From contig JAHJQJ010000083.1 in assembly GCA_018819325.1 (NCBI GenBank), positions 1,067 to 65,066 of the forward strand: 64,000 bases of DNA, in the 5' to 3' direction. The notes below the pieces were generated by a model. The model was not told the origin of the DNA, ran no database searches, and worked only from the letters and a program-made list of their open reading frames with translations. Positions 1-64,000 of the stretch are shown here, piece by piece. The translations under genes were made by a program, and so were the position numbers. The DNA comes from Patescibacteria group bacterium. Lineage in GTDB: Bacteria > Patescibacteriota > Microgenomatia > UBA1400 > MFAQ01. Numbering within the stretch: position 1 is the first letter of the stretch; every line of letters begins with the position of its first letter.

Positions 1-1162
1 CCCAAGTGAGCGAAGCCCACATTAGCATAAGTTTGAAGGTGATGTGGATTTTACCCACAGCGTTTAAGGCGTTGGTGAGACTAGTAGAAACGGTGGCCCA
101 ACCGGCGTTGTAAAGGTATAAATATAAAGGAATAAGGGCGGGCAACCACTTGGTGTACTTGGGGATTATTTCTACCAATGGTCTTGCCAAAAAGCCCATG
201 GCTATAAAAATGGGGAATACTGCCAAACTTAGATATTTGATGTTTAGTTCTACTGCTCTTTGTAATTTTTCTTTATTGTCTTGGAGCCTGGAAAAAGCGG
301 GGAAGGCTACCTTGCTGACGTTATCCATAAATATTCTTAAGGGCATGTTGGCCCATCTACTTGCCCAGCCAATGTAACCTAAGCCTACTGGGCCGATTAG
401 TTTTCCTAAAAGTATGGTCATACCGTCGTCTTTTAAGACGGCTATAAAAGTATTGGCTTGGTATGGTAGGCCAAATTTTAGAAGTGTTTTTAAAGAGCTT
501 TTTTTGATTGTAAGTCCTGGTCGCCAAGGAGAAACTATGTACATTAAAACCAGACCAGTAATTCCCCTTAACAAAACAGCAATAGTGAAAGAGGTAATAC
601 CATAGCCCTGCCAGGCTAGATAAACGGCTACAAAGTTAAAGACCAAGGTTTCTGCAATTTGAGGAATTATTAGTTTGTTGAATTGTAATCTTCGCTCCAA
701 AAGAATTGAAGGAATGGTTTTTAGAGAGCTTAAGAAAAAAGATATACCTAAGGCGTATAAAAGATAGATTCCGCTTTGAGAGATTGAGTAGAAAGAACGA
801 ATGGTAGGAGTGGCTATTTTTAGTATCAACAAAAGAGACACAACGAGTATTTGTTGAATAGCAAAAGTTGTGGTTAGATCTTCTCTTATAATTTTAGATT
901 TTTTTTGTATTAGGGCGGCGGCTAAACCTATGTCTGAAAAATAGGTAAGAAAGTTAACTACTGAAGAGACTAGAAAAAAGATACCATAAATTTCCGGACT
1001 TAAGAAAACGGTAAGAGCTAAGGTGGCTAAAAAGGTGGTAATCTGAACAAGAAAGGTACGAGAAGTAAGTGATAAAATTCCCGATACAGATCTTTTGCTA
1101 ACTTGAGCCAAATCTATTTCTGGTGTACCTGGATCAAGTTCTAGCGGTTGGGTTTCACTCAT
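1..1162 (-). CDS. Polysaccharide biosynthesis flippase (Wzx/PST family), 5' portion; runs off the window start
   Basis: Not in the ORF track because it has no stop inside the window. Reading the minus strand from the ATG at 1162 gives MSETQPLELDPGTPEIDLAQVSKRSV... then uninterrupted multi-TM sequence (LGYIGWASRWANMPLRIF..., ALNAVGKIHITFKLMLMW) typical of PST-family flippases. Its ATG overlaps the stop of the upstream gene (ATGAGTGA). Confidence 0.6.
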   Translation of the reverse strand, partial: MSETQPLELDPGTPEIDLAQVSKRSVSGILSLTSRTFLVQITTFLATLALTVFLSPEIYGIFFLVSSVVNFLTYFSDIGLAAALIQKKSKIIREDLTTTFAIQQILVVSLLLILKIATPTIRSFYSISQSGIYLLYALGISFFLSSLKTIPSILLERRLQFNKLIIPQIAETLVFNFVAVYLAWQGYGITSFTIAVLLRGITGLVLMYIVSPWRPGLTIKKSSLKTLLKFGLPYQANTFIAVLKDDGMTILLGKLIGPVGLGYIGWASRWANMPLRIFMDNVSKVAFPAFSRLQDNKEKLQRAVELNIKYLSLAVFPIFIAMGFLARPLVEIIPKYTKWLPALIPLYLYLYNAGWATVSTSLTNALNAVGKIHITFKLMLMWASLTW

Positions 1163-2945
1163 TTTTAGAATAGATTATTTTAAATAATACAAGTAACGAT
1201 AAAAGACTGACAAGGTCTGATGCGTGCCGTACAAGTGTTTTGTGAAGTTTAACACTAATATTGGACACACCCCGATTGAGGTCAATTATTATTCTGCCCA
1301 GATCTTCATCTGTTTGATACTGGACTTGTTTATTATTTATTTTTACCTTCATGCCAGGATAGCCAAAGATTGGAATCATTAACTTGGCGTTTTCTGTGGA
1401 TACGTTGGTGGTGAAAGTTGTCCAATTACTACCCCTTTTTAGATCTAGGACTCCTCCATTGCCTTCTATAAACTGAGGAATGCTGAAACCTGCGTCACCT
1501 GGAGGGCGAGAGGCAGTTTTAGGCAGGTAGTCAAAAATTCCACCCGTGACTTGGAGCTCCCAAAGCCAACCTGAAAGTTTTTCTTCTCTGGTAATGTTGA
1601 CCGGATAGTCCATTTTGAAAAATGGCAAGTTCCAAAGGATGACGCCAGTGATTAAGAGAGTTGCCAGGATTTTTCTTTTGTCATCTCGACCGAAGTGAAA
1701 CGAAGTGGAGAGATCCCTGTGGCTGGTAGTCTTACAGTTGAGAGGGATTCCTCCACTACGCTCTGCTCCGGTCGGAATGACAGAGGAGTCTGGTTCTTTA
1801 CCTATAAACATAAAAAGTGCTCCTGCCGTGAATGACATTAGAAAAACCGGAATAGTGAGGAGGCGCCAAGGAAATTGGGTGTAATAAAGGATTGGTAAAT
1901 TGTCCCAGAACCAGACCGAACGGGAATGAACTAAAAAAGTGTAAGCCAAAGACACTGCCAGTAATAAGCCAATGAGTAAGTGTAATCGTCGTTCTTTTTT
2001 ATGTTTCTTGAAACGAAACAGAGCTAATAGACCCACTATACCAGCGGAGATCCAGTGAAAATGACCAAGGGGGAAAGCCATATCGTCATCTGGACCCCAG
2101 AGTGAACTGCCATAGTCCCAAAATCTACTTATAAACATTTGCTTTAAATCGGCAAAGTGGGCCAAGTAGTTAAAGTAGCCAACTGTTATGGATTCTACGT
2201 GAACGGAAGATTTTTCTAAAATTACCGGAATAAAGAAAAAAGCTGACAAACCTATGGCTAAGAGGCCACCAAGAACTAAGAGTTTTAAGTTTTTCCAGGT
2301 TTTCTTTTGCCAAAACCAGAAAAGAGACCAAATTACTGCTACTGGGGCAAAAATCATGGTCATTATGTTGTGTGAAAGCAGGAGGGCGGCAATAGAAAGA
2401 GAAAGGCCCAAGAAATATTTACGGTTGTATTTACTTGCTTTGATTAGTTTGTAGCTAAACAAGAGAATTAATGGAAACCAGACCATGCCCCAAGCTTCGT
2501 TCATGGCTCCACGGACGTAGACGTCTAATGAGTGATACGGAGCGTAAACGTAAAAAACGGCCGCTACCAAACCGCCCATGGTCCCAAAAAATTCGCTGGC
2601 TAAAAAATACATAAAGTAACCAGAAAGCAATAGAGACAGAATAAACATTACTTCAATTGAGGTGAAAAGACTGACCCCCAAAAGGTGCATTACCTCGGCT
2701 GGATAATAAGGTAATGGTGGATAAAAATGGAACATGGGGTAGCCGTAACCAAAGCCACCGTCTGGAATCCACCTGCAGGGTAACTGGCCGTCTTGAACAC
2801 ATTTGTCTAATTCGTAGAGTCTGAAGATTTGCAAGTCGTCGTGCATGGGGAAGTAGCCAGGTTTAAGTAAATCAAAAATTGCGGGAATGAAAAGTAAGGT
2901 AAGAAAAAAAATTACCTTTACTGCGCTGATTTTACCTTTTGCCAT
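1155..2945 (-). CDS. Large polytopic membrane protein with an N-terminal PTPS-related (PF10131-like) motif; putative GT-C-type glycosyltransferase
   Basis: The ORF is open to 3122, but the plausible start is MAKGKISAVKVIFF at 2945, since upstream it overlaps the next gene. Motif PMHDDLQIFRLYELDKCVQDGQLPCRWIPDGGFGYGYPMFHFYPPLPYY followed by many TM helices. Confidence 0.5.
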   Translation of the reverse strand: MAKGKISAVKVIFFLTLLFIPAIFDLLKPGYFPMHDDLQIFRLYELDKCVQDGQLPCRWIPDGGFGYGYPMFHFYPPLPYYPAEVMHLLGVSLFTSIEVMFILSLLLSGYFMYFLASEFFGTMGGLVAAVFYVYAPYHSLDVYVRGAMNEAWGMVWFPLILLFSYKLIKASKYNRKYFLGLSLSIAALLLSHNIMTMIFAPVAVIWSLFWFWQKKTWKNLKLLVLGGLLAIGLSAFFFIPVILEKSSVHVESITVGYFNYLAHFADLKQMFISRFWDYGSSLWGPDDDMAFPLGHFHWISAGIVGLLALFRFKKHKKERRLHLLIGLLLAVSLAYTFLVHSRSVWFWDNLPILYYTQFPWRLLTIPVFLMSFTAGALFMFIGKEPDSSVIPTGAERSGGIPLNCKTTSHRDLSTSFHFGRDDKRKILATLLITGVILWNLPFFKMDYPVNITREEKLSGWLWELQVTGGIFDYLPKTASRPPGDAGFSIPQFIEGNGGVLDLKRGSNWTTFTTNVSTENAKLMIPIFGYPGMKVKINNKQVQYQTDEDLGRIIIDLNRGVSNISVKLHKTLVRHASDLVSLLSLLVLFKIIYSKNE

Positions 2946-3973
2946 AGCCTGTTTATTGTACCGTAAGCTGAGTAGTAAACAAAAGGAATGATAGGAACAA
3001 GATAACGGGGAAAAAATATTCCTAAACTGAAGAGGATTAGGGAGCAGAGTATATATAAATAAATCACTCTTGATCGCCAAGAAAAGAGGCTTAATGAGAA
3101 GATTATTGGCCAAATTATCCACCAGTTTTCAACCTGTATTGTGCCATCACCCCACCAAGTTGGCCATTGGTTGAGATAGATTATTTTCCACACCCCCAAC
3201 GGTGGTGCTTGTGGACCTCCGGCCCACCAGTTGACTTGATAGCGGAAAAACTTGGCAAACGAGATTAATGATGGGTGATGAACAAAGTAGGTAAAGTTGC
3301 CGGCAAGAAAACCCAAGGCTGTCGCGGGTAAGGATTTTATTATACGAGAAAAGTGAGTAAAATCACCGGTGAGGGTGGTGTCGACTATCAAAGCAAGAAA
3401 TAAAGGGATACTGGATGGAAAAAACTTAATGCTGATTGAGAGACCAAGGAATAAACAAGTAAGAAGTGACCATTTGAATGAGTGATTGGCCGATCGGAAG
3501 CGCTGGTATGAAAGAAGTGTTAATAAATGCAAAACAGCCAGTTGGATGTCCAATAAGGAAACTGTTAGCTGACTGAGTAACAGCGGTTCAAAGGTGATAA
3601 CTAAAGTGAGAAATGCTGATTTGGTAAATAGATAGAAAAACAGAATTAGACACAAAAAACTAAGATAAGAAATAATATACGGGTTGCCGAACAGTTTTAA
3701 TGACAAACCAAAGAAGACTTTTCCTAGAGCTGGGTGGCCTGGGAACATTTGTTCTGGGTCTTTACCGTTTACTAAAGAGTAACCCTCGACTATGTAGAGT
3801 TCGCTATCTGATAAGGTTAGTTTGGCTTTATCACCCTGAGTGTACTGTGATTGATTATAACGGTCTATTGATTTGTTGATGTCGTATGGTTTGGTATAAA
3901 GATCAATATTGCTCCAAAAAAGAAAAATGATTCGAACGATAAGAGCAAGAAGCAAGAATCTTTTTATCCACAT
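2918..3973 (-). CDS. Polytopic membrane protein, GT-C/PMT_2-like (putative glycosyltransferase)
   Basis: 351 aa hydrophobic ORF sitting within the glycosyltransferase cluster; no diagnostic catalytic motif recognised. Confidence 0.4.
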   Translation of the reverse strand: MWIKRFLLLALIVRIIFLFWSNIDLYTKPYDINKSIDRYNQSQYTQGDKAKLTLSDSELYIVEGYSLVNGKDPEQMFPGHPALGKVFFGLSLKLFGNPYIISYLSFLCLILFFYLFTKSAFLTLVITFEPLLLSQLTVSLLDIQLAVLHLLTLLSYQRFRSANHSFKWSLLTCLFLGLSISIKFFPSSIPLFLALIVDTTLTGDFTHFSRIIKSLPATALGFLAGNFTYFVHHPSLISFAKFFRYQVNWWAGGPQAPPLGVWKIIYLNQWPTWWGDGTIQVENWWIIWPIIFSLSLFSWRSRVIYLYILCSLILFSLGIFFPRYLVPIIPFVYYSAYGTINRLWQKVKSAQ

Positions 3974-3983
3974 AAATGTTATT

Positions 3984-4238
3984 TTAGAACAAGAAGAGGC
4001 GGTATGCGTCGCGCCGATGGGAAAGACTTAAAATAATTAGTTCTTTTTTATTGAAGGTATAAAGAATACGATGGTTGCCCACCCGAAGACGCCAGTTTTC
4101 TCTGCCAGCTAATTTTTTGGAGTTTGGAGACATTGGGTTTTCTGACAACTTGACAATACTACCAGTTAATAAGATACGCATTTGAGGCGGTAGTTTCTTG
4201 ATCTGTTTTTTGGCTTTGGAGGAAAGAAGAATTTCCAT
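3984..4238 (-). CDS. RelE/ParE-family toxin (type II TA)
   Basis: 84 aa with ...WRLRVGNHRILYTF... RelE-like core; overlaps the upstream antitoxin by 1 nt. Confidence 0.7.
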   Translation of the reverse strand: MEILLSSKAKKQIKKLPPQMRILLTGSIVKLSENPMSPNSKKLAGRENWRLRVGNHRILYTFNKKELIILSLSHRRDAYRLFLF

Positions 4239-4495
4239 TAAGCTTTTTGGATTTCTTCTAAAACTTTTTTAAAAGGCGTTCTTTTTAGATTTATGGTTTC
4301 GTCAAACTCTATGTTGTCTAAGTAGTCCTCGTACGCTTCCTGGAGTGCAAATAAATACTGGGGGCTTACAACAACTACCTTTGGTTTACTGTTTTGTACG
4401 ATATTGACAAACCCATTATCTTCAGCCTCGTTTAAAATTTTAGAGGTTTTTTGTCTTAAATCTGTTACTGAATATGTGTTTAAATTTGTATACAT
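4238..4495 (-). CDS. Phd/YefM-family antitoxin
   Basis: 85 aa (MYTNLNTYSVTDLRQKTSKILNEAED...VVVVSPQ), YefM-like, immediately upstream of the RelE-like gene. Confidence 0.7.
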   Translation of the reverse strand: MYTNLNTYSVTDLRQKTSKILNEAEDNGFVNIVQNSKPKVVVVSPQYLFALQEAYEDYLDNIEFDETINLKRTPFKKVLEEIQKA

Positions 4496-4516
4496 ACTTG
4501 TATATTATTGCACACA

Positions 4517-5125
4517 CTATTGATTGTCAAGGCTTTGCCAGAGATAACGACTGGCTAGGGTGCGGTACGGAGACCATTTTTTGGCTATTATTATCATGGC
4601 CTTTAGATTTTCTCTGTCTAGTTTATATAACTTGCTCATGGCAGTTCTTATTCCTAAATCTCCTACCGGAAAGACGTCTGGACGATTAAGTGAGAACATT
4701 AAGATCATGTTGGCACTCCAAGGACCGATGCCTTTGATACTAGTGAGTTGGTCTATTACTTCTTGGTCAGTGGATTTTTTAAGTTTATTTACATCTAATT
4801 CCCCTGAAATAATGGCGGTGGCCACGTTTTGAATGTAGGATGATTTTTGCCCGGACAAACCCACGCTTTTTAGCTGATCAATGGTAAGTTTAAGGGTATT
4901 TTTGGGGGTGATCGAGTTTTTGAATAGTTTTTTGAATCTAGCGTAGATACTAGCGGCAGACGCCAAAGATAGTTGTTGATTTATAATTGACTCTATTAAG
5001 TCTGTAAATATGTCCCCTGTTTTGGGCCAGTTAAATGGCGGGTAATTTTTTATTAGTTTTTTTAATACTGGATCTTGGGAAAGATGTGTTAAAGCTATTG
5101 CGTTGTTCATGTTTGATGCTTTCAT
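4517..5125 (-). CDS. HhH-GPD DNA glycosylase (AlkA-like 3-methyladenine DNA glycosylase II)
   Basis: LTSIKGIGPWSANMILMFSLNRPDVFPVGDLGIR is a helix-hairpin-helix plus Gly/Pro-Asp loop. The start is taken at MKASNMNN because the upstream part of the ORF is encoded by a palindrome. Confidence 0.7.
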   Translation of the reverse strand: MKASNMNNAIALTHLSQDPVLKKLIKNYPPFNWPKTGDIFTDLIESIINQQLSLASAASIYARFKKLFKNSITPKNTLKLTIDQLKSVGLSGQKSSYIQNVATAIISGELDVNKLKKSTDQEVIDQLTSIKGIGPWSANMILMFSLNRPDVFPVGDLGIRTAMSKLYKLDRENLKAMIIIAKKWSPYRTLASRYLWQSLDNQ

Positions 5126-5129
5126 TTTC

Positions 5130-5177
5130 AAACCGTGACAATTTGTCACGGTTTCAACTGTACGATTTTTTCGTACA
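5130..5177. promoter_or_regulatory. Two tandem perfect hairpins (5130-5154 AAACCGTGACAATTTGTCACGGTTT; 5159-5177 TGTACGA-TTTTT-TCGTACA) in the leader of the alkA-like gene, downstream of a candidate sigma70 promoter (minus strand -35 TTGACT at 5214-5219, -10 TATAAA at 5193-5198)
   Basis: Read directly from the sequence; putative operator or attenuator. Confidence 0.35.
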
Positions 5178-5233
5178 CTTGATTGTACTATTTTTATACC
5201 GAATACTATCCGAAGTCAATAGTAAGTTTTAGT

Positions 5234-6820
5234 CTATTTGATTAACTGGTAGACCTGGAGTTCTTCTTGGGTTCCATCTGGGCGGGCAGGTTTGGGGTAG
5301 GTTTTGATTAACTCTAGTTTTTGAAGATCATGGGGTTTTAAATTATTTCTTGATTTATTGATTACTAAGAAAATTAGATTTTCTTTGGAAGTATTTTCTA
5401 ACGCCTCTGGGATTTTTACAGCCGGTTGACCAATACCAATAACGGTAATGTTTGGACGACCTTCTGTATAGATTTGCAGACCGTCTGGCAGGGTACCGAA
5501 GTAGCCTTCTGCGCCCACCACTATAGTTTTACCTTGATTAGATAGATTGATTAGGTAATTAGCAAAGTCTTTTTGCCCCCAACCAGCGGTCCATTCTTCT
5601 AGGTAACCATGACGCATACGGCTGGGCATGTTGATTTCTGCTGGTTTAAATATGTAGAAAACCGAGGTAATTAGAGGGAACAGAAGAACGAGCAAGATTA
5701 AAAGAGTTTGTTTTTTTACTTTTTTACTAATCCAGACGAGACCAAGAGAGGTTAATATGATTAGGGGTAGGACTGCAAAGTAAAGATATCTTGGGGTGTA
5801 AACCTTGGCGATTAATGCTTGGGCTATTAGGGGTGTCATAGAGATTGTTAAAATTGCTAGGGCCTTTCTTCTAGTTTCTTTTTTTGAGAAAGAAAGAAGT
5901 GCTGACAAGGCTATGGGTGGAGTAAGTAAGGTGAAAATCCAAGAAAGGGTTGACTTTAAGTTACCGGTAAAGGGGTTCAGGGGGTGTTGTAGTACTTCTG
6001 AGAATGAAAATAAATAGTCTTGGTTTCTTGAACCCACCATGTTGAAATTGGAACCTAATCGCAAAATATTATAAATTGCTTGGGAAATAACAAAAGCTAA
6101 AAGCCAGCCAGCGAGCAATTTAATTGCACTTCGGAAGTGCAATTTTTTGAAGAAGAAGATGGCGAGGATGGGTTGCCAGAGGTAGAAAAATATGGCGGGG
6201 GACTTGGTTAGAAAAGCTAAGCCTAAAATTACTCCTAAGATCATTGCCAGATCTAGTCTGGGTTTTTTTACATACAAGTAACCAATGACCAATGACCAGA
6301 TTCCAAACATGGCCAACATACTATCTACTAGGGCTAGTCTGTCGAAGAAAACTGTGTATGGAGTAATGGCGTATAAAAGACCGGTTACTAGACTAATTTT
6401 AAGAGAGGAGAATAATAAATAGGAGAGAGTGGTTAACCCCAAAAGACTACCAAAACCTGCTAATACTGAAAGAACCCTACCAGCTATGACTGGGTCGTTG
6501 AAGATCTTAAACATGGGGATCATGGCCCACATAAAAAGTGGTTGCTTGCCGTCTTGAAGTGGTAAAAATCTTAAGGTTGGTTCTGATCTCATAACCTGGG
6601 CCCAACGAATGTAAATGGCTTCGTCTACAAAAACAGGCAGGCCGTTTAAATTAATCAGGCGGAGGACAAAGAAGGCGACGATCGTTGCGGTGAGGGCGAT
6701 GGTGTGCCAGAGTTTTGGTTTGGGGAATGTTGGCTTGAGGAATGTTGGCTTGAGGAATGTTAGCTTGGGGAGTTTTGACTTGAGGAATGTTGGCTTGGGG
6801 GGGTTTAAAAACTTTTTCAT
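5234..6820 (-). CDS. GT-C fold membrane glycosyltransferase (ArnT/PMT family, VDEAIY motif)
   Basis: LPVFVDEAIYIRWAQ DE-motif followed by many TM helices; N-terminal KPTFLKPTFLKPTF peptide repeat. Confidence 0.6.
   Translation of the reverse strand: MKKFLNPPKPTFLKSKLPKLTFLKPTFLKPTFPKPKLWHTIALTATIVAFFVLRLINLNGLPVFVDEAIYIRWAQVMRSEPTLRFLPLQDGKQPLFMWAMIPMFKIFNDPVIAGRVLSVLAGFGSLLGLTTLSYLLFSSLKISLVTGLLYAITPYTVFFDRLALVDSMLAMFGIWSLVIGYLYVKKPRLDLAMILGVILGLAFLTKSPAIFFYLWQPILAIFFFKKLHFRSAIKLLAGWLLAFVISQAIYNILRLGSNFNMVGSRNQDYLFSFSEVLQHPLNPFTGNLKSTLSWIFTLLTPPIALSALLSFSKKETRRKALAILTISMTPLIAQALIAKVYTPRYLYFAVLPLIILTSLGLVWISKKVKKQTLLILLVLLFPLITSVFYIFKPAEINMPSRMRHGYLEEWTAGWGQKDFANYLINLSNQGKTIVVGAEGYFGTLPDGLQIYTEGRPNITVIGIGQPAVKIPEALENTSKENLIFLVINKSRNNLKPHDLQKLELIKTYPKPARPDGTQEELQVYQLIK
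6719..6797. repeat. 5 x 15-nt tandem repeat (TTGAGGAATGTTGGC and variants) encoding the KPTFL peptide repeat at the N-terminus of the GT-C protein
   Basis: Seen directly in the sequence. Confidence 0.8.
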
Positions 6821-7572
6821 TAGTTGTATTTACCTTTAAGGTCGTTTAATTTTACGGTTATTATTTGATTAAACATGTCGATTGACTCGGTTATGAAATT
6901 TTTACCTTTGCCGGTGGAGACGTCTTCGTTTTGCCAGACTACATCAACTTCTTTTAGTTTGTGACCTGTTTTTTCTGCTAGAAATAGCAGTTCTACGTCG
7001 TAGGCGGAGACGGTCCAACCTTTGGCATTTTTGGCATTTTTTATTACGGATAATTTGGGAAAGATTTGTAAAGCTATTTCTCTCTTTAATGATTTAAAGC
7101 CGCACTGGGTGTCTGAGATATTTTTTAGCAAGAATGTTTGACGGACGACTCTGAAACCCCAAGAGGTGAGTTGACGAACAAATGGGAAATTTTTTCTAGC
7201 CTTACCTCTGGAACCAAAAACTACGTTAAAACCTTTTTTATACCAAGGAAGAAGTTTTTCTATTTCTTTTAGTGGCGTGGACTGATCCATGTCTGCAAAT
7301 AAAACTATTTCTCCCTTAGCTTTTTTTATACCACTCCAAAGACCCTGGGCTTTACCACCATGATTGCCTTTGATTAGTTTGAAACCTTTATGATTATTTA
7401 CAAAGCTTTCTAGAATTTTTATACTGCCATCGGTAGAGCCGTCGTCGTTTATTATTACTTCCCAAGTAAATTTGGCCTTTCTAAGATAATTTACAACTTC
7501 TTCTAGCACCCCACGCTCTAGATTTTCCTTTTCGTTATAGTTGGGGATAATTATGGAGACCTTGGGCTTCAT
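6820..7572 (-). CDS. GT2 glycosyltransferase, polyprenol-phosphate mannose/glucose synthase (Dpm1-like)
   Basis: SIIIPNYNEKENL...INDDGSTDGS...FADMDQS...CGFK motifs. Confidence 0.8.
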   Translation of the reverse strand: MKPKVSIIIPNYNEKENLERGVLEEVVNYLRKAKFTWEVIINDDGSTDGSIKILESFVNNHKGFKLIKGNHGGKAQGLWSGIKKAKGEIVLFADMDQSTPLKEIEKLLPWYKKGFNVVFGSRGKARKNFPFVRQLTSWGFRVVRQTFLLKNISDTQCGFKSLKREIALQIFPKLSVIKNAKNAKGWTVSAYDVELLFLAEKTGHKLKEVDVVWQNEDVSTGKGKNFITESIDMFNQIITVKLNDLKGKYN

Positions 7573-7577
7573 GCGGT

Positions 7578-9047
7578 TTATTGTAGCCTAAGGCGACGGT
7601 GGACTTCTATGCCACCGAAATTTTCTTGTTTATTGATTTCACCGATACCTGACTGGCGGTCCATCCAAGCCTGAAGTCGTTCTGGGTGAGGTGGATCGAC
7701 CTCGCTAAGTGTAATCAGTAAGGGGACAAGTTCTTTGCTTGGTTGGCGGTCATATTTTTTTGGACCGTACCACAAAAATAAATAGTCGTAAGCGTGAGGA
7801 ATTACCGGCGGAACGTAAACGTCGATATTGAAAGGTTCGTTACCAGCTTGCTGGTAAACCCAATCGATGGTCTGGAGTTGATTACCAAAACTAATATTTT
7901 CTGGGCCAGAGAAACTAGAGTTAAGATAGTTCTTTAATAGAATAAAGTTTGGCTTGGCGAATAGAAATAAAATAATTACAGGAATTATAGCCCAATGTTT
8001 TTTGGTAAATAGATGTGCGATACTGCCTGAAACTAGAATAATAAATATGGGAAAAAGACCAACGAGATAGTAGCTATAAAAATTACCTTGATTGCCTCTA
8101 TAAAAACTTAAAACCAGAAGTGGAAAGAATAATAACCAGAGCAGAAGATAATTAATTGAAGTTTTGTATTTTTTGGTAGTTAATGAGACAAAGAGAACTA
8201 AAACTAAAACTAAAGTTAGATACAGATAGTTTTGAGGAATCAAGAGGGTGGCAAAAGTATCTTGATAGAAATGCCAACGGTCAATTGTCTTTGGAATAGA
8301 AAAGATAAAACTTGGATTGGTAGAGTCGGCGAAGTGTTTTATTATAGCCTTGAACATTATGTGGTCATGGCGAAAGTCGAATAAAACCTGGGGGATGAGG
8401 GTTAAAAGAAATACAAAAACCGAGGAAATTAAGGTTTTGACAGATGGCCAGTATTTTTTTTGGAACAAGAAAAACAGAAAAACGGCGGGGATAAACCAGA
8501 TTTCTGAGGCAATCTCTAGTTGAAGGTTTAGACCTAGCATGAGGGCAGTAATGGGCCAGTAGAGTGATGTTTTTTTGGCTTTAATTATTTGAATTAGGCT
8601 GTAGATCATGATGGGGACGGTGGTAAAAATGAGTGAGGGTTCAGAAAGCCAACGAGATAGGGAGACTAAGTGGTTTGAAAACCCTAATAAAAATACAGCT
8701 ACCAGACCAGCCGTGGGAGAAAATAAAGCCTTAGCAGAGAGATAGATAAAGTAGAGACCAACCATGTTGATTATCTGCAACCATATGGCCGCAACTATTG
8801 GACTCCCCTGCCCTATTAGGTAACCTGGAAGAAGAAGGTAATAGAATAAAGGACCCCGTAAGATTCCGGCAAGGCCGGTGGTGGGGCCAACTAAAACTGG
8901 CTTAGGTGTGTGGATCATTTCGTGGATAATTAGAGCATCTCTTCCTTGATCAAAATAAAATCTTAGAAGTGCGTCGGTACGATAAGAGCGAACAAAAAAA
9001 GCACCGAGGAGGAGGATTGCCAAAATTATTTTGTGTTTATTTTGCAT
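7578..9047 (-). CDS. GT-C fold membrane glycosyltransferase (ArnT/PMT-like)
   Basis: 489 aa polytopic protein with FDQGRDALII N-terminal motif; paralog of the next gene. Confidence 0.55.
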   Translation of the reverse strand: MQNKHKIILAILLLGAFFVRSYRTDALLRFYFDQGRDALIIHEMIHTPKPVLVGPTTGLAGILRGPLFYYLLLPGYLIGQGSPIVAAIWLQIINMVGLYFIYLSAKALFSPTAGLVAVFLLGFSNHLVSLSRWLSEPSLIFTTVPIMIYSLIQIIKAKKTSLYWPITALMLGLNLQLEIASEIWFIPAVFLFFLFQKKYWPSVKTLISSVFVFLLTLIPQVLFDFRHDHIMFKAIIKHFADSTNPSFIFSIPKTIDRWHFYQDTFATLLIPQNYLYLTLVLVLVLFVSLTTKKYKTSINYLLLWLLFFPLLVLSFYRGNQGNFYSYYLVGLFPIFIILVSGSIAHLFTKKHWAIIPVIILFLFAKPNFILLKNYLNSSFSGPENISFGNQLQTIDWVYQQAGNEPFNIDVYVPPVIPHAYDYLFLWYGPKKYDRQPSKELVPLLITLSEVDPPHPERLQAWMDRQSGIGEINKQENFGGIEVHRRLRLQ

Positions 9048-10503
9048 GAGTGAGTTTGAAAATTTTTATGTGATCTATTTGCCAGTCTGCTACGGTGTCG
9101 GCCGGACCAAAAATGGCAATTTGCCAAGCAGGGTTACCTTCTGGTTGACAGTCTTGATCTTCACAAATCACGAATAACTGATCTGAGATGCCATCCTCCC
9201 CCCTTATCATTTCTGCCTTTTTATTTTCTAAGAAATACCTATATGATTCGTCGTAGTTTTGTTTGGCAATTAGGCCGAAGTTGAATGGTTCCCCAGCTGA
9301 TTCTTTTATTACTAGGTCAATTACATCTTTAGTTCTTTGAAGCTGATTGTTTGGGGTTTGTTTAAGAGGGGATCTGTTAATGTTAACAATAACTAACCAA
9401 GAAAATAAAGCTATGCTCAAGAATTTATGAGCGTATGTACCTTGGAATAATCGGCTAATTACCCAACCAATCAGTATAAAAATTGCTGGCCAAAAGAAAC
9501 CAAAATAGTGAGCGTAAATAGGATGTTTGTACATACTAAGACCTAAAACGGCAAAACCTATCCAGGTAAACAAGATAATTGCGGGGGCTTTTTTCTTTTC
9601 TTTGGCAAAAGCCCAAAGACCAAGTAGAAAAACCGAAAAAGATATCAAGACAACATTTTCTTCTATTTGTCCAAGCAGTAGATCGGCGGTTATTTTGTTC
9701 CAGACAGGAAATAATCGGTCAGGATTGACTGGATTTAGATTTACGGTGGTCTGTTGAGTGGTGAAAAATGTTTTAAAAGCGTTGTAGTTTAACCCATTAT
9801 GTTTTAGATCGAATAATACCAAGGGACTCATTAAAAATAGAAAAATTACTAAGGATTTTAAACTGGTGGCCAGAAACTGTTTCTTTTTTATTGATAAAAG
9901 CCAGAAGGCTGCTAGAGTTGGAATTAACAATAACCCTAGGTAGTGCATTTGCAAAGCAAAGGCAAAAGATATGGCACTTAAGATTAACCAGCGGCGGTTT
10001 TTACCCTGCCAAACTTGATATATGCTAAAAATACTTAATAGGGCAAAAAGGGGCATAGGATTTGGATTCCATGAAGAACGCGAATAAATTATAGCCACTG
10101 GAGAAATGGCCATAAGAAAAGCGGCTACCAGACCAGAGAGTGGGTTGAACCATGTGCGGGCTACCCACCAAGTTAAACCAATGGTAAGGGCACCAATAAT
10201 GGCATTCAAAACTGCTGGGCCAACTGGATTTAAACCTGATAAGAAAAGGGCGGGGGTCATTAGATAATAGTACAAAGGACCTAAGTACATATTACCGATG
10301 CTGGTTTGCGGGCCAATAAAAGCCAGATTGCCTTTTAGAATATCTCTTACCACCCTAACATCCCTGCCTTCATCGCCTAAAAAAGTGAGATATTCATCGA
10401 TACGATAGAGACGAAGCAAGAGAGCCGCAAAAACGATAACTGTTAAGGCGATTATCTCTAGGCGATTTTTTTGAATAAATTGCTTAATTTTTTTACAACA
10501 CAT
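9037..10503 (-). CDS. GT-C fold membrane glycosyltransferase (ArnT/PMT-like)
   Basis: FLGDEGRDVRVVRDIL motif, polytopic. Confidence 0.55.
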   Translation of the reverse strand: MCCKKIKQFIQKNRLEIIALTVIVFAALLLRLYRIDEYLTFLGDEGRDVRVVRDILKGNLAFIGPQTSIGNMYLGPLYYYLMTPALFLSGLNPVGPAVLNAIIGALTIGLTWWVARTWFNPLSGLVAAFLMAISPVAIIYSRSSWNPNPMPLFALLSIFSIYQVWQGKNRRWLILSAISFAFALQMHYLGLLLIPTLAAFWLLSIKKKQFLATSLKSLVIFLFLMSPLVLFDLKHNGLNYNAFKTFFTTQQTTVNLNPVNPDRLFPVWNKITADLLLGQIEENVVLISFSVFLLGLWAFAKEKKKAPAIILFTWIGFAVLGLSMYKHPIYAHYFGFFWPAIFILIGWVISRLFQGTYAHKFLSIALFSWLVIVNINRSPLKQTPNNQLQRTKDVIDLVIKESAGEPFNFGLIAKQNYDESYRYFLENKKAEMIRGEDGISDQLFVICEDQDCQPEGNPAWQIAIFGPADTVADWQIDHIKIFKLTHAK

Positions 10504-10504
10504 G

Positions 10505-11206
10505 TTATTTTAGGGCCCACCAGAGCTGGAGAGTTTCTTTTACGGCTTTAGAAATTACCTTTAAATTGCCACCGGTGGACTTGCCTGTAGTTCTTGGGTA
10601 ATGGCCTACCGGAACTTCTTTGAACTTATATCCGGCTCTTTTGGCGCGGATCAAAAACTCTGTTTCGGTAATGGCTGACTCTGTTTTTAATTTGGGCAAC
10701 CTATCTACCACTTCTTTCTTTATTAACTTGAAACCACAGTCGGCGTCTTTGACCCAGAATTTGAACCAAAATAAATTCCAAAGTTTTAAAAGATAGGCTG
10801 TGCCAATTCTTAAACCAGAGTCAGCTCTGTTTTGCCTGTAGCCAATAACCAAATCGTAATCATTAATGTATTTAATAAACTTGCCAATTTCTGCAAAGTC
10901 AAACTGGCCATCGGCGTCTATGAAGGAAATGTATTTATATTTTGACCCGTAGAGACCGGTTTTTAAGGCGCCGCCATAACCCTTGTTAGGGTTGTGGGTG
11001 ATCATTCTTACTACGTTTGGATTTTTTTTAATTATCTGGTTAACTACTTCTTCTGTTCTGTCTGTTGAACCATCATTGACCACCAAAATTTCGTATTTTT
11101 TAGCCACTTTCCTTAGAATTGCGTCTGACTTGATGATGGTTTGACTGATTACTTTCTCTTCGTTGTAGGCAGGGAGGAACAAGGAAAGTTCTGAAAGCTT
11201 CTTCAT
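10505..11206 (-). CDS. GT2 glycosyltransferase (Dpm1-like)
   Basis: LSLFLPAYNEEKVI...VNDGSTDRT...DADGQ. Confidence 0.8.
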   Translation of the reverse strand: MKKLSELSLFLPAYNEEKVISQTIIKSDAILRKVAKKYEILVVNDGSTDRTEEVVNQIIKKNPNVVRMITHNPNKGYGGALKTGLYGSKYKYISFIDADGQFDFAEIGKFIKYINDYDLVIGYRQNRADSGLRIGTAYLLKLWNLFWFKFWVKDADCGFKLIKKEVVDRLPKLKTESAITETEFLIRAKRAGYKFKEVPVGHYPRTTGKSTGGNLKVISKAVKETLQLWWALK

Positions 11207-11230
11207 TATTTTTTAAGTATACTATAGATA

Positions 11231-12367
11231 ATGAAGAAACTGGTTAATAAATGGGTGCTGGTTGGTTTAGCGGTTTTTTCTGTTTTTTTGGTGTGGTTAC
11301 CATTTTATTTACGGCTAGATAACTTTTGGGGGCTTAATTTAAGTGAAGGGCCACTTGTTTTATGGAAGAATTTTGACGGGCCAAATTATTTAATTATTGC
11401 TAAGACTTGGTACAACAAAACGGCTATTGCTGCTGATTTTTCTTCTCCTTTACCTTTGGAATACTACCCAGCTCACTGGCCTTTGTATCCAGCAATAATC
11501 TTCTTGTTTGATCTTTTCTTACCAGGTCCTTGGGCCATGCTTTTTGCCAGTCTTTTAGGAGTGGCGATCTTTTACTTGGTGTTATATAAATTTTTAGTTC
11601 ATTTTGGGGTCAAACCCAAACAGGCTTTTTGCTTGGGGGTGGTTAGTTTAGTTTTACCGGCTAGATGGATTGCCTTGCGTTCGACAGGTTCACTCGAGGG
11701 CTGGTTTATGGCCTTTATTTTGCTATCGTTAATGGCTTACAAAAATAAAAAATACTGGCAGGCTGGATTGTGGGGGGCCTTGGCACAACTAACCAAGAGC
11801 CCAGCAATTTTATTGTTTGCCTCGTTTGGACTGTATGAGCTGTTGCAGGTTATAAAAAACCAAACGAGAGTCGCGATCGCGACTGTGAATTGGTTGAAGA
11901 CCAGCTTGATTCCCCTGACGGTATTGTTGGTTTTTGGTTTTTATTGGTTACGGACTGGTAATTTTTGGGCATATTTAAATAGTGGTGATAATTTTCATTT
12001 GTTTTGGCCACCGTTTTCTATATTTGGTAAGGGTGGAGCTTGGGTGGGAGATTTTTGGCTAGAGGAAATTATCTGGCTTTGGTTAATTTATGGCGTGGGG
12101 ACAGCCAAACTTTGGTTAAAAAATGAAAAATTACTGGCTGGGTTTGCAGGCATATTTTTTGCGTCTACTTTGTTTGTTTCACATAGAGACTTGGCCCGTT
12201 ACATTATCCCCATATTCCCGCTAATGCTTTTAGGCTACAAAGATGTGCTGGCTAAAAGGGAGTTTAAATGGGCCTTAGCCATAGTCGTTATTCCCGCTTT
12301 TCTATTTGCTCTTAATTTTATTTTGAACAATATGGCCCCAGTCGCCGATTGGGCACCGTATTTATAA
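11231..12367 (+). CDS. Polytopic membrane protein, possible GT-C-like glycosyltransferase
   Basis: 378 aa, Trp-rich TM protein sitting in the glycosylation locus; no defining motif recognised. Confidence 0.4.
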   Translation: MKKLVNKWVLVGLAVFSVFLVWLPFYLRLDNFWGLNLSEGPLVLWKNFDGPNYLIIAKTWYNKTAIAADFSSPLPLEYYPAHWPLYPAIIFLFDLFLPGPWAMLFASLLGVAIFYLVLYKFLVHFGVKPKQAFCLGVVSLVLPARWIALRSTGSLEGWFMAFILLSLMAYKNKKYWQAGLWGALAQLTKSPAILLFASFGLYELLQVIKNQTRVAIATVNWLKTSLIPLTVLLVFGFYWLRTGNFWAYLNSGDNFHLFWPPFSIFGKGGAWVGDFWLEEIIWLWLIYGVGTAKLWLKNEKLLAGFAGIFFASTLFVSHRDLARYIIPIFPLMLLGYKDVLAKREFKWALAIVVIPAFLFALNFILNNMAPVADWAPYL

Positions 12368-12369
12368 AT

Positions 12370-13527
12370 TCATTTTTTCTTCCAGATGATTTTGTTGTAC
12401 ATGATCCAGTTGTAGGGGAGGACGAGGAAAAGGATTATGAATGGGAGGAGTAATTGGCGATACTGGGCACCAAATACACTGACACCGATGGTGCCGACTA
12501 CAGTTTGAATAATTAAAGCGCCAGCTGAAGTGAAGTTGAACTGGAGGAACTTTTTAGTGAGGGCGGACAAGCCTTTGATTTTATCTGACTTGAAGGTCCA
12601 GATATTATTTAGAGTGAAGTTGGAGATGATGGCGGCTTCTGTGGAGACACCCCAAGCCATCCACTCTGGTTGACCTAGATTGGCAACTAACTGAAGTAAG
12701 GTAGCATTGACTAAGTAACCGATGAAACCTACCGTACCAAACTTTAAGAATTTTTTTACAAAAGGATCGTCATATAATCTTACGTGCAAAACTGTTTTTA
12801 GAGTGTCTGCAGCGGTTTTAGGTTCAATTTTTGACTCACCTACCGTGCGAAGGCCAAACTGTAGGGGAATTTCTTTTATTTTGGCTCCAAGTAAGACCAT
12901 TTTGAACAAAAACTCTAATTTGTAGGCGAAGCTTTTGGTGTAGAGATTGTCCATGTCCATTTTGTTTACAAAACCCTTGACTCTACTGGCCTTAAGACCG
13001 GTGGTGGGGTCGGTGATTTTGAAGAAGTTCTTGAAAGGGAAGAAGAGGATAAAACGGGCCGTAAAACCACCTACTTCTGAGAAGAAAACTCTTTTGAATC
13101 CCCAACCTTTGGGATTACTGCCACCTTTGATTTTTCTGGAACCCAAAACGTAGTCTGCGCCGTTTTCGATTTCTTTTAACATGGCGGGGATAGTTTCTGG
13201 TGGGTGTTGGAAATCGCTATCGAACTCTATGATTGTGTCTGCGTCTAATTTATTCATGGCTTCCTTGAAGCCCTTAACGTAAGCGTTACCTATACCGGCT
13301 TTTTCTTTGTTTAATAGTAAATAAAGGTCTTTGTATTTCTTTTGTTTTTCTTGAACTACTTTGTAGGTGCCGTCGGGTGAGGTGTCGTCGACTACCAATA
13401 ATTTACAGTGCCAGTTTTTTATTTGGGGAAAGGTTTTCTTAAATAGGTGATCAATCATCTTGCCGATTGAATCGACTTCGTTATATGTGGGGATGACTAC
13501 TACGGCGGTTTGTTTTTTGTTGTTCAT
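12370..13527 (-). CDS. GT2 Dpm1-like synthase fused to a C-terminal GtrA-like membrane domain
   Basis: VVVIPTYNEVDSI...VVDDTSPDGT...FDSDFQHPPE plus a C-terminal 4-TM GtrA-like tail; start at MNNKKQ. Confidence 0.75.
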   Translation of the reverse strand: MNNKKQTAVVVIPTYNEVDSIGKMIDHLFKKTFPQIKNWHCKLLVVDDTSPDGTYKVVQEKQKKYKDLYLLLNKEKAGIGNAYVKGFKEAMNKLDADTIIEFDSDFQHPPETIPAMLKEIENGADYVLGSRKIKGGSNPKGWGFKRVFFSEVGGFTARFILFFPFKNFFKITDPTTGLKASRVKGFVNKMDMDNLYTKSFAYKLEFLFKMVLLGAKIKEIPLQFGLRTVGESKIEPKTAADTLKTVLHVRLYDDPFVKKFLKFGTVGFIGYLVNATLLQLVANLGQPEWMAWGVSTEAAIISNFTLNNIWTFKSDKIKGLSALTKKFLQFNFTSAGALIIQTVVGTIGVSVFGAQYRQLLLPFIILFLVLPYNWIMYNKIIWKKK

Positions 13528-13738
13528 GGAGTAAGTATAGCATTTGGATATAGTTTGGTGCACCGACCATCTTGTTCAAACCAAGTTAAATCTAGTGGAA
13601 GGTTCTCACATAGCTTGGTTCCCAGATATGACAGGGTTTCTTTCATTTGATTGATTAAGGTTGATAACTGAATTGTATTATAAACTGTGGTGATCTGGGT
13701 GAGCGTGGTGCAACGACCCCCTGAGTAAATCTGGGTAT

Positions 13739-14317
13739 CTATTTTAAATAAACAGCATAAGGAGCTTTTAACTTACTGCTTGCAATTATATCTCGATATC
13801 TTGATTTCATACCTTGGCTATTTTTTTTAACTACACAAACAGTAGACGCTCCTTGTGATGTTTTTACAGATCTAGAATCATCGAAAAAATCCGAATATTG
13901 CCACAGATCAATCTTTATATTTTTAACAACACCAATCTCATCCAAAACAAGCCCTGTTGTATTGCTGTCTACTTTTCCGGTTACCTTAATTTCCTTAGGA
14001 ACATTTAACCAATTAACATTATCGTCAGAAAACTGTTGTGCTTTTGATATTGTTTTGGTTGGTTGGGCACCGCCTTTTTGAGATGGGGCAATAAAAAGAC
14101 AATAAATTTCTTGTGAATTACTAAGGGCAGTTTGACAGATTTGCTGAATTTGTCCTGTTTTAGCACGAAAAGACTTGATCAACCAAAATGTTTTCCCAGT
14201 GTTATTAATCTCTTGTCGTTTTCTATCGAGGATGCCAAAAAGTGTTTCTCCTGCGTGAACTCCCACCACACTTAAAACGAGAAATTTATTGTTTAGGATT
14301 TTTGAGATGTTCATCAC
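13739..14317 (-). CDS. Hypothetical protein (last ORF of the cassette-like array)
   Basis: 192 aa with no recognised domain; followed at 13699-13718 by a partial copy of the tail motif seen in other cassettes. Confidence 0.4.
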   Translation of the reverse strand: MMNISKILNNKFLVLSVVGVHAGETLFGILDRKRQEINNTGKTFWLIKSFRAKTGQIQQICQTALSNSQEIYCLFIAPSQKGGAQPTKTISKAQQFSDDNVNWLNVPKEIKVTGKVDSNTTGLVLDEIGVVKNIKIDLWQYSDFFDDSRSVKTSQGASTVCVVKKNSQGMKSRYRDIIASSKLKAPYAVYLK

Positions 14318-14343
14318 GATAGAATAGATACTCAGATTTATTT

Positions 14344-14439
14344 CGCCTAACGTTTCGGACTATACGAAGTCCTGATTCTGATTTTATCAGGATTTGGGTT
14401 AAATTTCTTCAAAATTTACCGTATAGTCCGTGTTAGGCG
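14344..14439. repeat. attC-like imperfect palindrome A (CGCCTAAC-GTTT-CGGACTATACG ... CGTATAGTCCG-T-GTTAGGCG)
   Basis: Ends match the integron inverse-core GCCTAAC and core GTTAGGC exactly; 11-bp inner stem; lies 9 nt after the stop of the upstream ORF. Confidence 0.5.
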
Positions 14440-14447
14440 ATGGAAAT

Positions 14448-14726
14448 TTATTCCGCTATACAAATTCTAAAAGTTCCCCAGCCAGTATAGCTTGAGGGGC
14501 GACCTCCAAGCTTACGGCATTCTTCATCATCTTCAACACCTTGATAAATCTTGACCATATATTTCTCTCTAGGCCCAGGACAATAGTCGCTACAAGCAAA
14601 GTGGTCAACAATAGGAGGTTTTTCTATGTCAGTCACCTCTGAACTTTTTGGAACCTTTGATAGAAATACAAAAGCCAAGACGACAATGATTGTTGCTGTG
14701 ATTGTTAAAACAATTAGTTTTTTCAT
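14448..14726 (-). CDS. Small secreted/membrane-anchored Cys-containing protein (cassette ORF)
   Basis: MKKLIVLTITATIIVVLAFVFL signal/TM region then CSDYCPGP...C...C. The longer ORF reaching 14906 is an artefact that reads through the palindrome. Confidence 0.4.
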   Translation of the reverse strand: MKKLIVLTITATIIVVLAFVFLSKVPKSSEVTDIEKPPIVDHFACSDYCPGPREKYMVKIYQGVEDDEECRKLGGRPSSYTGWGTFRICIAE

Positions 14727-14755
14727 AAATTCATTATAAAGGAATAAATTTATTT

Positions 14756-14857
14756 CACATAACGTTTGGGATATACGAAGTTTTTCTGTAGCGTAGTGAA
14801 AGAAAAATTTGGGTGAGGGGCGAGCCGAGCCCCGAACCGTATATCCCTTGTTATACG
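14756..14857. repeat. attC-like imperfect palindrome B (CACATAACGTTT-GGGATATACG ... CGTATATCCC-TT-GTTATACG)
   Basis: Same architecture as A, but the inner stem has a different sequence and still pairs. Confidence 0.45.
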
Positions 14858-14894
14858 CCCAGAACGAAAAGCGATATGATTTCTTATCGCTTAA

Positions 14895-14932
14895 GTGAAA
14901 GTACAACGGGGCGCGACCAAAGGGAGCGAGTT
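14895..14932. repeat. Conserved 38-nt tail motif GTGAAAGTACAACGGGGCGCGACCAAAGGGAGCGAGTT (a second copy is at 17431-17468)
   Basis: Two near-identical copies, each adjacent to an attC-like element. Confidence 0.5.
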
Positions 14933-14992
14933 CAAAAAATATTTTTCAACCTTCACTCTCTTAAGTCTCTCTGGGATAAATTTGTTTTCTCT

Positions 14993-15041
14993 TTTGGGCG
15001 AATGGCAGAGGGGAACCAAAGGGGTGAATGCCTGAGCCCAA
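14993..15041. repeat. Conserved structured motif TTTTGGGCGAAKGGCAGAGGGGAAYYAAAGGGGTGAATGCC (copy 1; copy 2 is at 16179-16231)
   Basis: Two copies, each about 30-110 nt downstream of a cassette ORF stop; nested stems GGGC/GCCC and GGCA/UGCC. Confidence 0.45.
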
Positions 15042-15084
15042 TTCATCTATCGCACTGTCTTTATTTTCAGCTTGGTTGTGTACC

Positions 15085-15882
15085 CTAATTATTACAAAAA
15101 TTGTTTTCAATTGGCTGTTTGATTTCTTTAACAAAGCCACCTGAGTTACCGTCATACCAAAGTTCGTAATAAGGTTGTGACGCCTTATCAGACGATGTAT
15201 CAGTCATTCTGACTTTTAATATAGCTTGATTAGTTTGAATTTCCCAGCCAAAACTTTTATCCCATGAGGTAGATGTGATTCCGTACACTTTTTTAGCAAG
15301 ACAGGGATAGTTTTGTATAGTATATACTCCGGCCTTCTCTTTTAAGAATTCATGATAAGCTATTTTGCTTAGGGTTTTGTAGGAATTTACCTTTATTGCA
15401 GTGGTTGGACCTTGGTAATTCATATCGTCATATTTAGATTTTGGTAAAGTAGTTTTTTCACCAATTACTTGAATGATTAAACCAGAATGACCATCCTCAA
15501 TATTGCCGAGCAAAGGAGTGTAGGATTTCATCTCAGAGTCCCAAAGTTTGTATCTTGGGCCACAACCTTCTGGGATCATGCAATTAGAAACAGTTGTAAA
15601 TATTCCGTAATAAACTTCTCCTGTAACATCGCGATTAACAGCTCCCGAAGATGGTAGTGGGGTTGGTTGTTGATTTTCTAGTGGTTGTTTTACTTGGTAG
15701 GATTTGTATCCTAATACTCCTGTTACACTGATAAGTAGAACAACAAGAGAGATTAATGTCCAAGGTTTTTTCTTAGGAGATGTGGGTTGCTGTGGTGGGG
15801 TTTGTGGTTCTATGGGAGTAGTAGTTGATTGAGGATCAGTAGTTATGGGGATTTGGTCTACTGTTGATTCGTTTGCTTGCAT
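15085..15882 (-). CDS. Membrane-anchored hypothetical protein (Pro/Thr-rich N-terminus, one TM) - cassette ORF
   Basis: 265 aa with no known domain. Confidence 0.45.
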   Translation of the reverse strand: MQANESTVDQIPITTDPQSTTTPIEPQTPPQQPTSPKKKPWTLISLVVLLISVTGVLGYKSYQVKQPLENQQPTPLPSSGAVNRDVTGEVYYGIFTTVSNCMIPEGCGPRYKLWDSEMKSYTPLLGNIEDGHSGLIIQVIGEKTTLPKSKYDDMNYQGPTTAIKVNSYKTLSKIAYHEFLKEKAGVYTIQNYPCLAKKVYGITSTSWDKSFGWEIQTNQAILKVRMTDTSSDKASQPYYELWYDGNSGGFVKEIKQPIENNFCNN

Positions 15883-15982
15883 GTTGTGATAATTGTAGCA
15901 CTTATTTGATTCCCTCTATAGATAACAAATTTGCTTCCCCCTGCTATCAACCTTCACTGGTTGAAAAATATTTTTTGAATTG

Positions 15983-16110
15983 CGTACAACGTTTCTGCGT
16001 ATGCGATGTTTGCCACTGCTATAATATCGCGAAGCGGTAGCAGTGGCAAATATGGGCGTAGGCTTGCGGAGGTACGGAGCAAGCTGTAGCCGCATACGCT
16101 GTGTTATATG
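15983..16110. repeat. attC-like imperfect palindrome D (CGTACAACGTTT-CTGCGTATGCG ... CGCATACGC-T-GTGTTATATG)
   Basis: Same architecture as A-C. Confidence 0.45.
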
Positions 16111-16178
16111 ATGTACATGTTTTCCTTTAGTTTCTTGAAAAGAAACTGCTCTTAAAAAGAATCTGCTTTTATTTTTCC

Positions 16179-16231
16179 GTTTTGGGCGAAGGGCAGAGGG
16201 GAATTAAAGGGGTGAATGCCCGTAGTCCAAA
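16179..16231. repeat. Second copy of the GGGCGAAGGGCAGAGGGGAATTAAAGGGGTGAATGCC motif
   Basis: Direct comparison with 14993-15041. Confidence 0.45.
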
Positions 16232-16344
16232 ACTCCCTGTTCTGCCTTTCTATTTACAGTAAAGCTTCATTAGCCGATGAACAATGAGAGTCTTTTCATA
16301 TTGATTTAAAAAAATCAGCAGATGATTTATTCGCGTATATGACA

Positions 16345-17091
16345 TTAAACGATTTCACAATAACATGGATTAAAAATTTTAATATTTTCCTGCGGATAAC
16401 CTCTTGAATTACACACAATTTTTGTATCCCCAATTTTATAACTTAGCTTCGTATGAACATGTCCATGAATCCATAATTGGATATTGTGAGATAGAATAAA
16501 TTCTTCAAGATTGCTAGCAAATGATGCAGAAAGTACGTCGTTTTTATATTCACAACCAATGGATTGCATACTTGGAGCGTGATGGGTAATCACAACATTC
16601 TTTTCGTGTTTCCTTTTTAGCAATTCACGGGATAACCAATTTTTGGATTTATAGTAAGCGTCTGCCGCAGACAATGGTGAGAATTTTTTGGAAGCTGAAT
16701 TCATTCGAATAATTCTAAAATCATTTATCTGTTGGGTTGCTATAACACTTGCGACATGAAAATCTCCATAAAGTTTAAAATCTGTCCAAAGCGTACAGCC
16801 TAAAAAATTAACCCCATTATATGTAAATACGTCATTTTCAAGAATATGAATATTTGTATTTTTAGCTTGATTCCGAATTTCTTCTAAAATATCTGGATAC
16901 GTATGATGGTAATATTCGTGATTTCCAATGATATACAAGACAGGGACACCAACATCCTGTCTTGTAATCCAATCAATGCCCTTTGCGCCTACATGAATAT
17001 CACCGGCTAATATCAATATATCCGCATCAGTTTTAGGGATTTTGAATTCTTCAAATTCGTTGTGAATATCACTGAGAATGTGGATTTTCAT
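16345..17091 (-). CDS. Metallophosphoesterase (calcineurin-like) - cassette ORF
   Basis: GDIH...GNHEY...ITHHAP...GHVH metal-ligand motifs. Confidence 0.75.
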   Translation of the reverse strand: MKIHILSDIHNEFEEFKIPKTDADILILAGDIHVGAKGIDWITRQDVGVPVLYIIGNHEYYHHTYPDILEEIRNQAKNTNIHILENDVFTYNGVNFLGCTLWTDFKLYGDFHVASVIATQQINDFRIIRMNSASKKFSPLSAADAYYKSKNWLSRELLKRKHEKNVVITHHAPSMQSIGCEYKNDVLSASFASNLEEFILSHNIQLWIHGHVHTKLSYKIGDTKIVCNSRGYPQENIKIFNPCYCEIV

Positions 17092-17278
17092 TTTATGGTG
17101 GTTAAATACTGGCAGTCAAGCCACTTAACACGAGGGCGACATAACAAATATTAAAATTAAAGCGTTTTCGCAACGGAGCGGAGAAAACTCCATATTTCCC
17201 CTCTATATAAAAGAAAAACAAAATCAGATTCTTTTTAAGAGCTGGGGCGATAGCCCCACAAAAGGAAAACATGTATTT

Positions 17279-17393
17279 CACATAACGTTTCTGTATATCT
17301 GATGTCGAAACGCTCTATGCTTGATTTTAGCAGAGCGTGAACGATATGGGTCGAGGAGGTGCAACCGACGAGCCAGATATACAGTGTTATGTG
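17279..17393. repeat. attC-like imperfect palindrome C (CACATAAC-GTTT-CTGTATATCTG ... CAGATATACAG-T-GTTATGTG)
   Basis: 8-bp outer stem and 11-bp inner stem, both perfect; followed by the tail motif at 17431-17468. Confidence 0.5.
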
Positions 17394-17485
17394 TCCCGAA
17401 CAAGGTTGCTAGAATTTTTAAGCAACCGAAGTGAGAGTGCAACGTGGTGCGACCAAAGGGAGCAAGTTGAGTGATATTCTTGAGA

Positions 17486-18337
17486 TCAGGAAAAAAGCAA
17501 GAAAAAAAATACAATCCATGTAATAAAGTATGGAATTATGAATTTCTTTCTTTTTTCTTTCCACTCTAGAAACGCTGGTTTGGTTGCCTTGAACTTGCCA
17601 GGAACTTTTTGGACAATGAAGGTCTTGTAAAGTTCGACCAACATCCGTTCGCCACCCAAACTGGCAACCAATAGTAGCGAATAATTAAAAGTGAAAAAAG
17701 AAAAAATTATGCCCCAAATACCACTAGCGATTGGACTGCGGAAAAACTTGATTCGCTCGAAACCTTCGATGGGCGCATCCTTCCATGCCCCACCACTGGC
17801 GGAACCAACTAGCCCTGCGAAGAAACCCCAGAATAAACCATTAAGTTGGTGATTGCCGAAATCTATCGTTAAAATTGAGGGCATGGAAAAGAGAAGCGAG
17901 ATCAGGAAAAGAAAGGCGACACCGATGAATAGTCTCAGAGACTTATTATCTATTGTGTTGCCAAAAATGTGGAGTCGCGAAGGTATCTTATACTTATCCT
18001 GTTTTTCTTCTCTCACAAAAGCTTTGAATGACTCGGTGAATATACGCTCCAAAGTGACGATAACTGCAAAGACAACTCCTAAGTTGACGCCAGTAATTTG
18101 AAAATATTGAAAGAAGAAAAACAGCAAGATACCGAGCGATGACCCGGCAACAATACTTCTAATAAATCTCTGAGACTGGAAATGCTCATAGAGCGAATCC
18201 TTGTACGCCCCCCAGCATGATGAAAGCAGTCCACTGACTGCTCCGATAATTCCATACTTTATTAATTCCATAATGAAAGTATAGTTGATCGCTACCCAAA
18301 CAACTAGAAGAAATAGTGTAAAAAGAATATCACTCAA
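17486..18337 (-). CDS. Polytopic membrane protein with an internal domain duplication - cassette ORF
   Basis: Two repeats of a G(A/L)VSG...W(G)AYKD...RFIRS-like unit. Confidence 0.5.
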   Translation of the reverse strand: MSDILFTLFLLVVWVAINYTFIMELIKYGIIGAVSGLLSSCWGAYKDSLYEHFQSQRFIRSIVAGSSLGILLFFFFQYFQITGVNLGVVFAVIVTLERIFTESFKAFVREEKQDKYKIPSRLHIFGNTIDNKSLRLFIGVAFLFLISLLFSMPSILTIDFGNHQLNGLFWGFFAGLVGSASGGAWKDAPIEGFERIKFFRSPIASGIWGIIFSFFTFNYSLLLVASLGGERMLVELYKTFIVQKVPGKFKATKPAFLEWKEKRKKFIIPYFITWIVFFFLLFS

Positions 18338-18340
18338 TTA

Positions 18341-18431
18341 CACATAACGTATCCAGCATAAAAGAAGTTTTTGCGAAGCAAAAATTTGGGTGAGTGCCGT
18401 AAGGCACGAACCTTTTATGCTGTGTTATACG
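18341..18431. repeat. attC-like imperfect palindrome E (CACATAACGT-ATC-CAGCATAAAAG ... CTTTTATGCTG-T-GTTATACG)
   Basis: Lies 3 nt from the start of ORF 17486..18337; its loop shares AAAAATTTGGGTGAG-hairpin-GAACC with element B, with a compensating hairpin change. Confidence 0.5.
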
Positions 18432-18462
18432 CTGTTGGTCGCTAAATAAATTGATCATTGTT

Positions 18463-19890
18463 TCACCAGGGAACTGTTCCTTTTTTCCAATATTGTGTTT
18501 GAAGCGATTGCATCAATTCCGACATCTCATTCTCATTCATTACCTGAAGAGTAGTTGCCAGAGCATCTATTGTATAAGATAATGTAATTCCCTCTACTAA
18601 TTGATATACGATCTTCAGTTCGTTTGCTTCATCAGGATATTTTTCTGTAGCAAAAACCCTAAAAGTAGCAGCAGTAATTTCACCCGTGCTGTTAAGAATG
18701 TTAATCAAATCTTGTTTGCATTGGTCTGAGAGATTACTTTCGTTTATAGTTTTTAATATCTCGTTCTTGATATTATCTTCATTTGCTCGCATCTGTTCGG
18801 AAATTTTGTTTAATAATTGAATCCTCCAAGTATGACCAGAAGGCATGTAATAGAATGGCGTTTTGTCAGGAGTATTGAATGAAAGTTTGTAGCCCCACGG
18901 TGCATATGGGATTTCTTCTGTTTGAAAGTATGATGTAAGTTGTACCTCATCATTTCCACCATATTCATTACACATAATTGGCACCTGAAAGTTGTTCTGA
19001 AATGTTTGATACTGCTGCACCTTACTTTGGCTCTCTCCAAGAGATAAGTAAGTATGGAATATATAAACAATGTTGTCTCCAAGGGAAGGTGGATTGAACA
19101 TACTGAGATCATAAGCATAATTGTTGCCATCTAAAAAAATTATGTGCTTATTATCAATTGTGCGAATAGCAGTAATGGCTTGTTGATATAATGAAACAAG
19201 TTGTGTACCTTCTGGTGCTTCTGGTTCATTGAGTAATTCATATCCAACCACTGTTGGCTCATCCTTATACCTTTGTGCCAAAATCTTCCATAAGTTGATA
19301 AATTGTTGCTGATAAGTAGTATTACTCCATAAATAAGCATTCCCATCGCTGTCTGAATGATACGCAGTATTCTGACTACCCGGGGCAACTTGCAAATCAA
19401 TCATAACATAAATTCCATTATTTTTTGCCCAAGAAATTGCTTCATCTAATTTTGTAAGTTGTCCTTCTTGTACATAGCGATGATGAAATGGTAAGCGGAT
19501 AAAATTAAGTCCCATAGATTTTGCACCGGCAAAATCTTCTGCTAAAATGTAATTTGCTAAAATTAAATTAAAGAAATTGTCAACTTCTGTCTTAGGCATT
19601 CTTTTCTCCATCTCATTGCGTAGTTGATGTTCAGGATTATTAGGTAATTCCAATGCTCCACCTTCCCAGAGTAGCCAGCAACCAAAGTTCACCCCTTTCA
19701 AGAATACTTTCTCACCTGATTCATTTACAATATCTTTTCCTTGAGTCTTTAAGAAGGATAAATTTGTAGTGGGTGGTGTAGGTGCAATTATTGTTTCCTT
19801 CTTATTACGACAATAGAAAAAGGCAAACGCTCCAAAAAGAAGCAAAATTACCATTAAAACCCCAATTTTTTTCATATTTTTTCTTTTCAT
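18463..19890 (-). CDS. Glycoside hydrolase family 5 (cellulase/beta-glycanase-like), secreted - first cassette ORF
   Basis: Catalytic acid/base LLNEPEAP and nucleophile IMCNEYGG; N-terminal signal/TM. Alternative start at 19875. Confidence 0.8.
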   Translation of the reverse strand: MKRKNMKKIGVLMVILLLFGAFAFFYCRNKKETIIAPTPPTTNLSFLKTQGKDIVNESGEKVFLKGVNFGCWLLWEGGALELPNNPEHQLRNEMEKRMPKTEVDNFFNLILANYILAEDFAGAKSMGLNFIRLPFHHRYVQEGQLTKLDEAISWAKNNGIYVMIDLQVAPGSQNTAYHSDSDGNAYLWSNTTYQQQFINLWKILAQRYKDEPTVVGYELLNEPEAPEGTQLVSLYQQAITAIRTIDNKHIIFLDGNNYAYDLSMFNPPSLGDNIVYIFHTYLSLGESQSKVQQYQTFQNNFQVPIMCNEYGGNDEVQLTSYFQTEEIPYAPWGYKLSFNTPDKTPFYYMPSGHTWRIQLLNKISEQMRANEDNIKNEILKTINESNLSDQCKQDLINILNSTGEITAATFRVFATEKYPDEANELKIVYQLVEGITLSYTIDALATTLQVMNENEMSELMQSLQTQYWKKGTVPW

Positions 19891-19921
19891 AAATTTACCC
19901 CCTACTTTAAGCGACCAATTG

Positions 19922-19998
19922 CGTATAACTAGGGTTTATGCAAACTTTTTGTTTGGATAAACACTGGGGTTTGCGTGAAATGCAAACTTGTGTTATAT
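19922..19998. repeat. Sixth attC-like/attI-position palindrome (GCGTATAAC ... ATGCAAAC x2 ... GTGTTATAT) between the array and the recombinase gene
   Basis: Same end motifs as elements A-E; internal hairpins GTTTGC/GCAAAC and CAAAC/GTTTG. Confidence 0.35.
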
Positions 19999-20034
19999 TT
20001 TTTGTTAGTAATTACTTACATAATATCATAAATA

Positions 20035-20848
20035 ATGATGAGGGTTCTTGAGAAAACAGACAGGTTGTTGCGATTGAGGGGTTATAGTGCTAAAACGCGA
20101 AAAAGTTATTTGTTATATATTAAAAATTATTTATTATTTGCAAAACTACGGAAGCTACAGGAAAGAGATCGAGCCATTGAGCAATATTTGTTGGATAAAC
20201 AACGTAGAGGACTTGCTCCCCAAACCATAAATCTAGCATTAAATGCTGTTAAATTTATGTACAGAAAGGTATTGGATGACAAAAAACCTATTAAGTTTAA
20301 ATGTACCAAGAGAAACAAAAGATTGCCTGTAGTACTTTCTCGTAATGAAATTCAAAAAATAATTGCAGTGATTCAGAATCCAAAGCACAAACTAATGCTT
20401 TCTTTGGCTTACGCGACTGGACTGCGGGTTAGTGAGGTTGTTAACTTGAGGACTGGAGATCTTGCCTGCGACGAGTTGACAGTACATATTAAAAATGCAA
20501 AAGGGAAAAAAGACCGTATAAGTATTTTCCCTGAAAAACTGATTTCTGATATTACAAATTTGATTAAAGAGAAATCTGTGGATAGTTTTGTTTTTGAAAG
20601 TGCTCGGGGAGGTAAGTTAACCACCACTTCTTTGCAAAAGGTTTTTAGAAATGCTTTGGAAAAATCTAAGATACAGAAACCAGCCACGTTTCATAGTTTG
20701 AGGCACAGTTTTGCTACCCACTTGTCTGGAAAATGGAGTTGATGTAAGATACGTGCAGGAGTTGTTGGGACATGCGAATATTAGAACTACGCAAATATAT
20801 ACTAAAGTGACAAATCCTAAATTAAAAAATATTAAGAGTCCGTTGTAA
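20035..20848 (+). pseudogene. Tyrosine site-specific recombinase (XerC/XerD/IntI superfamily) with a +1 frameshift near 20725
   Basis: ORF 20035..20742 ends ...[16 protein letters not shown]. Shifting one base restores the canonical C-terminus [28 protein letters not shown] with catalytic Tyr, ending at TAA 20846-20848. The ~35-aa IntI-specific extra domain before HxLRH is absent. Confidence 0.6.
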
Positions 20849-20852
20849 AAAG

Positions 20853-20874
20853 ATTCTGGACAAGCCAGAATGAC
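20853..20874. repeat. R1 hairpin repeat ATTCTGGACAAGCCAGAATGAC
   Basis: Further copies at 23024-23045, 30720-30743 (reverse complement), 32029-32050, 39451-39603 (cluster) and 57511-57572. Confidence 0.8.
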
Positions 20875-20897
20875 GGATAAGGAAGTATAATATCTTT

Positions 20898-21659
20898 ATG
20901 AGGATTGATGTTTTGACGCTTTTTCCAGAAATGTTTGAGGGACCGTTTAGTGAGAGTATTTTAAAAAGGGCTCAGGAGGATGGGAAAATTGATATACGGG
21001 TACATAATTTGAGAGACTGGGCGGAAGATAAACATAGGACTACTGATCTGCCTCCGTATGGCGGAGGACCTGGAATGGTGATGAAGATTGATGTGATTGA
21101 TAGGGCGGTGGAGGGGTTGAAAAAACAGATGGATTCCACCCCGGGGGAGACTTCCGCTCCGCTACAGCCACCCGCCGGGGAGAAATCCCATGTGGTGCTA
21201 CTTGACACCAAGGGGTCTGTTTATAACCAGAGGAAGGCCGTGGAGCTTTCTAGGTTTGATCATTTGATATTGATTGCTGGGCATTATGAAGGAGTAGATC
21301 ACAGGGTACATGAGTATGTGGCAGACGAGGTTGTTTCTATTGGTGAGTTTGTTTTAACTGGTGGAGAGATTCCGGCCATGGTGGTGGTAGACAGTGTGGT
21401 TAGACTGGTTCCTGGAGTGCTAGGGAATGCGGAGAGTTTGGAGGAAGAGTCGTATTCTATGATGATGGATTCCACCCCGGGGGTTCGCCGCAGGCGCAAC
21501 ACAACCCCCGGGGAGAAATCCTTGGAATATCCGCAGTATACTAGGCCGGAGGAGTATAAAGACTGGAAAGTACCAGAGGTGCTTTTGTCTGGAGATCATA
21601 AAAAAATTGAAGAGTGGAGGAGGGGTTATTTTTTGGGGAGACCTACAGGAATCAAGTAA
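20898..21659 (+). CDS. trmD: tRNA (guanine37-N1)-methyltransferase TrmD, carrying two in-frame GC-rich insertions
   Basis: [13 protein letters not shown]...LLSGDH are TrmD hallmarks. The insertions encode [20 protein letters not shown] and [20 protein letters not shown]. Confidence 0.85.
21131..21190. repeat. R4 GC-rich palindromic insertion (CCACCCCGGGGGAG-N-GCCACCCGCCGGGGAGA) inside trmD
   Basis: Other copies at 21466-21525 (in trmD) and 25325-25385 (in the surface-protein gene); the GC-rich islands stand out in the AT-rich genes. Confidence 0.7.
21466..21525. repeat. R4 GC-rich palindromic insertion, second copy in trmD
   Basis: CCACCCCGGGGG...CCCCCGGGGAGAAATCC. Confidence 0.7.
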
Positions 21660-22360
21660 ATAATGGTTTCTTCTTCTGGAATTTGCAGGATTTCTTTTAA
21701 TACGTCTTGATCAATATTACTTATTTCTGCCATGCCTAAGCCTAAACTTTCTGACTGTAAGAATAGATTTTGAGTTGCGTGACCTGCTTCTAGGTAGGCT
21801 TCTATTTTGTTTGTGTTGCTGGTGATAATTAAAATTAATGGGGCGTGTTGGAGGGAGTATTGCTTGGTGTTTTCTATAAACAGCTGACGAAGATCAGCCT
21901 TGTATAAAGAATAAAGTTGATGGGCTGGTTGAAGATCCCCTGGAATATATTTATAAAGACCTTGGTCTATATCGGTAACTTGATTGGTTACTGCATAAAT
22001 ACTTAGCGGATAAGCTGATTTTGACGAATAAACGGTGCGACCGCCCCAGTCTACGGTTACACCTTGAGCTGACCAAAGTAACTGAGAGAGGTTGTTAAGA
22101 CTTAATGGTTTGTCTTGAAAACTGGTGTAACTTCGCCAATTATTTAAGGCTTTTTCTAGCGAAACTTTTGAGTCTTTATTTGGATAGGGTAAATCAATTA
22201 AATTGGCGTCTGATTCTTGTTCTGTCTGGGGTAAAGAGAGTGTGGTGGAAGTATGAGTTTTGTTAGTTTTAAAAAGAGAAGCTACCACCAACAGGAAGAC
22301 TATGCCTATGGTAGTTAAAGGAACAATGAAGTCTTTCTTTTGCTTTTTTAGGGCAGGCAT
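21626..22360 (-). CDS. SagB/nitroreductase-family dehydrogenase with an N-terminal TM anchor
   Basis: LLWSAQGVT...[17 protein letters not shown] core of the SagB-type nitroreductase fold. Confidence 0.55.
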
Positions 22361-22366
22361 GTTCGT

Positions 22367-23002
22367 TTAGATAAACGAGCGAATACTGGCTTTTTCTTTT
22401 TGTTCTGTGAACCAAGTGTTGAATTCTTGTTGTAGTTTTTGATCTAGAAGACCAGTTTTAATTTCTTCTGTGACTTCTTCTAATGTTTTAGTTTCAAACA
22501 TGGCTTTATTTTGTATGTAGTATTGAGATACTTCTTCATCGGTGACTTCTAAGTTAAACAAACCTTGGGCCAGTTTCTTTTGGCCAAGGGTGATTGTTAA
22601 CCTTTCTTTTAGTTGATCTAGAGTTAGTCCATACTGAGCTAAAGTGGTTTCGAATACTTCACCACCACCTAGTTGTGTTTTTAGATTGTTAATTTCTTCT
22701 TCTATATCACCTTCAGTAATTTTTATGTTATTTTCTTTGAGCAAGTCTTTTATTAAAGCTTGGTTTATAAGTTCGTTTAGAGTCTCTTGACCATATCTTT
22801 CGGTTAATAATTTGTTTAGTTCAAAGCGACTGATGGGTTGATAGTTGACAGTAGCTACGATGAATTGGCTTTTGTATTTTTTTGCCAAAAGGAATGAGAC
22901 TGAACCAACCAGAAAAACTATAGCAAGGTTTTTGACAAACTTTGATTTTAGGCTTAGTTCTAATTTTTTAATTTTTTTCTTGGATATTTTTATTTTAGTC
23001 AT
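22367..23002 (-). CDS. SurA N-domain-like/PpiC-type periplasmic chaperone-like protein
   Basis: TM anchor then a coiled, Gln/Glu-rich SurA_N-like region; start at MTKIKIS. Confidence 0.45.
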   Translation of the reverse strand: MTKIKISKKKIKKLELSLKSKFVKNLAIVFLVGSVSFLLAKKYKSQFIVATVNYQPISRFELNKLLTERYGQETLNELINQALIKDLLKENNIKITEGDIEEEINNLKTQLGGGEVFETTLAQYGLTLDQLKERLTITLGQKKLAQGLFNLEVTDEEVSQYYIQNKAMFETKTLEEVTEEIKTGLLDQKLQQEFNTWFTEQKEKASIRSFI

Positions 23003-23049
23003 GTTTGTTATGTTATCACAAAGATTCTGGACAAGCCAGAATGACATTT

Positions 23050-23370
23050 TTAATCTTCAAGTGTAATTGAGTCGTTGAATTCGGGCATGAGTGGGTCTGG
23101 TAGTTGGGGGTTGAACTGACCGATTGATTGTTTTAGTGGGGTGAGACTAGAGTCTATTGGAAGTGTGATGGTAGTGGGAAGATCCGCTGGTTTGGGAATA
23201 TTGATTGACTGATTAGAAAGGAAGGCGATTCTTTTACCTATGGCCAGACCAATAACCAAAACCAGAACGGTGATAATTATTGGAAGGTATTTTTTTAGGG
23301 TCTGACCTTTCTGACGGAGCCGTCCGAGGAGAGATCCTTTGAGACTGATTAGGTTTATTTTAATTGACAT
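23050..23370 (-). CDS. Small membrane-anchored hypothetical protein
   Basis: 106 aa with one TM. Confidence 0.35.
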   Translation of the reverse strand: MSIKINLISLKGSLLGRLRQKGQTLKKYLPIIITVLVLVIGLAIGKRIAFLSNQSINIPKPADLPTTITLPIDSSLTPLKQSIGQFNPQLPDPLMPEFNDSITLED

Positions 23371-24118
23371 AATTCTTTTCTAGGTCTACTAAGATATTTA
23401 CTAGTTCAACCTGAAGGGTTTTTATTTGACTTAGATTTTCTGTTTGCTTGCTGTAGAAACTTGATTTGCTGGAGGTGGTAACTTCTGAAGACTTGATTAT
23501 GTTTATACTTGATAAAATTTTATTGTTAATATTGTCTGCTAACTGGGTGATTTTGTCTAAACCTGCGGAGACAGGAGTTAAGGTTTTGTCACTTATTTTG
23601 GGCAAAAGATCATCGTAGGCATTTTTGATATCTGTTTGCAAACGAATTAATATGGCTAATTTATTGGTAGCTAAGGACTTGATAATTTCAGTTTGATAAG
23701 GCGGTTGAGTTGCAAGATACTCTTTGGTGAATTTGGTAAGATCTTCTACATTGACGATATTTTTGGCTAATATTATTTGATTTTTATAAAATTCTTGGGC
23801 ACTAATTAGTTCGCTTTCTGTTTGAAGTATGTAACCTTGAGTAGGGTTTTGAGATCTAATTGAACTTAGAATAACTTCTATATAGACGATTTTTGTTGTA
23901 TCTCTACTTATGATTGTTTGCTTGGCGGCCTGGAGAGCTTTTTGCTGATTGTCTAAGGTGGGATTTTTTTGATTGTCTTCTTTTAAAACCTTGAACTCTG
24001 TATTGTGTTTTCTGTATTGTGTAAGTTGATATTCGTAGTCTGATTGAGGAGAAGTAGCCTGAATACTAGAGGTAGAGAGTAAGATTATAAATAAGAATGA
24101 AATTAATTTAGCGATCAT
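23360..24118 (-). CDS. Secreted hypothetical protein
   Basis: Signal peptide followed by polar repeats. Confidence 0.4.
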   Translation of the reverse strand: MIAKLISFLFIILLSTSSIQATSPQSDYEYQLTQYRKHNTEFKVLKEDNQKNPTLDNQQKALQAAKQTIISRDTTKIVYIEVILSSIRSQNPTQGYILQTESELISAQEFYKNQIILAKNIVNVEDLTKFTKEYLATQPPYQTEIIKSLATNKLAILIRLQTDIKNAYDDLLPKISDKTLTPVSAGLDKITQLADNINNKILSSINIIKSSEVTTSSKSSFYSKQTENLSQIKTLQVELVNILVDLEKNYVN

Positions 24119-24124
24119 TAAATG

Positions 24125-24355
24125 TTAAGGGATGCTTATTATTAACCATAATCCTAGCATAGCTATAATAAAATATTCTAGGGCGATTTTTGGATGAAGT
24201 GATTTTTCTCTTTTGTGATGCCATAATCCCCAGATAAAGTAAAGTAGGGTAAAACCAATGGTGAGAAACTTGATGTATTGGTGGCTAAAACTGGTGAGTA
24301 ACACCAAAGAAAGATAGGTTACAACTAGAAACAAAAGGGCAATGTAATCAATCAT
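24125..24355 (-). CDS. Small integral membrane protein
   Basis: 76 aa with two TM helices. Confidence 0.3.
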   Translation of the reverse strand: MIDYIALLFLVVTYLSLVLLTSFSHQYIKFLTIGFTLLYFIWGLWHHKREKSLHPKIALEYFIIAMLGLWLIISIP

Positions 24356-25194
24356 AGAACTATTCCGTGTTTAATAATGATGGCCACAACCAAGATGGCG
24401 ATGAAAAATGTGGTATGGGCCCAACTTTTACCAGAAATTCTAACTAATTTTTTTCTAAAGACAAAGAACCAGTCGAGACTTAGAGTAACCAGTAGGAGGA
24501 TAATAAATGACAAGGAGATAATTTTAGACATGGTGAAAGAGGAAATGGCGGTGTTTAAGTTGTTGGAAATGTCTTGAGTGGCATAAGCCTTACTGACGAA
24601 CTCTGATGATCCCAAGATGGACGTTTGTTCTGATGATGAAGAACCAAACATTTGAACTACTAATGTCGTTTCCTTTCCGTTAATTGTGCCATTTACTACG
24701 GCGACTCCAATATTTTCAAATCTTGAGTCTAGGATATTTTTCTTATGAGTAGGTGAGGCCATCCAGGCAGAGACCACTTCTGCAGAATTTTCAAAATCTC
24801 TGGCTAGATTTTCACCTGCGTGCTTGTATTGGTAATCTGCTTGGGAAATGAAGTACCAAGGTTCTGTACCGCTGGGTGAAGCGTGTGACCAGTAGTTGCT
24901 AGCAAACATATCTGAGGCTTTGGCTAAGGCGGCTTGGTTTAGTTTGTTGCTGGTGGTAAGTGATTTCTGGTCATTTTGTAGACGTTGGTTGTTGGTTAGG
25001 ATGATTATTTTTTCTGGATCGATGTTGGTGGCAAATCCTAATATCTTTGGTTGTAGCACTGATAACATGCTAATAACTGACTGAGCCATGATTAAGACGC
25101 CAAGCAGGGTTAGTAGTGAGTTAGTATGGAGAATTTTTGGTTTGTGATTGTTCTTATGGTGTGGAACAAACAAACGATAGGTGGTGGACAGCAT
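24352..25194 (-). CDS. CAP/SCP/PR-1 domain protein with flanking TM segments
   Basis: HAGENLA...SPTHKKNILD...NIGVAV CAP-domain motifs. Confidence 0.55.
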   Translation of the reverse strand: MLSTTYRLFVPHHKNNHKPKILHTNSLLTLLGVLIMAQSVISMLSVLQPKILGFATNIDPEKIIILTNNQRLQNDQKSLTTSNKLNQAALAKASDMFASNYWSHASPSGTEPWYFISQADYQYKHAGENLARDFENSAEVVSAWMASPTHKKNILDSRFENIGVAVVNGTINGKETTLVVQMFGSSSSEQTSILGSSEFVSKAYATQDISNNLNTAISSFTMSKIISLSFIILLLVTLSLDWFFVFRKKLVRISGKSWAHTTFFIAILVVAIIIKHGIVL

Positions 25195-25206
25195 GAGTTT
25201 ATTATG

Positions 25207-26445
25207 TCAAATTTTACGCCGTCTGGAAAGGAGATAAAATAGATATGAAAACGAGATAAATATAGACAAAATCAGCATCCAAGTTTTGGGTTTTTCTGTG
25301 GTGGTTTTACCAAGGACTTCCTTAACTTCAGCCACCCCGGGGGAGTCCTTCACTGTGTTACGGCCACCCGCCGGGGAGACTTCCGTTGGTTGCCATGAGT
25401 AAGGTGAACTAAAAGCGGAATCGGCCGAGTTGACCAAGGTAGTTAAATCTGTCAAGGGATCGCTTGCATCAGATGTATCGTCTGATGAGGTTTCGGAGGT
25501 GGTGGTTGTGGATGTTGTGGAAGAAATGTTGTCGAAGGTAACTGGCCTGATTGTTGTGGTCCATTCTCCAGCATTATCTTTAGTTTTTACCTGCAAATAA
25601 TATTGACCGTTTGAGTAATTGTTTGTATTTATCTGACAGGAAATTGAGATAGATGTAGTAGAGTAAATTGTTGCCTGTAGGCAGGTAATAACTAGATTTT
25701 GATTTTCGTCTAGTAAGTTTAACTGGTATTCTGTGATGCCAAAGTCGTCCGTGGCTGAAGCACTGAAGGTTATCTCACCTTTAAGTACCTGATTTTCGTT
25801 TGGAGCACTGATCGTGCTTACTGGAGGAGAGTTGGTTAGTGTGTTGTAGTAGTCTATGTCTAGTTTAATCAGATCTATAATGGATGAGAGGTTAGCATAG
25901 CCGTCGTCACCGTAAATCGAAAGTCTAGTTAATAGATTGTTTAAACTAGTGGCGTTTAAGTAACTTGCTGGCAATGAGACTTGTGAAGTGCTGTAATTAT
26001 TTGGTGTTGCTGGCCAAAGATTGGTAGATAAAACTTCCCAGGTTGAACCATTATCCTTGGAGATTTCTAGTTTAATATCGTAGTTTAACCCCTTTGAGCC
26101 TTGAACTTCGTTTACTTGATGAGAAATTATGAGATTTGAACTTAAAATAGTATCTGTTGATAAAAGATTAGGATCTTCAAAATCAAACATTAAATATCGG
26201 TCTGGGGTAAAGTATATCTGTGGCCAGGCTCCGTTTGCAAAAAGACCCGTATGGTCTTTGATTTGATAGCCTTGGTTGTCTTGAGTGTTTAAGTTGGACA
26301 ACTCTTGATCCGAAAGGCTACAGGTGTAGATGGAGTTGCAAAAATTACCGTCGCTAGCTTGGTCGGTAACGATTGATAAAGAAAACGACTTGGCACTTAT
26401 AGTGGTGGCAAGAGGAAATAACGCTACCACAAGACAGGAAGCCAC
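25207..26445 (-). CDS. Cell-surface protein (signal peptide, Ser/Thr-rich linker, C-terminal TM anchor) with an R4 in-frame insertion
   Basis: GTG start; ...TTSTTTTSETSSDDTSD...; C-terminal KTWMLILSIFISFSYLFYLLSRRRKI. Confidence 0.45.
   Translation of the reverse strand: MASCLVVALFPLATTISAKSFSLSIVTDQASDGNFCNSIYTCSLSDQELSNLNTQDNQGYQIKDHTGLFANGAWPQIYFTPDRYLMFDFEDPNLLSTDTILSSNLIISHQVNEVQGSKGLNYDIKLEISKDNGSTWEVLSTNLWPATPNNYSTSQVSLPASYLNATSLNNLLTRLSIYGDDGYANLSSIIDLIKLDIDYYNTLTNSPPVSTISAPNENQVLKGEITFSASATDDFGITEYQLNLLDENQNLVITCLQATIYSTTSISISCQINTNNYSNGQYYLQVKTKDNAGEWTTTIRPVTFDNISSTTSTTTTSETSSDDTSDASDPLTDLTTLVNSADSAFSSPYSWQPTEVSPAGGRNTVKDSPGVAEVKEVLGKTTTEKPKTWMLILSIFISFSYLFYLLSRRRKI
25325..25385. 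repeat. R4 GC-rich insertion, third copy (encodes ...VSPAGGRNTVKDSPGVAEV...)
   Basis: CAGCCACCCCGGGGGAG...GGCCACCCGCCGGGGAGA. Confidence 0.65.
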
Positions 26446-26518
26446 AAATAAATGATGTGTAATAATTTTTTTTATTATCAGATACCTTGACTATATCAAA
26501 AAGACCTCCGTAATTGGA

Positions 26519-26650
26519 AGTCTTTTTAGTTGCCCGGCGATGATCTATTTTCGCATTCAGTCGCCCGAATACTATCGTCAACGCTGACCTGTTTCACTTC
26601 TGAGTTCGAAATGGGATCAGGTGGGGCCAGATCGCTTTGATCACCGGACA
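26519..26650 (-). rRNA. rrf: 5S rRNA
   Basis: The reverse complement contains CCCACCTGATCCCATTTCGAACTCAGAAGTGAAAC, the universal 5S loop B/C region, and helix I forms between its ends. Confidence 0.75.
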
Positions 26651-27005
26651 GATAAGGAAACCTTGATTTACTTATCTGCACAGTGATAAAGATTTATTTT
26701 AAGGTTCACTTACCCTCTAAAAAGTGAATAGATTAGTATAAGTAGATCACTAATAATTTATCTACTTTTCGACCATTAGTAAGGGTCGGCTAAATACATT
26801 GCTGCACTTACACCTCCCTCCTATCAACGTAGTAATCTCCTACGGGTCTTTCAGTCGCCCGAAGGCGACTATGGATTTCTCATCTTGGGAACGGCTTCCC
26901 GCTTAGATGCATTCAGCGGTTATCACGTACCAATGTAGCTACCCAGCAGTGCTCTTGACAGAAACAACTGGTTCACTAGGGATTGGCTCATCTCGGTCCT
27001 CTCGT

Positions 27006-27309
27006 CATGTACTCCTCTGTTACCAGAGGCATAGACTATACCTTCATCCTCCTAAAAATCTTAGGATAGGATGTTTGCCGTATTATAAGTGTGTATATTT
27101 ATCCATCAAAGATGGAGGAACACTTATCTTCACCTTGAACATTACTTCAAGGATTCAGTCGTTACAGGGATTATCTTATTTTAAAACATGATAATCTTCC
27201 CTCGGTATTGTCCTCTAAAGCCCTGGGACCATGGCTATAATTATAGAGGATTTCACCGATTTGGACAAATTTTTCTTTCTCCACATTACTGTGGAATGTA
27301 GCATTTTTT
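27006..27309 (-). ncRNA. Putative ORF-less group I intron (~304 nt) splitting the sarcin-ricin loop (E. coli ~2655)
   Basis: Removing it restores CTCTAGT|ACGAGAGGACC. The 5' exon ends in U and the intron ends in G; a P1 helix UAGU/GCUA is possible; it shares GGGAAGAU, GACUGA and AUAGUC segments with the second intron. Confidence 0.6.
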
Positions 27310-27344
27310 ACTAGAGACAAACTCCCTCAAAAATCCAACGCTGG

Positions 27345-27390
<46 letters not shown>

Positions 27391-27461
27391 ACGTAGCGCT
27401 TTAATGGGCGAACAGACCAACCCTTGGGAGCTTCTTCACCCCCAGGATGCGCTGAGCCGAC

Positions 27462-27727
27462 CAAATGGCTCCATCTATTACTAGTGGTTTGGACTATATC
27501 TTTCAAAATTAATTACCTTTTCTTATCCTTTTGGTAACTAAATTGAGTTGGCGTGTGTACAGTTCTCCAATGAAGAACTATCTCAATTCCGATTAAATCG
27601 GAATATCAGTCTCTACGGGGATCTCGATCATGGATCGGATCTTCCCACGGGGTTAACCTTTGGTTGTTCATTTCCAAGGCATTCTCCGTTATTAGCCAAC
27701 TTTATCCTCGACATTCGTTCTTGGTTT
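27462..27727 (-). ncRNA. Putative ORF-less group I intron (~266 nt) after the equivalent of E. coli U2504 in the peptidyl-transferase ring
   Basis: Removing it restores ACCTCGAT|GTCGGCTCA. The 5' exon ends in U and the intron ends in G; a P1 helix CCUCGAU/GUCGAGG with a U-G pair at the splice site is read directly from the sequence. Confidence 0.65.
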
Positions 27728-29755
27728 ATCGAGGTAGCGAACTGCGCCGTCGCTATGGACGCTCAGGCGCAACTACTCTGTTATCCCTGGCGTAGCTTTT
27801 ATCCGTTAGGCCCGGAGCTTCCCACGAAGCTCACGAGGATCACTTAGACCTACTTTCGTATCTGCTTGACTTGTTTGTCTCACAGTTAAGCACCCATATA
27901 CCTATATGCTTACACTCCGATTTCCATCCGGAGCTCAGGGTACCTTTGTACGCTTGCGTTACTCTTTAGCAAGCAACCTCCCCAGTTAAACTACCTTCCA
28001 GACAGTGTCCCCGGTGTTGTTTGCAAACACCTTAGGTAAGAAATACATAAAGAAAAGAGAGGTATTCCACTGACGGGCTGAATATAAATATTCAGCCCTC
28101 CCTCCTATTCTCGACAGTTACAATACATATTTCAGTGCCAAGTAGTAGTAAAGCTGCACAGGGTCTTTTTGTCCTGCTGCCAGTAGGCCGCATCTTCACA
28201 GCCATTTCAAATTCGCCGAGCTCTTTCTCAAGACAGTTGAAGGGTGGTTAAACCATTCGTGCACGTCACCAATTAAGTGACAAGGAATTTCGCTACCTTT
28301 GGACTCTTATAGTTAAAGCCGCCCTTCACCGGGGCTTCAATCACAGGCTCAATATCCGAAGACATATCACCCGCTCATTTAACCTTCCGGCAGTGGGCAG
28401 GTCGCAGCCCGTATACTTAAGCTTTCGCTTTGGCACAGACCTGTGTTTTTGATAAACAGTCCCCCCTCAATCATTTGCTGTGGCCCGAATCGTGCAAGCA
28501 CGTTCCGGGCAGGGCATCTCGCATAGCTTACGCCCAGTTAATTTGCCTAGTTCCTTAAGAAAGATTCGCTCGTCCACCTTAGTCTACTCGACCTACCCAC
28601 CTGTGTCGGTTTTCGGTACGGATTGTATAGTTTCTATTTGCGACACTTTTCTCGGAAACTGAAGTCATCCAACTCTCTATTGATTACTCTCAAGATTGTA
28701 TTTACAGTTCGTGTTAACGCTCTAGCGGATTTGCCTACTAGAACTGCCTTACTGCTTAAACAGTGCATGTTCAACGCACTGCTCGGATTATCCAACTTCG
28801 TCATGCCCCAACTTAAAACGAAACTACACAAGGACCGGAATATTAACCGGTAATCCATCGGCTACGCCTTTTGGCCTCACCTTAGGGTCGCCTAACCCAA
28901 TGCTGACAAACATGGCGTTGGAAACCTTGGGTATTCGGTGGGGAAGATTCTCACTTCCCTCTCGCTACTCATGCCGACATTCTCACTTCTTGCCGCTCCA
29001 ACAAGCCTTACAGCTTGCCTTCAATGCTACAAGAACGCTCCCCTACCACTTTATATAAATATAAAATTCTTAAGTTCGGTAGTATATTTTAGCCTCGTTA
29101 TATCTTCGGTCACATATCTCTCGGCTAGTGAGCTGTTACGCTTTCTTTCAAGGATGGCTGCTTCTAAGCCGACCTCCTAGGTGTTTGAGAGATGATGTAT
29201 CCTTTTCCACTTAATATACATTTAGAGACCTTACTTGAAGATCTGGGATGTTTCCCTTTCGCCTCTGGAGCTTAGCCCCCAGACACTGAGTCCCTTGCAA
29301 TAAAACGGGGTATTCTTAGTTTGATTGGAAGTAAAGGTTTTACCCCTCAAATCCATTCAGTGCTTTACCCCCCCGTTTCTTAACAAAAGCCTACGCCTAG
29401 ACGTATTTCGGGGAGAACCAGCTATTTCCGAGTTCGTTTGGCATATTACCTCTAACCACAAGTCATCCGAGCCATTTGCGACTGACATCGGTGCGGGCCT
29501 CCACTAAAACTTAATTTAGCTTCACCCTGCTCATGGTTAGCTCACTCGGTTTCGGGTTTATACCACACAACTTAGCGCCCTGTTAGGACTTGGTTTCCCT
29601 TCGACTCCACTGCGGAGCAGCTTAATCTTGCTGTATGGAATAACTCGTCGGCTCATTCTTCAATAGGCACGCCATCATCCTCGATAAAATCGGGACTCTG
29701 GCTGCTTGTTAGCAATCAGTTTCAGGTACTTTTAAACGGGCTACCAACCCTGCTA

Positions 29756-29794
<39 letters not shown>

Positions 29795-30384
29795 ATAAGA
29801 GTAATTAGTCTTGGACCGTGGTCGGCCCGGATTCAATCTGGAGTTTGCCGTCTCCAGACCTACTTAGGAGTCTGACTATTGTTTTGTTGACAGTTTTGCG
29901 TACAAGACTTTCACTTTCTATGGTCGTCTATTCCAAAACGTTCTGCTACCTTATAAAACAAATATTGTTAGTCCTACAACCCCTGATATAAATACCAGGT
30001 TTAGACTCATCCCTTTTCGCTCGTCGCTTACTAAGGGACTCTCGTTCGATTTCTTTTCCTCTGGGTACTAAGATATTTCAGTTCCCCAGGTTCCCACTCC
30101 GACATAAAGTCGAAAGTACTCCGGTATAAACCGGAGTGGGTTACCCCATTCGGACACCGTCGGATCATAGGTTCTTGCCACCTACCCGACGACTTTCGCA
30201 GGCTTGAAACGTCCTTCATCGGCTCTTATTGCCAAGGCATCCACTGATTGCGTTATGAGTACATAAATTATTATTTGATGCGATCTACTTTTCTAATCTA
30301 TTCACTTTTTAATGAGCAAGTGCTCTGATTTATATAGAGCTAACGTTTTTACCTAAAATTAAGTAAGAAGGCTAGATCTACTGT

Positions 30385-30457
30385 GGAACGTAATATCGCT
30401 TTGCGATAAACGTTCCTAACCACGTTGAACGTAATATTGCCCTGCAATAAACGTTCT
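30385..30457 (-). promoter_or_regulatory. Two tandem covarying hairpins (GGAACGTAATATCGCTTTGCGATAAACGTTCC and TGAACGTAATATTGCCCTGCAATAAACGTTCT) in the tRNA-Ala/23S spacer
   Basis: Compensatory change ATCGC/GCGAT versus ATTGC/GCAAT; candidate rRNA processing stems. Confidence 0.4.
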
Positions 30458-30461
30458 TGCG

Positions 30462-30537
30462 TGGTGGACCGTGTCGGGCTCGAACCGACCACCTCATCGT
30501 TGCAAACGATGTGCTCTACCAGATGAGCTAACGGCCC
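30462..30537 (-). tRNA. tRNA-Ala (TGC)
   Basis: The reverse complement GGGCCGTTAGCTCATCTGGTAGAGCACATCGTTTGCAACGATGAGGTGGTCGGTTCGAGCCCGACACGGTCCACCA has a G3:U70 pair, a TGC anticodon and an encoded CCA. Confidence 0.85.
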
Positions 30538-30778
30538 ATTGGCTTCAGCCAAAGGCTGATCGTCCTTGCGGACGAAAAAGCTCCGCATAGCGGAGCTTGC
30601 GCACACAATACAAAAACAGTTTTAAGTTGAGTATAAAAGAAGTTGTTTTGAATTTGTTTGCATAGTTGTTTCCGCTAAAGTGGTATTTTAGCAGAATACT
30701 CTTAAGCTTTCAATCACCAGTCATTCTGGCTTGTCCAGAATCGATTCTTTGTCATCCCGCACTTGATGCGGGATCTAT

Positions 30779-31159
30779 TTATATAGATTCCCGCCTGCGC
30801 GGGAATGACGGGAGGTGGCGGGAATGACGGGAGATGAGTTTGGTGGCAATAATGATACCCAGAAGGTCAATTAAGACGTCTGAAATTCTGCCACCTCTGC
30901 CGGGCACAAAAAGCTGATGGATTTCATCTGTGAAGGCGTAAGACCAGGCTAGTAAAAAGCTCAGATCTGGTTTTTTGAATTTAAAAGCTTTTGATAATAA
31001 AAAGGCAAGAATACCAAACTCTACCATGTGGGCAGATTTTTTGATAATGAAATCAAGAATATAAATTTGATTACTGGGAATATCTGGACGGCTGGAAAAG
31101 AAAAAGATAAGGCCTGCCCATAGAACAACTGGTGACCAAGATAAAAATTTGTTTTTCAC
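30779..31159 (-). CDS. VanZ-like family membrane protein; the C-terminus runs into R1 repeat units
   Basis: LAWSYAFTDEIHQLFVPGRGGRISDVLID... is VanZ-like; the last ~20 codons (SRHSRHLPSFPRRRESI) are encoded by GGGAATGAC repeats. Confidence 0.5.
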   Translation of the reverse strand: MKNKFLSWSPVVLWAGLIFFFSSRPDIPSNQIYILDFIIKKSAHMVEFGILAFLLSKAFKFKKPDLSFLLAWSYAFTDEIHQLFVPGRGGRISDVLIDLLGIIIATKLISRHSRHLPSFPRRRESI

Positions 31160-31176
31160 AATAGGGTATTTTACAT

Positions 31177-32004
31177 CTAATAGGGGTTGTTGCGAAAGAA
31201 CAAAACAGAGCCTGACAAAGTAAGTAACCCTAGGCCAACAAGAGTAAGATTGACACCAAGTTTGGATTTGACGGAAGCAGACTGAGAACTTGTCGATGCA
31301 CTAACGGTGGAGTCTTGAAAAAATACGTTGTAAGGGCTGGAGTCTGTGGCGGCGGATAACACTTCTGCCGCGCCTAACTTTTCCTCTGGCAAAACTTGGG
31401 CGGGTGAAGGGGTAGAAGTGGGAATAGAAGTTGTTTTAGGAGTGGGTGCTGAAGTTGGAATGGAGGTGGGTTTTTTAGTGGGTACAGAGGTTGGCTCATC
31501 TGTTGGGGCTGGTTCTTCAGTTGGAGTTGGGGTAGGAGTTGGACAAGGGTCCTGAGAAGCTGAGTTTGTGGCATCTCTTGTCTGCGAAATGAACCTTACA
31601 AAATTTCCCGTTCCATCAGGAGACCTTCCTACTGATTGCCCTTCATTAGGAATACAAACATCGGCCTGATCATCATCACCATAACTTACTTGATCTACTA
31701 GAGTGAAGTCGTCTTCTTTGAAAAGTTTTATCGTGTCCCCGTCCTTATTGAGACGATTTTTAGCATCGAATACAAAAAACTTGGAAGTTGATGGACCAAT
31801 AGAGACTCCCGAAGATATTGTGTTTACCTTAGTTGAAGCTGTGTCTCTTAATATCCAACCAGATATATCCGTGTCCTCGTCTGAATAGAGTTCAACCCAA
31901 TCACCGGAACTTTCCCATGAGCTAAACTCGTTAATGACTATTTGGGCGTTAATAACTTTAGGAAAGGCAAGAAATATGGCAAGAACGGCGAGCAGAGCCG
32001 ACAT
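31177..32004 (-). CDS. Lamin-tail-domain (LTD) secreted protein with a Pro/Thr-rich linker and C-terminal TM anchor
   Basis: IVINEFSSWESSGDWVELYSDEDTDISGWIL is the LTD signature. Confidence 0.6.
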   Translation of the reverse strand: MSALLAVLAIFLAFPKVINAQIVINEFSSWESSGDWVELYSDEDTDISGWILRDTASTKVNTISSGVSIGPSTSKFFVFDAKNRLNKDGDTIKLFKEDDFTLVDQVSYGDDDQADVCIPNEGQSVGRSPDGTGNFVRFISQTRDATNSASQDPCPTPTPTPTEEPAPTDEPTSVPTKKPTSIPTSAPTPKTTSIPTSTPSPAQVLPEEKLGAAEVLSAATDSSPYNVFFQDSTVSASTSSQSASVKSKLGVNLTLVGLGLLTLSGSVLFFRNNPY

Positions 32005-32067
32005 GACTTAAGTGTAGCAAAAGAAGAAAGATTCTGGACAAGCCAGAATGACGAAGGAAGATCCTCT

Positions 32068-33243
32068 TTAGAAGTAGTTTACGTGGAGGTAGTAGGTGTC
32101 GATATCGGAATCGGCGTGATCAACACGAACGTATTTTAGAGAACAACCGGCAGAGCCTGTATAACCACCTCTGTATAACTTGCCTGATTTAACCGCCATT
32201 ACTGAAGTGGAACCACCAGAGATGTCTATACCGTTATGAAATGAATAAATACTACTAACCCAGGTATTTTGAATTGCCCAAGTAGAACCATAGCCCTGGT
32301 TAAAATAAATGGGTGATGAAAGTGGCCAATCCCAACTACCACTAGGGTTGAAGGGGTCGCCACCAGAGTTATTGTAATAATCAACGGACTTTAAATAATC
32401 AAATGGGTTTTTTACTAGAGAGTTATCACCAATCATAAAATGAAGATGAGTCCCTGACGAGTTACAAGACGAACCAGTGATAACGTTGGCAATGACGTCA
32501 CCTTGGTTTATCTCACCTACTTCTTCTTCTACACCTTTACCGGCGATGATTGCTTCTATGGCTTCGAGTTCGGCTCTGGCACTGGCTAGTAGGGCTTGGA
32601 ATTTTTGTTCGTCGTTTTTGGTGATAACCAAAAGATCTTGCTTTTGAGCTTTTTGGCCACCTAGAGCTACTCTTTGACCGACCAATTTGGTTTTTAAGTC
32701 TTCTACTTCTTGCTGTTTATTTTCTTTGGTGAGCTTTTGTTGATCAAAATCGAGTCTGGCTTTTTCTAGCTCTTGGAGAATCAATCTATCTCTGGTCTTT
32801 ACCGAATTAAAGTACTTAAGTTTGATGATTAGTTGACCAAACGAGTCTGATGAGAAAAATAGCCTAAGTGGATTTAGATCTCTTTGTTTATAACTTTCTC
32901 TAACGCGGGCGACGTAGGTTACGGATAGTTCATCTAAAGATTTATTTAAGTCTACCAAAATTGTAGAAAGGAGACTAATTTCTTGTTCCAAACCATCAAT
33001 TTGGGCTTGAGTTTGATTTATCTGGCCTTGAGCCAGATTAATTTTGGAGTTTAAAACGATAATGGCGGAGTTTAGAGTGTATTGTTGCCCCTTGGATTCG
33101 TTGATTTTTTCATTGCAGTTTTTTATGTAATCGATTAATTGACTAGGATCGCTTGGGGGTGTGCCATCACATTCTAAAGCTATAGCGGGGATTGAGAGGG
33201 TGACGGTGAGGCTAATTAGAAAAAGGACTAGCCATTTTTTCAT
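32068..33243 (-). CDS. EnvC-like coiled-coil protein with an M23 (LytM) peptidase-related domain
   Basis: Long N-terminal coiled coil; ...GSSCNSSGTHLHFMIGDN (an M23 C-terminal HxH-type segment) lies before ...FHNGIDISGGSTSVMAVKSGKLY (an M23 N-terminal-type segment); sits next to ftsX and ftsE. Confidence 0.55.
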   Translation of the reverse strand: MKKWLVLFLISLTVTLSIPAIALECDGTPPSDPSQLIDYIKNCNEKINESKGQQYTLNSAIIVLNSKINLAQGQINQTQAQIDGLEQEISLLSTILVDLNKSLDELSVTYVARVRESYKQRDLNPLRLFFSSDSFGQLIIKLKYFNSVKTRDRLILQELEKARLDFDQQKLTKENKQQEVEDLKTKLVGQRVALGGQKAQKQDLLVITKNDEQKFQALLASARAELEAIEAIIAGKGVEEEVGEINQGDVIANVITGSSCNSSGTHLHFMIGDNSLVKNPFDYLKSVDYYNNSGGDPFNPSGSWDWPLSSPIYFNQGYGSTWAIQNTWVSSIYSFHNGIDISGGSTSVMAVKSGKLYRGGYTGSAGCSLKYVRVDHADSDIDTYYLHVNYF

Positions 33244-34139
33244 CTCTTAAGAAATCTTAATACAGCCCAGAAGCTGGAAATAAGGCTTAAGATTAGTGAG
33301 AAAATAATCAGTAACCCTAATGGAATTAGGACAATGAGAAAGGGGATTGGGAAAGTAATGATACCCCCCAGTCTTTGAGACAAGAATGGAGTGGAATAAA
33401 GAAGGGCTATATAACTAAATAACCAGCCTATGACGGCGCCAAATAAGCCGTAGATTATAGATTCCTGAACGTATGGTTTAAGGACAAATAGTTGCTTGGC
33501 TCCGAGTAACTTTAGAGTGCCTATTTCCATGCGCCTAGAAGAAATTTTAAGGGAAATAATTATCATTATGGTAAGAATGGAAGTAAGGGAAAGGGCTGAT
33601 ATTAAGACTATTCCGGCTGTTCTAATGGCTTGAGTCCATCTGGTTAGCTCCCCTATTATGTCTTTGGGGAAGTCGATTTCTTTTTGACCTTGTGGAGTGA
33701 TACTTACTAGCTCGGACGCGCTTAAAACTTCTACAATAGAATCGAAGTCTTTGGGAGTTTTGGCGGTTACCTCTATACTGGCTGGTAAGATTTCTGCGGT
33801 TACCAAACCTAACTCAGTAACGCTACCTAGTAATAACGGATCATTGCCCACGCTTTGTTTGTAGATTTCTAGAGCTTGGTCTTTACTTATGTACAGGGCG
33901 TCTTGAACGTTTGTTTTGGCGGTAATTACATTTATTAACTGGTTAGCTTGTTCTTGGGTGTGATCGTCTTTAAGGTAAGCAATTATTTGTGGTTTTGTTT
34001 CAAAATGGTTAAGAACCACTTGTGAAGCCATGGAAATGAAGATAAACATGGAGATTATAAATAGAGTTAAGCTGGTGACCATTATGGCGGCTAGGGCTTG
34101 GTATGGTGAGCGACGGATGTTTTTAAGAGTTAGTTTCAT
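33240..34139 (-). CDS. ftsX: Cell division permease-like protein FtsX
   Basis: 299 aa with 4 TM helices and a large periplasmic loop; overlaps ftsE by 4 nt. Confidence 0.75.
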   Translation of the reverse strand: MKLTLKNIRRSPYQALAAIMVTSLTLFIISMFIFISMASQVVLNHFETKPQIIAYLKDDHTQEQANQLINVITAKTNVQDALYISKDQALEIYKQSVGNDPLLLGSVTELGLVTAEILPASIEVTAKTPKDFDSIVEVLSASELVSITPQGQKEIDFPKDIIGELTRWTQAIRTAGIVLISALSLTSILTIMIIISLKISSRRMEIGTLKLLGAKQLFVLKPYVQESIIYGLFGAVIGWLFSYIALLYSTPFLSQRLGGIITFPIPFLIVLIPLGLLIIFSLILSLISSFWAVLRFLKR

Positions 34140-34840
34140 TTTTTCTTTGATTTTTTAGATTTTGATTTTGGTTTTGGCGGATGCGAGTCACTTACTATTT
34201 TACCTTTATCTAGAGCAATGTGGTGTAAGCCGTTTGGATCAAGAAGGTCTTGATTGTGCGTGGCAATTATGACCGTGGTGCCAGCTTTATTGATTTCTTT
34301 TAAAAGTTTAAATATTTCTTTGCTAGTAACGCTGTCTAGATTACCTGTTGGTTCATCTGCAAATAGGATGTGTGGTTCTGTAGCTATGGCCCTGGCTAGC
34401 GAGGCTCTTTGAAGCTCTCCACCAGAAAGTTGCGATGGGAAAAGGTCTGTTTTGTTGGGTATACCAACTATCTCTAGTATTTTTTGAATTTTTTCAGCGA
34501 TGTCTTCTTTTGCGTAACCTATTACTTCAAGGTTAAGAGCTATGTTTTCGTAGGTGGTTTTGTCTGGAATGATCTTGTAGTCCTGGAAAACTGTGCCTAT
34601 TTTACGCCTTAAAGAAATTAAGTCTTTTGGTTTGGCTCCTACAATGCTTTCTCCGTCTACAAGTATATCCCCTTCTGAAGGCCCAAGATCACCAATAAGT
34701 AGTCTGCCTATGGTGGTTTTACCCGCCCCTGATTTTCCGGTGATTACCACCATTTCACCCTGGCTAATGTGAAAGTCTATTTGAGTTAAAACTTCATCGC
34801 CGTTTGGGAAAATCTTAGTAACTGAGTTGAATATAACCAT
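34136..34840 (-). CDS. ftsE: Cell division ATP-binding protein FtsE
   Basis: Walker A GKSGAGKTT, signature LSGGELQRASLARA, Walker [13 protein letters not shown]. Confidence 0.85.
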   Translation of the reverse strand: MVIFNSVTKIFPNGDEVLTQIDFHISQGEMVVITGKSGAGKTTIGRLLIGDLGPSEGDILVDGESIVGAKPKDLISLRRKIGTVFQDYKIIPDKTTYENIALNLEVIGYAKEDIAEKIQKILEIVGIPNKTDLFPSQLSGGELQRASLARAIATEPHILFADEPTGNLDSVTSKEIFKLLKEINKAGTTVIIATHNQDLLDPNGLHHIALDKGKIVSDSHPPKPKSKSKKSKKK

Positions 34841-34846
34841 TGTTTT

Positions 34847-35344
34847 TTATTCTTCAAATGGAGTTGGGTTTAATTCCTCTACTTTAACCCTGCCAACGTC
34901 CATTAGCCAACCAGCTTTTTGGGCTGAAAATGTTTCTGCCCAGACAGTAATTTTGAAACCGACGAACTGGTCAAGGTCTAGAACTGAACTAGTTAGGTAG
35001 GCGGTTTGACTAACTCCGCCTGGACGCAAGAGCTTGTGGGTGCCTTCGCCGTCCATTCCGCCTTCTTCTAAAATTCCAATAGCCTGGTCGGGAAAGTCGG
35101 ATTCGTCTTTGGCTCCAAAGACATCGCCAACCTTGATAGTACTACTATCCCCTGGAGCCTTGACTCCAGATCCACCACCCAGACCTGATCCTGATTTTAG
35201 ATTCTTTAAAATGGCCCCAGAAGATACACCTAAAATAAGGGCTAGAATTATGAGAAGCGGAGTGGTGAATTTATTTTTAGAAGCTGGAGAATCTGCCACC
35301 TCGGAGGTGGAAGGTTGATCTAGATCAATTTTTTTTATTTCCAT
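34847..35344 (-). CDS. Secreted Gly-rich hypothetical protein
   Basis: TM/signal region followed by Gly-rich sequence. Confidence 0.35.
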   Translation of the reverse strand: MEIKKIDLDQPSTSEVADSPASKNKFTTPLLIILALILGVSSGAILKNLKSGSGLGGGSGVKAPGDSSTIKVGDVFGAKDESDFPDQAIGILEEGGMDGEGTHKLLRPGGVSQTAYLTSSVLDLDQFVGFKITVWAETFSAQKAGWLMDVGRVKVEELNPTPFEE

Positions 35345-35365
35345 GGATATTTAATATTTGTTAAC

Positions 35366-36436
35366 TTACTTAAGTTTAGCAGAAAGTTCTGCTTCTATGA
35401 AGATGTCTAGTGAGCCGTTTAAAACGGCGTCGGGGTCTTTAGACTCTACCTTGGTTCTATGGTCTTTTACCTGTTTATAAGGATGGAGAACGTAGGAGCG
35501 AATTTGCTGACCCCAGCCAGGAACCTTGTGTTCTCCTTTGATTTTTTCTAATTCTTTCTCTCTTTTTTCTTCTTCTAATTTTTCCAACTTACTGGCCAAG
35601 ACCTGCATGGCAATTTTTCTGTTTTGCTCTTGGGTTCTTTGGGTTTGACACTCTACAACGGTACCGGTGGGTTTGTGTTTTAGACGAACGGCCGTGCTTA
35701 GCTTGTTTACATTTTGACCACCCGGACCACCCGAGCGAAAAAATTCGATGTCTAAATCCTCTGCTTTTATGTCTGCCAAGACGCTTTCTTCTATTATAGG
35801 GGTTACTTCCACACCTGCGAACGAAGTTTGTCTTAAGCTGTCTGCGTTGAATGGACTAAGGCGAACCAGTCTATGGGTACCGGCTTCACCTTTAAGATAT
35901 CCGTAAGCATAAGGAGCGTTTACCAAGATTTCAGCCGATTTTATACCCGCTTCTTCCCCTGGCGATTCTGACACTTGTTGCCATTTCCAACCTTTAAGGT
36001 CAAAAAATCTTTGATACATTCTTTGCAGCATTGCTGCCCAGTCCATGGCTTCTGTGCCACCTTGACCAGAATGAATAGAGATAATGGCTCCCAACAGGTC
36101 ATGTTTGCCAGACAAGAAAGTCTGAAGCTCTAGGTCTTTGATTTTTTTTACAAGTTTTTCTTGAAGAATGTTTATTTCTTCTGTTAATGATTGATCGTCT
36201 TGAGATTTCCCAAGTTCTGATAAGCTAATTAGATTTTCTGAGTCTTTTTCAAGTGAGTTGATCTTGTCTAGAGTATCTTGGGTGTGAGAAAGTTCTTGAA
36301 GAGTTTTTTTGGCCTTTTCTTCGTCTTGCCATAATTTGGGGTCTTGTGATTCTTGCTGGAGACGGGCAAGTTTTTGTTCTAGGCCTTTGATATCTAGCTT
36401 TTGCTTGATTTCTTGAATTTTTAAAGGTATGTCCAT
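35366..36436 (-). CDS. prfB: Peptide chain release factor 2, single uninterrupted frame (no programmed +1 frameshift)
   Basis: SPF tripeptide (LVRLSPFNA) and GGQ (GGPGGQNVNK); start at MDIPLKIQEIK. The ORF-track N-terminal extension overlaps the neighbouring gene. Confidence 0.85.
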   Translation of the reverse strand: MDIPLKIQEIKQKLDIKGLEQKLARLQQESQDPKLWQDEEKAKKTLQELSHTQDTLDKINSLEKDSENLISLSELGKSQDDQSLTEEINILQEKLVKKIKDLELQTFLSGKHDLLGAIISIHSGQGGTEAMDWAAMLQRMYQRFFDLKGWKWQQVSESPGEEAGIKSAEILVNAPYAYGYLKGEAGTHRLVRLSPFNADSLRQTSFAGVEVTPIIEESVLADIKAEDLDIEFFRSGGPGGQNVNKLSTAVRLKHKPTGTVVECQTQRTQEQNRKIAMQVLASKLEKLEEEKREKELEKIKGEHKVPGWGQQIRSYVLHPYKQVKDHRTKVESKDPDAVLNGSLDIFIEAELSAKLK

Positions 36437-36446
36437 ATTTAGTATT

Positions 36447-37670
36447 TTACTCGTACTTAATGGCAACAATTGGAGGTAGGTCGGCGGCTCGTTTGGCTGG
36501 GAAAACTCCAAAGAAGACGCCAATGAAGCCAGAGACGCCAAAGGCAATGACCACAGCCAAGGTATTGATGGCCGCTGGGAAAAAGATTCTAATGGCCATG
36601 ACAATCAGAACTGATAATAAAAGCCCGACCAGACCACCCAAGGTAGAAAGGACAACAGACTCTGCTAAAAACTGAACCAAAATATCTTTTTTGGTGGCAC
36701 CAATAGCACGTCTGATACCAATTTCTTTGGTTCTTTCGGTAACGGTGGCGTACATAATATTCATGATACCTATGCCACCAACTAGTAAAGATATTGAACC
36801 AATGGCTACAAGAATGGCGTTTAAGACGGCAAATATTTGGTTAACGGTGGATAAGATTTCTGATTGCTCGGTGATGGAAAACTCGTCTTCTTTGTAGCGT
36901 TTGAGTAAAGTTTCTTCTGCTTTTTCAGAGGCTGTTTCCACGTCGTCTTCGGAAGTTACTCCCAGATAGATTGACCAAAATGTTTTATCGGGATTAAGAC
37001 TGGCAAAGGTGGTGGTGTAGGGAATAACAGCGGCCTTATCCATTTCTCTATCACCGGTTTTTTCTAAAACTCCAATTACTTTGAGTCTCATGTTATCTAC
37101 CCTAATGGTTCTACCGGCTCCGTCACCGGCTTCGCCAAAAAGGTTTTCAGACAAGTTGTGGCCTAAAACGGCAACTTTGGTTCTACCCTGTAAGTCTGAT
37201 TTGTCAAACACATTACCCTCTAACATTTCACTATTCATAAGGCCAAAAAATTCTTCATTTACTCCCATTACATAACCTGTTTCTTCATTATCTTCTGCCT
37301 CGATACTTAAGGATTTAAAGTAAGTGGGGACAACGTACTCTATTTCTTGAATCCTTCTTAAAGAAGAAACGTCTCTTTCGTCGAACTCTATTACGGAGCC
37401 AAACATACCAGCCGGCCCACTGAAACCACCACCCTCATCACCACCGCCGCCAAGACCACTACCACCCATGACCATGATAAGGTTTGCTCCCAATCCCTCG
37501 AACTGCTCTGAGATGTAGTTTTTTAAACCTAAACCTAAAGCAATTAACATAACAACGGACATTACCCCAATGGTGATACCCAAAGAGGTTAAAAATGTTC
37601 TTATTTTATTTCTTTTAAAGTCGGCTATGGCGGACTTTATTAAATGGTAGGTGCCGTTTCTTAACTTCAT
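36447..37670 (-). CDS. ABC transporter permease, MacB/FtsX-like
   Basis: N-terminal TM, large periplasmic MacB_PCD-like domain and a C-terminal FtsX-like 3-TM bundle. Confidence 0.75.
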   Translation of the reverse strand: MKLRNGTYHLIKSAIADFKRNKIRTFLTSLGITIGVMSVVMLIALGLGLKNYISEQFEGLGANLIMVMGGSGLGGGGDEGGGFSGPAGMFGSVIEFDERDVSSLRRIQEIEYVVPTYFKSLSIEAEDNEETGYVMGVNEEFFGLMNSEMLEGNVFDKSDLQGRTKVAVLGHNLSENLFGEAGDGAGRTIRVDNMRLKVIGVLEKTGDREMDKAAVIPYTTTFASLNPDKTFWSIYLGVTSEDDVETASEKAEETLLKRYKEDEFSITEQSEILSTVNQIFAVLNAILVAIGSISLLVGGIGIMNIMYATVTERTKEIGIRRAIGATKKDILVQFLAESVVLSTLGGLVGLLLSVLIVMAIRIFFPAAINTLAVVIAFGVSGFIGVFFGVFPAKRAADLPPIVAIKYE

Positions 37671-37672
37671 TT

Positions 37673-38344
37673 TTATTTGCTTATTACTTGGCCGTCTTTC
37701 ATTACTATCTTTCTCTTGGTCCTTTTAGCTATGTCCATTTCGTGAGTGATTAAAACAATGGTGACATTGAGTTTTTTGTTAAGGTCACTTAGTAGGTCTA
37801 GGATTTCGTGACCAGCTTTGGTGTCTAGATTACCAGTGGGTTCGTCTGCCAGGATAATGCTTGGTTTCATTATTAAAGCTCTGGCCACGGCCACCCTTTG
37901 CTGTTGGCCACCAGAAATCTTGTTGGGGAAGAAGTCTTTTCTATCCCAGATGCCAAACTGTTTAAGAAGCTCTTCAGCTCTTTCTTGTGGATCAAAATCT
38001 AGCTTGTCTTTTAAGTATTTAGTAGGCAATAGCACATTTTCTAGAGCGGTGAACTTGTTGATTAGATTGAATGATTGAAACACAAAACCAATTTTCTGGT
38101 TTCTTAAATGAGACAGTTCTTCGTCTGTTAATTTACTAACGTCTTGGCCGTCTATATAGACGCTACCAGAGGTTGGGGTATCGAGTAAGCCAATGGTATA
38201 CATAAGGGTAGACTTACCACAACCTGAAGGACCAACGATACTTACATACTCACCTTTTTTAATTTCTAATGAAACGTTATCGACCGCCTTGACTTTTTCT
38301 TCACCTAGAAAATATGTTTTGGAAACATTTTTAAGTTTAATCAT
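37673..38344 (-). CDS. ABC transporter ATP-binding protein (MacB/LolD-like)
   Basis: [35 protein letters not shown]. Confidence 0.8.
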
Positions 38345-39347
38345 AAACAATGTCACCTTGACTGATGTCACCTTTAATCTCTACTCTTTTTTCTCCATCG
38401 ATTCCTACTTCAACGTAAACCTTGTCGTTCTTGGGAGAAAGTTTTATGAACTTTCCGTCTTTATCGGAATTTAAGTATTTGGGAGGGATGTATAGAACGT
38501 CATCTTTTATTTCTAAGATAAAACTGGCGTCGCCTGTCATGCCGATTCTGTATTTTTCTGTGTCTAGTTCGTTAAAGGCTACCCTGACCTCGTAAACCGT
38601 GCCTTGTTGTCCTGTGCTGGGAGTAAAGGCAATGCTTTTAACGGTTGCTTCTATTTCTTTTTCTGGGTAGGAGTCTAGGGTGATATAGACGGGTTGGTCA
38701 ACAGCAAGATCTTTTATCTCTGTTTGGTCTGCTTGAATCTCGAAGTACATGGTTTCTGGGTTTAGAATCTCTATTTGAGATTGGGCAGAAGTGGTGTTTA
38801 TACCGGAGAATGGCAAAACTACACTGGTGATTAAACCGGCGAATGGCGCTTTTAGGTAACCGTTTCTTAGATTTTCTTGGGCAATTTCTAAGGCTCTGTA
38901 GGCTCTGTCTCTTCCGGCTTCTGCTGTGGTTCGTAGGTCTTTTTGGGCCATGGTTTCGTCGTCGTCGTGATCTTTAACTTGGTCTAGAATGTTGTCTACT
39001 GTGGCTTGGTATTTTCTTAGATCGGCTACAGCCTGTTCATACTGGGACTGCAGGCTGTTGGCGTTTAGCCTTAATAGGTACTGACCTTTTTTGACCCAGT
39101 CGCCCTCTTTTACACCTATCCAGGAAAGTTCACCTGAAGATTGAAAATTAAGTTGAGCGTGCTCTACCGCTCTAATTCTTCCGGTAAGAATAATTTCATG
39201 GCGAACCGAGCCTTTTTCTATAGTGGCGCTGTCTAGGTCTTGGTTGGCTGAAGACTTGTTTTTAAACCAAAGGCCACCACCTATGGCCAGTACAACAACG
39301 ACTGCCCAGACCCATTTTTTTTGAAATAACTTATTTTTTTTAGCCAT
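38337..39347 (-). CDS. Efflux periplasmic adaptor (HlyD/MacA-like membrane fusion protein)
   Basis: N-terminal TM, coiled-coil hairpin and beta-barrel-like regions; first gene of the tripartite operon. Confidence 0.65.
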   Translation of the reverse strand: MAKKNKLFQKKWVWAVVVVLAIGGGLWFKNKSSANQDLDSATIEKGSVRHEIILTGRIRAVEHAQLNFQSSGELSWIGVKEGDWVKKGQYLLRLNANSLQSQYEQAVADLRKYQATVDNILDQVKDHDDDETMAQKDLRTTAEAGRDRAYRALEIAQENLRNGYLKAPFAGLITSVVLPFSGINTTSAQSQIEILNPETMYFEIQADQTEIKDLAVDQPVYITLDSYPEKEIEATVKSIAFTPSTGQQGTVYEVRVAFNELDTEKYRIGMTGDASFILEIKDDVLYIPPKYLNSDKDGKFIKLSPKNDKVYVEVGIDGEKRVEIKGDISQGDIVYD

Positions 39348-39386
39348 AATCTTTTTCTATTTTATCACTACTTGAACCTAATTTCT

Positions 39387-39411
39387 CTAGGCACGACCCG
39401 CGGGGTTGAGC
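39387..39411. repeat. R3 repeat CTAGGCACGACCCGCGGGGTTGAGC (second copy at 39741-39765)
   Basis: Direct repeats flanking a ~330-bp block made entirely of R1 and R2 units. Confidence 0.6.
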
Positions 39412-39450
39412 GTGGATAATCTATATTGCGATTCGGGATCATTCATTCCC

Positions 39451-39603
39451 CGTCATTCTGGTCTGTCCCCTCGTCATTCCCGCGCAGGCGGGAATCCAGC
39501 ATTAGTGCCCTGCTCGTCATTCTGGTAAGTGAGTCTTCGAACGCATCCAGAATCGTTATCAGAGCATGGTATACGGAATGGATTCTGGACAAGCCAGAAT
39601 GAC
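39451..39603. repeat. Cluster of R1 units (GTCATTCTGG..., GTCATTCCCGCGCAGGCGGGAATCC, ...GGATTCTGGACAAGCCAGAATGAC)
   Basis: Includes the ATTCCC-N8-GGGAAT core; the sub-unit GAGTCTTCGAACGCATCCAGAATCG recurs reverse-complemented at 57528-57560. Confidence 0.75.
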
Positions 39604-39656
39604 GAAGATACGCTGATGCTAGATCCTTCGCCAGAGCTCAGGATGACGTGGGGTAG

Positions 39657-39680
39657 GTGCAGAAAGGACTGTCCTTTCCT
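39657..39680. repeat. R2 palindrome (consensus ACAGAAAGGAC-NGN-CCTTTCTGT)
   Basis: Copies at 39657, 40337-40361, 43894-43918, 44288-44312 (degenerate), 46005-46031, 47317-47340 and 49398-49465 (split variant); all are intergenic. Confidence 0.8.
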
Positions 39681-39774
39681 CGGCTCTATAGCCGAGGAGC
39701 CCGCGGCTGTAGCCGCTCCTTTTAAGGACAGACCTTTCTTCTAGGCGTGACCCGCGGGGTTAAGCCTAATCTTA

Positions 39775-40305
39775 TTAACCTTTAGGAAGTAGTTTTTTAT
39801 ATTTTTCAATCTTTTCATTCAACCTCATCGTCGCATAACGTGGAGAGGGGGATGGTAACGTAACAAGCTCAATCTCTGGATGTCGAATAATAATTTCTTT
39901 AAAAATTTGCTTAAATTTTTTCTCCACAAAACAACTGGAAAAAAGGATTTTATTGATTGGGTACCTATTTAAAATTTTCGCAATTGCTTTTGTGTTGTAA
40001 ATAAAATTTGTTAAATTTGTATCAAGGTTGTTTCCTTTTTTCCTTTCACATTGGTAAATTATATCCGCCATAGCAATCCCCAGATCAGTAAATAACTTCT
40101 TTCTCATAACTGTGTCTTTTAACTCAAGTCCATAAACTGCTTCTAAAATTGGCCAGAATTGATTTCTTTTTGTTGCATAAAACCAGTCATAAGAAGGATC
40201 ATTGGCTATATTTCCTTTTACCGCTTGCCTGCCAGTAAAACTTCCTAAAATTATGCAACCTGCCTTTGGAGGAACAAAGTTGCCGAAAGCGTGTGTTTCT
40301 ATCAT
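39775..40305 (-). CDS. Uracil-DNA glycosylase superfamily protein (Mug/TDG- or hypoxanthine-DNA glycosylase-like)
   Basis: GCIILGSFTG ... LVTLPSPSPRY resemble the UDG-fold motif pair; bracketed on both sides by R2 palindromes. Confidence 0.5.
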   Translation of the reverse strand: MIETHAFGNFVPPKAGCIILGSFTGRQAVKGNIANDPSYDWFYATKRNQFWPILEAVYGLELKDTVMRKKLFTDLGIAMADIIYQCERKKGNNLDTNLTNFIYNTKAIAKILNRYPINKILFSSCFVEKKFKQIFKEIIIRHPEIELVTLPSPSPRYATMRLNEKIEKYKKLLPKG

Positions 40306-40370
40306 GAGTTATTTATTTTATCATGAGGTTTATGAGATCCAGAAAGGACTGTTCTTTCTCTGGGTAGTGG

Positions 40371-41213
40371 TTATTTTAAGAGGGCGTGGGTGGCTTGGAT
40401 GTTTTTTAGGTCTGGGCCGGATTTGTTTTGACCTGGGGTCTCTAAGATTATTGGCAGGTGATTTAGTTTAGGATGATTGATAAAGTTTGATAAACCAACC
40501 TTACCTATTTCTCCTTGGCCAATGTTTTCGTGCTGGTCGTGGCCGGAACTTAGAGGAGTTTTAGAGTCATTTAGGTGCAAACAGACCAAATGTTTTAGTA
40601 GTTTTTTGGTTTGTAAGTCATTAACTAGGTCTTGAACAACTTTTAGTTTTCTTAAGTCGTAGCCTGCTTCAAAAAGATGGGCGGAGTCCAAACAGATTTT
40701 GACTCTGGGAGAATTAATTTGATTGACTAAAGTATTAATTTCTTCTATTGAGCCAATTTTGTTTTTTTCACCAGCAGAGTTTTCAATGATAAAAGGTGTG
40801 TCTTGGGTGTTTTTTAATAATTTTTTAATTAATTTAACTACTTGGTCTTTGGTCGAGTCGAATCCCCTGCCTTGGTGGGAGCCAATATGAACAATGACGC
40901 CAGCGGAGTTTATTTTTTGGCCATTGCTTAGATCTATTAATAAAGCCTGGTAAGATTTGTTTAATAAATTAGGATTATCTGAGGCGAGATTGACCAAATA
41001 TAAGGCATGAATAAAAACAGGGGTTAGATTTTGTTGTTTAATTTGCTTATTAAAATTTTGGACTTGATCTTGGGGGAAGGGGTTTCTGGCCCAACTGCGA
41101 GGAGAGCCAGCAAATATTTGCAGACAATTTCCGGACATATCAAGGGTATTTTTAACAGAGTTAGTTAAACCACCAGCGATAGAGACATGACCACCTACTT
41201 TACGGGGTGACAT
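40371..41213 (-). CDS. nfo: Endonuclease IV (AP endonuclease family 2)
   Basis: VSIAGG...IVHIGSH...ENSAGE...[13 protein letters not shown]...LHLNDSK are TIM-barrel Nfo motifs. Confidence 0.8.
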
Positions 41214-41829
41214 TTATTGATACTATGACAACATCTTCTATTGGCTTGTCTTGAGCGCCCACTTCTACATTACCTATTTTTTCTAAGATATCCATGCCTG
41301 CTATTACCTGGCCAAAAATGGTGTGTAAGCCGTTTAAGTGGGGTGTGGGGGCTAGGGTAATAAAAAACTGAGAACCGTTGGTATTAGGGCCGCTGTTGGC
41401 CATAGCCAAAATTCCGGCTTTATCAAAGGTGAGACCTTGGTTAAATTCGTCTGCGAATGAGTAACCTGGTCCACCAGTGCCGGTACCTAAAGGGTCACCA
41501 CCCTGGATCATAAAACCACTAATAACGCGATGAAATATAAGATTATTATAAAAAGGATCCTTGCCTTCACTGCCAGTTGAAAGATCAACAAAGTTGGCCA
41601 CGGTTAGAGGAGCCTTGTTAGGGAAAAGTTCTAAGGTTATTGGCCCTAGACTAGTATTAATGGTGGCCGAAATGGGAAGGGTGGGTGGTGTGGATGTGGG
41701 TGTCATTTGATTTGTGGTTTGATTATTAACTAATACTTTATCATCATCCACTAATGGAGAGATGGGTTTGGTCGTACAGGCTGAAAGAAAAATAGCAGAG
41801 AGAAGAAGGAGGCTGATTTTTTTTAACAT
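41200..41829 (-). CDS. Cyclophilin-type peptidyl-prolyl cis-trans isomerase, lipoprotein
   Basis: [11 protein letters not shown] lipobox; [25 protein letters not shown]. Confidence 0.8.
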
Positions 41830-41860
41830 TTAAGTTATTCTACCAAGAAAATGATAAGAT

Positions 41861-42073
41861 TTGTTTATGGAAATGCCTGTGGTTGTAGGAGTTATTTTGG
41901 CTTTGATATTTATTGTTTCTTTTTCAGGCTGGTTTTACAATGTGATCAGTGGAGCAAGGCAATTGGTGTTGGACGACGAGTTTTTTGGTTGGAGAATAGC
42001 CTGGACAAGTTTTATTTCTATGGCTTTTATGGTAGCCGTGTTTTTTGGCTTAGTAGCTCTAGGAAACGGTTAA
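41861..42073 (+). CDS. Small membrane protein (2 TM), hypothetical
   Basis: Hydrophobic 70-aa ORF, preferred over the overlapping 41851..42099 frame. Confidence 0.25.
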   Translation: MFMEMPVVVGVILALIFIVSFSGWFYNVISGARQLVLDDEFFGWRIAWTSFISMAFMVAVFFGLVALGNG

Positions 42074-42295
42074 TCAGTTTTTCCAAACAGAAATGGTGAT
42101 CCAATCATTTCCTCGACGTTTAATGGCAACGGCTATCTGATAGGTACCGAAGTTTTTAATATGTTTTTTTGAAGTGTAAGCTTTACTGTTTACAACCTGA
42201 TCTGGGAAACGAACGGTTTTGTCTAGATCGTTTAAATTTACGCCACGCTCTAAAGCTCTTTGTTTTACGTGATTAGTTAGGATAATTTGTGCCAT
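42074..42295 (-). CDS. Small hypothetical protein (DUF4258-like?)
   Basis: 73 aa: ILTNHVKQRALERGVNLNDL. Confidence 0.3.
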   Translation of the reverse strand: MAQIILTNHVKQRALERGVNLNDLDKTVRFPDQVVNSKAYTSKKHIKNFGTYQIAVAIKRRGNDWITISVWKN

Positions 42296-42583
42296 CTACA
42301 TACCAGAAGGAGTCACATCGTCTGGGTTTTCGGCTAATGGAGAAGCCAGAGGAGTTTCTACCGGGGCTACTGGGGTTTCAACTGGGGGCAATGGGGCTTC
42401 AACCGTGGGAGTAACTTCTGGAGTGGGGTCTGGGTCCACAGAAGGAGAGGGGGTTAAAGGAGGCAGGGGGTCTGTTGCGGGAGCTGGTGGGGTGACTGGT
42501 GGGGCGGGGGTTGTTAACTTAGGATCTATGTTTAGATCCATACCTGAAGTGGTTGGGGGGGTTGGGTTTGTGTTGTCGTCCAT
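42296..42583 (-). CDS. Pro/Thr-rich low-complexity protein
   Basis: 95 aa with PxxP repeats; could equally be non-coding. Confidence 0.25.
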   Translation of the reverse strand: MDDNTNPTPPTTSGMDLNIDPKLTTPAPPVTPPAPATDPLPPLTPSPSVDPDPTPEVTPTVEAPLPPVETPVAPVETPLASPLAENPDDVTPSGM

Positions 42584-42655
42584 TTGTTTTTTTATTTAAT
42601 TAACAATATCTTAATATTAAAGGTAACTGTAATGGTTGTCAAATCTAGTTTTGTT

Positions 42656-43540
42656 TTAGATTTTTTGACCTACTATGATTACAACGTCGAATTCGGAGTC
42701 TTCTTCTAGAGCGTCACCCAATTTTACGTCGTAATCGCTGTTTAAAGCTCTTTCTATTGTGTCGTAAACAGCCTTGGGTGTATCTGCTTTGAGTTGTACC
42801 TCTGTGTCTTGATAGTCATAAGAGTCGGCGTTGGTGGTGTCTGCTTCGTTAAAACCTTCTGCTTGAAGTATTTCATCTACAGCACCGGCTTGGCCAGCGG
42901 TGCCGGAGCCGTTTTGAATTTGGAGGGTGTATTCGGTTAGGTCAAGTTCTTCGGGTGTTGGTGTAGGTGTTTCAGTAACGGTTTCGGTAACAACTGCTTC
43001 TGGAGTCTCGTTGGCTTTGGAGCGAATGTCTTGATTATTAGTGGCTGAACGAGAGTAAAGAATGCCGCCGGTTAGGGCTCCGCCAACAACCAAGGTTATT
43101 GCTAGGGCCATAAATAAGCCTTTGTTGGATTTAGTTTTGACATCATTTTTTTCTGATGGTTCCTGGTCGAACTTTATTTCTGGTGTGTTTGGAATAGGGG
43201 TGGTGTCTACAACTGGTTCAGTAACGGATTCCACTTCAGCCACTGGCTCCACGACTTCGGCCTTTGGCTCTGGTTCTGCTACGGGGTCGGATGCCGGTTT
43301 TATTTCTAACTCGTCTTGATCTTTAGTAATGGTTTTGTTCTTCTTTGCTGCAGTAGCCATAATATTAATATTCTTTTTGACTACTTCCCATTGTGCAGGA
43401 ACATCTATGCTTTTGTCAATATGATCACCCGATATAATAATTCCTTTGATCTTAAGATTGTATTTTTGTTTTATGGTAGAGGCTATGCTAACCAAAGTCT
43501 CTATGCCCAGACTAGACTGATTATGGGCTAAGAAAACCAC
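42656..43540 (-). CDS. LytR_C-domain protein (TM plus C-terminal LytR cell-envelope-related domain); the N-terminus may be disrupted
   Basis: C-terminal YTLQIQNGSGTAGQAGAVDEILQAEGF...VVIIVG is LytR_C. The start is GTG, and the in-frame upstream sequence continues as protein-like back to a TAA with no ATG. Confidence 0.45.
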   Translation of the reverse strand: MVFLAHNQSSLGIETLVSIASTIKQKYNLKIKGIIISGDHIDKSIDVPAQWEVVKKNINIMATAAKKNKTITKDQDELEIKPASDPVAEPEPKAEVVEPVAEVESVTEPVVDTTPIPNTPEIKFDQEPSEKNDVKTKSNKGLFMALAITLVVGGALTGGILYSRSATNNQDIRSKANETPEAVVTETVTETPTPTPEELDLTEYTLQIQNGSGTAGQAGAVDEILQAEGFNEADTTNADSYDYQDTEVQLKADTPKAVYDTIERALNSDYDVKLGDALEEDSEFDVVIIVGQKI

Positions 43541-44348
43541 ACCCTTAAAACTAGCGATGATCAGAGGTTCTTGAGTATGATGAAGAATAAGGTGGGGATA
43601 TTTGATATGTGCGGTTGATTGAGCAAGAATAACGGCGGCGGTTTGAAAAATCTGGTTCGTTTAGTAGCTAGTTCCGGATCTTCTATTTCTTTTACCCTTT
43701 CAAAACCCACTCGCGCTAGCCATCTTTAAGTCACTCCAATATTTCCTGGGCCTACCACTACCAGTTAATGCTTCAATGACATCTATAACCGAAAACCACC
43801 ACTCATTTTTGTAAATTATCCGTCTGATTTCTTTTTGGCGGAAGATGGCGATTTTGAAAAAATGAAAGAGTAGGAGTGGGAAGAAGTACCAGGCACAGAA
43901 AGGACGGACCTTTCTGTGGATAGGTTAAAAATCTAGGCCTTCTACCGCAAGAATACCTTTATCAAATGAGTGTTTAACCTTTCTCATCTCTGTTACCAAA
44001 TCGGCTTTTTCTATCATTCATAGCCAGATTCTACCATATAGCAAGACTTAAATAGATTAAGCGGTTTGGAATTACAAAAAGGACAGCCTGACTTTTAATT
44101 ATGGCAAATTCGCCATAATTAAAATTTGGATTGTTAAGTCTTTCCCATATTCCCAAAAATTCAACGGTGTTTCTGTTCCGAAGCCAATCAGAAATAAAAA
44201 AATCACCCTCTTTTACCTTCAAGAAGAGAGGTTACACATCTGAACAGTCACGACCGGAGTCGAGGACAGTTCCGATGAGAAACCTTTCCACCACAGAAAG
44301 GACTGTCCCTTGGGGCGGAGGGCAGTGTTGCAATGGGTTGAACAACCG

Positions 44349-44648
44349 TTATTTTTTGGCTTTTTTAATTTCTCGGTTGATGTCTTTTAAATATTTGTCT
44401 GTAAGTTCTTTTAATTTTTTGAAATCAATTTTTTGATATATCTCATTGTTAAATCTATCGGCAAAATTAAACCGCCTCCCCGCCGCAATCTCCTTCCCCC
44501 ATTCAGCATAAGCATAATGAACAAATTTTTCAGAATTTTCTTTATCGCCAAGCGCAGAATGCCACCCTGCCCAAGCCGCATGCCTCAGCGAACAAGACGT
44601 AAATAAAAATACTGGCTCTTTGTATGATTGTTTTGACATATTTTTCAA
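44349..44648 (-). CDS. Hypothetical protein
   Basis: 99 aa with no recognised domain. Confidence 0.3.
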   Translation of the reverse strand: MKNMSKQSYKEPVFLFTSCSLRHAAWAGWHSALGDKENSEKFVHYAYAEWGKEIAAGRRFNFADRFNNEIYQKIDFKKLKELTDKYLKDINREIKKAKK

Positions 44649-44683
44649 ACTAGTCCGCTTAAAAACTCACCTGCGATCAACTG

Positions 44684-45826
44684 TTAACTAATAATTGAAC
44701 TGGCCCATAAATTCTCAAGGAATGTTTTCCAGGGCATAATGGTGATGTCGCCAACTTTCCGTGGTTTAGTGTCTAACGAGACAACGATGGCCTGTTTGGG
44801 TTTATATTCTTCACAAAAAGCGTTTAAACCCCGCAAATGTTGCGTGTGGACTTCTGGGACACCTTTTACTTCTAGAGCAATTTCCCCATCGCCAAGAATA
44901 AAGTCTACCTCTAACCCAGATGTTGTTCTCCAATAAGAAATTGGGTACGCCAAGCCAGAATAATGACTATGGGCGCTGATTTCTTGCCAAATAAACTGTT
45001 CAAATGCCCGGCCAAAAATCTCACTGCCGGCGGCAATGGTTCCCCGTTTAAGAAGCGTGTTAGCGACACCAAGATCAAAGAAATAAAACTTTGGCGTGAC
45101 AACAATCCGCCGTTTTGGTTTTTTTTGGAATGCTGGGACAAAACGTGCCAGTAAGGTATCTTCTAAAATCTGAAAATATTCTCTAACTGTGGGGCTACTT
45201 ACGCCGCATTCCCTGGCAATATTAACGAAATTTACCACCTCTCCGTTGGAAAATGACGCGGCTTCAAGAAACTTGGCAAAGGCCGGAACGTTTCTGGTTA
45301 AGGCTTCGGCGGCGATTTCTTCTTTTAAATAATCCCCCACATAAGAGCGGCCCAAAAGTTCCACTTGGTCAGCCTGATAATGCCGTGGCAAAAGGCCGTG
45401 ATTTAATGCCCGCAGAAGATTAAACTGGGGAATTTCTGCTGAAACCAAAGGGAAAAGTTCGTATCGTAAAGCCCGTCCGCCCAAAAGATTTCCGCCGCCA
45501 CGTTTAAGTTTACGGGCGCTGGAATCGCAGAGGATAAACTGAATTTTTTGGTTGACAATCAGCCACTGGATTTCATCAAGAAGCGAGGGGATCTTTTGCA
45601 CTTCATCAATAATGACCGGATGGGTGGGATAATTTGCCAGCAGTTCTTCTCTAAGTAATGACGGCCGACGATTCAATCGCTCGAATTCATTGGACAAAAG
45701 TAAATCGTAATATGGCGAATCGGGAAAGAGGTTTTTTAATAAAGTGCTTTTTCCGCTTTGACGCGGTCCCCACAGAAAACAACTTTCCGACCCTAAACCT
45801 TTAAATTGCTGCAGTCTTTGGTACAT
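44684..45826 (-). CDS. AAA-family ATPase with a C-terminal DUF4143 domain
   Basis: Walker A GPRQSGKST; architecture typical of AAA_14 plus DUF4143 proteins. Confidence 0.7.
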   Translation of the reverse strand: MYQRLQQFKGLGSESCFLWGPRQSGKSTLLKNLFPDSPYYDLLLSNEFERLNRRPSLLREELLANYPTHPVIIDEVQKIPSLLDEIQWLIVNQKIQFILCDSSARKLKRGGGNLLGGRALRYELFPLVSAEIPQFNLLRALNHGLLPRHYQADQVELLGRSYVGDYLKEEIAAEALTRNVPAFAKFLEAASFSNGEVVNFVNIARECGVSSPTVREYFQILEDTLLARFVPAFQKKPKRRIVVTPKFYFFDLGVANTLLKRGTIAAGSEIFGRAFEQFIWQEISAHSHYSGLAYPISYWRTTSGLEVDFILGDGEIALEVKGVPEVHTQHLRGLNAFCEEYKPKQAIVVSLDTKPRKVGDITIMPWKTFLENLWASSIIS

Positions 45827-46032
45827 AAATCTTAAAATTACATGTTATTTTAAATAACAACTTTATTATATCATGTAAACCTGTGATGTCAATCTTATTC
45901 GAGTGATCCCACTTTCGCGGGAATGACAGAGGGGGGAATTGTATGGGTCCCGCATCCCAGCCAAAGGCGGGCACGGCAAGTGCGGGATGACAGAGGGGGG
46001 GAAGTTACAGAAAGGACGGACCTTTCTGTAAA

Positions 46033-47235
46033 TTACAGGAAGGGTTCTGGTTTGTATCCAACAGGCAGGACACCTAATTTAGACTCAACAAACTTGGCTC
46101 TTTTAAGATAAAGGTCTTCTTCTGCCAGATCAAGATTTAAGCTATAAAAAACAGATTTACCTTGTTTTCTTTTTTGAACCCAGCCCTGGCTGACCCCCTT
46201 TTGCAGCTGGTTATTAAATGACTGCTCTGCCATTTTGCGTTTGATTCTTTTGTGTAAATTAGTATAGGTCAAGCTTTTTTCTTTAACCAAGGGTTTTAAT
46301 ATTTTCTTTTGCCTACTGTCACTTGTGTTTTTCTCTAGAAACTGCATACGCTGGAACTCGATGCTTGTTTTGTAGACCCCTAAGATCGACATGGCTAATG
46401 CTTCTATTATGAAGCTAGAAAAAATGGTTAGGTCTTTTTGCAGAAGAGAAGAGATTAACCTTTTGTAGTACTTGGGTTTGAACTGATGGTAGTAATATGA
46501 GGTACTGTATGTGTTTTTACTGTTTAAGTTAAGAAGTCTGTACAGAATGTGTTCTGTTACTCTGCACAAGCGTTTGTTGCCGTTGCAAAAGGGGTGGAGA
46601 GCATACAGAGCGTTGTGAAATATAGCGACGTTGGTGATGGTAAAGTTGTTTTTTAACCAGTTAATGAAGTCTGTTATGTTTCTATTGAGATCTTTGGCAG
46701 GCGAAGGTTGGTAATCGCCAACTTTGATGTTGTCGTTTTTTCTTAGATGCCCAGAGTTGTATACCTCAAATTGAAAAATATGTTCTTTGAATATGTCCAT
46801 TCCGGCTGTTAACTGGGCATGGATGTCTTTTAATAAATCTACGCTTAAGTCTGCCAACTTAAATGGTTTTTGATTTAGGTTGCGGAAAGTTTTAATGATA
46901 TTGAAGTACTCTAGCTTTTCATAGTCTGTTTGAGTAAGCTCCTCTTGGTTGTTGATTTTTTGCTCAATTAAGTTCCACTGCCGGTTGTCTTTGATAAATT
47001 TATAAATATTTTGGGCCTGTACTAAGGTTAGGTTAGAGTCTTCTGCCTTGGAGATAGCAAAAGAGGCAAATAGTTCGTTTTTGGAAATCAAGTTTGCTTC
47101 TATATCTGGGTTGAGAAACTTTTTTTCGTACAAGGATAGCTCTTGATCTAAATCTTGAATTTCTTTGTTGGAAAAAGGAATCTTGCCAGGGTGGAATTGA
47201 AGCTGTGAAAGGTATTTATTGGTCTTGGTGAACAT
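46033..47235 (-). CDS. Fic/DOC family protein
   Basis: Fic motif HPFCNGNKRLCR (HPFx[DEN]GNxR); C-terminal wHTH-like region. Confidence 0.7.
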   Translation of the reverse strand: MFTKTNKYLSQLQFHPGKIPFSNKEIQDLDQELSLYEKKFLNPDIEANLISKNELFASFAISKAEDSNLTLVQAQNIYKFIKDNRQWNLIEQKINNQEELTQTDYEKLEYFNIIKTFRNLNQKPFKLADLSVDLLKDIHAQLTAGMDIFKEHIFQFEVYNSGHLRKNDNIKVGDYQPSPAKDLNRNITDFINWLKNNFTITNVAIFHNALYALHPFCNGNKRLCRVTEHILYRLLNLNSKNTYSTSYYYHQFKPKYYKRLISSLLQKDLTIFSSFIIEALAMSILGVYKTSIEFQRMQFLEKNTSDSRQKKILKPLVKEKSLTYTNLHKRIKRKMAEQSFNNQLQKGVSQGWVQKRKQGKSVFYSLNLDLAEEDLYLKRAKFVESKLGVLPVGYKPEPFL

Positions 47236-47362
47236 TGATTTTTGCTCTAATATAACTCTAGTTATTACTCTAATTTTAACTCTATTTTTACTCTAAAGTC
47301 AAGAGTGATGGCAGGCACGAAAGGACTGTCCTTTCTGTGAAGTGGTAGGTTAGACATTTACT

Positions 47363-48232
47363 TTACTTTAGCAATTTTCCAGATGCCTTTTTCTTGTGTG
47401 TTGGCAAAATATTTTCTCTGGTAACAACTTTTTGCCCCGTCTGTAATTCATAATCTCTGCGTGCTCTTTTAGCCACGGCGCCGCCCTTTTTAGCTGGAGG
47501 GACATTTTTTCTAAAACCTCTGGCTTGTTCCTTCTTAGCTATATTTGCAGTTGAAAGTTCTGCCAAGGTTGTAAACAACAATTCTGCTTCAGACATATGA
47601 TCCCGCAAATTTTCCTGTTTTATTTTCTTTAGATTTTTGTGCTGACGGGTGGTTAAATCCGTCCATTCTTTATGAATAATGTTGGTAAGTAGTGCAAATT
47701 CTTTTTCTTTTGTGACTTCGTGTTCACTCCAATAATCTGTTAGCTTGTTTCTGATTTCCTGCCCCATCATTCTTTGCTGAATCCATTTTGCGCTCCGTCC
47801 CATTCTTTGCCAATAATCACGGCTACGATTAAGCGCTTTTCCTGGGTCGTTTATTTCTTCTATTCTTTCATAGCCAACGCGAGCCAACCAAAGTTTAACT
47901 GGCTCGGCCTTGGGGCTGGGAACCGATTGAATAAGGCGCAAAATTGTTTCCACATCCGCAACGTCGGTTTTATAATACTTTCCATCGGCAGACTGCAATT
48001 TCAGTTTGTCACATTTTGTGACAGACTCATTTCCCTCTTGTTTTAAACGACTTTTAAGCGTTGTCCAGTAGCTTTGTGCCTTTTTAAAATCGGGCTGTTC
48101 AATAAGAATAGCTATAATATCAATAACCGAAAAGTGCCATTTTTCTTGTTTTTCATCCCATAGGCGACGGATTTTGTTACCCTCAAAAATTGTAATTTGT
48201 TTTTTTGGTTGTTTGGGTAGAGTTCGGGTCAT
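47363..48232 (-). CDS. DinD-like DNA-damage-inducible protein with a Bro-N/KilA-N-like N-domain
   Basis: ITIFEGNKIRRLWDEKQEKWHFSVIDIIAIL N-terminus; C-terminal part resembles DinD. Confidence 0.5.
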   Translation of the reverse strand: MTRTLPKQPKKQITIFEGNKIRRLWDEKQEKWHFSVIDIIAILIEQPDFKKAQSYWTTLKSRLKQEGNESVTKCDKLKLQSADGKYYKTDVADVETILRLIQSVPSPKAEPVKLWLARVGYERIEEINDPGKALNRSRDYWQRMGRSAKWIQQRMMGQEIRNKLTDYWSEHEVTKEKEFALLTNIIHKEWTDLTTRQHKNLKKIKQENLRDHMSEAELLFTTLAELSTANIAKKEQARGFRKNVPPAKKGGAVAKRARRDYELQTGQKVVTRENILPTHKKKASGKLLK

Positions 48233-48258
48233 GATTTAATAATGGTCTTTCTTCCCGA

Positions 48259-49317
48259 CTAAATTTTTCTATACCTACTGCTTCTGGCCTGACCAATTCT
48301 TTCTAGTAATTGGCATTTTACCAGCCTGGATAAGGCTTGTTTAATGGTTGGTTGTGGCATTTTACCCCTAAGTAAGGTGTTAATATCGGCTACGCTTAAT
48401 GTTTTGCCTTTAGAGAACAAATGATAAACTTCTAGTTGTTTCTTGGACAAAAGTTTTTCTGGCTGATCTTCTTCTATAATTTTTCGGGCTCTGTTTGCCT
48501 GCACAAGAAGAGCTTCAAGAAAATACTTAACCCACGGGGTAATATCCTGATGGTTGGTTTTATGATTTTTTTGAGTGGCTCGCAACGCCAGATAATAATC
48601 TGTTTTTGTTTCTTCAATAATTTCGTCTAAAGAAACATAGGGGATGTATTCGTAGCCGATTTTAAGAAGTAAGAGATTGGTTAGGGCGCGACTCATTCGG
48701 CCATTGCCATCTTTGAAGGGGTGGATTGCCAAAAACTCAAAAATAAAATTTGCAACAACTAAGAGTGGATGAACCTCTCCTGTTTTTAGTTGTTTATTTG
48801 TCCAGTTAAGAATGGTTTCCATTTCTGGTTTTACGAGATAGGGAGCCGTAGGTTTAAATAAGATTACCTGTTCACCCTGTTTGTTAAACATAACTACCGT
48901 ATTGGATCCGGATTTATATTTCCCCTTATGGATTTGGTCTTTTTTGGAGAAATGCAAGAGGATACTGTGAAATTGTAGAATCCAATTTTCGGATAATTTA
49001 AGTGTGCGCCAATTGTCAAAAATCCTGCCAATTAAATTAGCATAGCCCGCTACCCCTTGTTCGTCTCGACTCTTTGGAGCTTTGACTTTCAGACCGCGTA
49101 AAAAACGGGCAATTTCTTCATCTGTCATTTGCGCACCTTCAATACGGGTACTGGCGCCAGTTGAGGTAATAATGACCCATTGCTTAAGACGCCCCAAAAT
49201 TTGAGGACTTAATTTAATTCCTCCTTGCCAGAGCCCCTTAAATTCATCGATTTTACCGATTGAAGCCAAGATACTTTGAGTTAGTTTGATGCGCTGATTG
49301 AGTTGATTTTTGGACAT
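48259..49317 (-). CDS. Fic/DOC family protein
   Basis: Fic motif HPFKDGNGRMSRAL; C-terminal wHTH. Confidence 0.75.
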   Translation of the reverse strand: MSKNQLNQRIKLTQSILASIGKIDEFKGLWQGGIKLSPQILGRLKQWVIITSTGASTRIEGAQMTDEEIARFLRGLKVKAPKSRDEQGVAGYANLIGRIFDNWRTLKLSENWILQFHSILLHFSKKDQIHKGKYKSGSNTVVMFNKQGEQVILFKPTAPYLVKPEMETILNWTNKQLKTGEVHPLLVVANFIFEFLAIHPFKDGNGRMSRALTNLLLLKIGYEYIPYVSLDEIIEETKTDYYLALRATQKNHKTNHQDITPWVKYFLEALLVQANRARKIIEEDQPEKLLSKKQLEVYHLFSKGKTLSVADINTLLRGKMPQPTIKQALSRLVKCQLLERIGQARSSRYRKI

Positions 49318-49475
49318 AGGAATTGAATATAATTAACTATATTCAATAGTATACGATAGTATCTGAAAAGTCAATCTGACTCAAATGTTCCCACGTTGGC
49401 CTTTCTGTAAAGGGCTAGAGGAGAGTCCTCTAAGTACAGAAAGGACAGTCCCCTTTTTGAGTGGTGGGCAGATAT

Positions 49476-50204
49476 TTAAACTCCTGCCAGTTCTTTTTTT
49501 AGGGCAGTGGGGAGATCCTTGATAATTTGCCAAAAACTTTTTGGTAAAAATCTTTTTAACTCAAAGGCTAACTTGTCTTTTGATAATTTAGTCGTTAGCT
49601 CTAGAATTTTTTTTCTTTGCTGGTTGTCAATCTTTAACAATGGTCGAAAGTCATCTTTTCGAAGGATAAAATAGAGGTCAAAAAAATCTCTAACCTTAGA
49701 TCGGTCAAGCAGGGCGGCGACTTTTTCTGCTATTAGTAGTTTTCTGTCTAGCAAGTAAATACTATAACTTGGAAAGATGTTTGAGGCTATCAGAACGTTT
49801 TCTTTGATAAGTTTATCTTGAGGTCTAAAAGAAATCTGGTTTTGAATTTCAATTTTCTGGTTAAATAATTCAACTTCTATAACCGCTAGATGCCCGCCAG
49901 AAGTTAGTTTTGATTCTTTTAAATCGACCCCTATTCCTTGGGTGGATAATTCTATTAAAACCGTCTCTAGAATTTTTTCGTAAGTATTGGAATTTTTTTC
50001 CCCTGAAAAATCTAAATCCTCAGAAAACCTTGGAGATCCAAACGCTAATCTTAAAGCTGTGCCGCCTTTAAATAAAAAGTTTTGGCTATTTTCTTGGCTA
50101 TAAAAACTCTTTAGAAAAAGGTGCTGAACATACTCTCTTAATATATTGCTTAGGCTTGTTTCTGATTTGGTGGCATGGTTTTTTAAAAAATTTTCGTCTA
50201 TCAT
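49476..50204 (-). CDS. AbiEii/AbiGii-family nucleotidyltransferase toxin
   Basis: GGTALRLAFGSPRFSEDLDFS is the pol-beta-type NTase motif of AbiEii. Confidence 0.65.
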   Translation of the reverse strand: MIDENFLKNHATKSETSLSNILREYVQHLFLKSFYSQENSQNFLFKGGTALRLAFGSPRFSEDLDFSGEKNSNTYEKILETVLIELSTQGIGVDLKESKLTSGGHLAVIEVELFNQKIEIQNQISFRPQDKLIKENVLIASNIFPSYSIYLLDRKLLIAEKVAALLDRSKVRDFFDLYFILRKDDFRPLLKIDNQQRKKILELTTKLSKDKLAFELKRFLPKSFWQIIKDLPTALKKELAGV

Positions 50205-50806
50205 AAGCGGTGATTTAATAGTTGACTGGCAAAGGAAATCAGTTTTGGTTTAAGAAATAATTTTAAGTATTTTTTAAGCTGAACGAAGTCAAGAGTCTTT
50301 GTTTTTAATCGATCGTTGTAATTTCTTTTGCCCAGAAAGACATAGTAAAGAAAGTCGGCCACTGCTTTTTCTGGAGTAGCAATGAAAATAGTTTCTTGGG
50401 CGATAACTTTGGGAACATAGCCAGTATAAGCTGACTTTTTGATACGGCGATAATCGAAAAGTAAGTTGCCAACTTTGAACTCTCTGGTGGCTTTAGTAGT
50501 GACCGAAGAAATGGCGTAAATTGTTTCTGGTATTAATTGATAGTAAGAAAGAGCTGAGTCTAAGGAAATATAGGAAGGAGAATAGAGGTGGTTGGCAATG
50601 GAAAACTCTGATGGTGAGTTGTCTTTTAGAGCATAAATGCCCGCTTTAAGGCGGACAAAAACACCTTTTTTGACGTTGTAAGACAAAAAGGCTTGAGTGG
50701 CTCTTTGGGTAGTGTTAAACATGGCTTTTAGATCATCAGTAGTAAAGATTTTTAGATTAAGTGAAATTAGGCGGTTTTTTACTTGATGTGAATTCAGTTT
50801 CTTCAT
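50201..50806 (-). CDS. AbiEi-family antitoxin/transcriptional regulator
   Basis: ~200 aa wHTH protein immediately upstream of, and overlapping, the AbiEii gene. Confidence 0.55.
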   Translation of the reverse strand: MKKLNSHQVKNRLISLNLKIFTTDDLKAMFNTTQRATQAFLSYNVKKGVFVRLKAGIYALKDNSPSEFSIANHLYSPSYISLDSALSYYQLIPETIYAISSVTTKATREFKVGNLLFDYRRIKKSAYTGYVPKVIAQETIFIATPEKAVADFLYYVFLGKRNYNDRLKTKTLDFVQLKKYLKLFLKPKLISFASQLLNHRL

Positions 50807-50928
50807 AATATTATGGTATATCTGAATTGGAGGCTTGTCAAGCAGGCGATTTTTTGGTAGTTGCTTGTTTATTATTTAATGTATAGTTAATATGTATTAA
50901 CAACTTACTTAAGTAATAACTGCCCGTT

Positions 50929-51498
50929 ATGAAAATATATTTTACTGCCCCGCTGAAAGGAGGCGTGTCGTTTGATAAAAGATACCAACTAATTGAAAAA
51001 ACATTAGAAGGTTTGGGGCATAAAGTTTTGGCTGGTCAGGCAATTAAAAAAAGTCTAGAGAAAAAGAATTACAACAAAAAAGAATCGGTCAAGATATATA
51101 GACAACTATATAGAACACTAAAATCAGTAGAGATTGCTATTGTGGATATCTCAAACCCTAGTTTATCGGTTGGATATGAGATTTCTTTGGCGCTTGAGCT
51201 TAACAAGCCGGTGATTGCTATTCATTTTAAAAGCAGACGGTACCACCTGCTTAATTCTATACCTAATGAAAAGTTGCAAATTGTTCGCTACGACAGTAAA
51301 AACCTAAAAAGGCAGTTAGAAAAAGCGATTAAGACTGCATTAGATATGGTTGATGTTCGTTTTAACTTTTTTATTACCCCCCAACTGCTTTCATATTTAG
51401 ATTGGATTTCCGGTAAAAGACGAATTCCTAGATCTGTGTTTATTAGGGGCTTAATAGAAAATGACATGGAGAAAAACAAAGAGTATTTAGAAGATTAG
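50929..51498 (+). CDS. Nucleoside 2-deoxyribosyltransferase-like domain fused to a C-terminal ribbon-helix-helix (CopG-like) domain
   Basis: MKIYFTAPLKGG...VDISNPSLSVGYEISLALELNKPVIAI is NDT/Rcl-like; the C-terminal ...RRIPRSVFIRGLIENDM is RHH-like. Confidence 0.4.
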   Translation: MKIYFTAPLKGGVSFDKRYQLIEKTLEGLGHKVLAGQAIKKSLEKKNYNKKESVKIYRQLYRTLKSVEIAIVDISNPSLSVGYEISLALELNKPVIAIHFKSRRYHLLNSIPNEKLQIVRYDSKNLKRQLEKAIKTALDMVDVRFNFFITPQLLSYLDWISGKRRIPRSVFIRGLIENDMEKNKEYLED

Positions 51499-51689
51499 GT
51501 ATCTGTTTTACGGCTTGGCTTGACAAAGGTAGTTGTTGTATGTTTTGATGTAGTTATATATTAAATATGAGTTTATTATATATTTAATGTATATTTACTG
51601 CTAATGAACAAAATAACTGCCCAACCCACTTTGCCTATTTCAAATTTATTATTTTTGAATAATACATAAAGGAAAGGGGGTGAGAAAGA

Positions 51690-52304
51690 ATGAATGAAAA
51701 AAGAATAGCACTAGGAGTTTTAGTTTTAATAGCAGTAATTGGAGGAACATTTGCCGTTACCCGTGCCTTCTTCACCGATACTGAGACCAGCACCGGCAGT
51801 ACATTTACTGTTGGTACTTTAGACCTGGACGTTGGAGGAGCTAATGGCTCAAACGTTGAGCCCTTTGTTATTGAAAACATAGGGGATACAGGCGATATAG
51901 ATGGTTCCAAGGTTTGGACGGTTAACAATACTGGATCTTTACCTGGACGCCTTTACTTTAAGTTAGACAACGTTTTAAACTATGAAAATGGCTGTAATGA
52001 GCCTGAAGCATTAGTTGACGTAACTTGTCTAGACCCAGGAGTAGGAGAAGGTGACTTGGGTGGTGTGGTTACGATTCACGCTTACCTTGATGGAGTAGAA
52101 AAAGCTTCGTCTACCTTAGCAAGCGCAAACCAGGCCGTGATTGGTAATACATGGACGGCTTTGCCAGCGATGACTATCCCTGCAAACAGCAGTGTCCAAG
52201 TAATGTTGGACTGGTCTACTGGTGAAAATGATTATGGTAACGAGATCCAAAGTGACAGCATCACATTTGATGTTGGTTTTGATCTAGTACAGATAATCGA
52301 CTAG
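51690..52304 (+). CDS. TasA/camelysin-like secreted protein with a SipW-cognate signal peptide
   Basis: TM then RAFFTDTETSTGSTFTVGTLDLDV, the SipW-cognate motif. Confidence 0.55.
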   Translation: MNEKRIALGVLVLIAVIGGTFAVTRAFFTDTETSTGSTFTVGTLDLDVGGANGSNVEPFVIENIGDTGDIDGSKVWTVNNTGSLPGRLYFKLDNVLNYENGCNEPEALVDVTCLDPGVGEGDLGGVVTIHAYLDGVEKASSTLASANQAVIGNTWTALPAMTIPANSSVQVMLDWSTGENDYGNEIQSDSITFDVGFDLVQIID

Positions 52305-52344
52305 AACCTTTCTTGCCAACAGGGGACCATTAATATGTCCCCTG

Positions 52345-52863
52345 TTGAGTGAGAAATTAAATATGAAAAAAACACTAAATATTATTGTTGGAATATTTTC
52401 TTGGATCCTTATTGGTTCCTTTGTGGTTATATTAGGAATGACTTTACTGTCTAACTTGAATTTATTGCAGGGATATCGCTCTTTTTTGGTTCAGTCGGGG
52501 TCTATGGAGCCTTCGATTATGATTGGTGACGTAGTAATAACCACCAAGGCAAGGCAGTACCACCAAAATGACGTGGTTACTTTTAGAGACAATGACGGCA
52601 GAACGGTTACCCACAGAGTTATTGAGATTGAGAAGACGAACTACACGCCACTATTGGTTACCAAAGGAGACGCTAACGATACTAAAGACAGACATAAAAT
52701 TAATACAGATCAGGTTTTGGGTAGGGTTAGTTTGGTAATTCCAAAGCTGGGCTTTGTGATTGCTTTTTCTAGAACACCAATTGGTCTTTTGGTATTGGTA
52801 ATTATTCCGGGTGGAATCATTGCTGCTGATGAAATAAAGAACATTTTTAAGAAACGTGAATAG
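52345..52863 (+). CDS. sipW: Signal peptidase I, SipW type (S26B)
   Basis: VQSGSMEPSI catalytic Ser box and THRV His box; N- and C-terminal TM helices. Confidence 0.7.
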   Translation: MSEKLNMKKTLNIIVGIFSWILIGSFVVILGMTLLSNLNLLQGYRSFLVQSGSMEPSIMIGDVVITTKARQYHQNDVVTFRDNDGRTVTHRVIEIEKTNYTPLLVTKGDANDTKDRHKINTDQVLGRVSLVIPKLGFVIAFSRTPIGLLVLVIIPGGIIAADEIKNIFKKRE

Positions 52864-53443
52864 GAGGGTAGCTTTAAGAATAGCTTTTTTCTTTATGATG
52901 TCTATTTTGCTTTTTAGCGGTGCCACTGATGCTGATATTTCTGACAGTGAGGTGAGCACGGGCAATACTTTTACTGCCACGACTTTGGATATTACCCAAA
53001 ACCAGACTAGTAATAACCTGCCTATTTCTTCATTGTTTAATGTAACCTCATTGGTTCCTGGTGGTTTTGATATAAGGGCGATGAGAATACTGAAAGCAGG
53101 GAAGATGGATTTTAATTACCGAATAATTGCTAATAAAACAATTGGAGATGATAACTTTTGCCAATCTTTAACGCTGGTTCTTCTTCAAGACTGGCAGATT
53201 AAGTACGAGGGAGTGATGAATGACTTGGTTTTGGATGACAGGATTAACGAAAATGGGATTGACGACTGGATTATGCTGGTGAAACTTAGTAGCAATGACC
53301 AAGCTTTAGTTTTAAAGGAATGCCAATTTGACATTATCTTTAAGACCTGGAAGAATGACCCATATGAAACAAACGGGTTCTATGATGAAGAGATTATTAC
53401 CAACCGAGTCACCAGTGGTAGCTGGGCAAATAATGAAGAATAG
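52856..53443 (+). CDS. Second TasA-like protein with a SipW-cognate signal peptide
   Basis: ADISDSEVSTGNTFTATTLDI. Confidence 0.5.
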   Translation: MNRRVALRIAFFFMMSILLFSGATDADISDSEVSTGNTFTATTLDITQNQTSNNLPISSLFNVTSLVPGGFDIRAMRILKAGKMDFNYRIIANKTIGDDNFCQSLTLVLLQDWQIKYEGVMNDLVLDDRINENGIDDWIMLVKLSSNDQALVLKECQFDIIFKTWKNDPYETNGFYDEEIITNRVTSGSWANNEE

Positions 53444-53936
53444 TATCCACGCCATATTAATTGTTTGGATTGTAGTTATAGCAATGTTAGATGTTGTAAC
53501 CTCTGCTAAAAACTTACCAGGTGAAGTTAGGTTCTACACGATGGAATTAAATTCCATGGGTCCGGCTGTTCCGGCAAATAGTTTAATTCTTACTAAGCCA
53601 TATCCTAATTATCTTGTTAATGAGATTATCACTTTTGAGTTCCCCGGTAGTAAAGAAACTGTAACTCACCGGATTGTTAACTTATATGAACAAAATAATC
53701 AAACCTATTATATTACCCAAGGGGATAATAATGAGGCGGTTGACAGAAGACTTATCCCTATAGAAAATATTTTTGGTAAAGCGACTGCTGTAATTCCTTT
53801 ACTGGGGTGGTTGGTTAAGTTTGTAGACACAGAGCTGGGGCTTATATTACTGGTGGCCGTACCGGCAACCTTGGTGGTAAGAAGAGAAATTATGGTTATT
53901 AAAAGGGAGATTAAAAAAGGTATGCGTAAGGGTTAG
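53433..53936 (+). CDS. Second SipW-type signal peptidase I
   Basis: ELNSMGPAVP Ser box, THRIV His box, TM helices at both ends; start chosen at MKNSIH. Confidence 0.55.
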   Translation: MKNSIHAILIVWIVVIAMLDVVTSAKNLPGEVRFYTMELNSMGPAVPANSLILTKPYPNYLVNEIITFEFPGSKETVTHRIVNLYEQNNQTYYITQGDNNEAVDRRLIPIENIFGKATAVIPLLGWLVKFVDTELGLILLVAVPATLVVRREIMVIKREIKKGMRKG

Positions 53937-54814
53937 GCACTTATCTTAGAAATTTTCCAGATGCCTTTTTCTCTAAATGCTGGAATTGTTTGGCGCTTGG
54001 CCTTGTTGAGTAAAATAGAAGTGGATTCTTTTTCTGCCTTGGCGTACTGAGATAGTTTTATAATGGTATTACCTTTAAGGTAAGCAATTCTTTTGTGCAT
54101 TGATTCCAGTAATGCTAGGGTTAGTATTTTTTCCATAGATGTAGATTTTTGGCTATTTCGGTATTCGCCAAAGGATTTGTAGTATAGAGATTTTTCTTTA
54201 TCGCGAATAATTATGGGCGGAAAGCCAAGCTGTGTTAACTGATAGTTAATAAGTACTCGACCAATACGACCGTTTCCGTCTATAAATGGGTGGATGTTTT
54301 CAAACTCTAGATGAAACTGGGCAATTTTTTCTAGAAAATATTTTCTGTGATCGCTTGAGTACTCAACAAGGACCGACTCTATCATTCTATCTATATGTTC
54401 TGGTGCGGGTGCAATATGCATACCTACCCTGACGTACTCGTTTTTCTTTCTAAATCTGCCGGATATGTTTTCGTTGATATTTTCAATAAGCATTTTGTGC
54501 AATAGCAGAATTAGATCTTTATTAATATCTTTTACAGTTACCTTGTTTTTTATATACTCGGAAACCCTGGCTAAGTTTTTGGCTTCAAAAATCTCTATAA
54601 CAGAAACGTGACGTGAGGCTTCCATTTCCATTAAAATTTTTTCTGTTTCTGCTATGGTTAAGGTAGAACCCTCAATTGCGTTTGAGTTATAAACAGCCTC
54701 GGACAACTCTGTTTCAAATAAAATATCTAAAAGAGAGTCTTTACCCTTTTTCAAGGAGTCATAGTCTTTTTTAAGCCTGTTTATGTTTTGTCTGAGATTT
54801 TTAGTGATTGCCAT
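53933..54814 (-). CDS. Fic/DOC family protein
   Basis: Fic motif HPFIDGNGRIGR. Confidence 0.7.
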   Translation of the reverse strand: MAITKNLRQNINRLKKDYDSLKKGKDSLLDILFETELSEAVYNSNAIEGSTLTIAETEKILMEMEASRHVSVIEIFEAKNLARVSEYIKNKVTVKDINKDLILLLHKMLIENINENISGRFRKKNEYVRVGMHIAPAPEHIDRMIESVLVEYSSDHRKYFLEKIAQFHLEFENIHPFIDGNGRIGRVLINYQLTQLGFPPIIIRDKEKSLYYKSFGEYRNSQKSTSMEKILTLALLESMHKRIAYLKGNTIIKLSQYAKAEKESTSILLNKAKRQTIPAFREKGIWKISKISA

Positions 54815-54890
54815 GGATTTATTTTACTATATTCACGCTAAAATGTCAATATACCGTGAATTTATACTAAAAGTGGCACAAATTCACGTT

Positions 54891-57488
54891 TTAGGCGGTC
54901 TGGGGGTAGTGGCAGGTTTTGAATTTTTTGAGCGAACCGCACCAGCAAGGGTCGTTGCGACCAAGTTTTTTAGGTTTGGCCACCTCGGGAGAGGGAGTTG
55001 GTGGTGGAGTGGCGGGACGGGCTTGGATGCGGAAGATACGGCGGGCAATTTGACTGTCCATTTTGTTTAAGAGCGATTCGAACAAAGAGTAGGCTTCTTT
55101 TTTGTACTCTACTACCGGGTCTTTTTGAGCGTAACCTCTTAGACCGATGCCGTCCCGCAGTGAGTCTAGGGTGTCTAGGTGTTGCATCCAGAGCTCGTCG
55201 TAGGTTCCTAGTTGGACGAATTTTTCTGCTTCTCTGGTTGTTTCTTTACCCAACCCCAGCTCTTGCTCTTTTCTTGCTTGGGCTACTATGTTGTTGAATA
55301 ATTTGTTAATTTCTTTTGGGGTTTGACCTACCAACCTTTTTTCTAAAGGATCAGCCGACTGAGGGTGTAGGGGTAAGATTAGCTGGAACTCTTTTATTAA
55401 ACGATCGGCGTCATCTTTGGTTAACTTATCAAAATAGGGAACAAGAAGGTTGTCTACTTCTTGGGCAAGAAGTTCATCTGTCTCTTGCTTTAAACCGCTT
55501 GAGTCGTTTATTTTTTCTAGTATTTGTTGGCGTTTCTTGTAGAAAATGTCTCTGTGTTTGTTTAAAACGCCGTCGTACTCGACCACGTTTTTTCTTTGAT
55601 CAAAGTGGAAAGATTCTACCTTAGCTTGGGCTGTTTCTATGGCTTTGGAAACCATACCTGCTTCTAGGGGTTGATCTTCCGGGACTTTTAGTAGATCCAT
55701 TAACCTTGAAACACGGTCACCACCAAAGATACGCATAATATCATCCCCTAGTGAAACGTAAAAGCGTGACGATCCGGGGTCACCCTGACGGCCGGACCTG
55801 CCCCTGAACTGGTTGTCTATTCTTCTGGACTCGTGTCTGACGGCGCCAATAATATGGAGACCACCCAGCTTTACAACTTTTTGGTGTTCTTTTTGCCAAT
55901 CGGCTTTGGTTCTACCAGACGGATCGCCACCCAAAACTATGTCTACTCCCCTGCCAGCTATATTAGTAGCCACGGTGACACCACCTACTCTACCGGCTTG
56001 GGAGATTATTTCTGCTTCGTTTTCGTGATTTTTAGCATTTAGAACTTGATGTTTTACTCTTTTCTTTTTTAGGAATTGAGTAATTATTTGGTTTTGGTCT
56101 ATTGATTTTGTACCAATAAGAATGGGTTGGCCCTTTTTATTTCTTTCTATTATTTCTTGAACGATTTTGGAGTATTTAGCTGCCTGGGTTTTATAAACAA
56201 TGTCTTGATTGTCCGTTCTTTGTACTGGTTGATTGGTGGGAATAACGACTACGTCTAGGTCGTAGATTTTTTTAAACTCTACTTTTTCGGTAACGGCGGT
56301 ACCTGTCATGCCAGCCAGTTTTTGGTACATTCTGAAATAGTTTTGTAAAGAAATGGTGGCTAAGGTTTTTGATTCTTGCTGAATTTTTACGCCCTCTTTT
56401 GCCTCTATAGCTTGATGAAGTCCGTCGGAGTAACGCCTGCCGTACATTAACCTGCCGGTGTGTTCGTCTACTATTATTATTTGGTCATCTTTGACCACGT
56501 AGTCTTTGTCTTTGGCGAACAAGGTTCTAGATTTTAAGGCTTGCTCTATGTGGTGCAGGGTTTGGTAGTCTTGCTCGTATAAATTTTCTACTTTTAGAAT
56601 TTTTTCTACTTTTCTTAGACCGTGGTCGGTAAGATTGACGGTTCTTTGTTTTTCGTCTAAGTCGTAATCGGTGTCTTTTGAGAGAGAGGTAATAAGTTGA
56701 GAGAATTGGTAGTATTTTTGGGTTGGTTCGGAGTCTGGGGCGGAAATAATTAATGGAGTTCTGGCCTCGTCTATTAAAATTGAGTCAACCTCGTCTACTA
56801 TGGCAAAGTGGTGCTCACGCTGGACCTGGCCTTCTAAGCTTCTGGCCATGTTGTCTCTTAGATAGTCAAAACCAAACTCATTATTGGTGCCGTAGGTTAT
56901 GTCTGCTTTGTAGGCCTCACGTCTAGAGCAAGGTTTTAGGTTATGTAGTCTTTTATCGTGGTGAGTTTTGTCTTGGTAGTCAGGATCGTAGATAGAAGCG
57001 GGCTGGTCTCCCTTGCCGGAATAGATCACACCGGTGGAAAGACCTAAAAGGTGAAAGGCTGGGGCCATCCAACCCGCGTCTCTTTGGGCTAGATAGTCGT
57101 TGACGGTAACCAGATGAACGCCGCGGCCGGTGAGGGCGTTTAAGGCAATGGCAAGAATGGCGGACAGGGTTTTACCCTCCCCTGTTTTCTGCTCGGCAAT
57201 TTTTCCCTGGTGAAAAGCAATGGCGGCCATGAGTTGAACGTCGAAGGCGCGCATACTTGTAGTTCTTTTGGCGGCTTCACGGGTAAGTGCGTAAACTTGA
57301 GGCAAGATATCGTCTAATGTCTTGCCTTGAGATAATTCTTTTTTTAACTTGCCTATTTCTGCCTTGAGTTGACTGTCCTTAAGCTTAGACACACCCGATT
57401 CAAGATTGTTAATAAGGTCAACGGTTGCTTGGAATTTGCTTAGGTCTTTTTGATTTGAGTCAAAGAGGCCTTTTAGTTTTTGGAACAT
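54891..57488 (-). CDS. secA: Preprotein translocase ATPase SecA
   Basis: 865 aa with DEAD-like motor motifs and the C-terminal zinc-binding CWCGS...C.H tail. Confidence 0.9.
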   Translation of the reverse strand: MFQKLKGLFDSNQKDLSKFQATVDLINNLESGVSKLKDSQLKAEIGKLKKELSQGKTLDDILPQVYALTREAAKRTTSMRAFDVQLMAAIAFHQGKIAEQKTGEGKTLSAILAIALNALTGRGVHLVTVNDYLAQRDAGWMAPAFHLLGLSTGVIYSGKGDQPASIYDPDYQDKTHHDKRLHNLKPCSRREAYKADITYGTNNEFGFDYLRDNMARSLEGQVQREHHFAIVDEVDSILIDEARTPLIISAPDSEPTQKYYQFSQLITSLSKDTDYDLDEKQRTVNLTDHGLRKVEKILKVENLYEQDYQTLHHIEQALKSRTLFAKDKDYVVKDDQIIIVDEHTGRLMYGRRYSDGLHQAIEAKEGVKIQQESKTLATISLQNYFRMYQKLAGMTGTAVTEKVEFKKIYDLDVVVIPTNQPVQRTDNQDIVYKTQAAKYSKIVQEIIERNKKGQPILIGTKSIDQNQIITQFLKKKRVKHQVLNAKNHENEAEIISQAGRVGGVTVATNIAGRGVDIVLGGDPSGRTKADWQKEHQKVVKLGGLHIIGAVRHESRRIDNQFRGRSGRQGDPGSSRFYVSLGDDIMRIFGGDRVSRLMDLLKVPEDQPLEAGMVSKAIETAQAKVESFHFDQRKNVVEYDGVLNKHRDIFYKKRQQILEKINDSSGLKQETDELLAQEVDNLLVPYFDKLTKDDADRLIKEFQLILPLHPQSADPLEKRLVGQTPKEINKLFNNIVAQARKEQELGLGKETTREAEKFVQLGTYDELWMQHLDTLDSLRDGIGLRGYAQKDPVVEYKKEAYSLFESLLNKMDSQIARRIFRIQARPATPPPTPSPEVAKPKKLGRNDPCWCGSLKKFKTCHYPQTA

Positions 57489-57556
57489 TGTAGTAATTAT
57501 AACGCGTTCTTGTCATTCTGGCTTATCCAGAATCGATTCTGGATGCGTTCGAAGAC

Positions 57557-58210
57557 TCACTTACCAGAATGACGAAAAAAGGAGATGACTAGATTGGAGG
57601 GGGTGCGGCAAGTGGTGGTAGTGAAGAATTTGTTTAGTTTTTTTAAGAATTCAAGGGTTTTTTGCTTGTGATTGTCCCAGAATAAACGGTTTATAAGCAC
57701 TACATGGCCAATTTTTTTTAAGGTTTTTAAGAATTTTATGTCTTCAAATACAGTGGGGATTCTGTAGCCCTGGTAGCAATCTACCAGGATTAAATCGTAC
57801 ACCTCCCTGTCATTCCCGCGCAGGCGGGAATCCATAACAAACTTTTCTGCGTCTTGGTTGATTATTTTTAAGTTGGGGATTTTACCTATTCCAAAGTACT
57901 CCTTGGCTATTTTTATGACCACGGGGTCTATTTCTACACCTGTCATTTTGGCTTTGGGCCATTTTTTACTTATTACCTTGGCAACAGAGCCAGCACCAAA
58001 ACCCAAAATCAAGACAGAAGAAAAACACACTTCCGAAGTGTGTTTTTTTAGGGCTTTGGCCCAGATTTTTTCTATTACTTGACCGGACTGGGTTAGATTT
58101 CCCATGTCTAGTCTTAGTTGGCCAGAAAAATTAACCAGTTGGATTTTGGTGTTGAATTTTGACTTGAAGGTTTTGATTACTTCTGGGGCAAAGTATGCTT
58201 TTACAGACAT
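57557..58210 (-). CDS. Spermidine/spermine synthase-like methyltransferase carrying an in-frame R1 repeat insertion
   Basis: ILGFGAGS...VEIDP...LVDCY; the segment MDSRLRGNDREV is encoded by GTCATTCCCGCGCAGGCGGGAATCC at 57809-57833. Confidence 0.5.
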   Translation of the reverse strand: MSVKAYFAPEVIKTFKSKFNTKIQLVNFSGQLRLDMGNLTQSGQVIEKIWAKALKKHTSEVCFSSVLILGFGAGSVAKVISKKWPKAKMTGVEIDPVVIKIAKEYFGIGKIPNLKIINQDAEKFVMDSRLRGNDREVYDLILVDCYQGYRIPTVFEDIKFLKTLKKIGHVVLINRLFWDNHKQKTLEFLKKLNKFFTTTTCRTPSNLVISFFRHSGK

Positions 58211-58211
58211 G

Positions 58212-59258
58212 TTAGTTTGACTCTTGGCGGATTTTGGTGGCTAGGTTGGCCCAGACTTGGTAACGAGCTTTTATTTTACTACTGGTTATTTTAGCGGGGA
58301 CGACGTTTTCTGCTGTAAAAGCATGGTTTAGCAAAGCGGCGGCGGCCATGTCTCTTTCTATTATTGAGTCGGCACCAGAAAGAATAACTACTACACTCAC
58401 ACTTTCTCTTTCGGCGGTAACTATGGTGGAATAACCGGCGTTTTCTGTGTAGGCAATTTTTAAACCGGTTACACCCGGGTAGACGCCAAGTAAGCCGTTC
58501 CAGTTGGGAAGATAGTAGTGATCATGAAATTGGGTTTTTTCTATATCTTGGTTGTCTGAGACGGCACTTTTAAGTATTTCTGGATAATTTTGTTGCACGT
58601 TGTGGATAAGTTTGGCTATGTCTTCTAAATTTGAGTACTGTTTTTGATCATCTAGTCCGTCTGGGTTGGTAAATCGGCTGTTTGTCATGTTTAAGTTTTG
58701 AGCTTTTTTGTTCATTAAATCAACAAAATCGGTAAGAGGTTCACCATATAGGCTGGCAACCCCCTCGGCTAAGGTTTGAGCGGCGTCGTTGGCCGATGTA
58801 GCTACGGAGGCTCTAACCAAATCGCTTACCGTTAACTGTTCGCCTGGTTTTAAACCTAAAATTGTAGGGACTTTGTTAACACTGTTTACGGTAGCAGTTA
58901 TATATTGCTCAGGATTAACTAAATCTAGAGCAACCTGTGTGGTTAGTAATTTGGTAAAGGAGGCTGGTGAGAAAGATTTTTGTTGATTTTTAGCGGCGTA
59001 AACTATTTGAGTTTCAGAGTTATATGAGAGATAGCGCGGAATGTTATTTAAGCTTGGTAGTGTTTCTGATTTAGAGTAATCTAAATTTTGAACTTTAGAT
59101 ATTTTTGGGAGAATTTTTGAGGTTAAGTCGAGTGAATGGGAACTTTTGGGAGAAATCAAGCTGGGTGAAAAAAAGAAATACAAGAAATAAGCAACACCTA
59201 TAAGACTAATTAGAAATAGCAACAGGGAGGGAAGTTTATTTAACTTTATTTTCACCAT
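58212..59258 (-). CDS. D-alanyl-D-alanine carboxypeptidase (peptidase S11, PBP5/6-like)
   Basis: SxxK motif PASFTKL; N-terminal TM/signal. Confidence 0.7.
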   Translation of the reverse strand: MVKIKLNKLPSLLLFLISLIGVAYFLYFFFSPSLISPKSSHSLDLTSKILPKISKVQNLDYSKSETLPSLNNIPRYLSYNSETQIVYAAKNQQKSFSPASFTKLLTTQVALDLVNPEQYITATVNSVNKVPTILGLKPGEQLTVSDLVRASVATSANDAAQTLAEGVASLYGEPLTDFVDLMNKKAQNLNMTNSRFTNPDGLDDQKQYSNLEDIAKLIHNVQQNYPEILKSAVSDNQDIEKTQFHDHYYLPNWNGLLGVYPGVTGLKIAYTENAGYSTIVTAERESVSVVVILSGADSIIERDMAAAALLNHAFTAENVVPAKITSSKIKARYQVWANLATKIRQESN

Positions 59259-60528
59259 TAATTACTTCTTTACCCATGTAAGGCACTAAGACTGGGGGGA
59301 CTTTAATAGAACCGTCTTCTTGTTGATATGTTTCCCAAACAGCTATAAGAGCTCTAACTGAAGGTAGGGCGGTGTTGTTTAACATATGAACAAACTTGGT
59401 TTCGCCCTTACTGGTTACGTATTTGATATTGGCTCTTCTTGCTTGAAAATCGGTCATGATGGAGTCTGAGCCGGTTTCACCGTAACTGTTTCTGCCAGGC
59501 ATCCAGGTTTCTAGGTCATATTTTTTGGCTTGTGGCTCCCCCATGTCACCAGTACACATAAGCATAACTTGATAATGCAAACCTAGGTCTTGTAAAATTT
59601 CTTCTGAGAATTCTAGCATTTTTTCGTGCCATTTTATTGATTCGTTTAGATCATTCTTACAAATTACTACTTGTTCTATTTTAGTGAACTCGTGGACTCT
59701 GTAAAAACCTTTGGTGTCTTTACCGTAGTTGCCTATTTCTCTTCTATAACAGGGCGAGTAGCCTACCATTTTTATGGGTAGATCCTTTTCTTTAAAGGTC
59801 TCACCAGCATACATGGAAACCAGTGGAACCTCGGCAGTTCCGGATAGGAAGTATTCATTGTCTGGATCGGTTTCGTCTGATGCCAACTTGTAAGCTTCTG
59901 ATTCGCCCCAAGGAAAGTGGCCGGAATTAATAAATGTCTGTCGTTTAGTTATTACTGGAGGGATGATTGGGGTGTAACCTTTTTCTACAAATTTTTTCAA
60001 GGCAAACTGCATCAGGGCGTTTTGCATTAAGACAGCGTCATTTTTTAGATAGTAACCTCTAAACCCAGCTACCTTGGATCCCCGTTCCAAATCGAGCATG
60101 TTTAAGTTTGTACCAAGTTCAATGTGGTTTTTGGGCTTAAAATCAAACCTTGGTTTCTCACCCCAAGTTTTAACTTGTCTATTGCCAGATTCGTCCTTGC
60201 CAATTGGCACGTCGTCTAGTGGAACGTTAGGAACCTGAAGCATAAGCTGTCCAAACTCTGTTTCTGTTTGCTTTAGTTGTGGTTCAATGTCTTGTAGGGC
60301 TTTTTTTTGCTCGGCGGCTTTTTTTAAAAGATCATCAGTTCTTTTTTGTTTAAGTTTATCGTTTAGAGTATTTCTTTGAGCACGTAAGACTTGGACAGTA
60401 CCCATTAGCTGACGGCGTTTTATGTCTATTTCTAGTAGATTACCAACCACCTTGGGGTTTAGACCCTTATTGGTGCAGGCTGTCTCTACCTTTTTTTTAT
60501 TTTCTCTAATAAAATTAATATCAAGCAT
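59236..60528 (-). CDS. serS: Seryl-tRNA synthetase
   Basis: N-terminal coiled-coil arm plus class II core motifs. Confidence 0.9.
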   Translation of the reverse strand: MLDINFIRENKKKVETACTNKGLNPKVVGNLLEIDIKRRQLMGTVQVLRAQRNTLNDKLKQKRTDDLLKKAAEQKKALQDIEPQLKQTETEFGQLMLQVPNVPLDDVPIGKDESGNRQVKTWGEKPRFDFKPKNHIELGTNLNMLDLERGSKVAGFRGYYLKNDAVLMQNALMQFALKKFVEKGYTPIIPPVITKRQTFINSGHFPWGESEAYKLASDETDPDNEYFLSGTAEVPLVSMYAGETFKEKDLPIKMVGYSPCYRREIGNYGKDTKGFYRVHEFTKIEQVVICKNDLNESIKWHEKMLEFSEEILQDLGLHYQVMLMCTGDMGEPQAKKYDLETWMPGRNSYGETGSDSIMTDFQARRANIKYVTSKGETKFVHMLNNTALPSVRALIAVWETYQQEDGSIKVPPVLVPYMGKEVINGENKVK

Positions 60529-60597
60529 ATTCTGTAGTATATCACTAGTGTTTTTTGAGTATTGACAACATGTTGTACAACATGTTACTATTAATGT

Positions 60598-60849
60598 ATG
60601 CTAAGAACATATTTATATATTCCCCAAGACCTAAATACAAAAATAAACACTTTGTCCGCAAACCAAAAGGTAAGCAAAGCAGAACTGATTCGACAAGCTT
60701 TAAGGGCGGGCTTAAAAAGGTTAGATACAGGAACTTCTAGTTCTGTTGAGTTATTATTAAAATTGAAAGACATAGGGGGTAGGCATGATTTAAAAGGGCC
60801 TGCTGATTTAACCAAAAACATGGATAACTATTTATGGAAAGCAAAGTAG
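60598..60849 (+). CDS. Ribbon-helix-helix antitoxin (VapB/CopG-like)
   Basis: LYIPQDLNTKINTLSANQKVSKAELIRQAL; overlaps the downstream PIN gene. Confidence 0.5.
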   Translation: MLRTYLYIPQDLNTKINTLSANQKVSKAELIRQALRAGLKRLDTGTSSSVELLLKLKDIGGRHDLKGPADLTKNMDNYLWKAK

Positions 60850-61283
60850 GCAGACTTTTAATAGTGGTGGATGCCGATGCAATTGTGGCTCAAGTTTTTA
60901 AAGGAGATTCTAACCATGCGCGAGCAACAGAAATTGTCCAAAAACTAATGAAGGCTGGGGTAAAAATTATCTACCCCGTAACGGCTGTGTGTGAAGCCGT
61001 GACCGTAATTCAAAGAGTATTAGGTAGTAAGATAGTGGCGCGCGAAACAGCTAAACTTTTTACCGAGTCTGACACCAGTGTGGTAAATGTGAATGGAGAA
61101 ATTTATTTTAAGGCCGTAAGTAAATATTTTTCAAATGCAGTAAGCAAAAAAGATACTATTTTTGACTGTTGCGTGGCAGCAGTTGCTGATGAATACCAAG
61201 CTGACGCTATTTTCAGCTTTGATGCTTTTTATAAGAAAAAGGGCTTTGTTCTTGCCTCTGAGCTAGTTAAAGACCTAAACTAG
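60834..61283 (+). CDS. PIN-domain toxin (VapC-like)
   Basis: LLIVVDADAIVA ... DCCVAAVADEYQADAIFSFD contain the acidic PIN residues. Confidence 0.65.
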   Translation: MESKVGRLLIVVDADAIVAQVFKGDSNHARATEIVQKLMKAGVKIIYPVTAVCEAVTVIQRVLGSKIVARETAKLFTESDTSVVNVNGEIYFKAVSKYFSNAVSKKDTIFDCCVAAVADEYQADAIFSFDAFYKKKGFVLASELVKDLN

Positions 61284-61830
61284 AGGAAATATCTTGCAGG
61301 GCTTTTAGGCAGATTTCTATAAACTGGGGAAGTTTTATGCCTAGTTTTTCTTCTGACATTTCTGCTGGTTCACGGTGAGCGCCGGTAGCAAAGGCTTTTT
61401 GCTTCCATTTTTTTAAGACTGAGTCTACGGAAACACTGGCTAGTTTCTTGTCTGGTTTAACCAAAGCACAGGCAATAATAAGGCCAGATAAATCATCGGA
61501 GCAATATAAGGCCCAGTCTAGTTTGGAGACTGGTTCTGGGGCATTTTTTTGCCAGCCCCAAGCGTGAGCTTTAATAGCCTGAATAATTTTTTTGTCTGCA
61601 TTTATATTCCCAAGTTCTTCAAAAATTTTGCTGGGGTGTTTCTCTGGTTCCTTGGCAAACATTTCGTAGTCGGCGTCGTGAAGTAAACCCACCAACCCCC
61701 ACAAGTCCTCGTCTTCTTTAAAGTATTTAGCCAAGGCCCGCATTTGAACCTCTACTGCCAGCATGTGTTTTACCAAGTTTTTGTTCTTAGTCCAGTTTTC
61801 TACTAGTTCTAACGCTTGATCTCGAGTCAT
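61267..61830 (-). CDS. HD-domain phosphohydrolase
   Basis: H...HD motif (HMLAVE...LLHDADY). Confidence 0.6.
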   Translation of the reverse strand: MTRDQALELVENWTKNKNLVKHMLAVEVQMRALAKYFKEDEDLWGLVGLLHDADYEMFAKEPEKHPSKIFEELGNINADKKIIQAIKAHAWGWQKNAPEPVSKLDWALYCSDDLSGLIIACALVKPDKKLASVSVDSVLKKWKQKAFATGAHREPAEMSEEKLGIKLPQFIEICLKALQDISSSLGL

Positions 61831-61832
61831 GA

Positions 61833-63293
61833 TTATTTTTTTGGTTTAAGTGTGGGGAAAATGATGGTATCTTTTAGGTTATCACTGTCAGTGATAATGG
61901 CAGTGAAACGATCTATGCCCATTCCCCAACCAGCTGTTGGGGGCATGCCGTATTCCAGGGCTCGAATGTAGTCCTCGTCCATCATTTGGGCTTCCTCGAA
62001 GCCTGCATCGGCTAATTTTTTTTCTTCTTCCCAACGTGCCTTTTGGTCAACTGGATTATTTAGCTCTGAGTAAGCATTGAAAACTTCAAAACCTGATATG
62101 AGCAAGGCGACACTGGCGACCTTGCTTGGTTCGTCTGGTTTTCTTTTGGCTAGGGGTTTGGCTTCGTATGGGTGATCAATTAGGAAAACGGGGCCTTTGA
62201 TTTTGGGGCGAGAGTAGGTTTTGTAGAGTTCATCTAGGACATTAGCATAGCCGGTTATTCCCTTAAGATCGATTTTTATTTTCTTTTCCTTGATGGTTTT
62301 AAGTAAATCTGTTTCTGTAACAACTTTGTCGATGTCTATGTTTGTATCTTTTAGAACTATTCTACGGAAGGTGATTCTTTTCCAAGGGGGTTTGAAGTTT
62401 ATTTTTCGTCCTTGGTAGATTATTTGGTAACTACCGGCAACTTCTTTGACTGCTTTACTTAACATGTCTTCTGAAAGATCCATTAGGTCATTGTAGTCTG
62501 CGTAAGCCCAGTAAAACTCTATTTGGGTAAATTCTGGGTTGTGCTGGCGATCTATACCTTCGTTTCTGAAGTCTTTGGACACCTCGTAGACCTTTTCGTA
62601 ACCACCCACAATGAGCCGTTTTAGATAAAGTTCATTGGCAATACGAAGATAGAAATTGGCTTTTAAGGCATTGTGAAAGGTAGTAAAGGGTTTGGCGGTA
62701 GCACCACCATAGATTGGCTGGAGAATGGGTGTTTCCACTTCGCTAAAACCGTGGTTGTCTAAGTATTTTCTGAAATATGAAAGGAGCCTGGTGCGGGTAT
62801 CGAAGACCTTTCTGACGTCTGGATTTATAAGCAGGTCAACGTATCTCTGACGATAGCGTTCTTCGATATCTTTTAACCCATGCCACTGACTGGGTAAAGG
62901 TCTAAGTGACTTGGTGAGCAAGGTGAAACTGTTTACATCTATACTAATTTCCTCTGTTTTAGACTCGATTACCTTACCTGATACCCCAACTATATCTCCA
63001 ATATCTATAAGGGAAATTATTTCGCCATCCTTCTTATTTAAATTGTCTTGACGCAGAATTAGTTGAATTTTTCCGGTTTCGTCTACCAAGTCCATGAATA
63101 TCAGAGCTCCATGTCCACGGACAGACATAACTCTGCCAGCAGTTTGAGTGCTTGTTCCTAAAAGCTCACGACTTTTGGAGATTAAGTGTTTCTTGTCAAA
63201 TTTGTGGGCAAAGGGGTTAACTCCAAGTTTTCTTAGCTTTTCTATTTTTTCTAGTCTTTGGTCTTTGGTGTCTTGTAGCCGACTCATGACCAA
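61833..63293 (-). CDS. lysS: Lysyl-tRNA synthetase (class II)
   Basis: OB-fold anticodon-binding N-domain plus class II motifs 1-3. Confidence 0.9.
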   Translation of the reverse strand: MVMSRLQDTKDQRLEKIEKLRKLGVNPFAHKFDKKHLISKSRELLGTSTQTAGRVMSVRGHGALIFMDLVDETGKIQLILRQDNLNKKDGEIISLIDIGDIVGVSGKVIESKTEEISIDVNSFTLLTKSLRPLPSQWHGLKDIEERYRQRYVDLLINPDVRKVFDTRTRLLSYFRKYLDNHGFSEVETPILQPIYGGATAKPFTTFHNALKANFYLRIANELYLKRLIVGGYEKVYEVSKDFRNEGIDRQHNPEFTQIEFYWAYADYNDLMDLSEDMLSKAVKEVAGSYQIIYQGRKINFKPPWKRITFRRIVLKDTNIDIDKVVTETDLLKTIKEKKIKIDLKGITGYANVLDELYKTYSRPKIKGPVFLIDHPYEAKPLAKRKPDEPSKVASVALLISGFEVFNAYSELNNPVDQKARWEEEKKLADAGFEEAQMMDEDYIRALEYGMPPTAGWGMGIDRFTAIITDSDNLKDTIIFPTLKPKK

Positions 63294-63302
63294 TATTGTA
63301 GC

Positions 63303-63773
63303 TTATTTGATGGCTTTGATGGTGTAGACAATTGTGCCAGCTGGGGCTTCTACTTCTGCCTTGTCTCCTACTTTTTTACCAATCAGGGCTAAGCCCAGGG
63401 GTGATTTATGGCTGATTTTCTTAACTTGAGGGTCTGCTTCCCACTCGCCCACGATGGTAAAGGTGTGGTCGGAGTCGTTGATGGTAACATCTACTTGATG
63501 ACCGATGTTAATGGTAGAGTTACTGGTACTTTTTTTGATTATCTGACAACGGTTTAGGATGTCTGTTACATCTTCTATTCTGCCAACTAGAGTCAAGTGG
63601 TCTTCTTTGGCAGATTGGTATTCGTAGTTTTCTGATAAGTCACCCAGGGTTCTAGCCACAGAAATACGATTAATTGCCTTAGGCAATACCTTTTCCCTTA
63701 GGGTCTTGAGTTCATTTTTGAGCTCGTTGAACCCTTCTGGGGTTAGCTGGACTTTATTGTTGTTTATTGTCAT
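63303..63773 (-). CDS. greA: Transcription elongation factor GreA
   Basis: N-terminal coiled coil with acidic tip residues plus a C-terminal FKBP-like domain. Confidence 0.85.
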   Translation of the reverse strand: MTINNNKVQLTPEGFNELKNELKTLREKVLPKAINRISVARTLGDLSENYEYQSAKEDHLTLVGRIEDVTDILNRCQIIKKSTSNSTINIGHQVDVTINDSDHTFTIVGEWEADPQVKKISHKSPLGLALIGKKVGDKAEVEAPAGTIVYTIKAIK

Positions 63774-63949
63774 GTTTTATTATTTTTGCCATTTTTATCC
63801 TTCATTAAGCTTTTTAATTCTTAAGGCAGAACACTTTCCTTAGTTATTATTATTATTAGAAAACCGGGCAGATTTCCTACCGTGAATTGGTATTCTATGC
63901 TAATTTTAGTTGATTGTCAATAGATTTGAATGTAAAATCAGCCTTACAT

Positions 63950-64000
63950 GGCCCCATCGTCTAACGGTTAGGACATCAGGTTCTCAATCTGATAATTAGA
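63950..64000 (+). tRNA. tRNA-Glu (CTC), 5' ~51 nt; continues past the window end
   Basis: GGCCCCATCGTCTAACGGTTAGGACATCAGGTTCTCAATCTGA: acceptor and D arms, and an anticodon loop TTCTCAA. Confidence 0.65.

Follow-up and report, generated by a model that had tools for sequence, protein, structure and literature searches.

Do four neighbouring genes in this stretch of patescibacterial DNA encode a surface fibre, and are they two copies of one substrate-peptidase pair or the parts of a single system? Patescibacteria are believed to spend their lives attached to other cells, and we know of almost no surface structures in them except type IV pili. The sequence-only reading of the 64-kb window, by which we mean the whole stretch of DNA analysed, had taken the genes for a duplicated module, with two back-to-back sets of a TasA-like protein and a SipW-type signal peptidase.

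Gene layout and transcription signals

The genes, here called S1, P1, S2 and P2, lie co-directionally on the + strand within positions 51690-53936, and all open reading frames and quoted motifs of that reading were found. S1 (51690..52304, 204 aa) was assigned to the TasA/camelysin family of secreted proteins by profile, hhalign and AF2 evidence. P1 (52363..52863, 166 aa) and P2 (53433..53936, 167 aa) match the TIGR02228 model of SipW/SEC11-type (ER/archaeal-type) signal peptidases I, and S2 (52856..53443, 195 aa) is a secreted protein of a distinct family, recognised by its N-terminal likeness to S1 and its AF2 model. The S1 start codon is preceded, at a distance of 5 nt, by a purine-rich stretch resembling a ribosome-binding site, AGGAAAGGGGGTGAG (51670..51684, + strand, read from the sequence). 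In the 190-nt AT-rich spacer upstream of S1, a scan for sigma-70 promoters gave nothing convincing, with matches no commoner than in shuffles.

Three gene starts needed attention. P1 most likely begins at ATG 52363, which is also the start in public gene calls, and not at TTG 52345, which falls within the hairpin described below. The most likely start of P2 is ATG 53433, while public gene calls use ATG 53382 and the mechanical open reading frame begins at 53328. For S2 the start should be GTG 52856; public calls begin at Met14 and thereby lose the n-region of the signal peptide and part of its hydrophobic h-region. With these starts, the end of P1, stop codon included, and the beginning of S2 have 8 nt in common, and the end of S2, again with its stop codon, and the beginning of P2 have 11 nt in common.

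Directly 3' of the S1 stop codon lies a GC-rich stem-loop (52317..52347, + strand) with an 11-bp stem, CAACAGGGGAC...GTCCCCTGTTG, a minimum free energy of -18.9 kcal/mol and a z of -5.0, which was recognised from sequence, folding energy and cross-locus comparison. It recurs in other loci as structure, not as sequence: z was below -3 in 83% of 52 gaps between S1 and the peptidase gene, compared with 12% of upstream controls (Mann-Whitney p = 6e-13). No U-tract follows the hairpin of the window, and a T-run is present in only 7/52 gaps. We propose that the element serves as an attenuator or as an mRNA stabiliser giving a high ratio of S1 to downstream product; given that the U-tract is mostly lacking, attenuation is a guess.

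S1, a TasA relative in its N-terminal half

The signal peptide of S1 comprises residues 1-26, with predicted cleavage at TRA↓FF (TRA↓FFTDTETSTGSTFTVGTLDLDV). The S1 of the window stays slightly below the cut-offs of both relevant models, with 21.7 bits against 22.5 for PF12389 (Peptidase_M73; E 2e-4, residues 6-84 only) and 17.7 bits against 19 for TIGR04088 (cognate_SipW). At the level of the family, 61/64 members match PF12389 at E <= 0.01, and the family profile aligns with a genuine TasA/CalY profile at 96.8% probability (hhalign, E 2.9e-10) over about 96 columns, corresponding to residues 1-100; no alignment was obtained for the C-terminal half of S1. Judged from these profiles, S1 is a TasA/camelysin relative whose homology covers the N-terminal half of about 100 residues, in line with the sequence-only reading. 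Public pipelines already annotate the family in this way: more than 254 homologues exist, among them proteins named 'TasA family protein', M73 family or 'SipW-dependent-type signal peptide-containing protein' by NCBI.

The T-x-A cleavage site and a F..GTLDL motif are nearly invariant across the family, the invariant positions including A26, G42-T43-L44, C102 and C113. Positions 38-46 (TF..GTLDL) coincide with the TasA motif, and in the alignment the donor strand of TasA, which spans residues 28-38 and has F29, I32 and F39 buried (PMC9674648), is matched by the mature N-terminus FFTDTETSTGSTFTVGTLDL. F28, at P2' of the predicted cleavage site, is at least 90% conserved; in TasA it is an aromatic P2' residue that lets LepB process the signal peptide only poorly (PMC10269814).

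The AF2 model of S1 is beta-rich (pLDDT 74.9), with residues 21-41 disordered. The top Foldseek matches are donor-strand pilins, namely the PapG pilin domain, CS17, CfaB and the Saci_0406 thread, and TasA is not among the matches for this model. Scores for S1 and S2 alike are weak (TM 0.3-0.45). PDB sequence searches with single sequences of S1 and S2 and with the family profiles returned nothing meaningful.

Two signal peptidases of the SEC11 type

Peptidases were classed by Ser-His instead of Ser-Lys catalytic residues and a conserved Asp, aligned to SEC11. Both enzymes exceed the cut-off of 51.85 bits for TIGR02228 (sigpep_I_arch), P1 with 93.9 and P2 with 75.8 bits, and match proteins of this type, P1 human SEC11C/A at E 2e-7 and P2 SEC11C at E 3e-6. 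Their motifs (SGSMEP, THRV and GDAN..D in P1; NSMGP, THRIV and GDNN..D in P2) align to those of SEC11A/C, with Ser and His of the catalytic site among the aligned residues, and P1 has hydrophobic segments at its N- and C-terminus. Against the bacterial LepB model TIGR02227 (cut-off 47) P1 scores 35.2 bits, which is below, and P2 has no match; PRK10861, also checked, gave E = 0.1. The sequence-only reading was thus right in calling the two peptidases SipW-type and not LepB. Since both remain below the cut-off of 190 bits for the Bacillus SipW equivalog NF046067 (P1 100.2, P2 84.7 bits), they are, on profile evidence, the same enzyme type as Bacillus SipW and not its orthologues.

P1 and P2 share 32% identity (E 3e-24), a similarity well beyond chance. 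Among 108 sequences, P1-type (class A) and P2-type (class B) peptidases form two cleanly separated clades, with a mean identity of 40% within class A, 34% within class B and 30% between them, and each of the 38 peptidases of the P2 clade is encoded 3' of S2. From these comparisons, P1 and P2 appear to be old paralogues. Ser, His and Asp are invariant in 71/71 class-A orthologues and each kept in 37-38/40 class-B sequences, and we therefore rejected the idea that P2 is a pseudo-enzyme; a degenerate copy without Ser and His occurs in two loci only (L064 and L065). Next to the nucleophile, the Gly at -1 never changes in class A but varies in class B, and at -2, where class A has an invariant Ser, the P2 of the window carries Leu.

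S2, a candidate accessory subunit

S2 also has a signal peptide of residues 1-26, with predicted cleavage TDA↓D, and its mature N-terminus DISDSEVSTGNTFTATTLDI is in the register of S1. Both substrates thus carry, as had been noticed from the letters, a SipW-cognate N-terminus made up of a signal peptide and a TasA-like motif. The likeness is confined to the first 49 residues or so (41% identity, E 6e-6; 49 columns in hhalign), that is, to the signal peptide and the next 20 residues approximately, and this common stretch aligns with the TasA donor strand. The globular part of S2 has no Pfam or NCBIfam match at E <= 1, and no match of S2 to TapA (YqxM; TIGR04087) was found in NCBIfam/Pfam at the same threshold. 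A direct hhalign comparison of S2 with TasA was weak (27% probability, E 6.5e-4). The AF2 model (pLDDT 75.1) is beta-rich with a disordered N-terminus after the cleavage site, and Foldseek placed the TasA fibre 8aur_A at rank 2 (E 1.9e-4, TM 0.33). As to a possible TasA/camelysin beta-sandwich, for which 5OF1 and 8AUR were the reference jelly-roll folds, both models are beta-rich, and TasA is found with S2, but not with S1, and at low scores. S2 may be a very divergent TasA paralogue.

The S2 family comprises 950 cluster representatives at E <= 1e-3. In other lineages S2 forms the N-terminal module of proteins of 300-1100 aa that carry LTD (lamin-tail), fn3, Big_13 (Ig) or CBM96 domains and still sit in S1-P-S2 triads. 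These long relatives match PF12389 over their first 80-110 residues or so only, 4/10 of them above the cut-off. Because of the attached lamin-tail, fn3, Ig and carbohydrate-binding domains, the S2 module looks like an adhesin or an anchor. In the window S2 is bare, while sister lineages have it joined to adhesin domains of the lamin-tail, CBM or fn3 kind. We also considered whether the presence of P2 is tied to an altered cleavage site of S2, and rejected this, as the motif T-[DNS]-A↓D is found in loci with and without P2 alike.

Conservation of the operon

A survey of 66 other loci, 65 from a genome scan and one found via an S2 homologue, recovered the S1-P-S2 core in 61/66. With the window included and one duplicate locus left out, the arrangements were S1-P-S2-P in 37, S1-P-S2 in 17 and S1-P-S2-S1'-P' in 5 loci. 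P2 lies 3' of S2 in 40/61 informative loci, the window included, and is absent from 21/61; wherever present, it abuts or overlaps S2. Median gaps are -4 nt between the first peptidase gene and S2 and -1.5 nt between S2 and the second peptidase gene. The tie between P2 and S2 is one of gene order only. The order of the four genes is kept even where S1 has no more than 40-50% identity with that of the window. On these sequence comparisons, the gene set is an old, conserved operon of ultra-small Patescibacteria of the Microgenomates type.

Comparison with known systems

The nearest counterpart is the tapA-sipW-tasA operon of the B. subtilis TasA biofilm fibre. Both systems have a three-part core with a dedicated ER-type signal peptidase in the middle, a major subunit with a SipW-type signal peptide and a ...F..GTLDL donor-strand motif, and an accessory protein whose likeness to the major subunit is limited to the N-terminal strand and whose translation is coupled to that of the peptidase. 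In Bacillus this accessory is TapA, which is TasA-like only in its N-terminal donor strand, of low abundance and translationally coupled to sipW (PMC10151520; PMC9674648). However, the order here is reversed (major-peptidase-accessory), S2 is no TapA homologue, the C-terminal half of S1 cannot be aligned to TasA, a second peptidase paralogue is present, and the host is a Patescibacterium and not a Firmicute. The resemblance of S2 to TapA would thus be functional only, consisting of N-terminal strand mimicry and gene coupling.

The B. cereus sipW-tasA ... calY arrangement has two TasA-superfamily secreted proteins, one SipW-type peptidase locus and no TapA (PMC4292775). Two secreted proteins are likewise found here, S2 perhaps being a very divergent TasA paralogue, but the two paralogues of B. 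cereus are alike along their whole length and served by a single sipW, whereas S1 and S2 have about 49 residues in common and are accompanied by two peptidases. The archaeal bundling pili AbpA/AbpB of Pyrobaculum calidifontis are TasA-superfamily donor-strand fibres. According to the proposal in PMC9245690, their assembly begins with a larger accessory protein, whose distal beta-domains are adhesive. This accessory is comparable to the long S2 forms with LTD, fn3 or CBM domains; in contrast to our locus with its two peptidases, the archaeal operon has no adjoining dedicated signal peptidase. The top Foldseek neighbours (PapG pilin domain, CfaB, CS17, AggA, CfaE) come from chaperone-usher and type V pili of diderm bacteria. 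Such pili resemble the system in the donor-strand-exchange principle proposed here and in the logic of a major/minor operon, but no chaperone, usher or outer membrane is involved here. Given the generic beta-sandwich fold and the weak scores, this likeness is no evidence of homology.

Discussion

We consider that the operon encodes a system of extracellular proteins of the TasA type, which is most likely a surface fibre assembled without chaperone or usher, and we give this reading together with its mechanism a probability of roughly 0.6. S1 would be the abundant major subunit, exported by Sec, from which P1, as a dedicated ER/archaeal-type peptidase, would remove the unusual signal peptide at the predicted site T-x-A↓[FY]-F with its aromatic P2' residue. 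As in Bacillus TasA, donor-strand exchange would then place the freed N-terminal strand (FFTD...F..GTLDL) in the beta-sandwich of the next subunit. S2, which has only the signal peptide and the donor-strand motif in common with S1, would be a subunit of low abundance that probably gives the first donor strand, like a TapA-type nucleator, or else serves as a cap or adaptor at one fibre end. The hairpin and the overlapping P1-S2-P2 genes may set a high ratio of major to minor product, and P2 would be an anciently diverged extra peptidase with a predicted intact catalytic triad.

The duplication envisaged at the outset, if recent and in tandem, would have left two redundant copies of one TasA-SipW pair, and the alternating order of substrates and peptidases, the similar N-terminal motifs of S1 and S2 and the homology of P1 and P2 all invite this view. 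It is nevertheless already contradicted and has very little probability left: the alignment of S1 and S2 stops after 49 N-terminal columns, P1 and P2 fall into separate clades that are more alike within than between, the gene order outlasts wide divergence of S1, and the true extra copies found in some loci are S1'-P' pairs whose P' groups with class A. An accessory-peptidase-major triad as in B. subtilis, with one extra peptidase, appears to be the closer analogy. It is likewise unlikely, though less so, that S1 and S2 are secreted proteins that form no filament, such as a surface coat, proteins associated with a matrix or wall, or a protease resembling camelysin, and that the SipW-type peptidases merely process atypical signal peptides. 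PF12389 is formally a metallopeptidase family (M73), a protein identical to S1 is named 'M73 family metallopeptidase' by NCBI, and TasA likeness can be demonstrated in the N-terminal half of S1 only. However, we rejected the metalloprotease version, because S1 has a single His and no zinc or HExxH-type motif. Moreover, conservation outside the core is highest in the very donor-strand motif common to TasA, S2 mimics that strand alone, fibre operons typically show such a layout for major/minor expression with a hairpin, and the structural neighbours, at weak scores, are pilins.

The role of P2 allows a further reading, in which it is not dedicated to this system but is the general signal peptidase of the cell, sited here by chance, or a regulator or scaffold of low activity; Bacillus SipW has been reported to have a second, peptidase-independent role. 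This would fit the lack of any LepB-like motif in the open reading frames of the 64-kb window, the loci without P2, the unchanged cleavage motif of S2 in these loci, the relaxed surroundings of the nucleophile and the two degenerate copies. We regard it as improbable, since P2 adjoins or overlaps S2 in all P2-bearing loci, the catalytic residues are kept in nearly all class-B sequences, and a LepB gene may lie elsewhere, as only 64 kb of the genome were covered.

Going further than the fibre operon favoured here, S1-P-S2(-P2) could be the principal surface fibre other than type IV pili of Microgenomates-type Patescibacteria, a chaperone-free donor-strand pilus for attachment to hosts or surfaces in which S2 is a modular tip or anchor and P2, the clade-specific second SipW paralogue, times the release of the nucleator. 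We regard this extension as speculative and, in its entirety, rather doubtful. Such a gating of fibre initiation by two peptidases, if real, is without known counterpart in Bacillus.

TasA homologues in Patescibacteria have already been published (PMC9245690), and the phyletic note in that paper was all that our search for literature on TasA, camelysin or SipW in CPR/Patescibacteria returned. The kind of system is known, while the four-gene layout with two peptidases has not been described previously. As standard annotation recognises the components and homologues in the phylum have been reported, the practical value is moderate. The locus nonetheless provides a concrete and widely conserved candidate for a fibre system of the TasA type that brings its own processing enzymes, and S2 represents a previously unnamed accessory family in which mimicry of the major subunit is limited to the donor strand. 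The accessory-peptidase-major logic known from the Bacillus operon reaches far beyond the Firmicutes, and why many lineages retain a second SipW paralogue becomes a testable question.

Locus organization and host

The region 51690-53936 on the plus strand is filled by four co-directional open reading frames (ORFs), in which all motifs quoted by the sequence-only reading were found. S1 (51690-52304, +; 204 aa), a secreted relative of TasA/camelysin proteins, is preceded by a purine-rich ribosome-binding-site-like sequence and followed by the signal peptidase P1 (52363-52863, +; 166 aa), whose alternative TTG start at 52345 lies within a hairpin. The secreted partner S2 (52856-53443, +; 195 aa) starts with GTG and overlaps the P1 stop codon by 8 nt, and the second signal peptidase, P2 (53433-53936, +; 167 aa; start at 53382 in public gene calls), overlaps the S2 stop codon by 11 nt. 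Publicly, S2 is called from Met14 (182 aa; protein P0121 and the calls in loci L081-L083), the difference spanning 52856-52894. With this start, the signal peptide lacks its basic n-region and some of its hydrophobic core. Since orthologues keep the longer N-terminus (MNR..LRI.FFF), GTG 52856 is the better start.

Eleven public contigs carry the same locus, and in NCBI the identical S1 already bears the name 'M73 family metallopeptidase [Patescibacteria group bacterium]'. The nearest relatives of the window in the genome scan are Shapiro-, Roizman-, Woese- and Levybacteria MAGs, which, together with a 23S rRNA carrying a group I intron, indicates a Microgenomates-type Patescibacterium as host. 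CPR bacteria typically have intron-bearing rRNA genes. The rRNA region (26532-30537, -) comprises the 23S rRNA (26756-30266), the intron (27013-27341), a 5S rRNA and tRNA-Ala(UGC).

The operon is embedded among toxin/defence-type genes (46033-50806 and 53933-54814), namely those for three Fic-domain proteins (46033-47235, 48259-49317 and 53933-54814), a BRO-N/AbiJ-like protein (47363-48232) and an AbiEii/AbiEi pair (49476-50806). They look like insertions because the syntenic locus L001, with an S1 80% identical, is devoid of them; there, secA directly follows P2 and housekeeping genes lie upstream. Directly upstream of S1, a 189-aa cytoplasmic protein is encoded (50929-51498, +), with an N-terminal domain weakly resembling nucleoside 2-deoxyribosyltransferase and ThsB-TIR (25.3 bits, under the cut-off) and about 45 C-terminal residues that appear ribbon-helix-helix-like by eye. 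At 10 other genome-scan loci, its homologues share the strand of the operon and lie no more than 2.2 kb from it, upstream in some and downstream in others, with a 4-nt overlap with the P2 stop codon in L039 and L046; in L069, one lies approximately 1 kb downstream of a triad with a long S2. This protein may act as a regulator or belong to the operon as its fifth member. Elsewhere, the window encodes further secreted or surface-type proteins (18463-19890 and 24352-26445), of the GH5 cellulase-family, CAP/SCP-domain and Big_7 Ig-domain types.

Relationship of S1 to TasA

A phyletic survey (PMC9245690) recorded homologues of TasA (PF12389) in Patescibacteria, and S1 is already labelled by annotation pipelines. 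Open-access papers and preprints yielded no description of the operon or the S2 family, nor of the fusions of that family to adhesin domains or the second clade of peptidases.

A database search yielded more than 254 S1 homologues, essentially all of about 200 aa, several of them named TasA family, SipW-dependent-type signal peptide-containing protein or spore coat-associated protein N. PF12389 was matched by 61 of 64 family members, with the S1 of the window slightly under the cut-offs (21.7 vs 22.5 bits; TIGR04088, 17.7 vs 19). For comparison, a profile was built from genuine TasA/CalY proteins; the TasA query supplied retrieved B. subtilis TasA, the seed match, at 99% identity. The S1 family profile aligned with this profile over approximately 96 columns (96.8% probability, E 2.9e-10), covering the signal peptide, the post-cleavage strand and the first beta-strands, while the C-terminal half of S1 gave no alignment to it. 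Invariant or nearly so in the S1 family are A26 (the -1 position of T-x-A|), F28 (P2'), F39, G42-T43-L44 and the cysteine pair C102 and C113. In TasA, residues 28-38 form the donor strand, and F29, I32 and F39 are buried in adjacent subunits (PMC9674648). S1 likewise has F28 and F39, with TF..GTLDL at identical positions. According to PMC10269814, the TasA signal peptide is a poor LepB substrate owing to its aromatic P2' residue, which would rationalize a dedicated peptidase for S1.

S2 as a distinct family with a proposed accessory role

The sequence-only reading described the locus as a duplicated TasA-like/SipW module. S2 is no copy of S1, however, since the two can be aligned only over their first 49 residues (BLASTP E 6e-6; hhalign 86% probability), comprising the signal peptide and the strand motif in identical register (cleavage-site regions TRA|FFTDTETSTGSTFTVGTLDL in S1 and TDA|DISDSEVSTGNTFTATTLDI in S2). 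Beyond the N-terminal region, no Pfam or NCBIfam model matched S2. A word-based search found only 15 homologues, and an exhaustive profile search 950 cluster representatives at E <= 1e-3, many of which reach 300-1166 aa and carry the S2 module N-terminally. All 10 long relatives scanned for domains contain a lamin-tail domain (two just under the Pfam cut-off), and several additionally fn3, Big_13 or CBM96 domains; seven matched PF12389 at E <= 0.01 over the first 80-110 residues or so, with four of these surpassing the cut-off. The same order of S1-like protein, peptidase and S2 is seen on metagenome contigs with a long S2. For the modelled S2 of the window (pLDDT 75.1), the second Foldseek match was the TasA fibre 8aur_A (E 1.9e-4, TM 0.33), surrounded by MSCRAMM (Gram-positive surface adhesin) and fimbrial adhesin domains; hhalign related S2 to TasA weakly (27% probability). 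S2 is most aptly regarded as an accessory family of its own, perhaps a highly divergent branch of the TasA superfamily, that mimics the donor strand of S1 and bears adhesin-like domains in other lineages.

The window also encodes a secreted 275-aa protein (31177-32004, -) with an ordinary signal peptide and a lamin-tail domain (35.1 bits, cut-off 34.3), adjoining an M23 peptidase (32068-33243). With the same domain as that fused to long S2 relatives, it may be either a partner in its own right or a surface protein with no link to the operon.

Two peptidase classes

The proposed SipW type of the peptidases held against the ordinary LepB type: both passed TIGR02228, the model of archaeal/ER-type signal peptidase I (P1 93.9 and P2 75.8 bits, cut-off 51.85), whereas P1 stayed below the cut-off of the bacterial LepB model (35.2 vs 47 bits) and P2 did not match it. 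The human catalytic subunits SEC11A and SEC11C align with both across the Ser, His and Asp motifs. As the cut-off of the Bacillus SipW equivalog (190 bits) was not reached by P1 (100) or P2 (85), they are SipW-like in type and not orthologues of Bacillus SipW.

In a quick neighbour-joining tree of 108 peptidases based on BLOSUM distances, one bipartition separated all 38 that follow S2 (class B) from all 70 that follow an S1 (class A). On average, class A members are 40% and class B members 34% identical to one another, against 30% across the two classes. In class B, 37-38 of 40 peptidases retain the catalytic Ser, His and Asp; the invariant Gly preceding the nucleophile in class A is lost, and position 62 of P1 (numbered from the TTG 52345 ORF) is Asp in class A and Ser in class B. 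In two related loci, L064 (4458-4955) and L065 (538-1035), the gene at the P2 position is degenerate, peptidase-like without the catalytic Ser and His, and is followed by a longer S1-like protein (275 aa), pointing to a possible variant of the system with a pseudo-peptidase.

Conservation and expression layout

The genome scan, limited to one genome per species, gave 66 loci, to which the window and two loci fetched via homologues were added; one duplicate was excluded. ORFs, with mechanically set starts, were classified using S1 and S2 HMMs and P1 and P2 as queries. Records with informative names belong mostly to Patescibacteria, one being titled Limisphaerales; many TPA_asm loci carry titles such as 'uncultured Gammaproteobacteria', taken as given. 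The architecture S1-P-S2-P was found in 37 loci, S1-P-S2 in 17 and S1-P-S2-S1'-P', with extra copies, in five, the others being truncated or variant. Where enough downstream sequence was present (61 loci), the gene after S2 was P2 in 40 and an extra S1', with or without P', in six; the other 15 had neither.

Immediately 3' of S1 lies an 11-bp GC-rich stem-loop (52317-52347), and equivalent hairpins, unrelated in sequence, occur at other loci. Among the 52 gaps of at least 25 nt between S1 and its peptidase, 83% folded with z < -3 compared to 12% of length-matched upstream controls (p = 6e-13), and only seven contained a T-run. The genes after this gap overlap or abut (median gaps -4 and -1.5 nt). 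Such an arrangement is consistent with high abundance of the major subunit and low abundance of the peptidases and the accessory protein, a pattern reported for TasA versus TapA and SipW (PMC10151520), and the hairpin may act by attenuation or stabilization.

Interpretation

A simple duplication of one substrate-peptidase pair is contradicted by the short alignable stretch of S1 and S2 and by the two-way split of the peptidase tree. Conserved operon order, separate peptidase clades and the class identities show that the duplication is not recent: the operon is old, a core triad joined by an ancient second peptidase lineage. A non-filamentous secreted coat or a protease is a rival to a fibre, and P2 might instead serve as a general peptidase or have a regulatory role.

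Overall, the locus is best read as encoding a secreted fibre system of the TasA type. S1 would be the major subunit, polymerizing via N-terminal donor-strand exchange, with P1 as its dedicated SipW-type peptidase, and S2 would be a minor subunit that gives a matching strand and nucleates, caps or adapts the fibre, which may serve host attachment.
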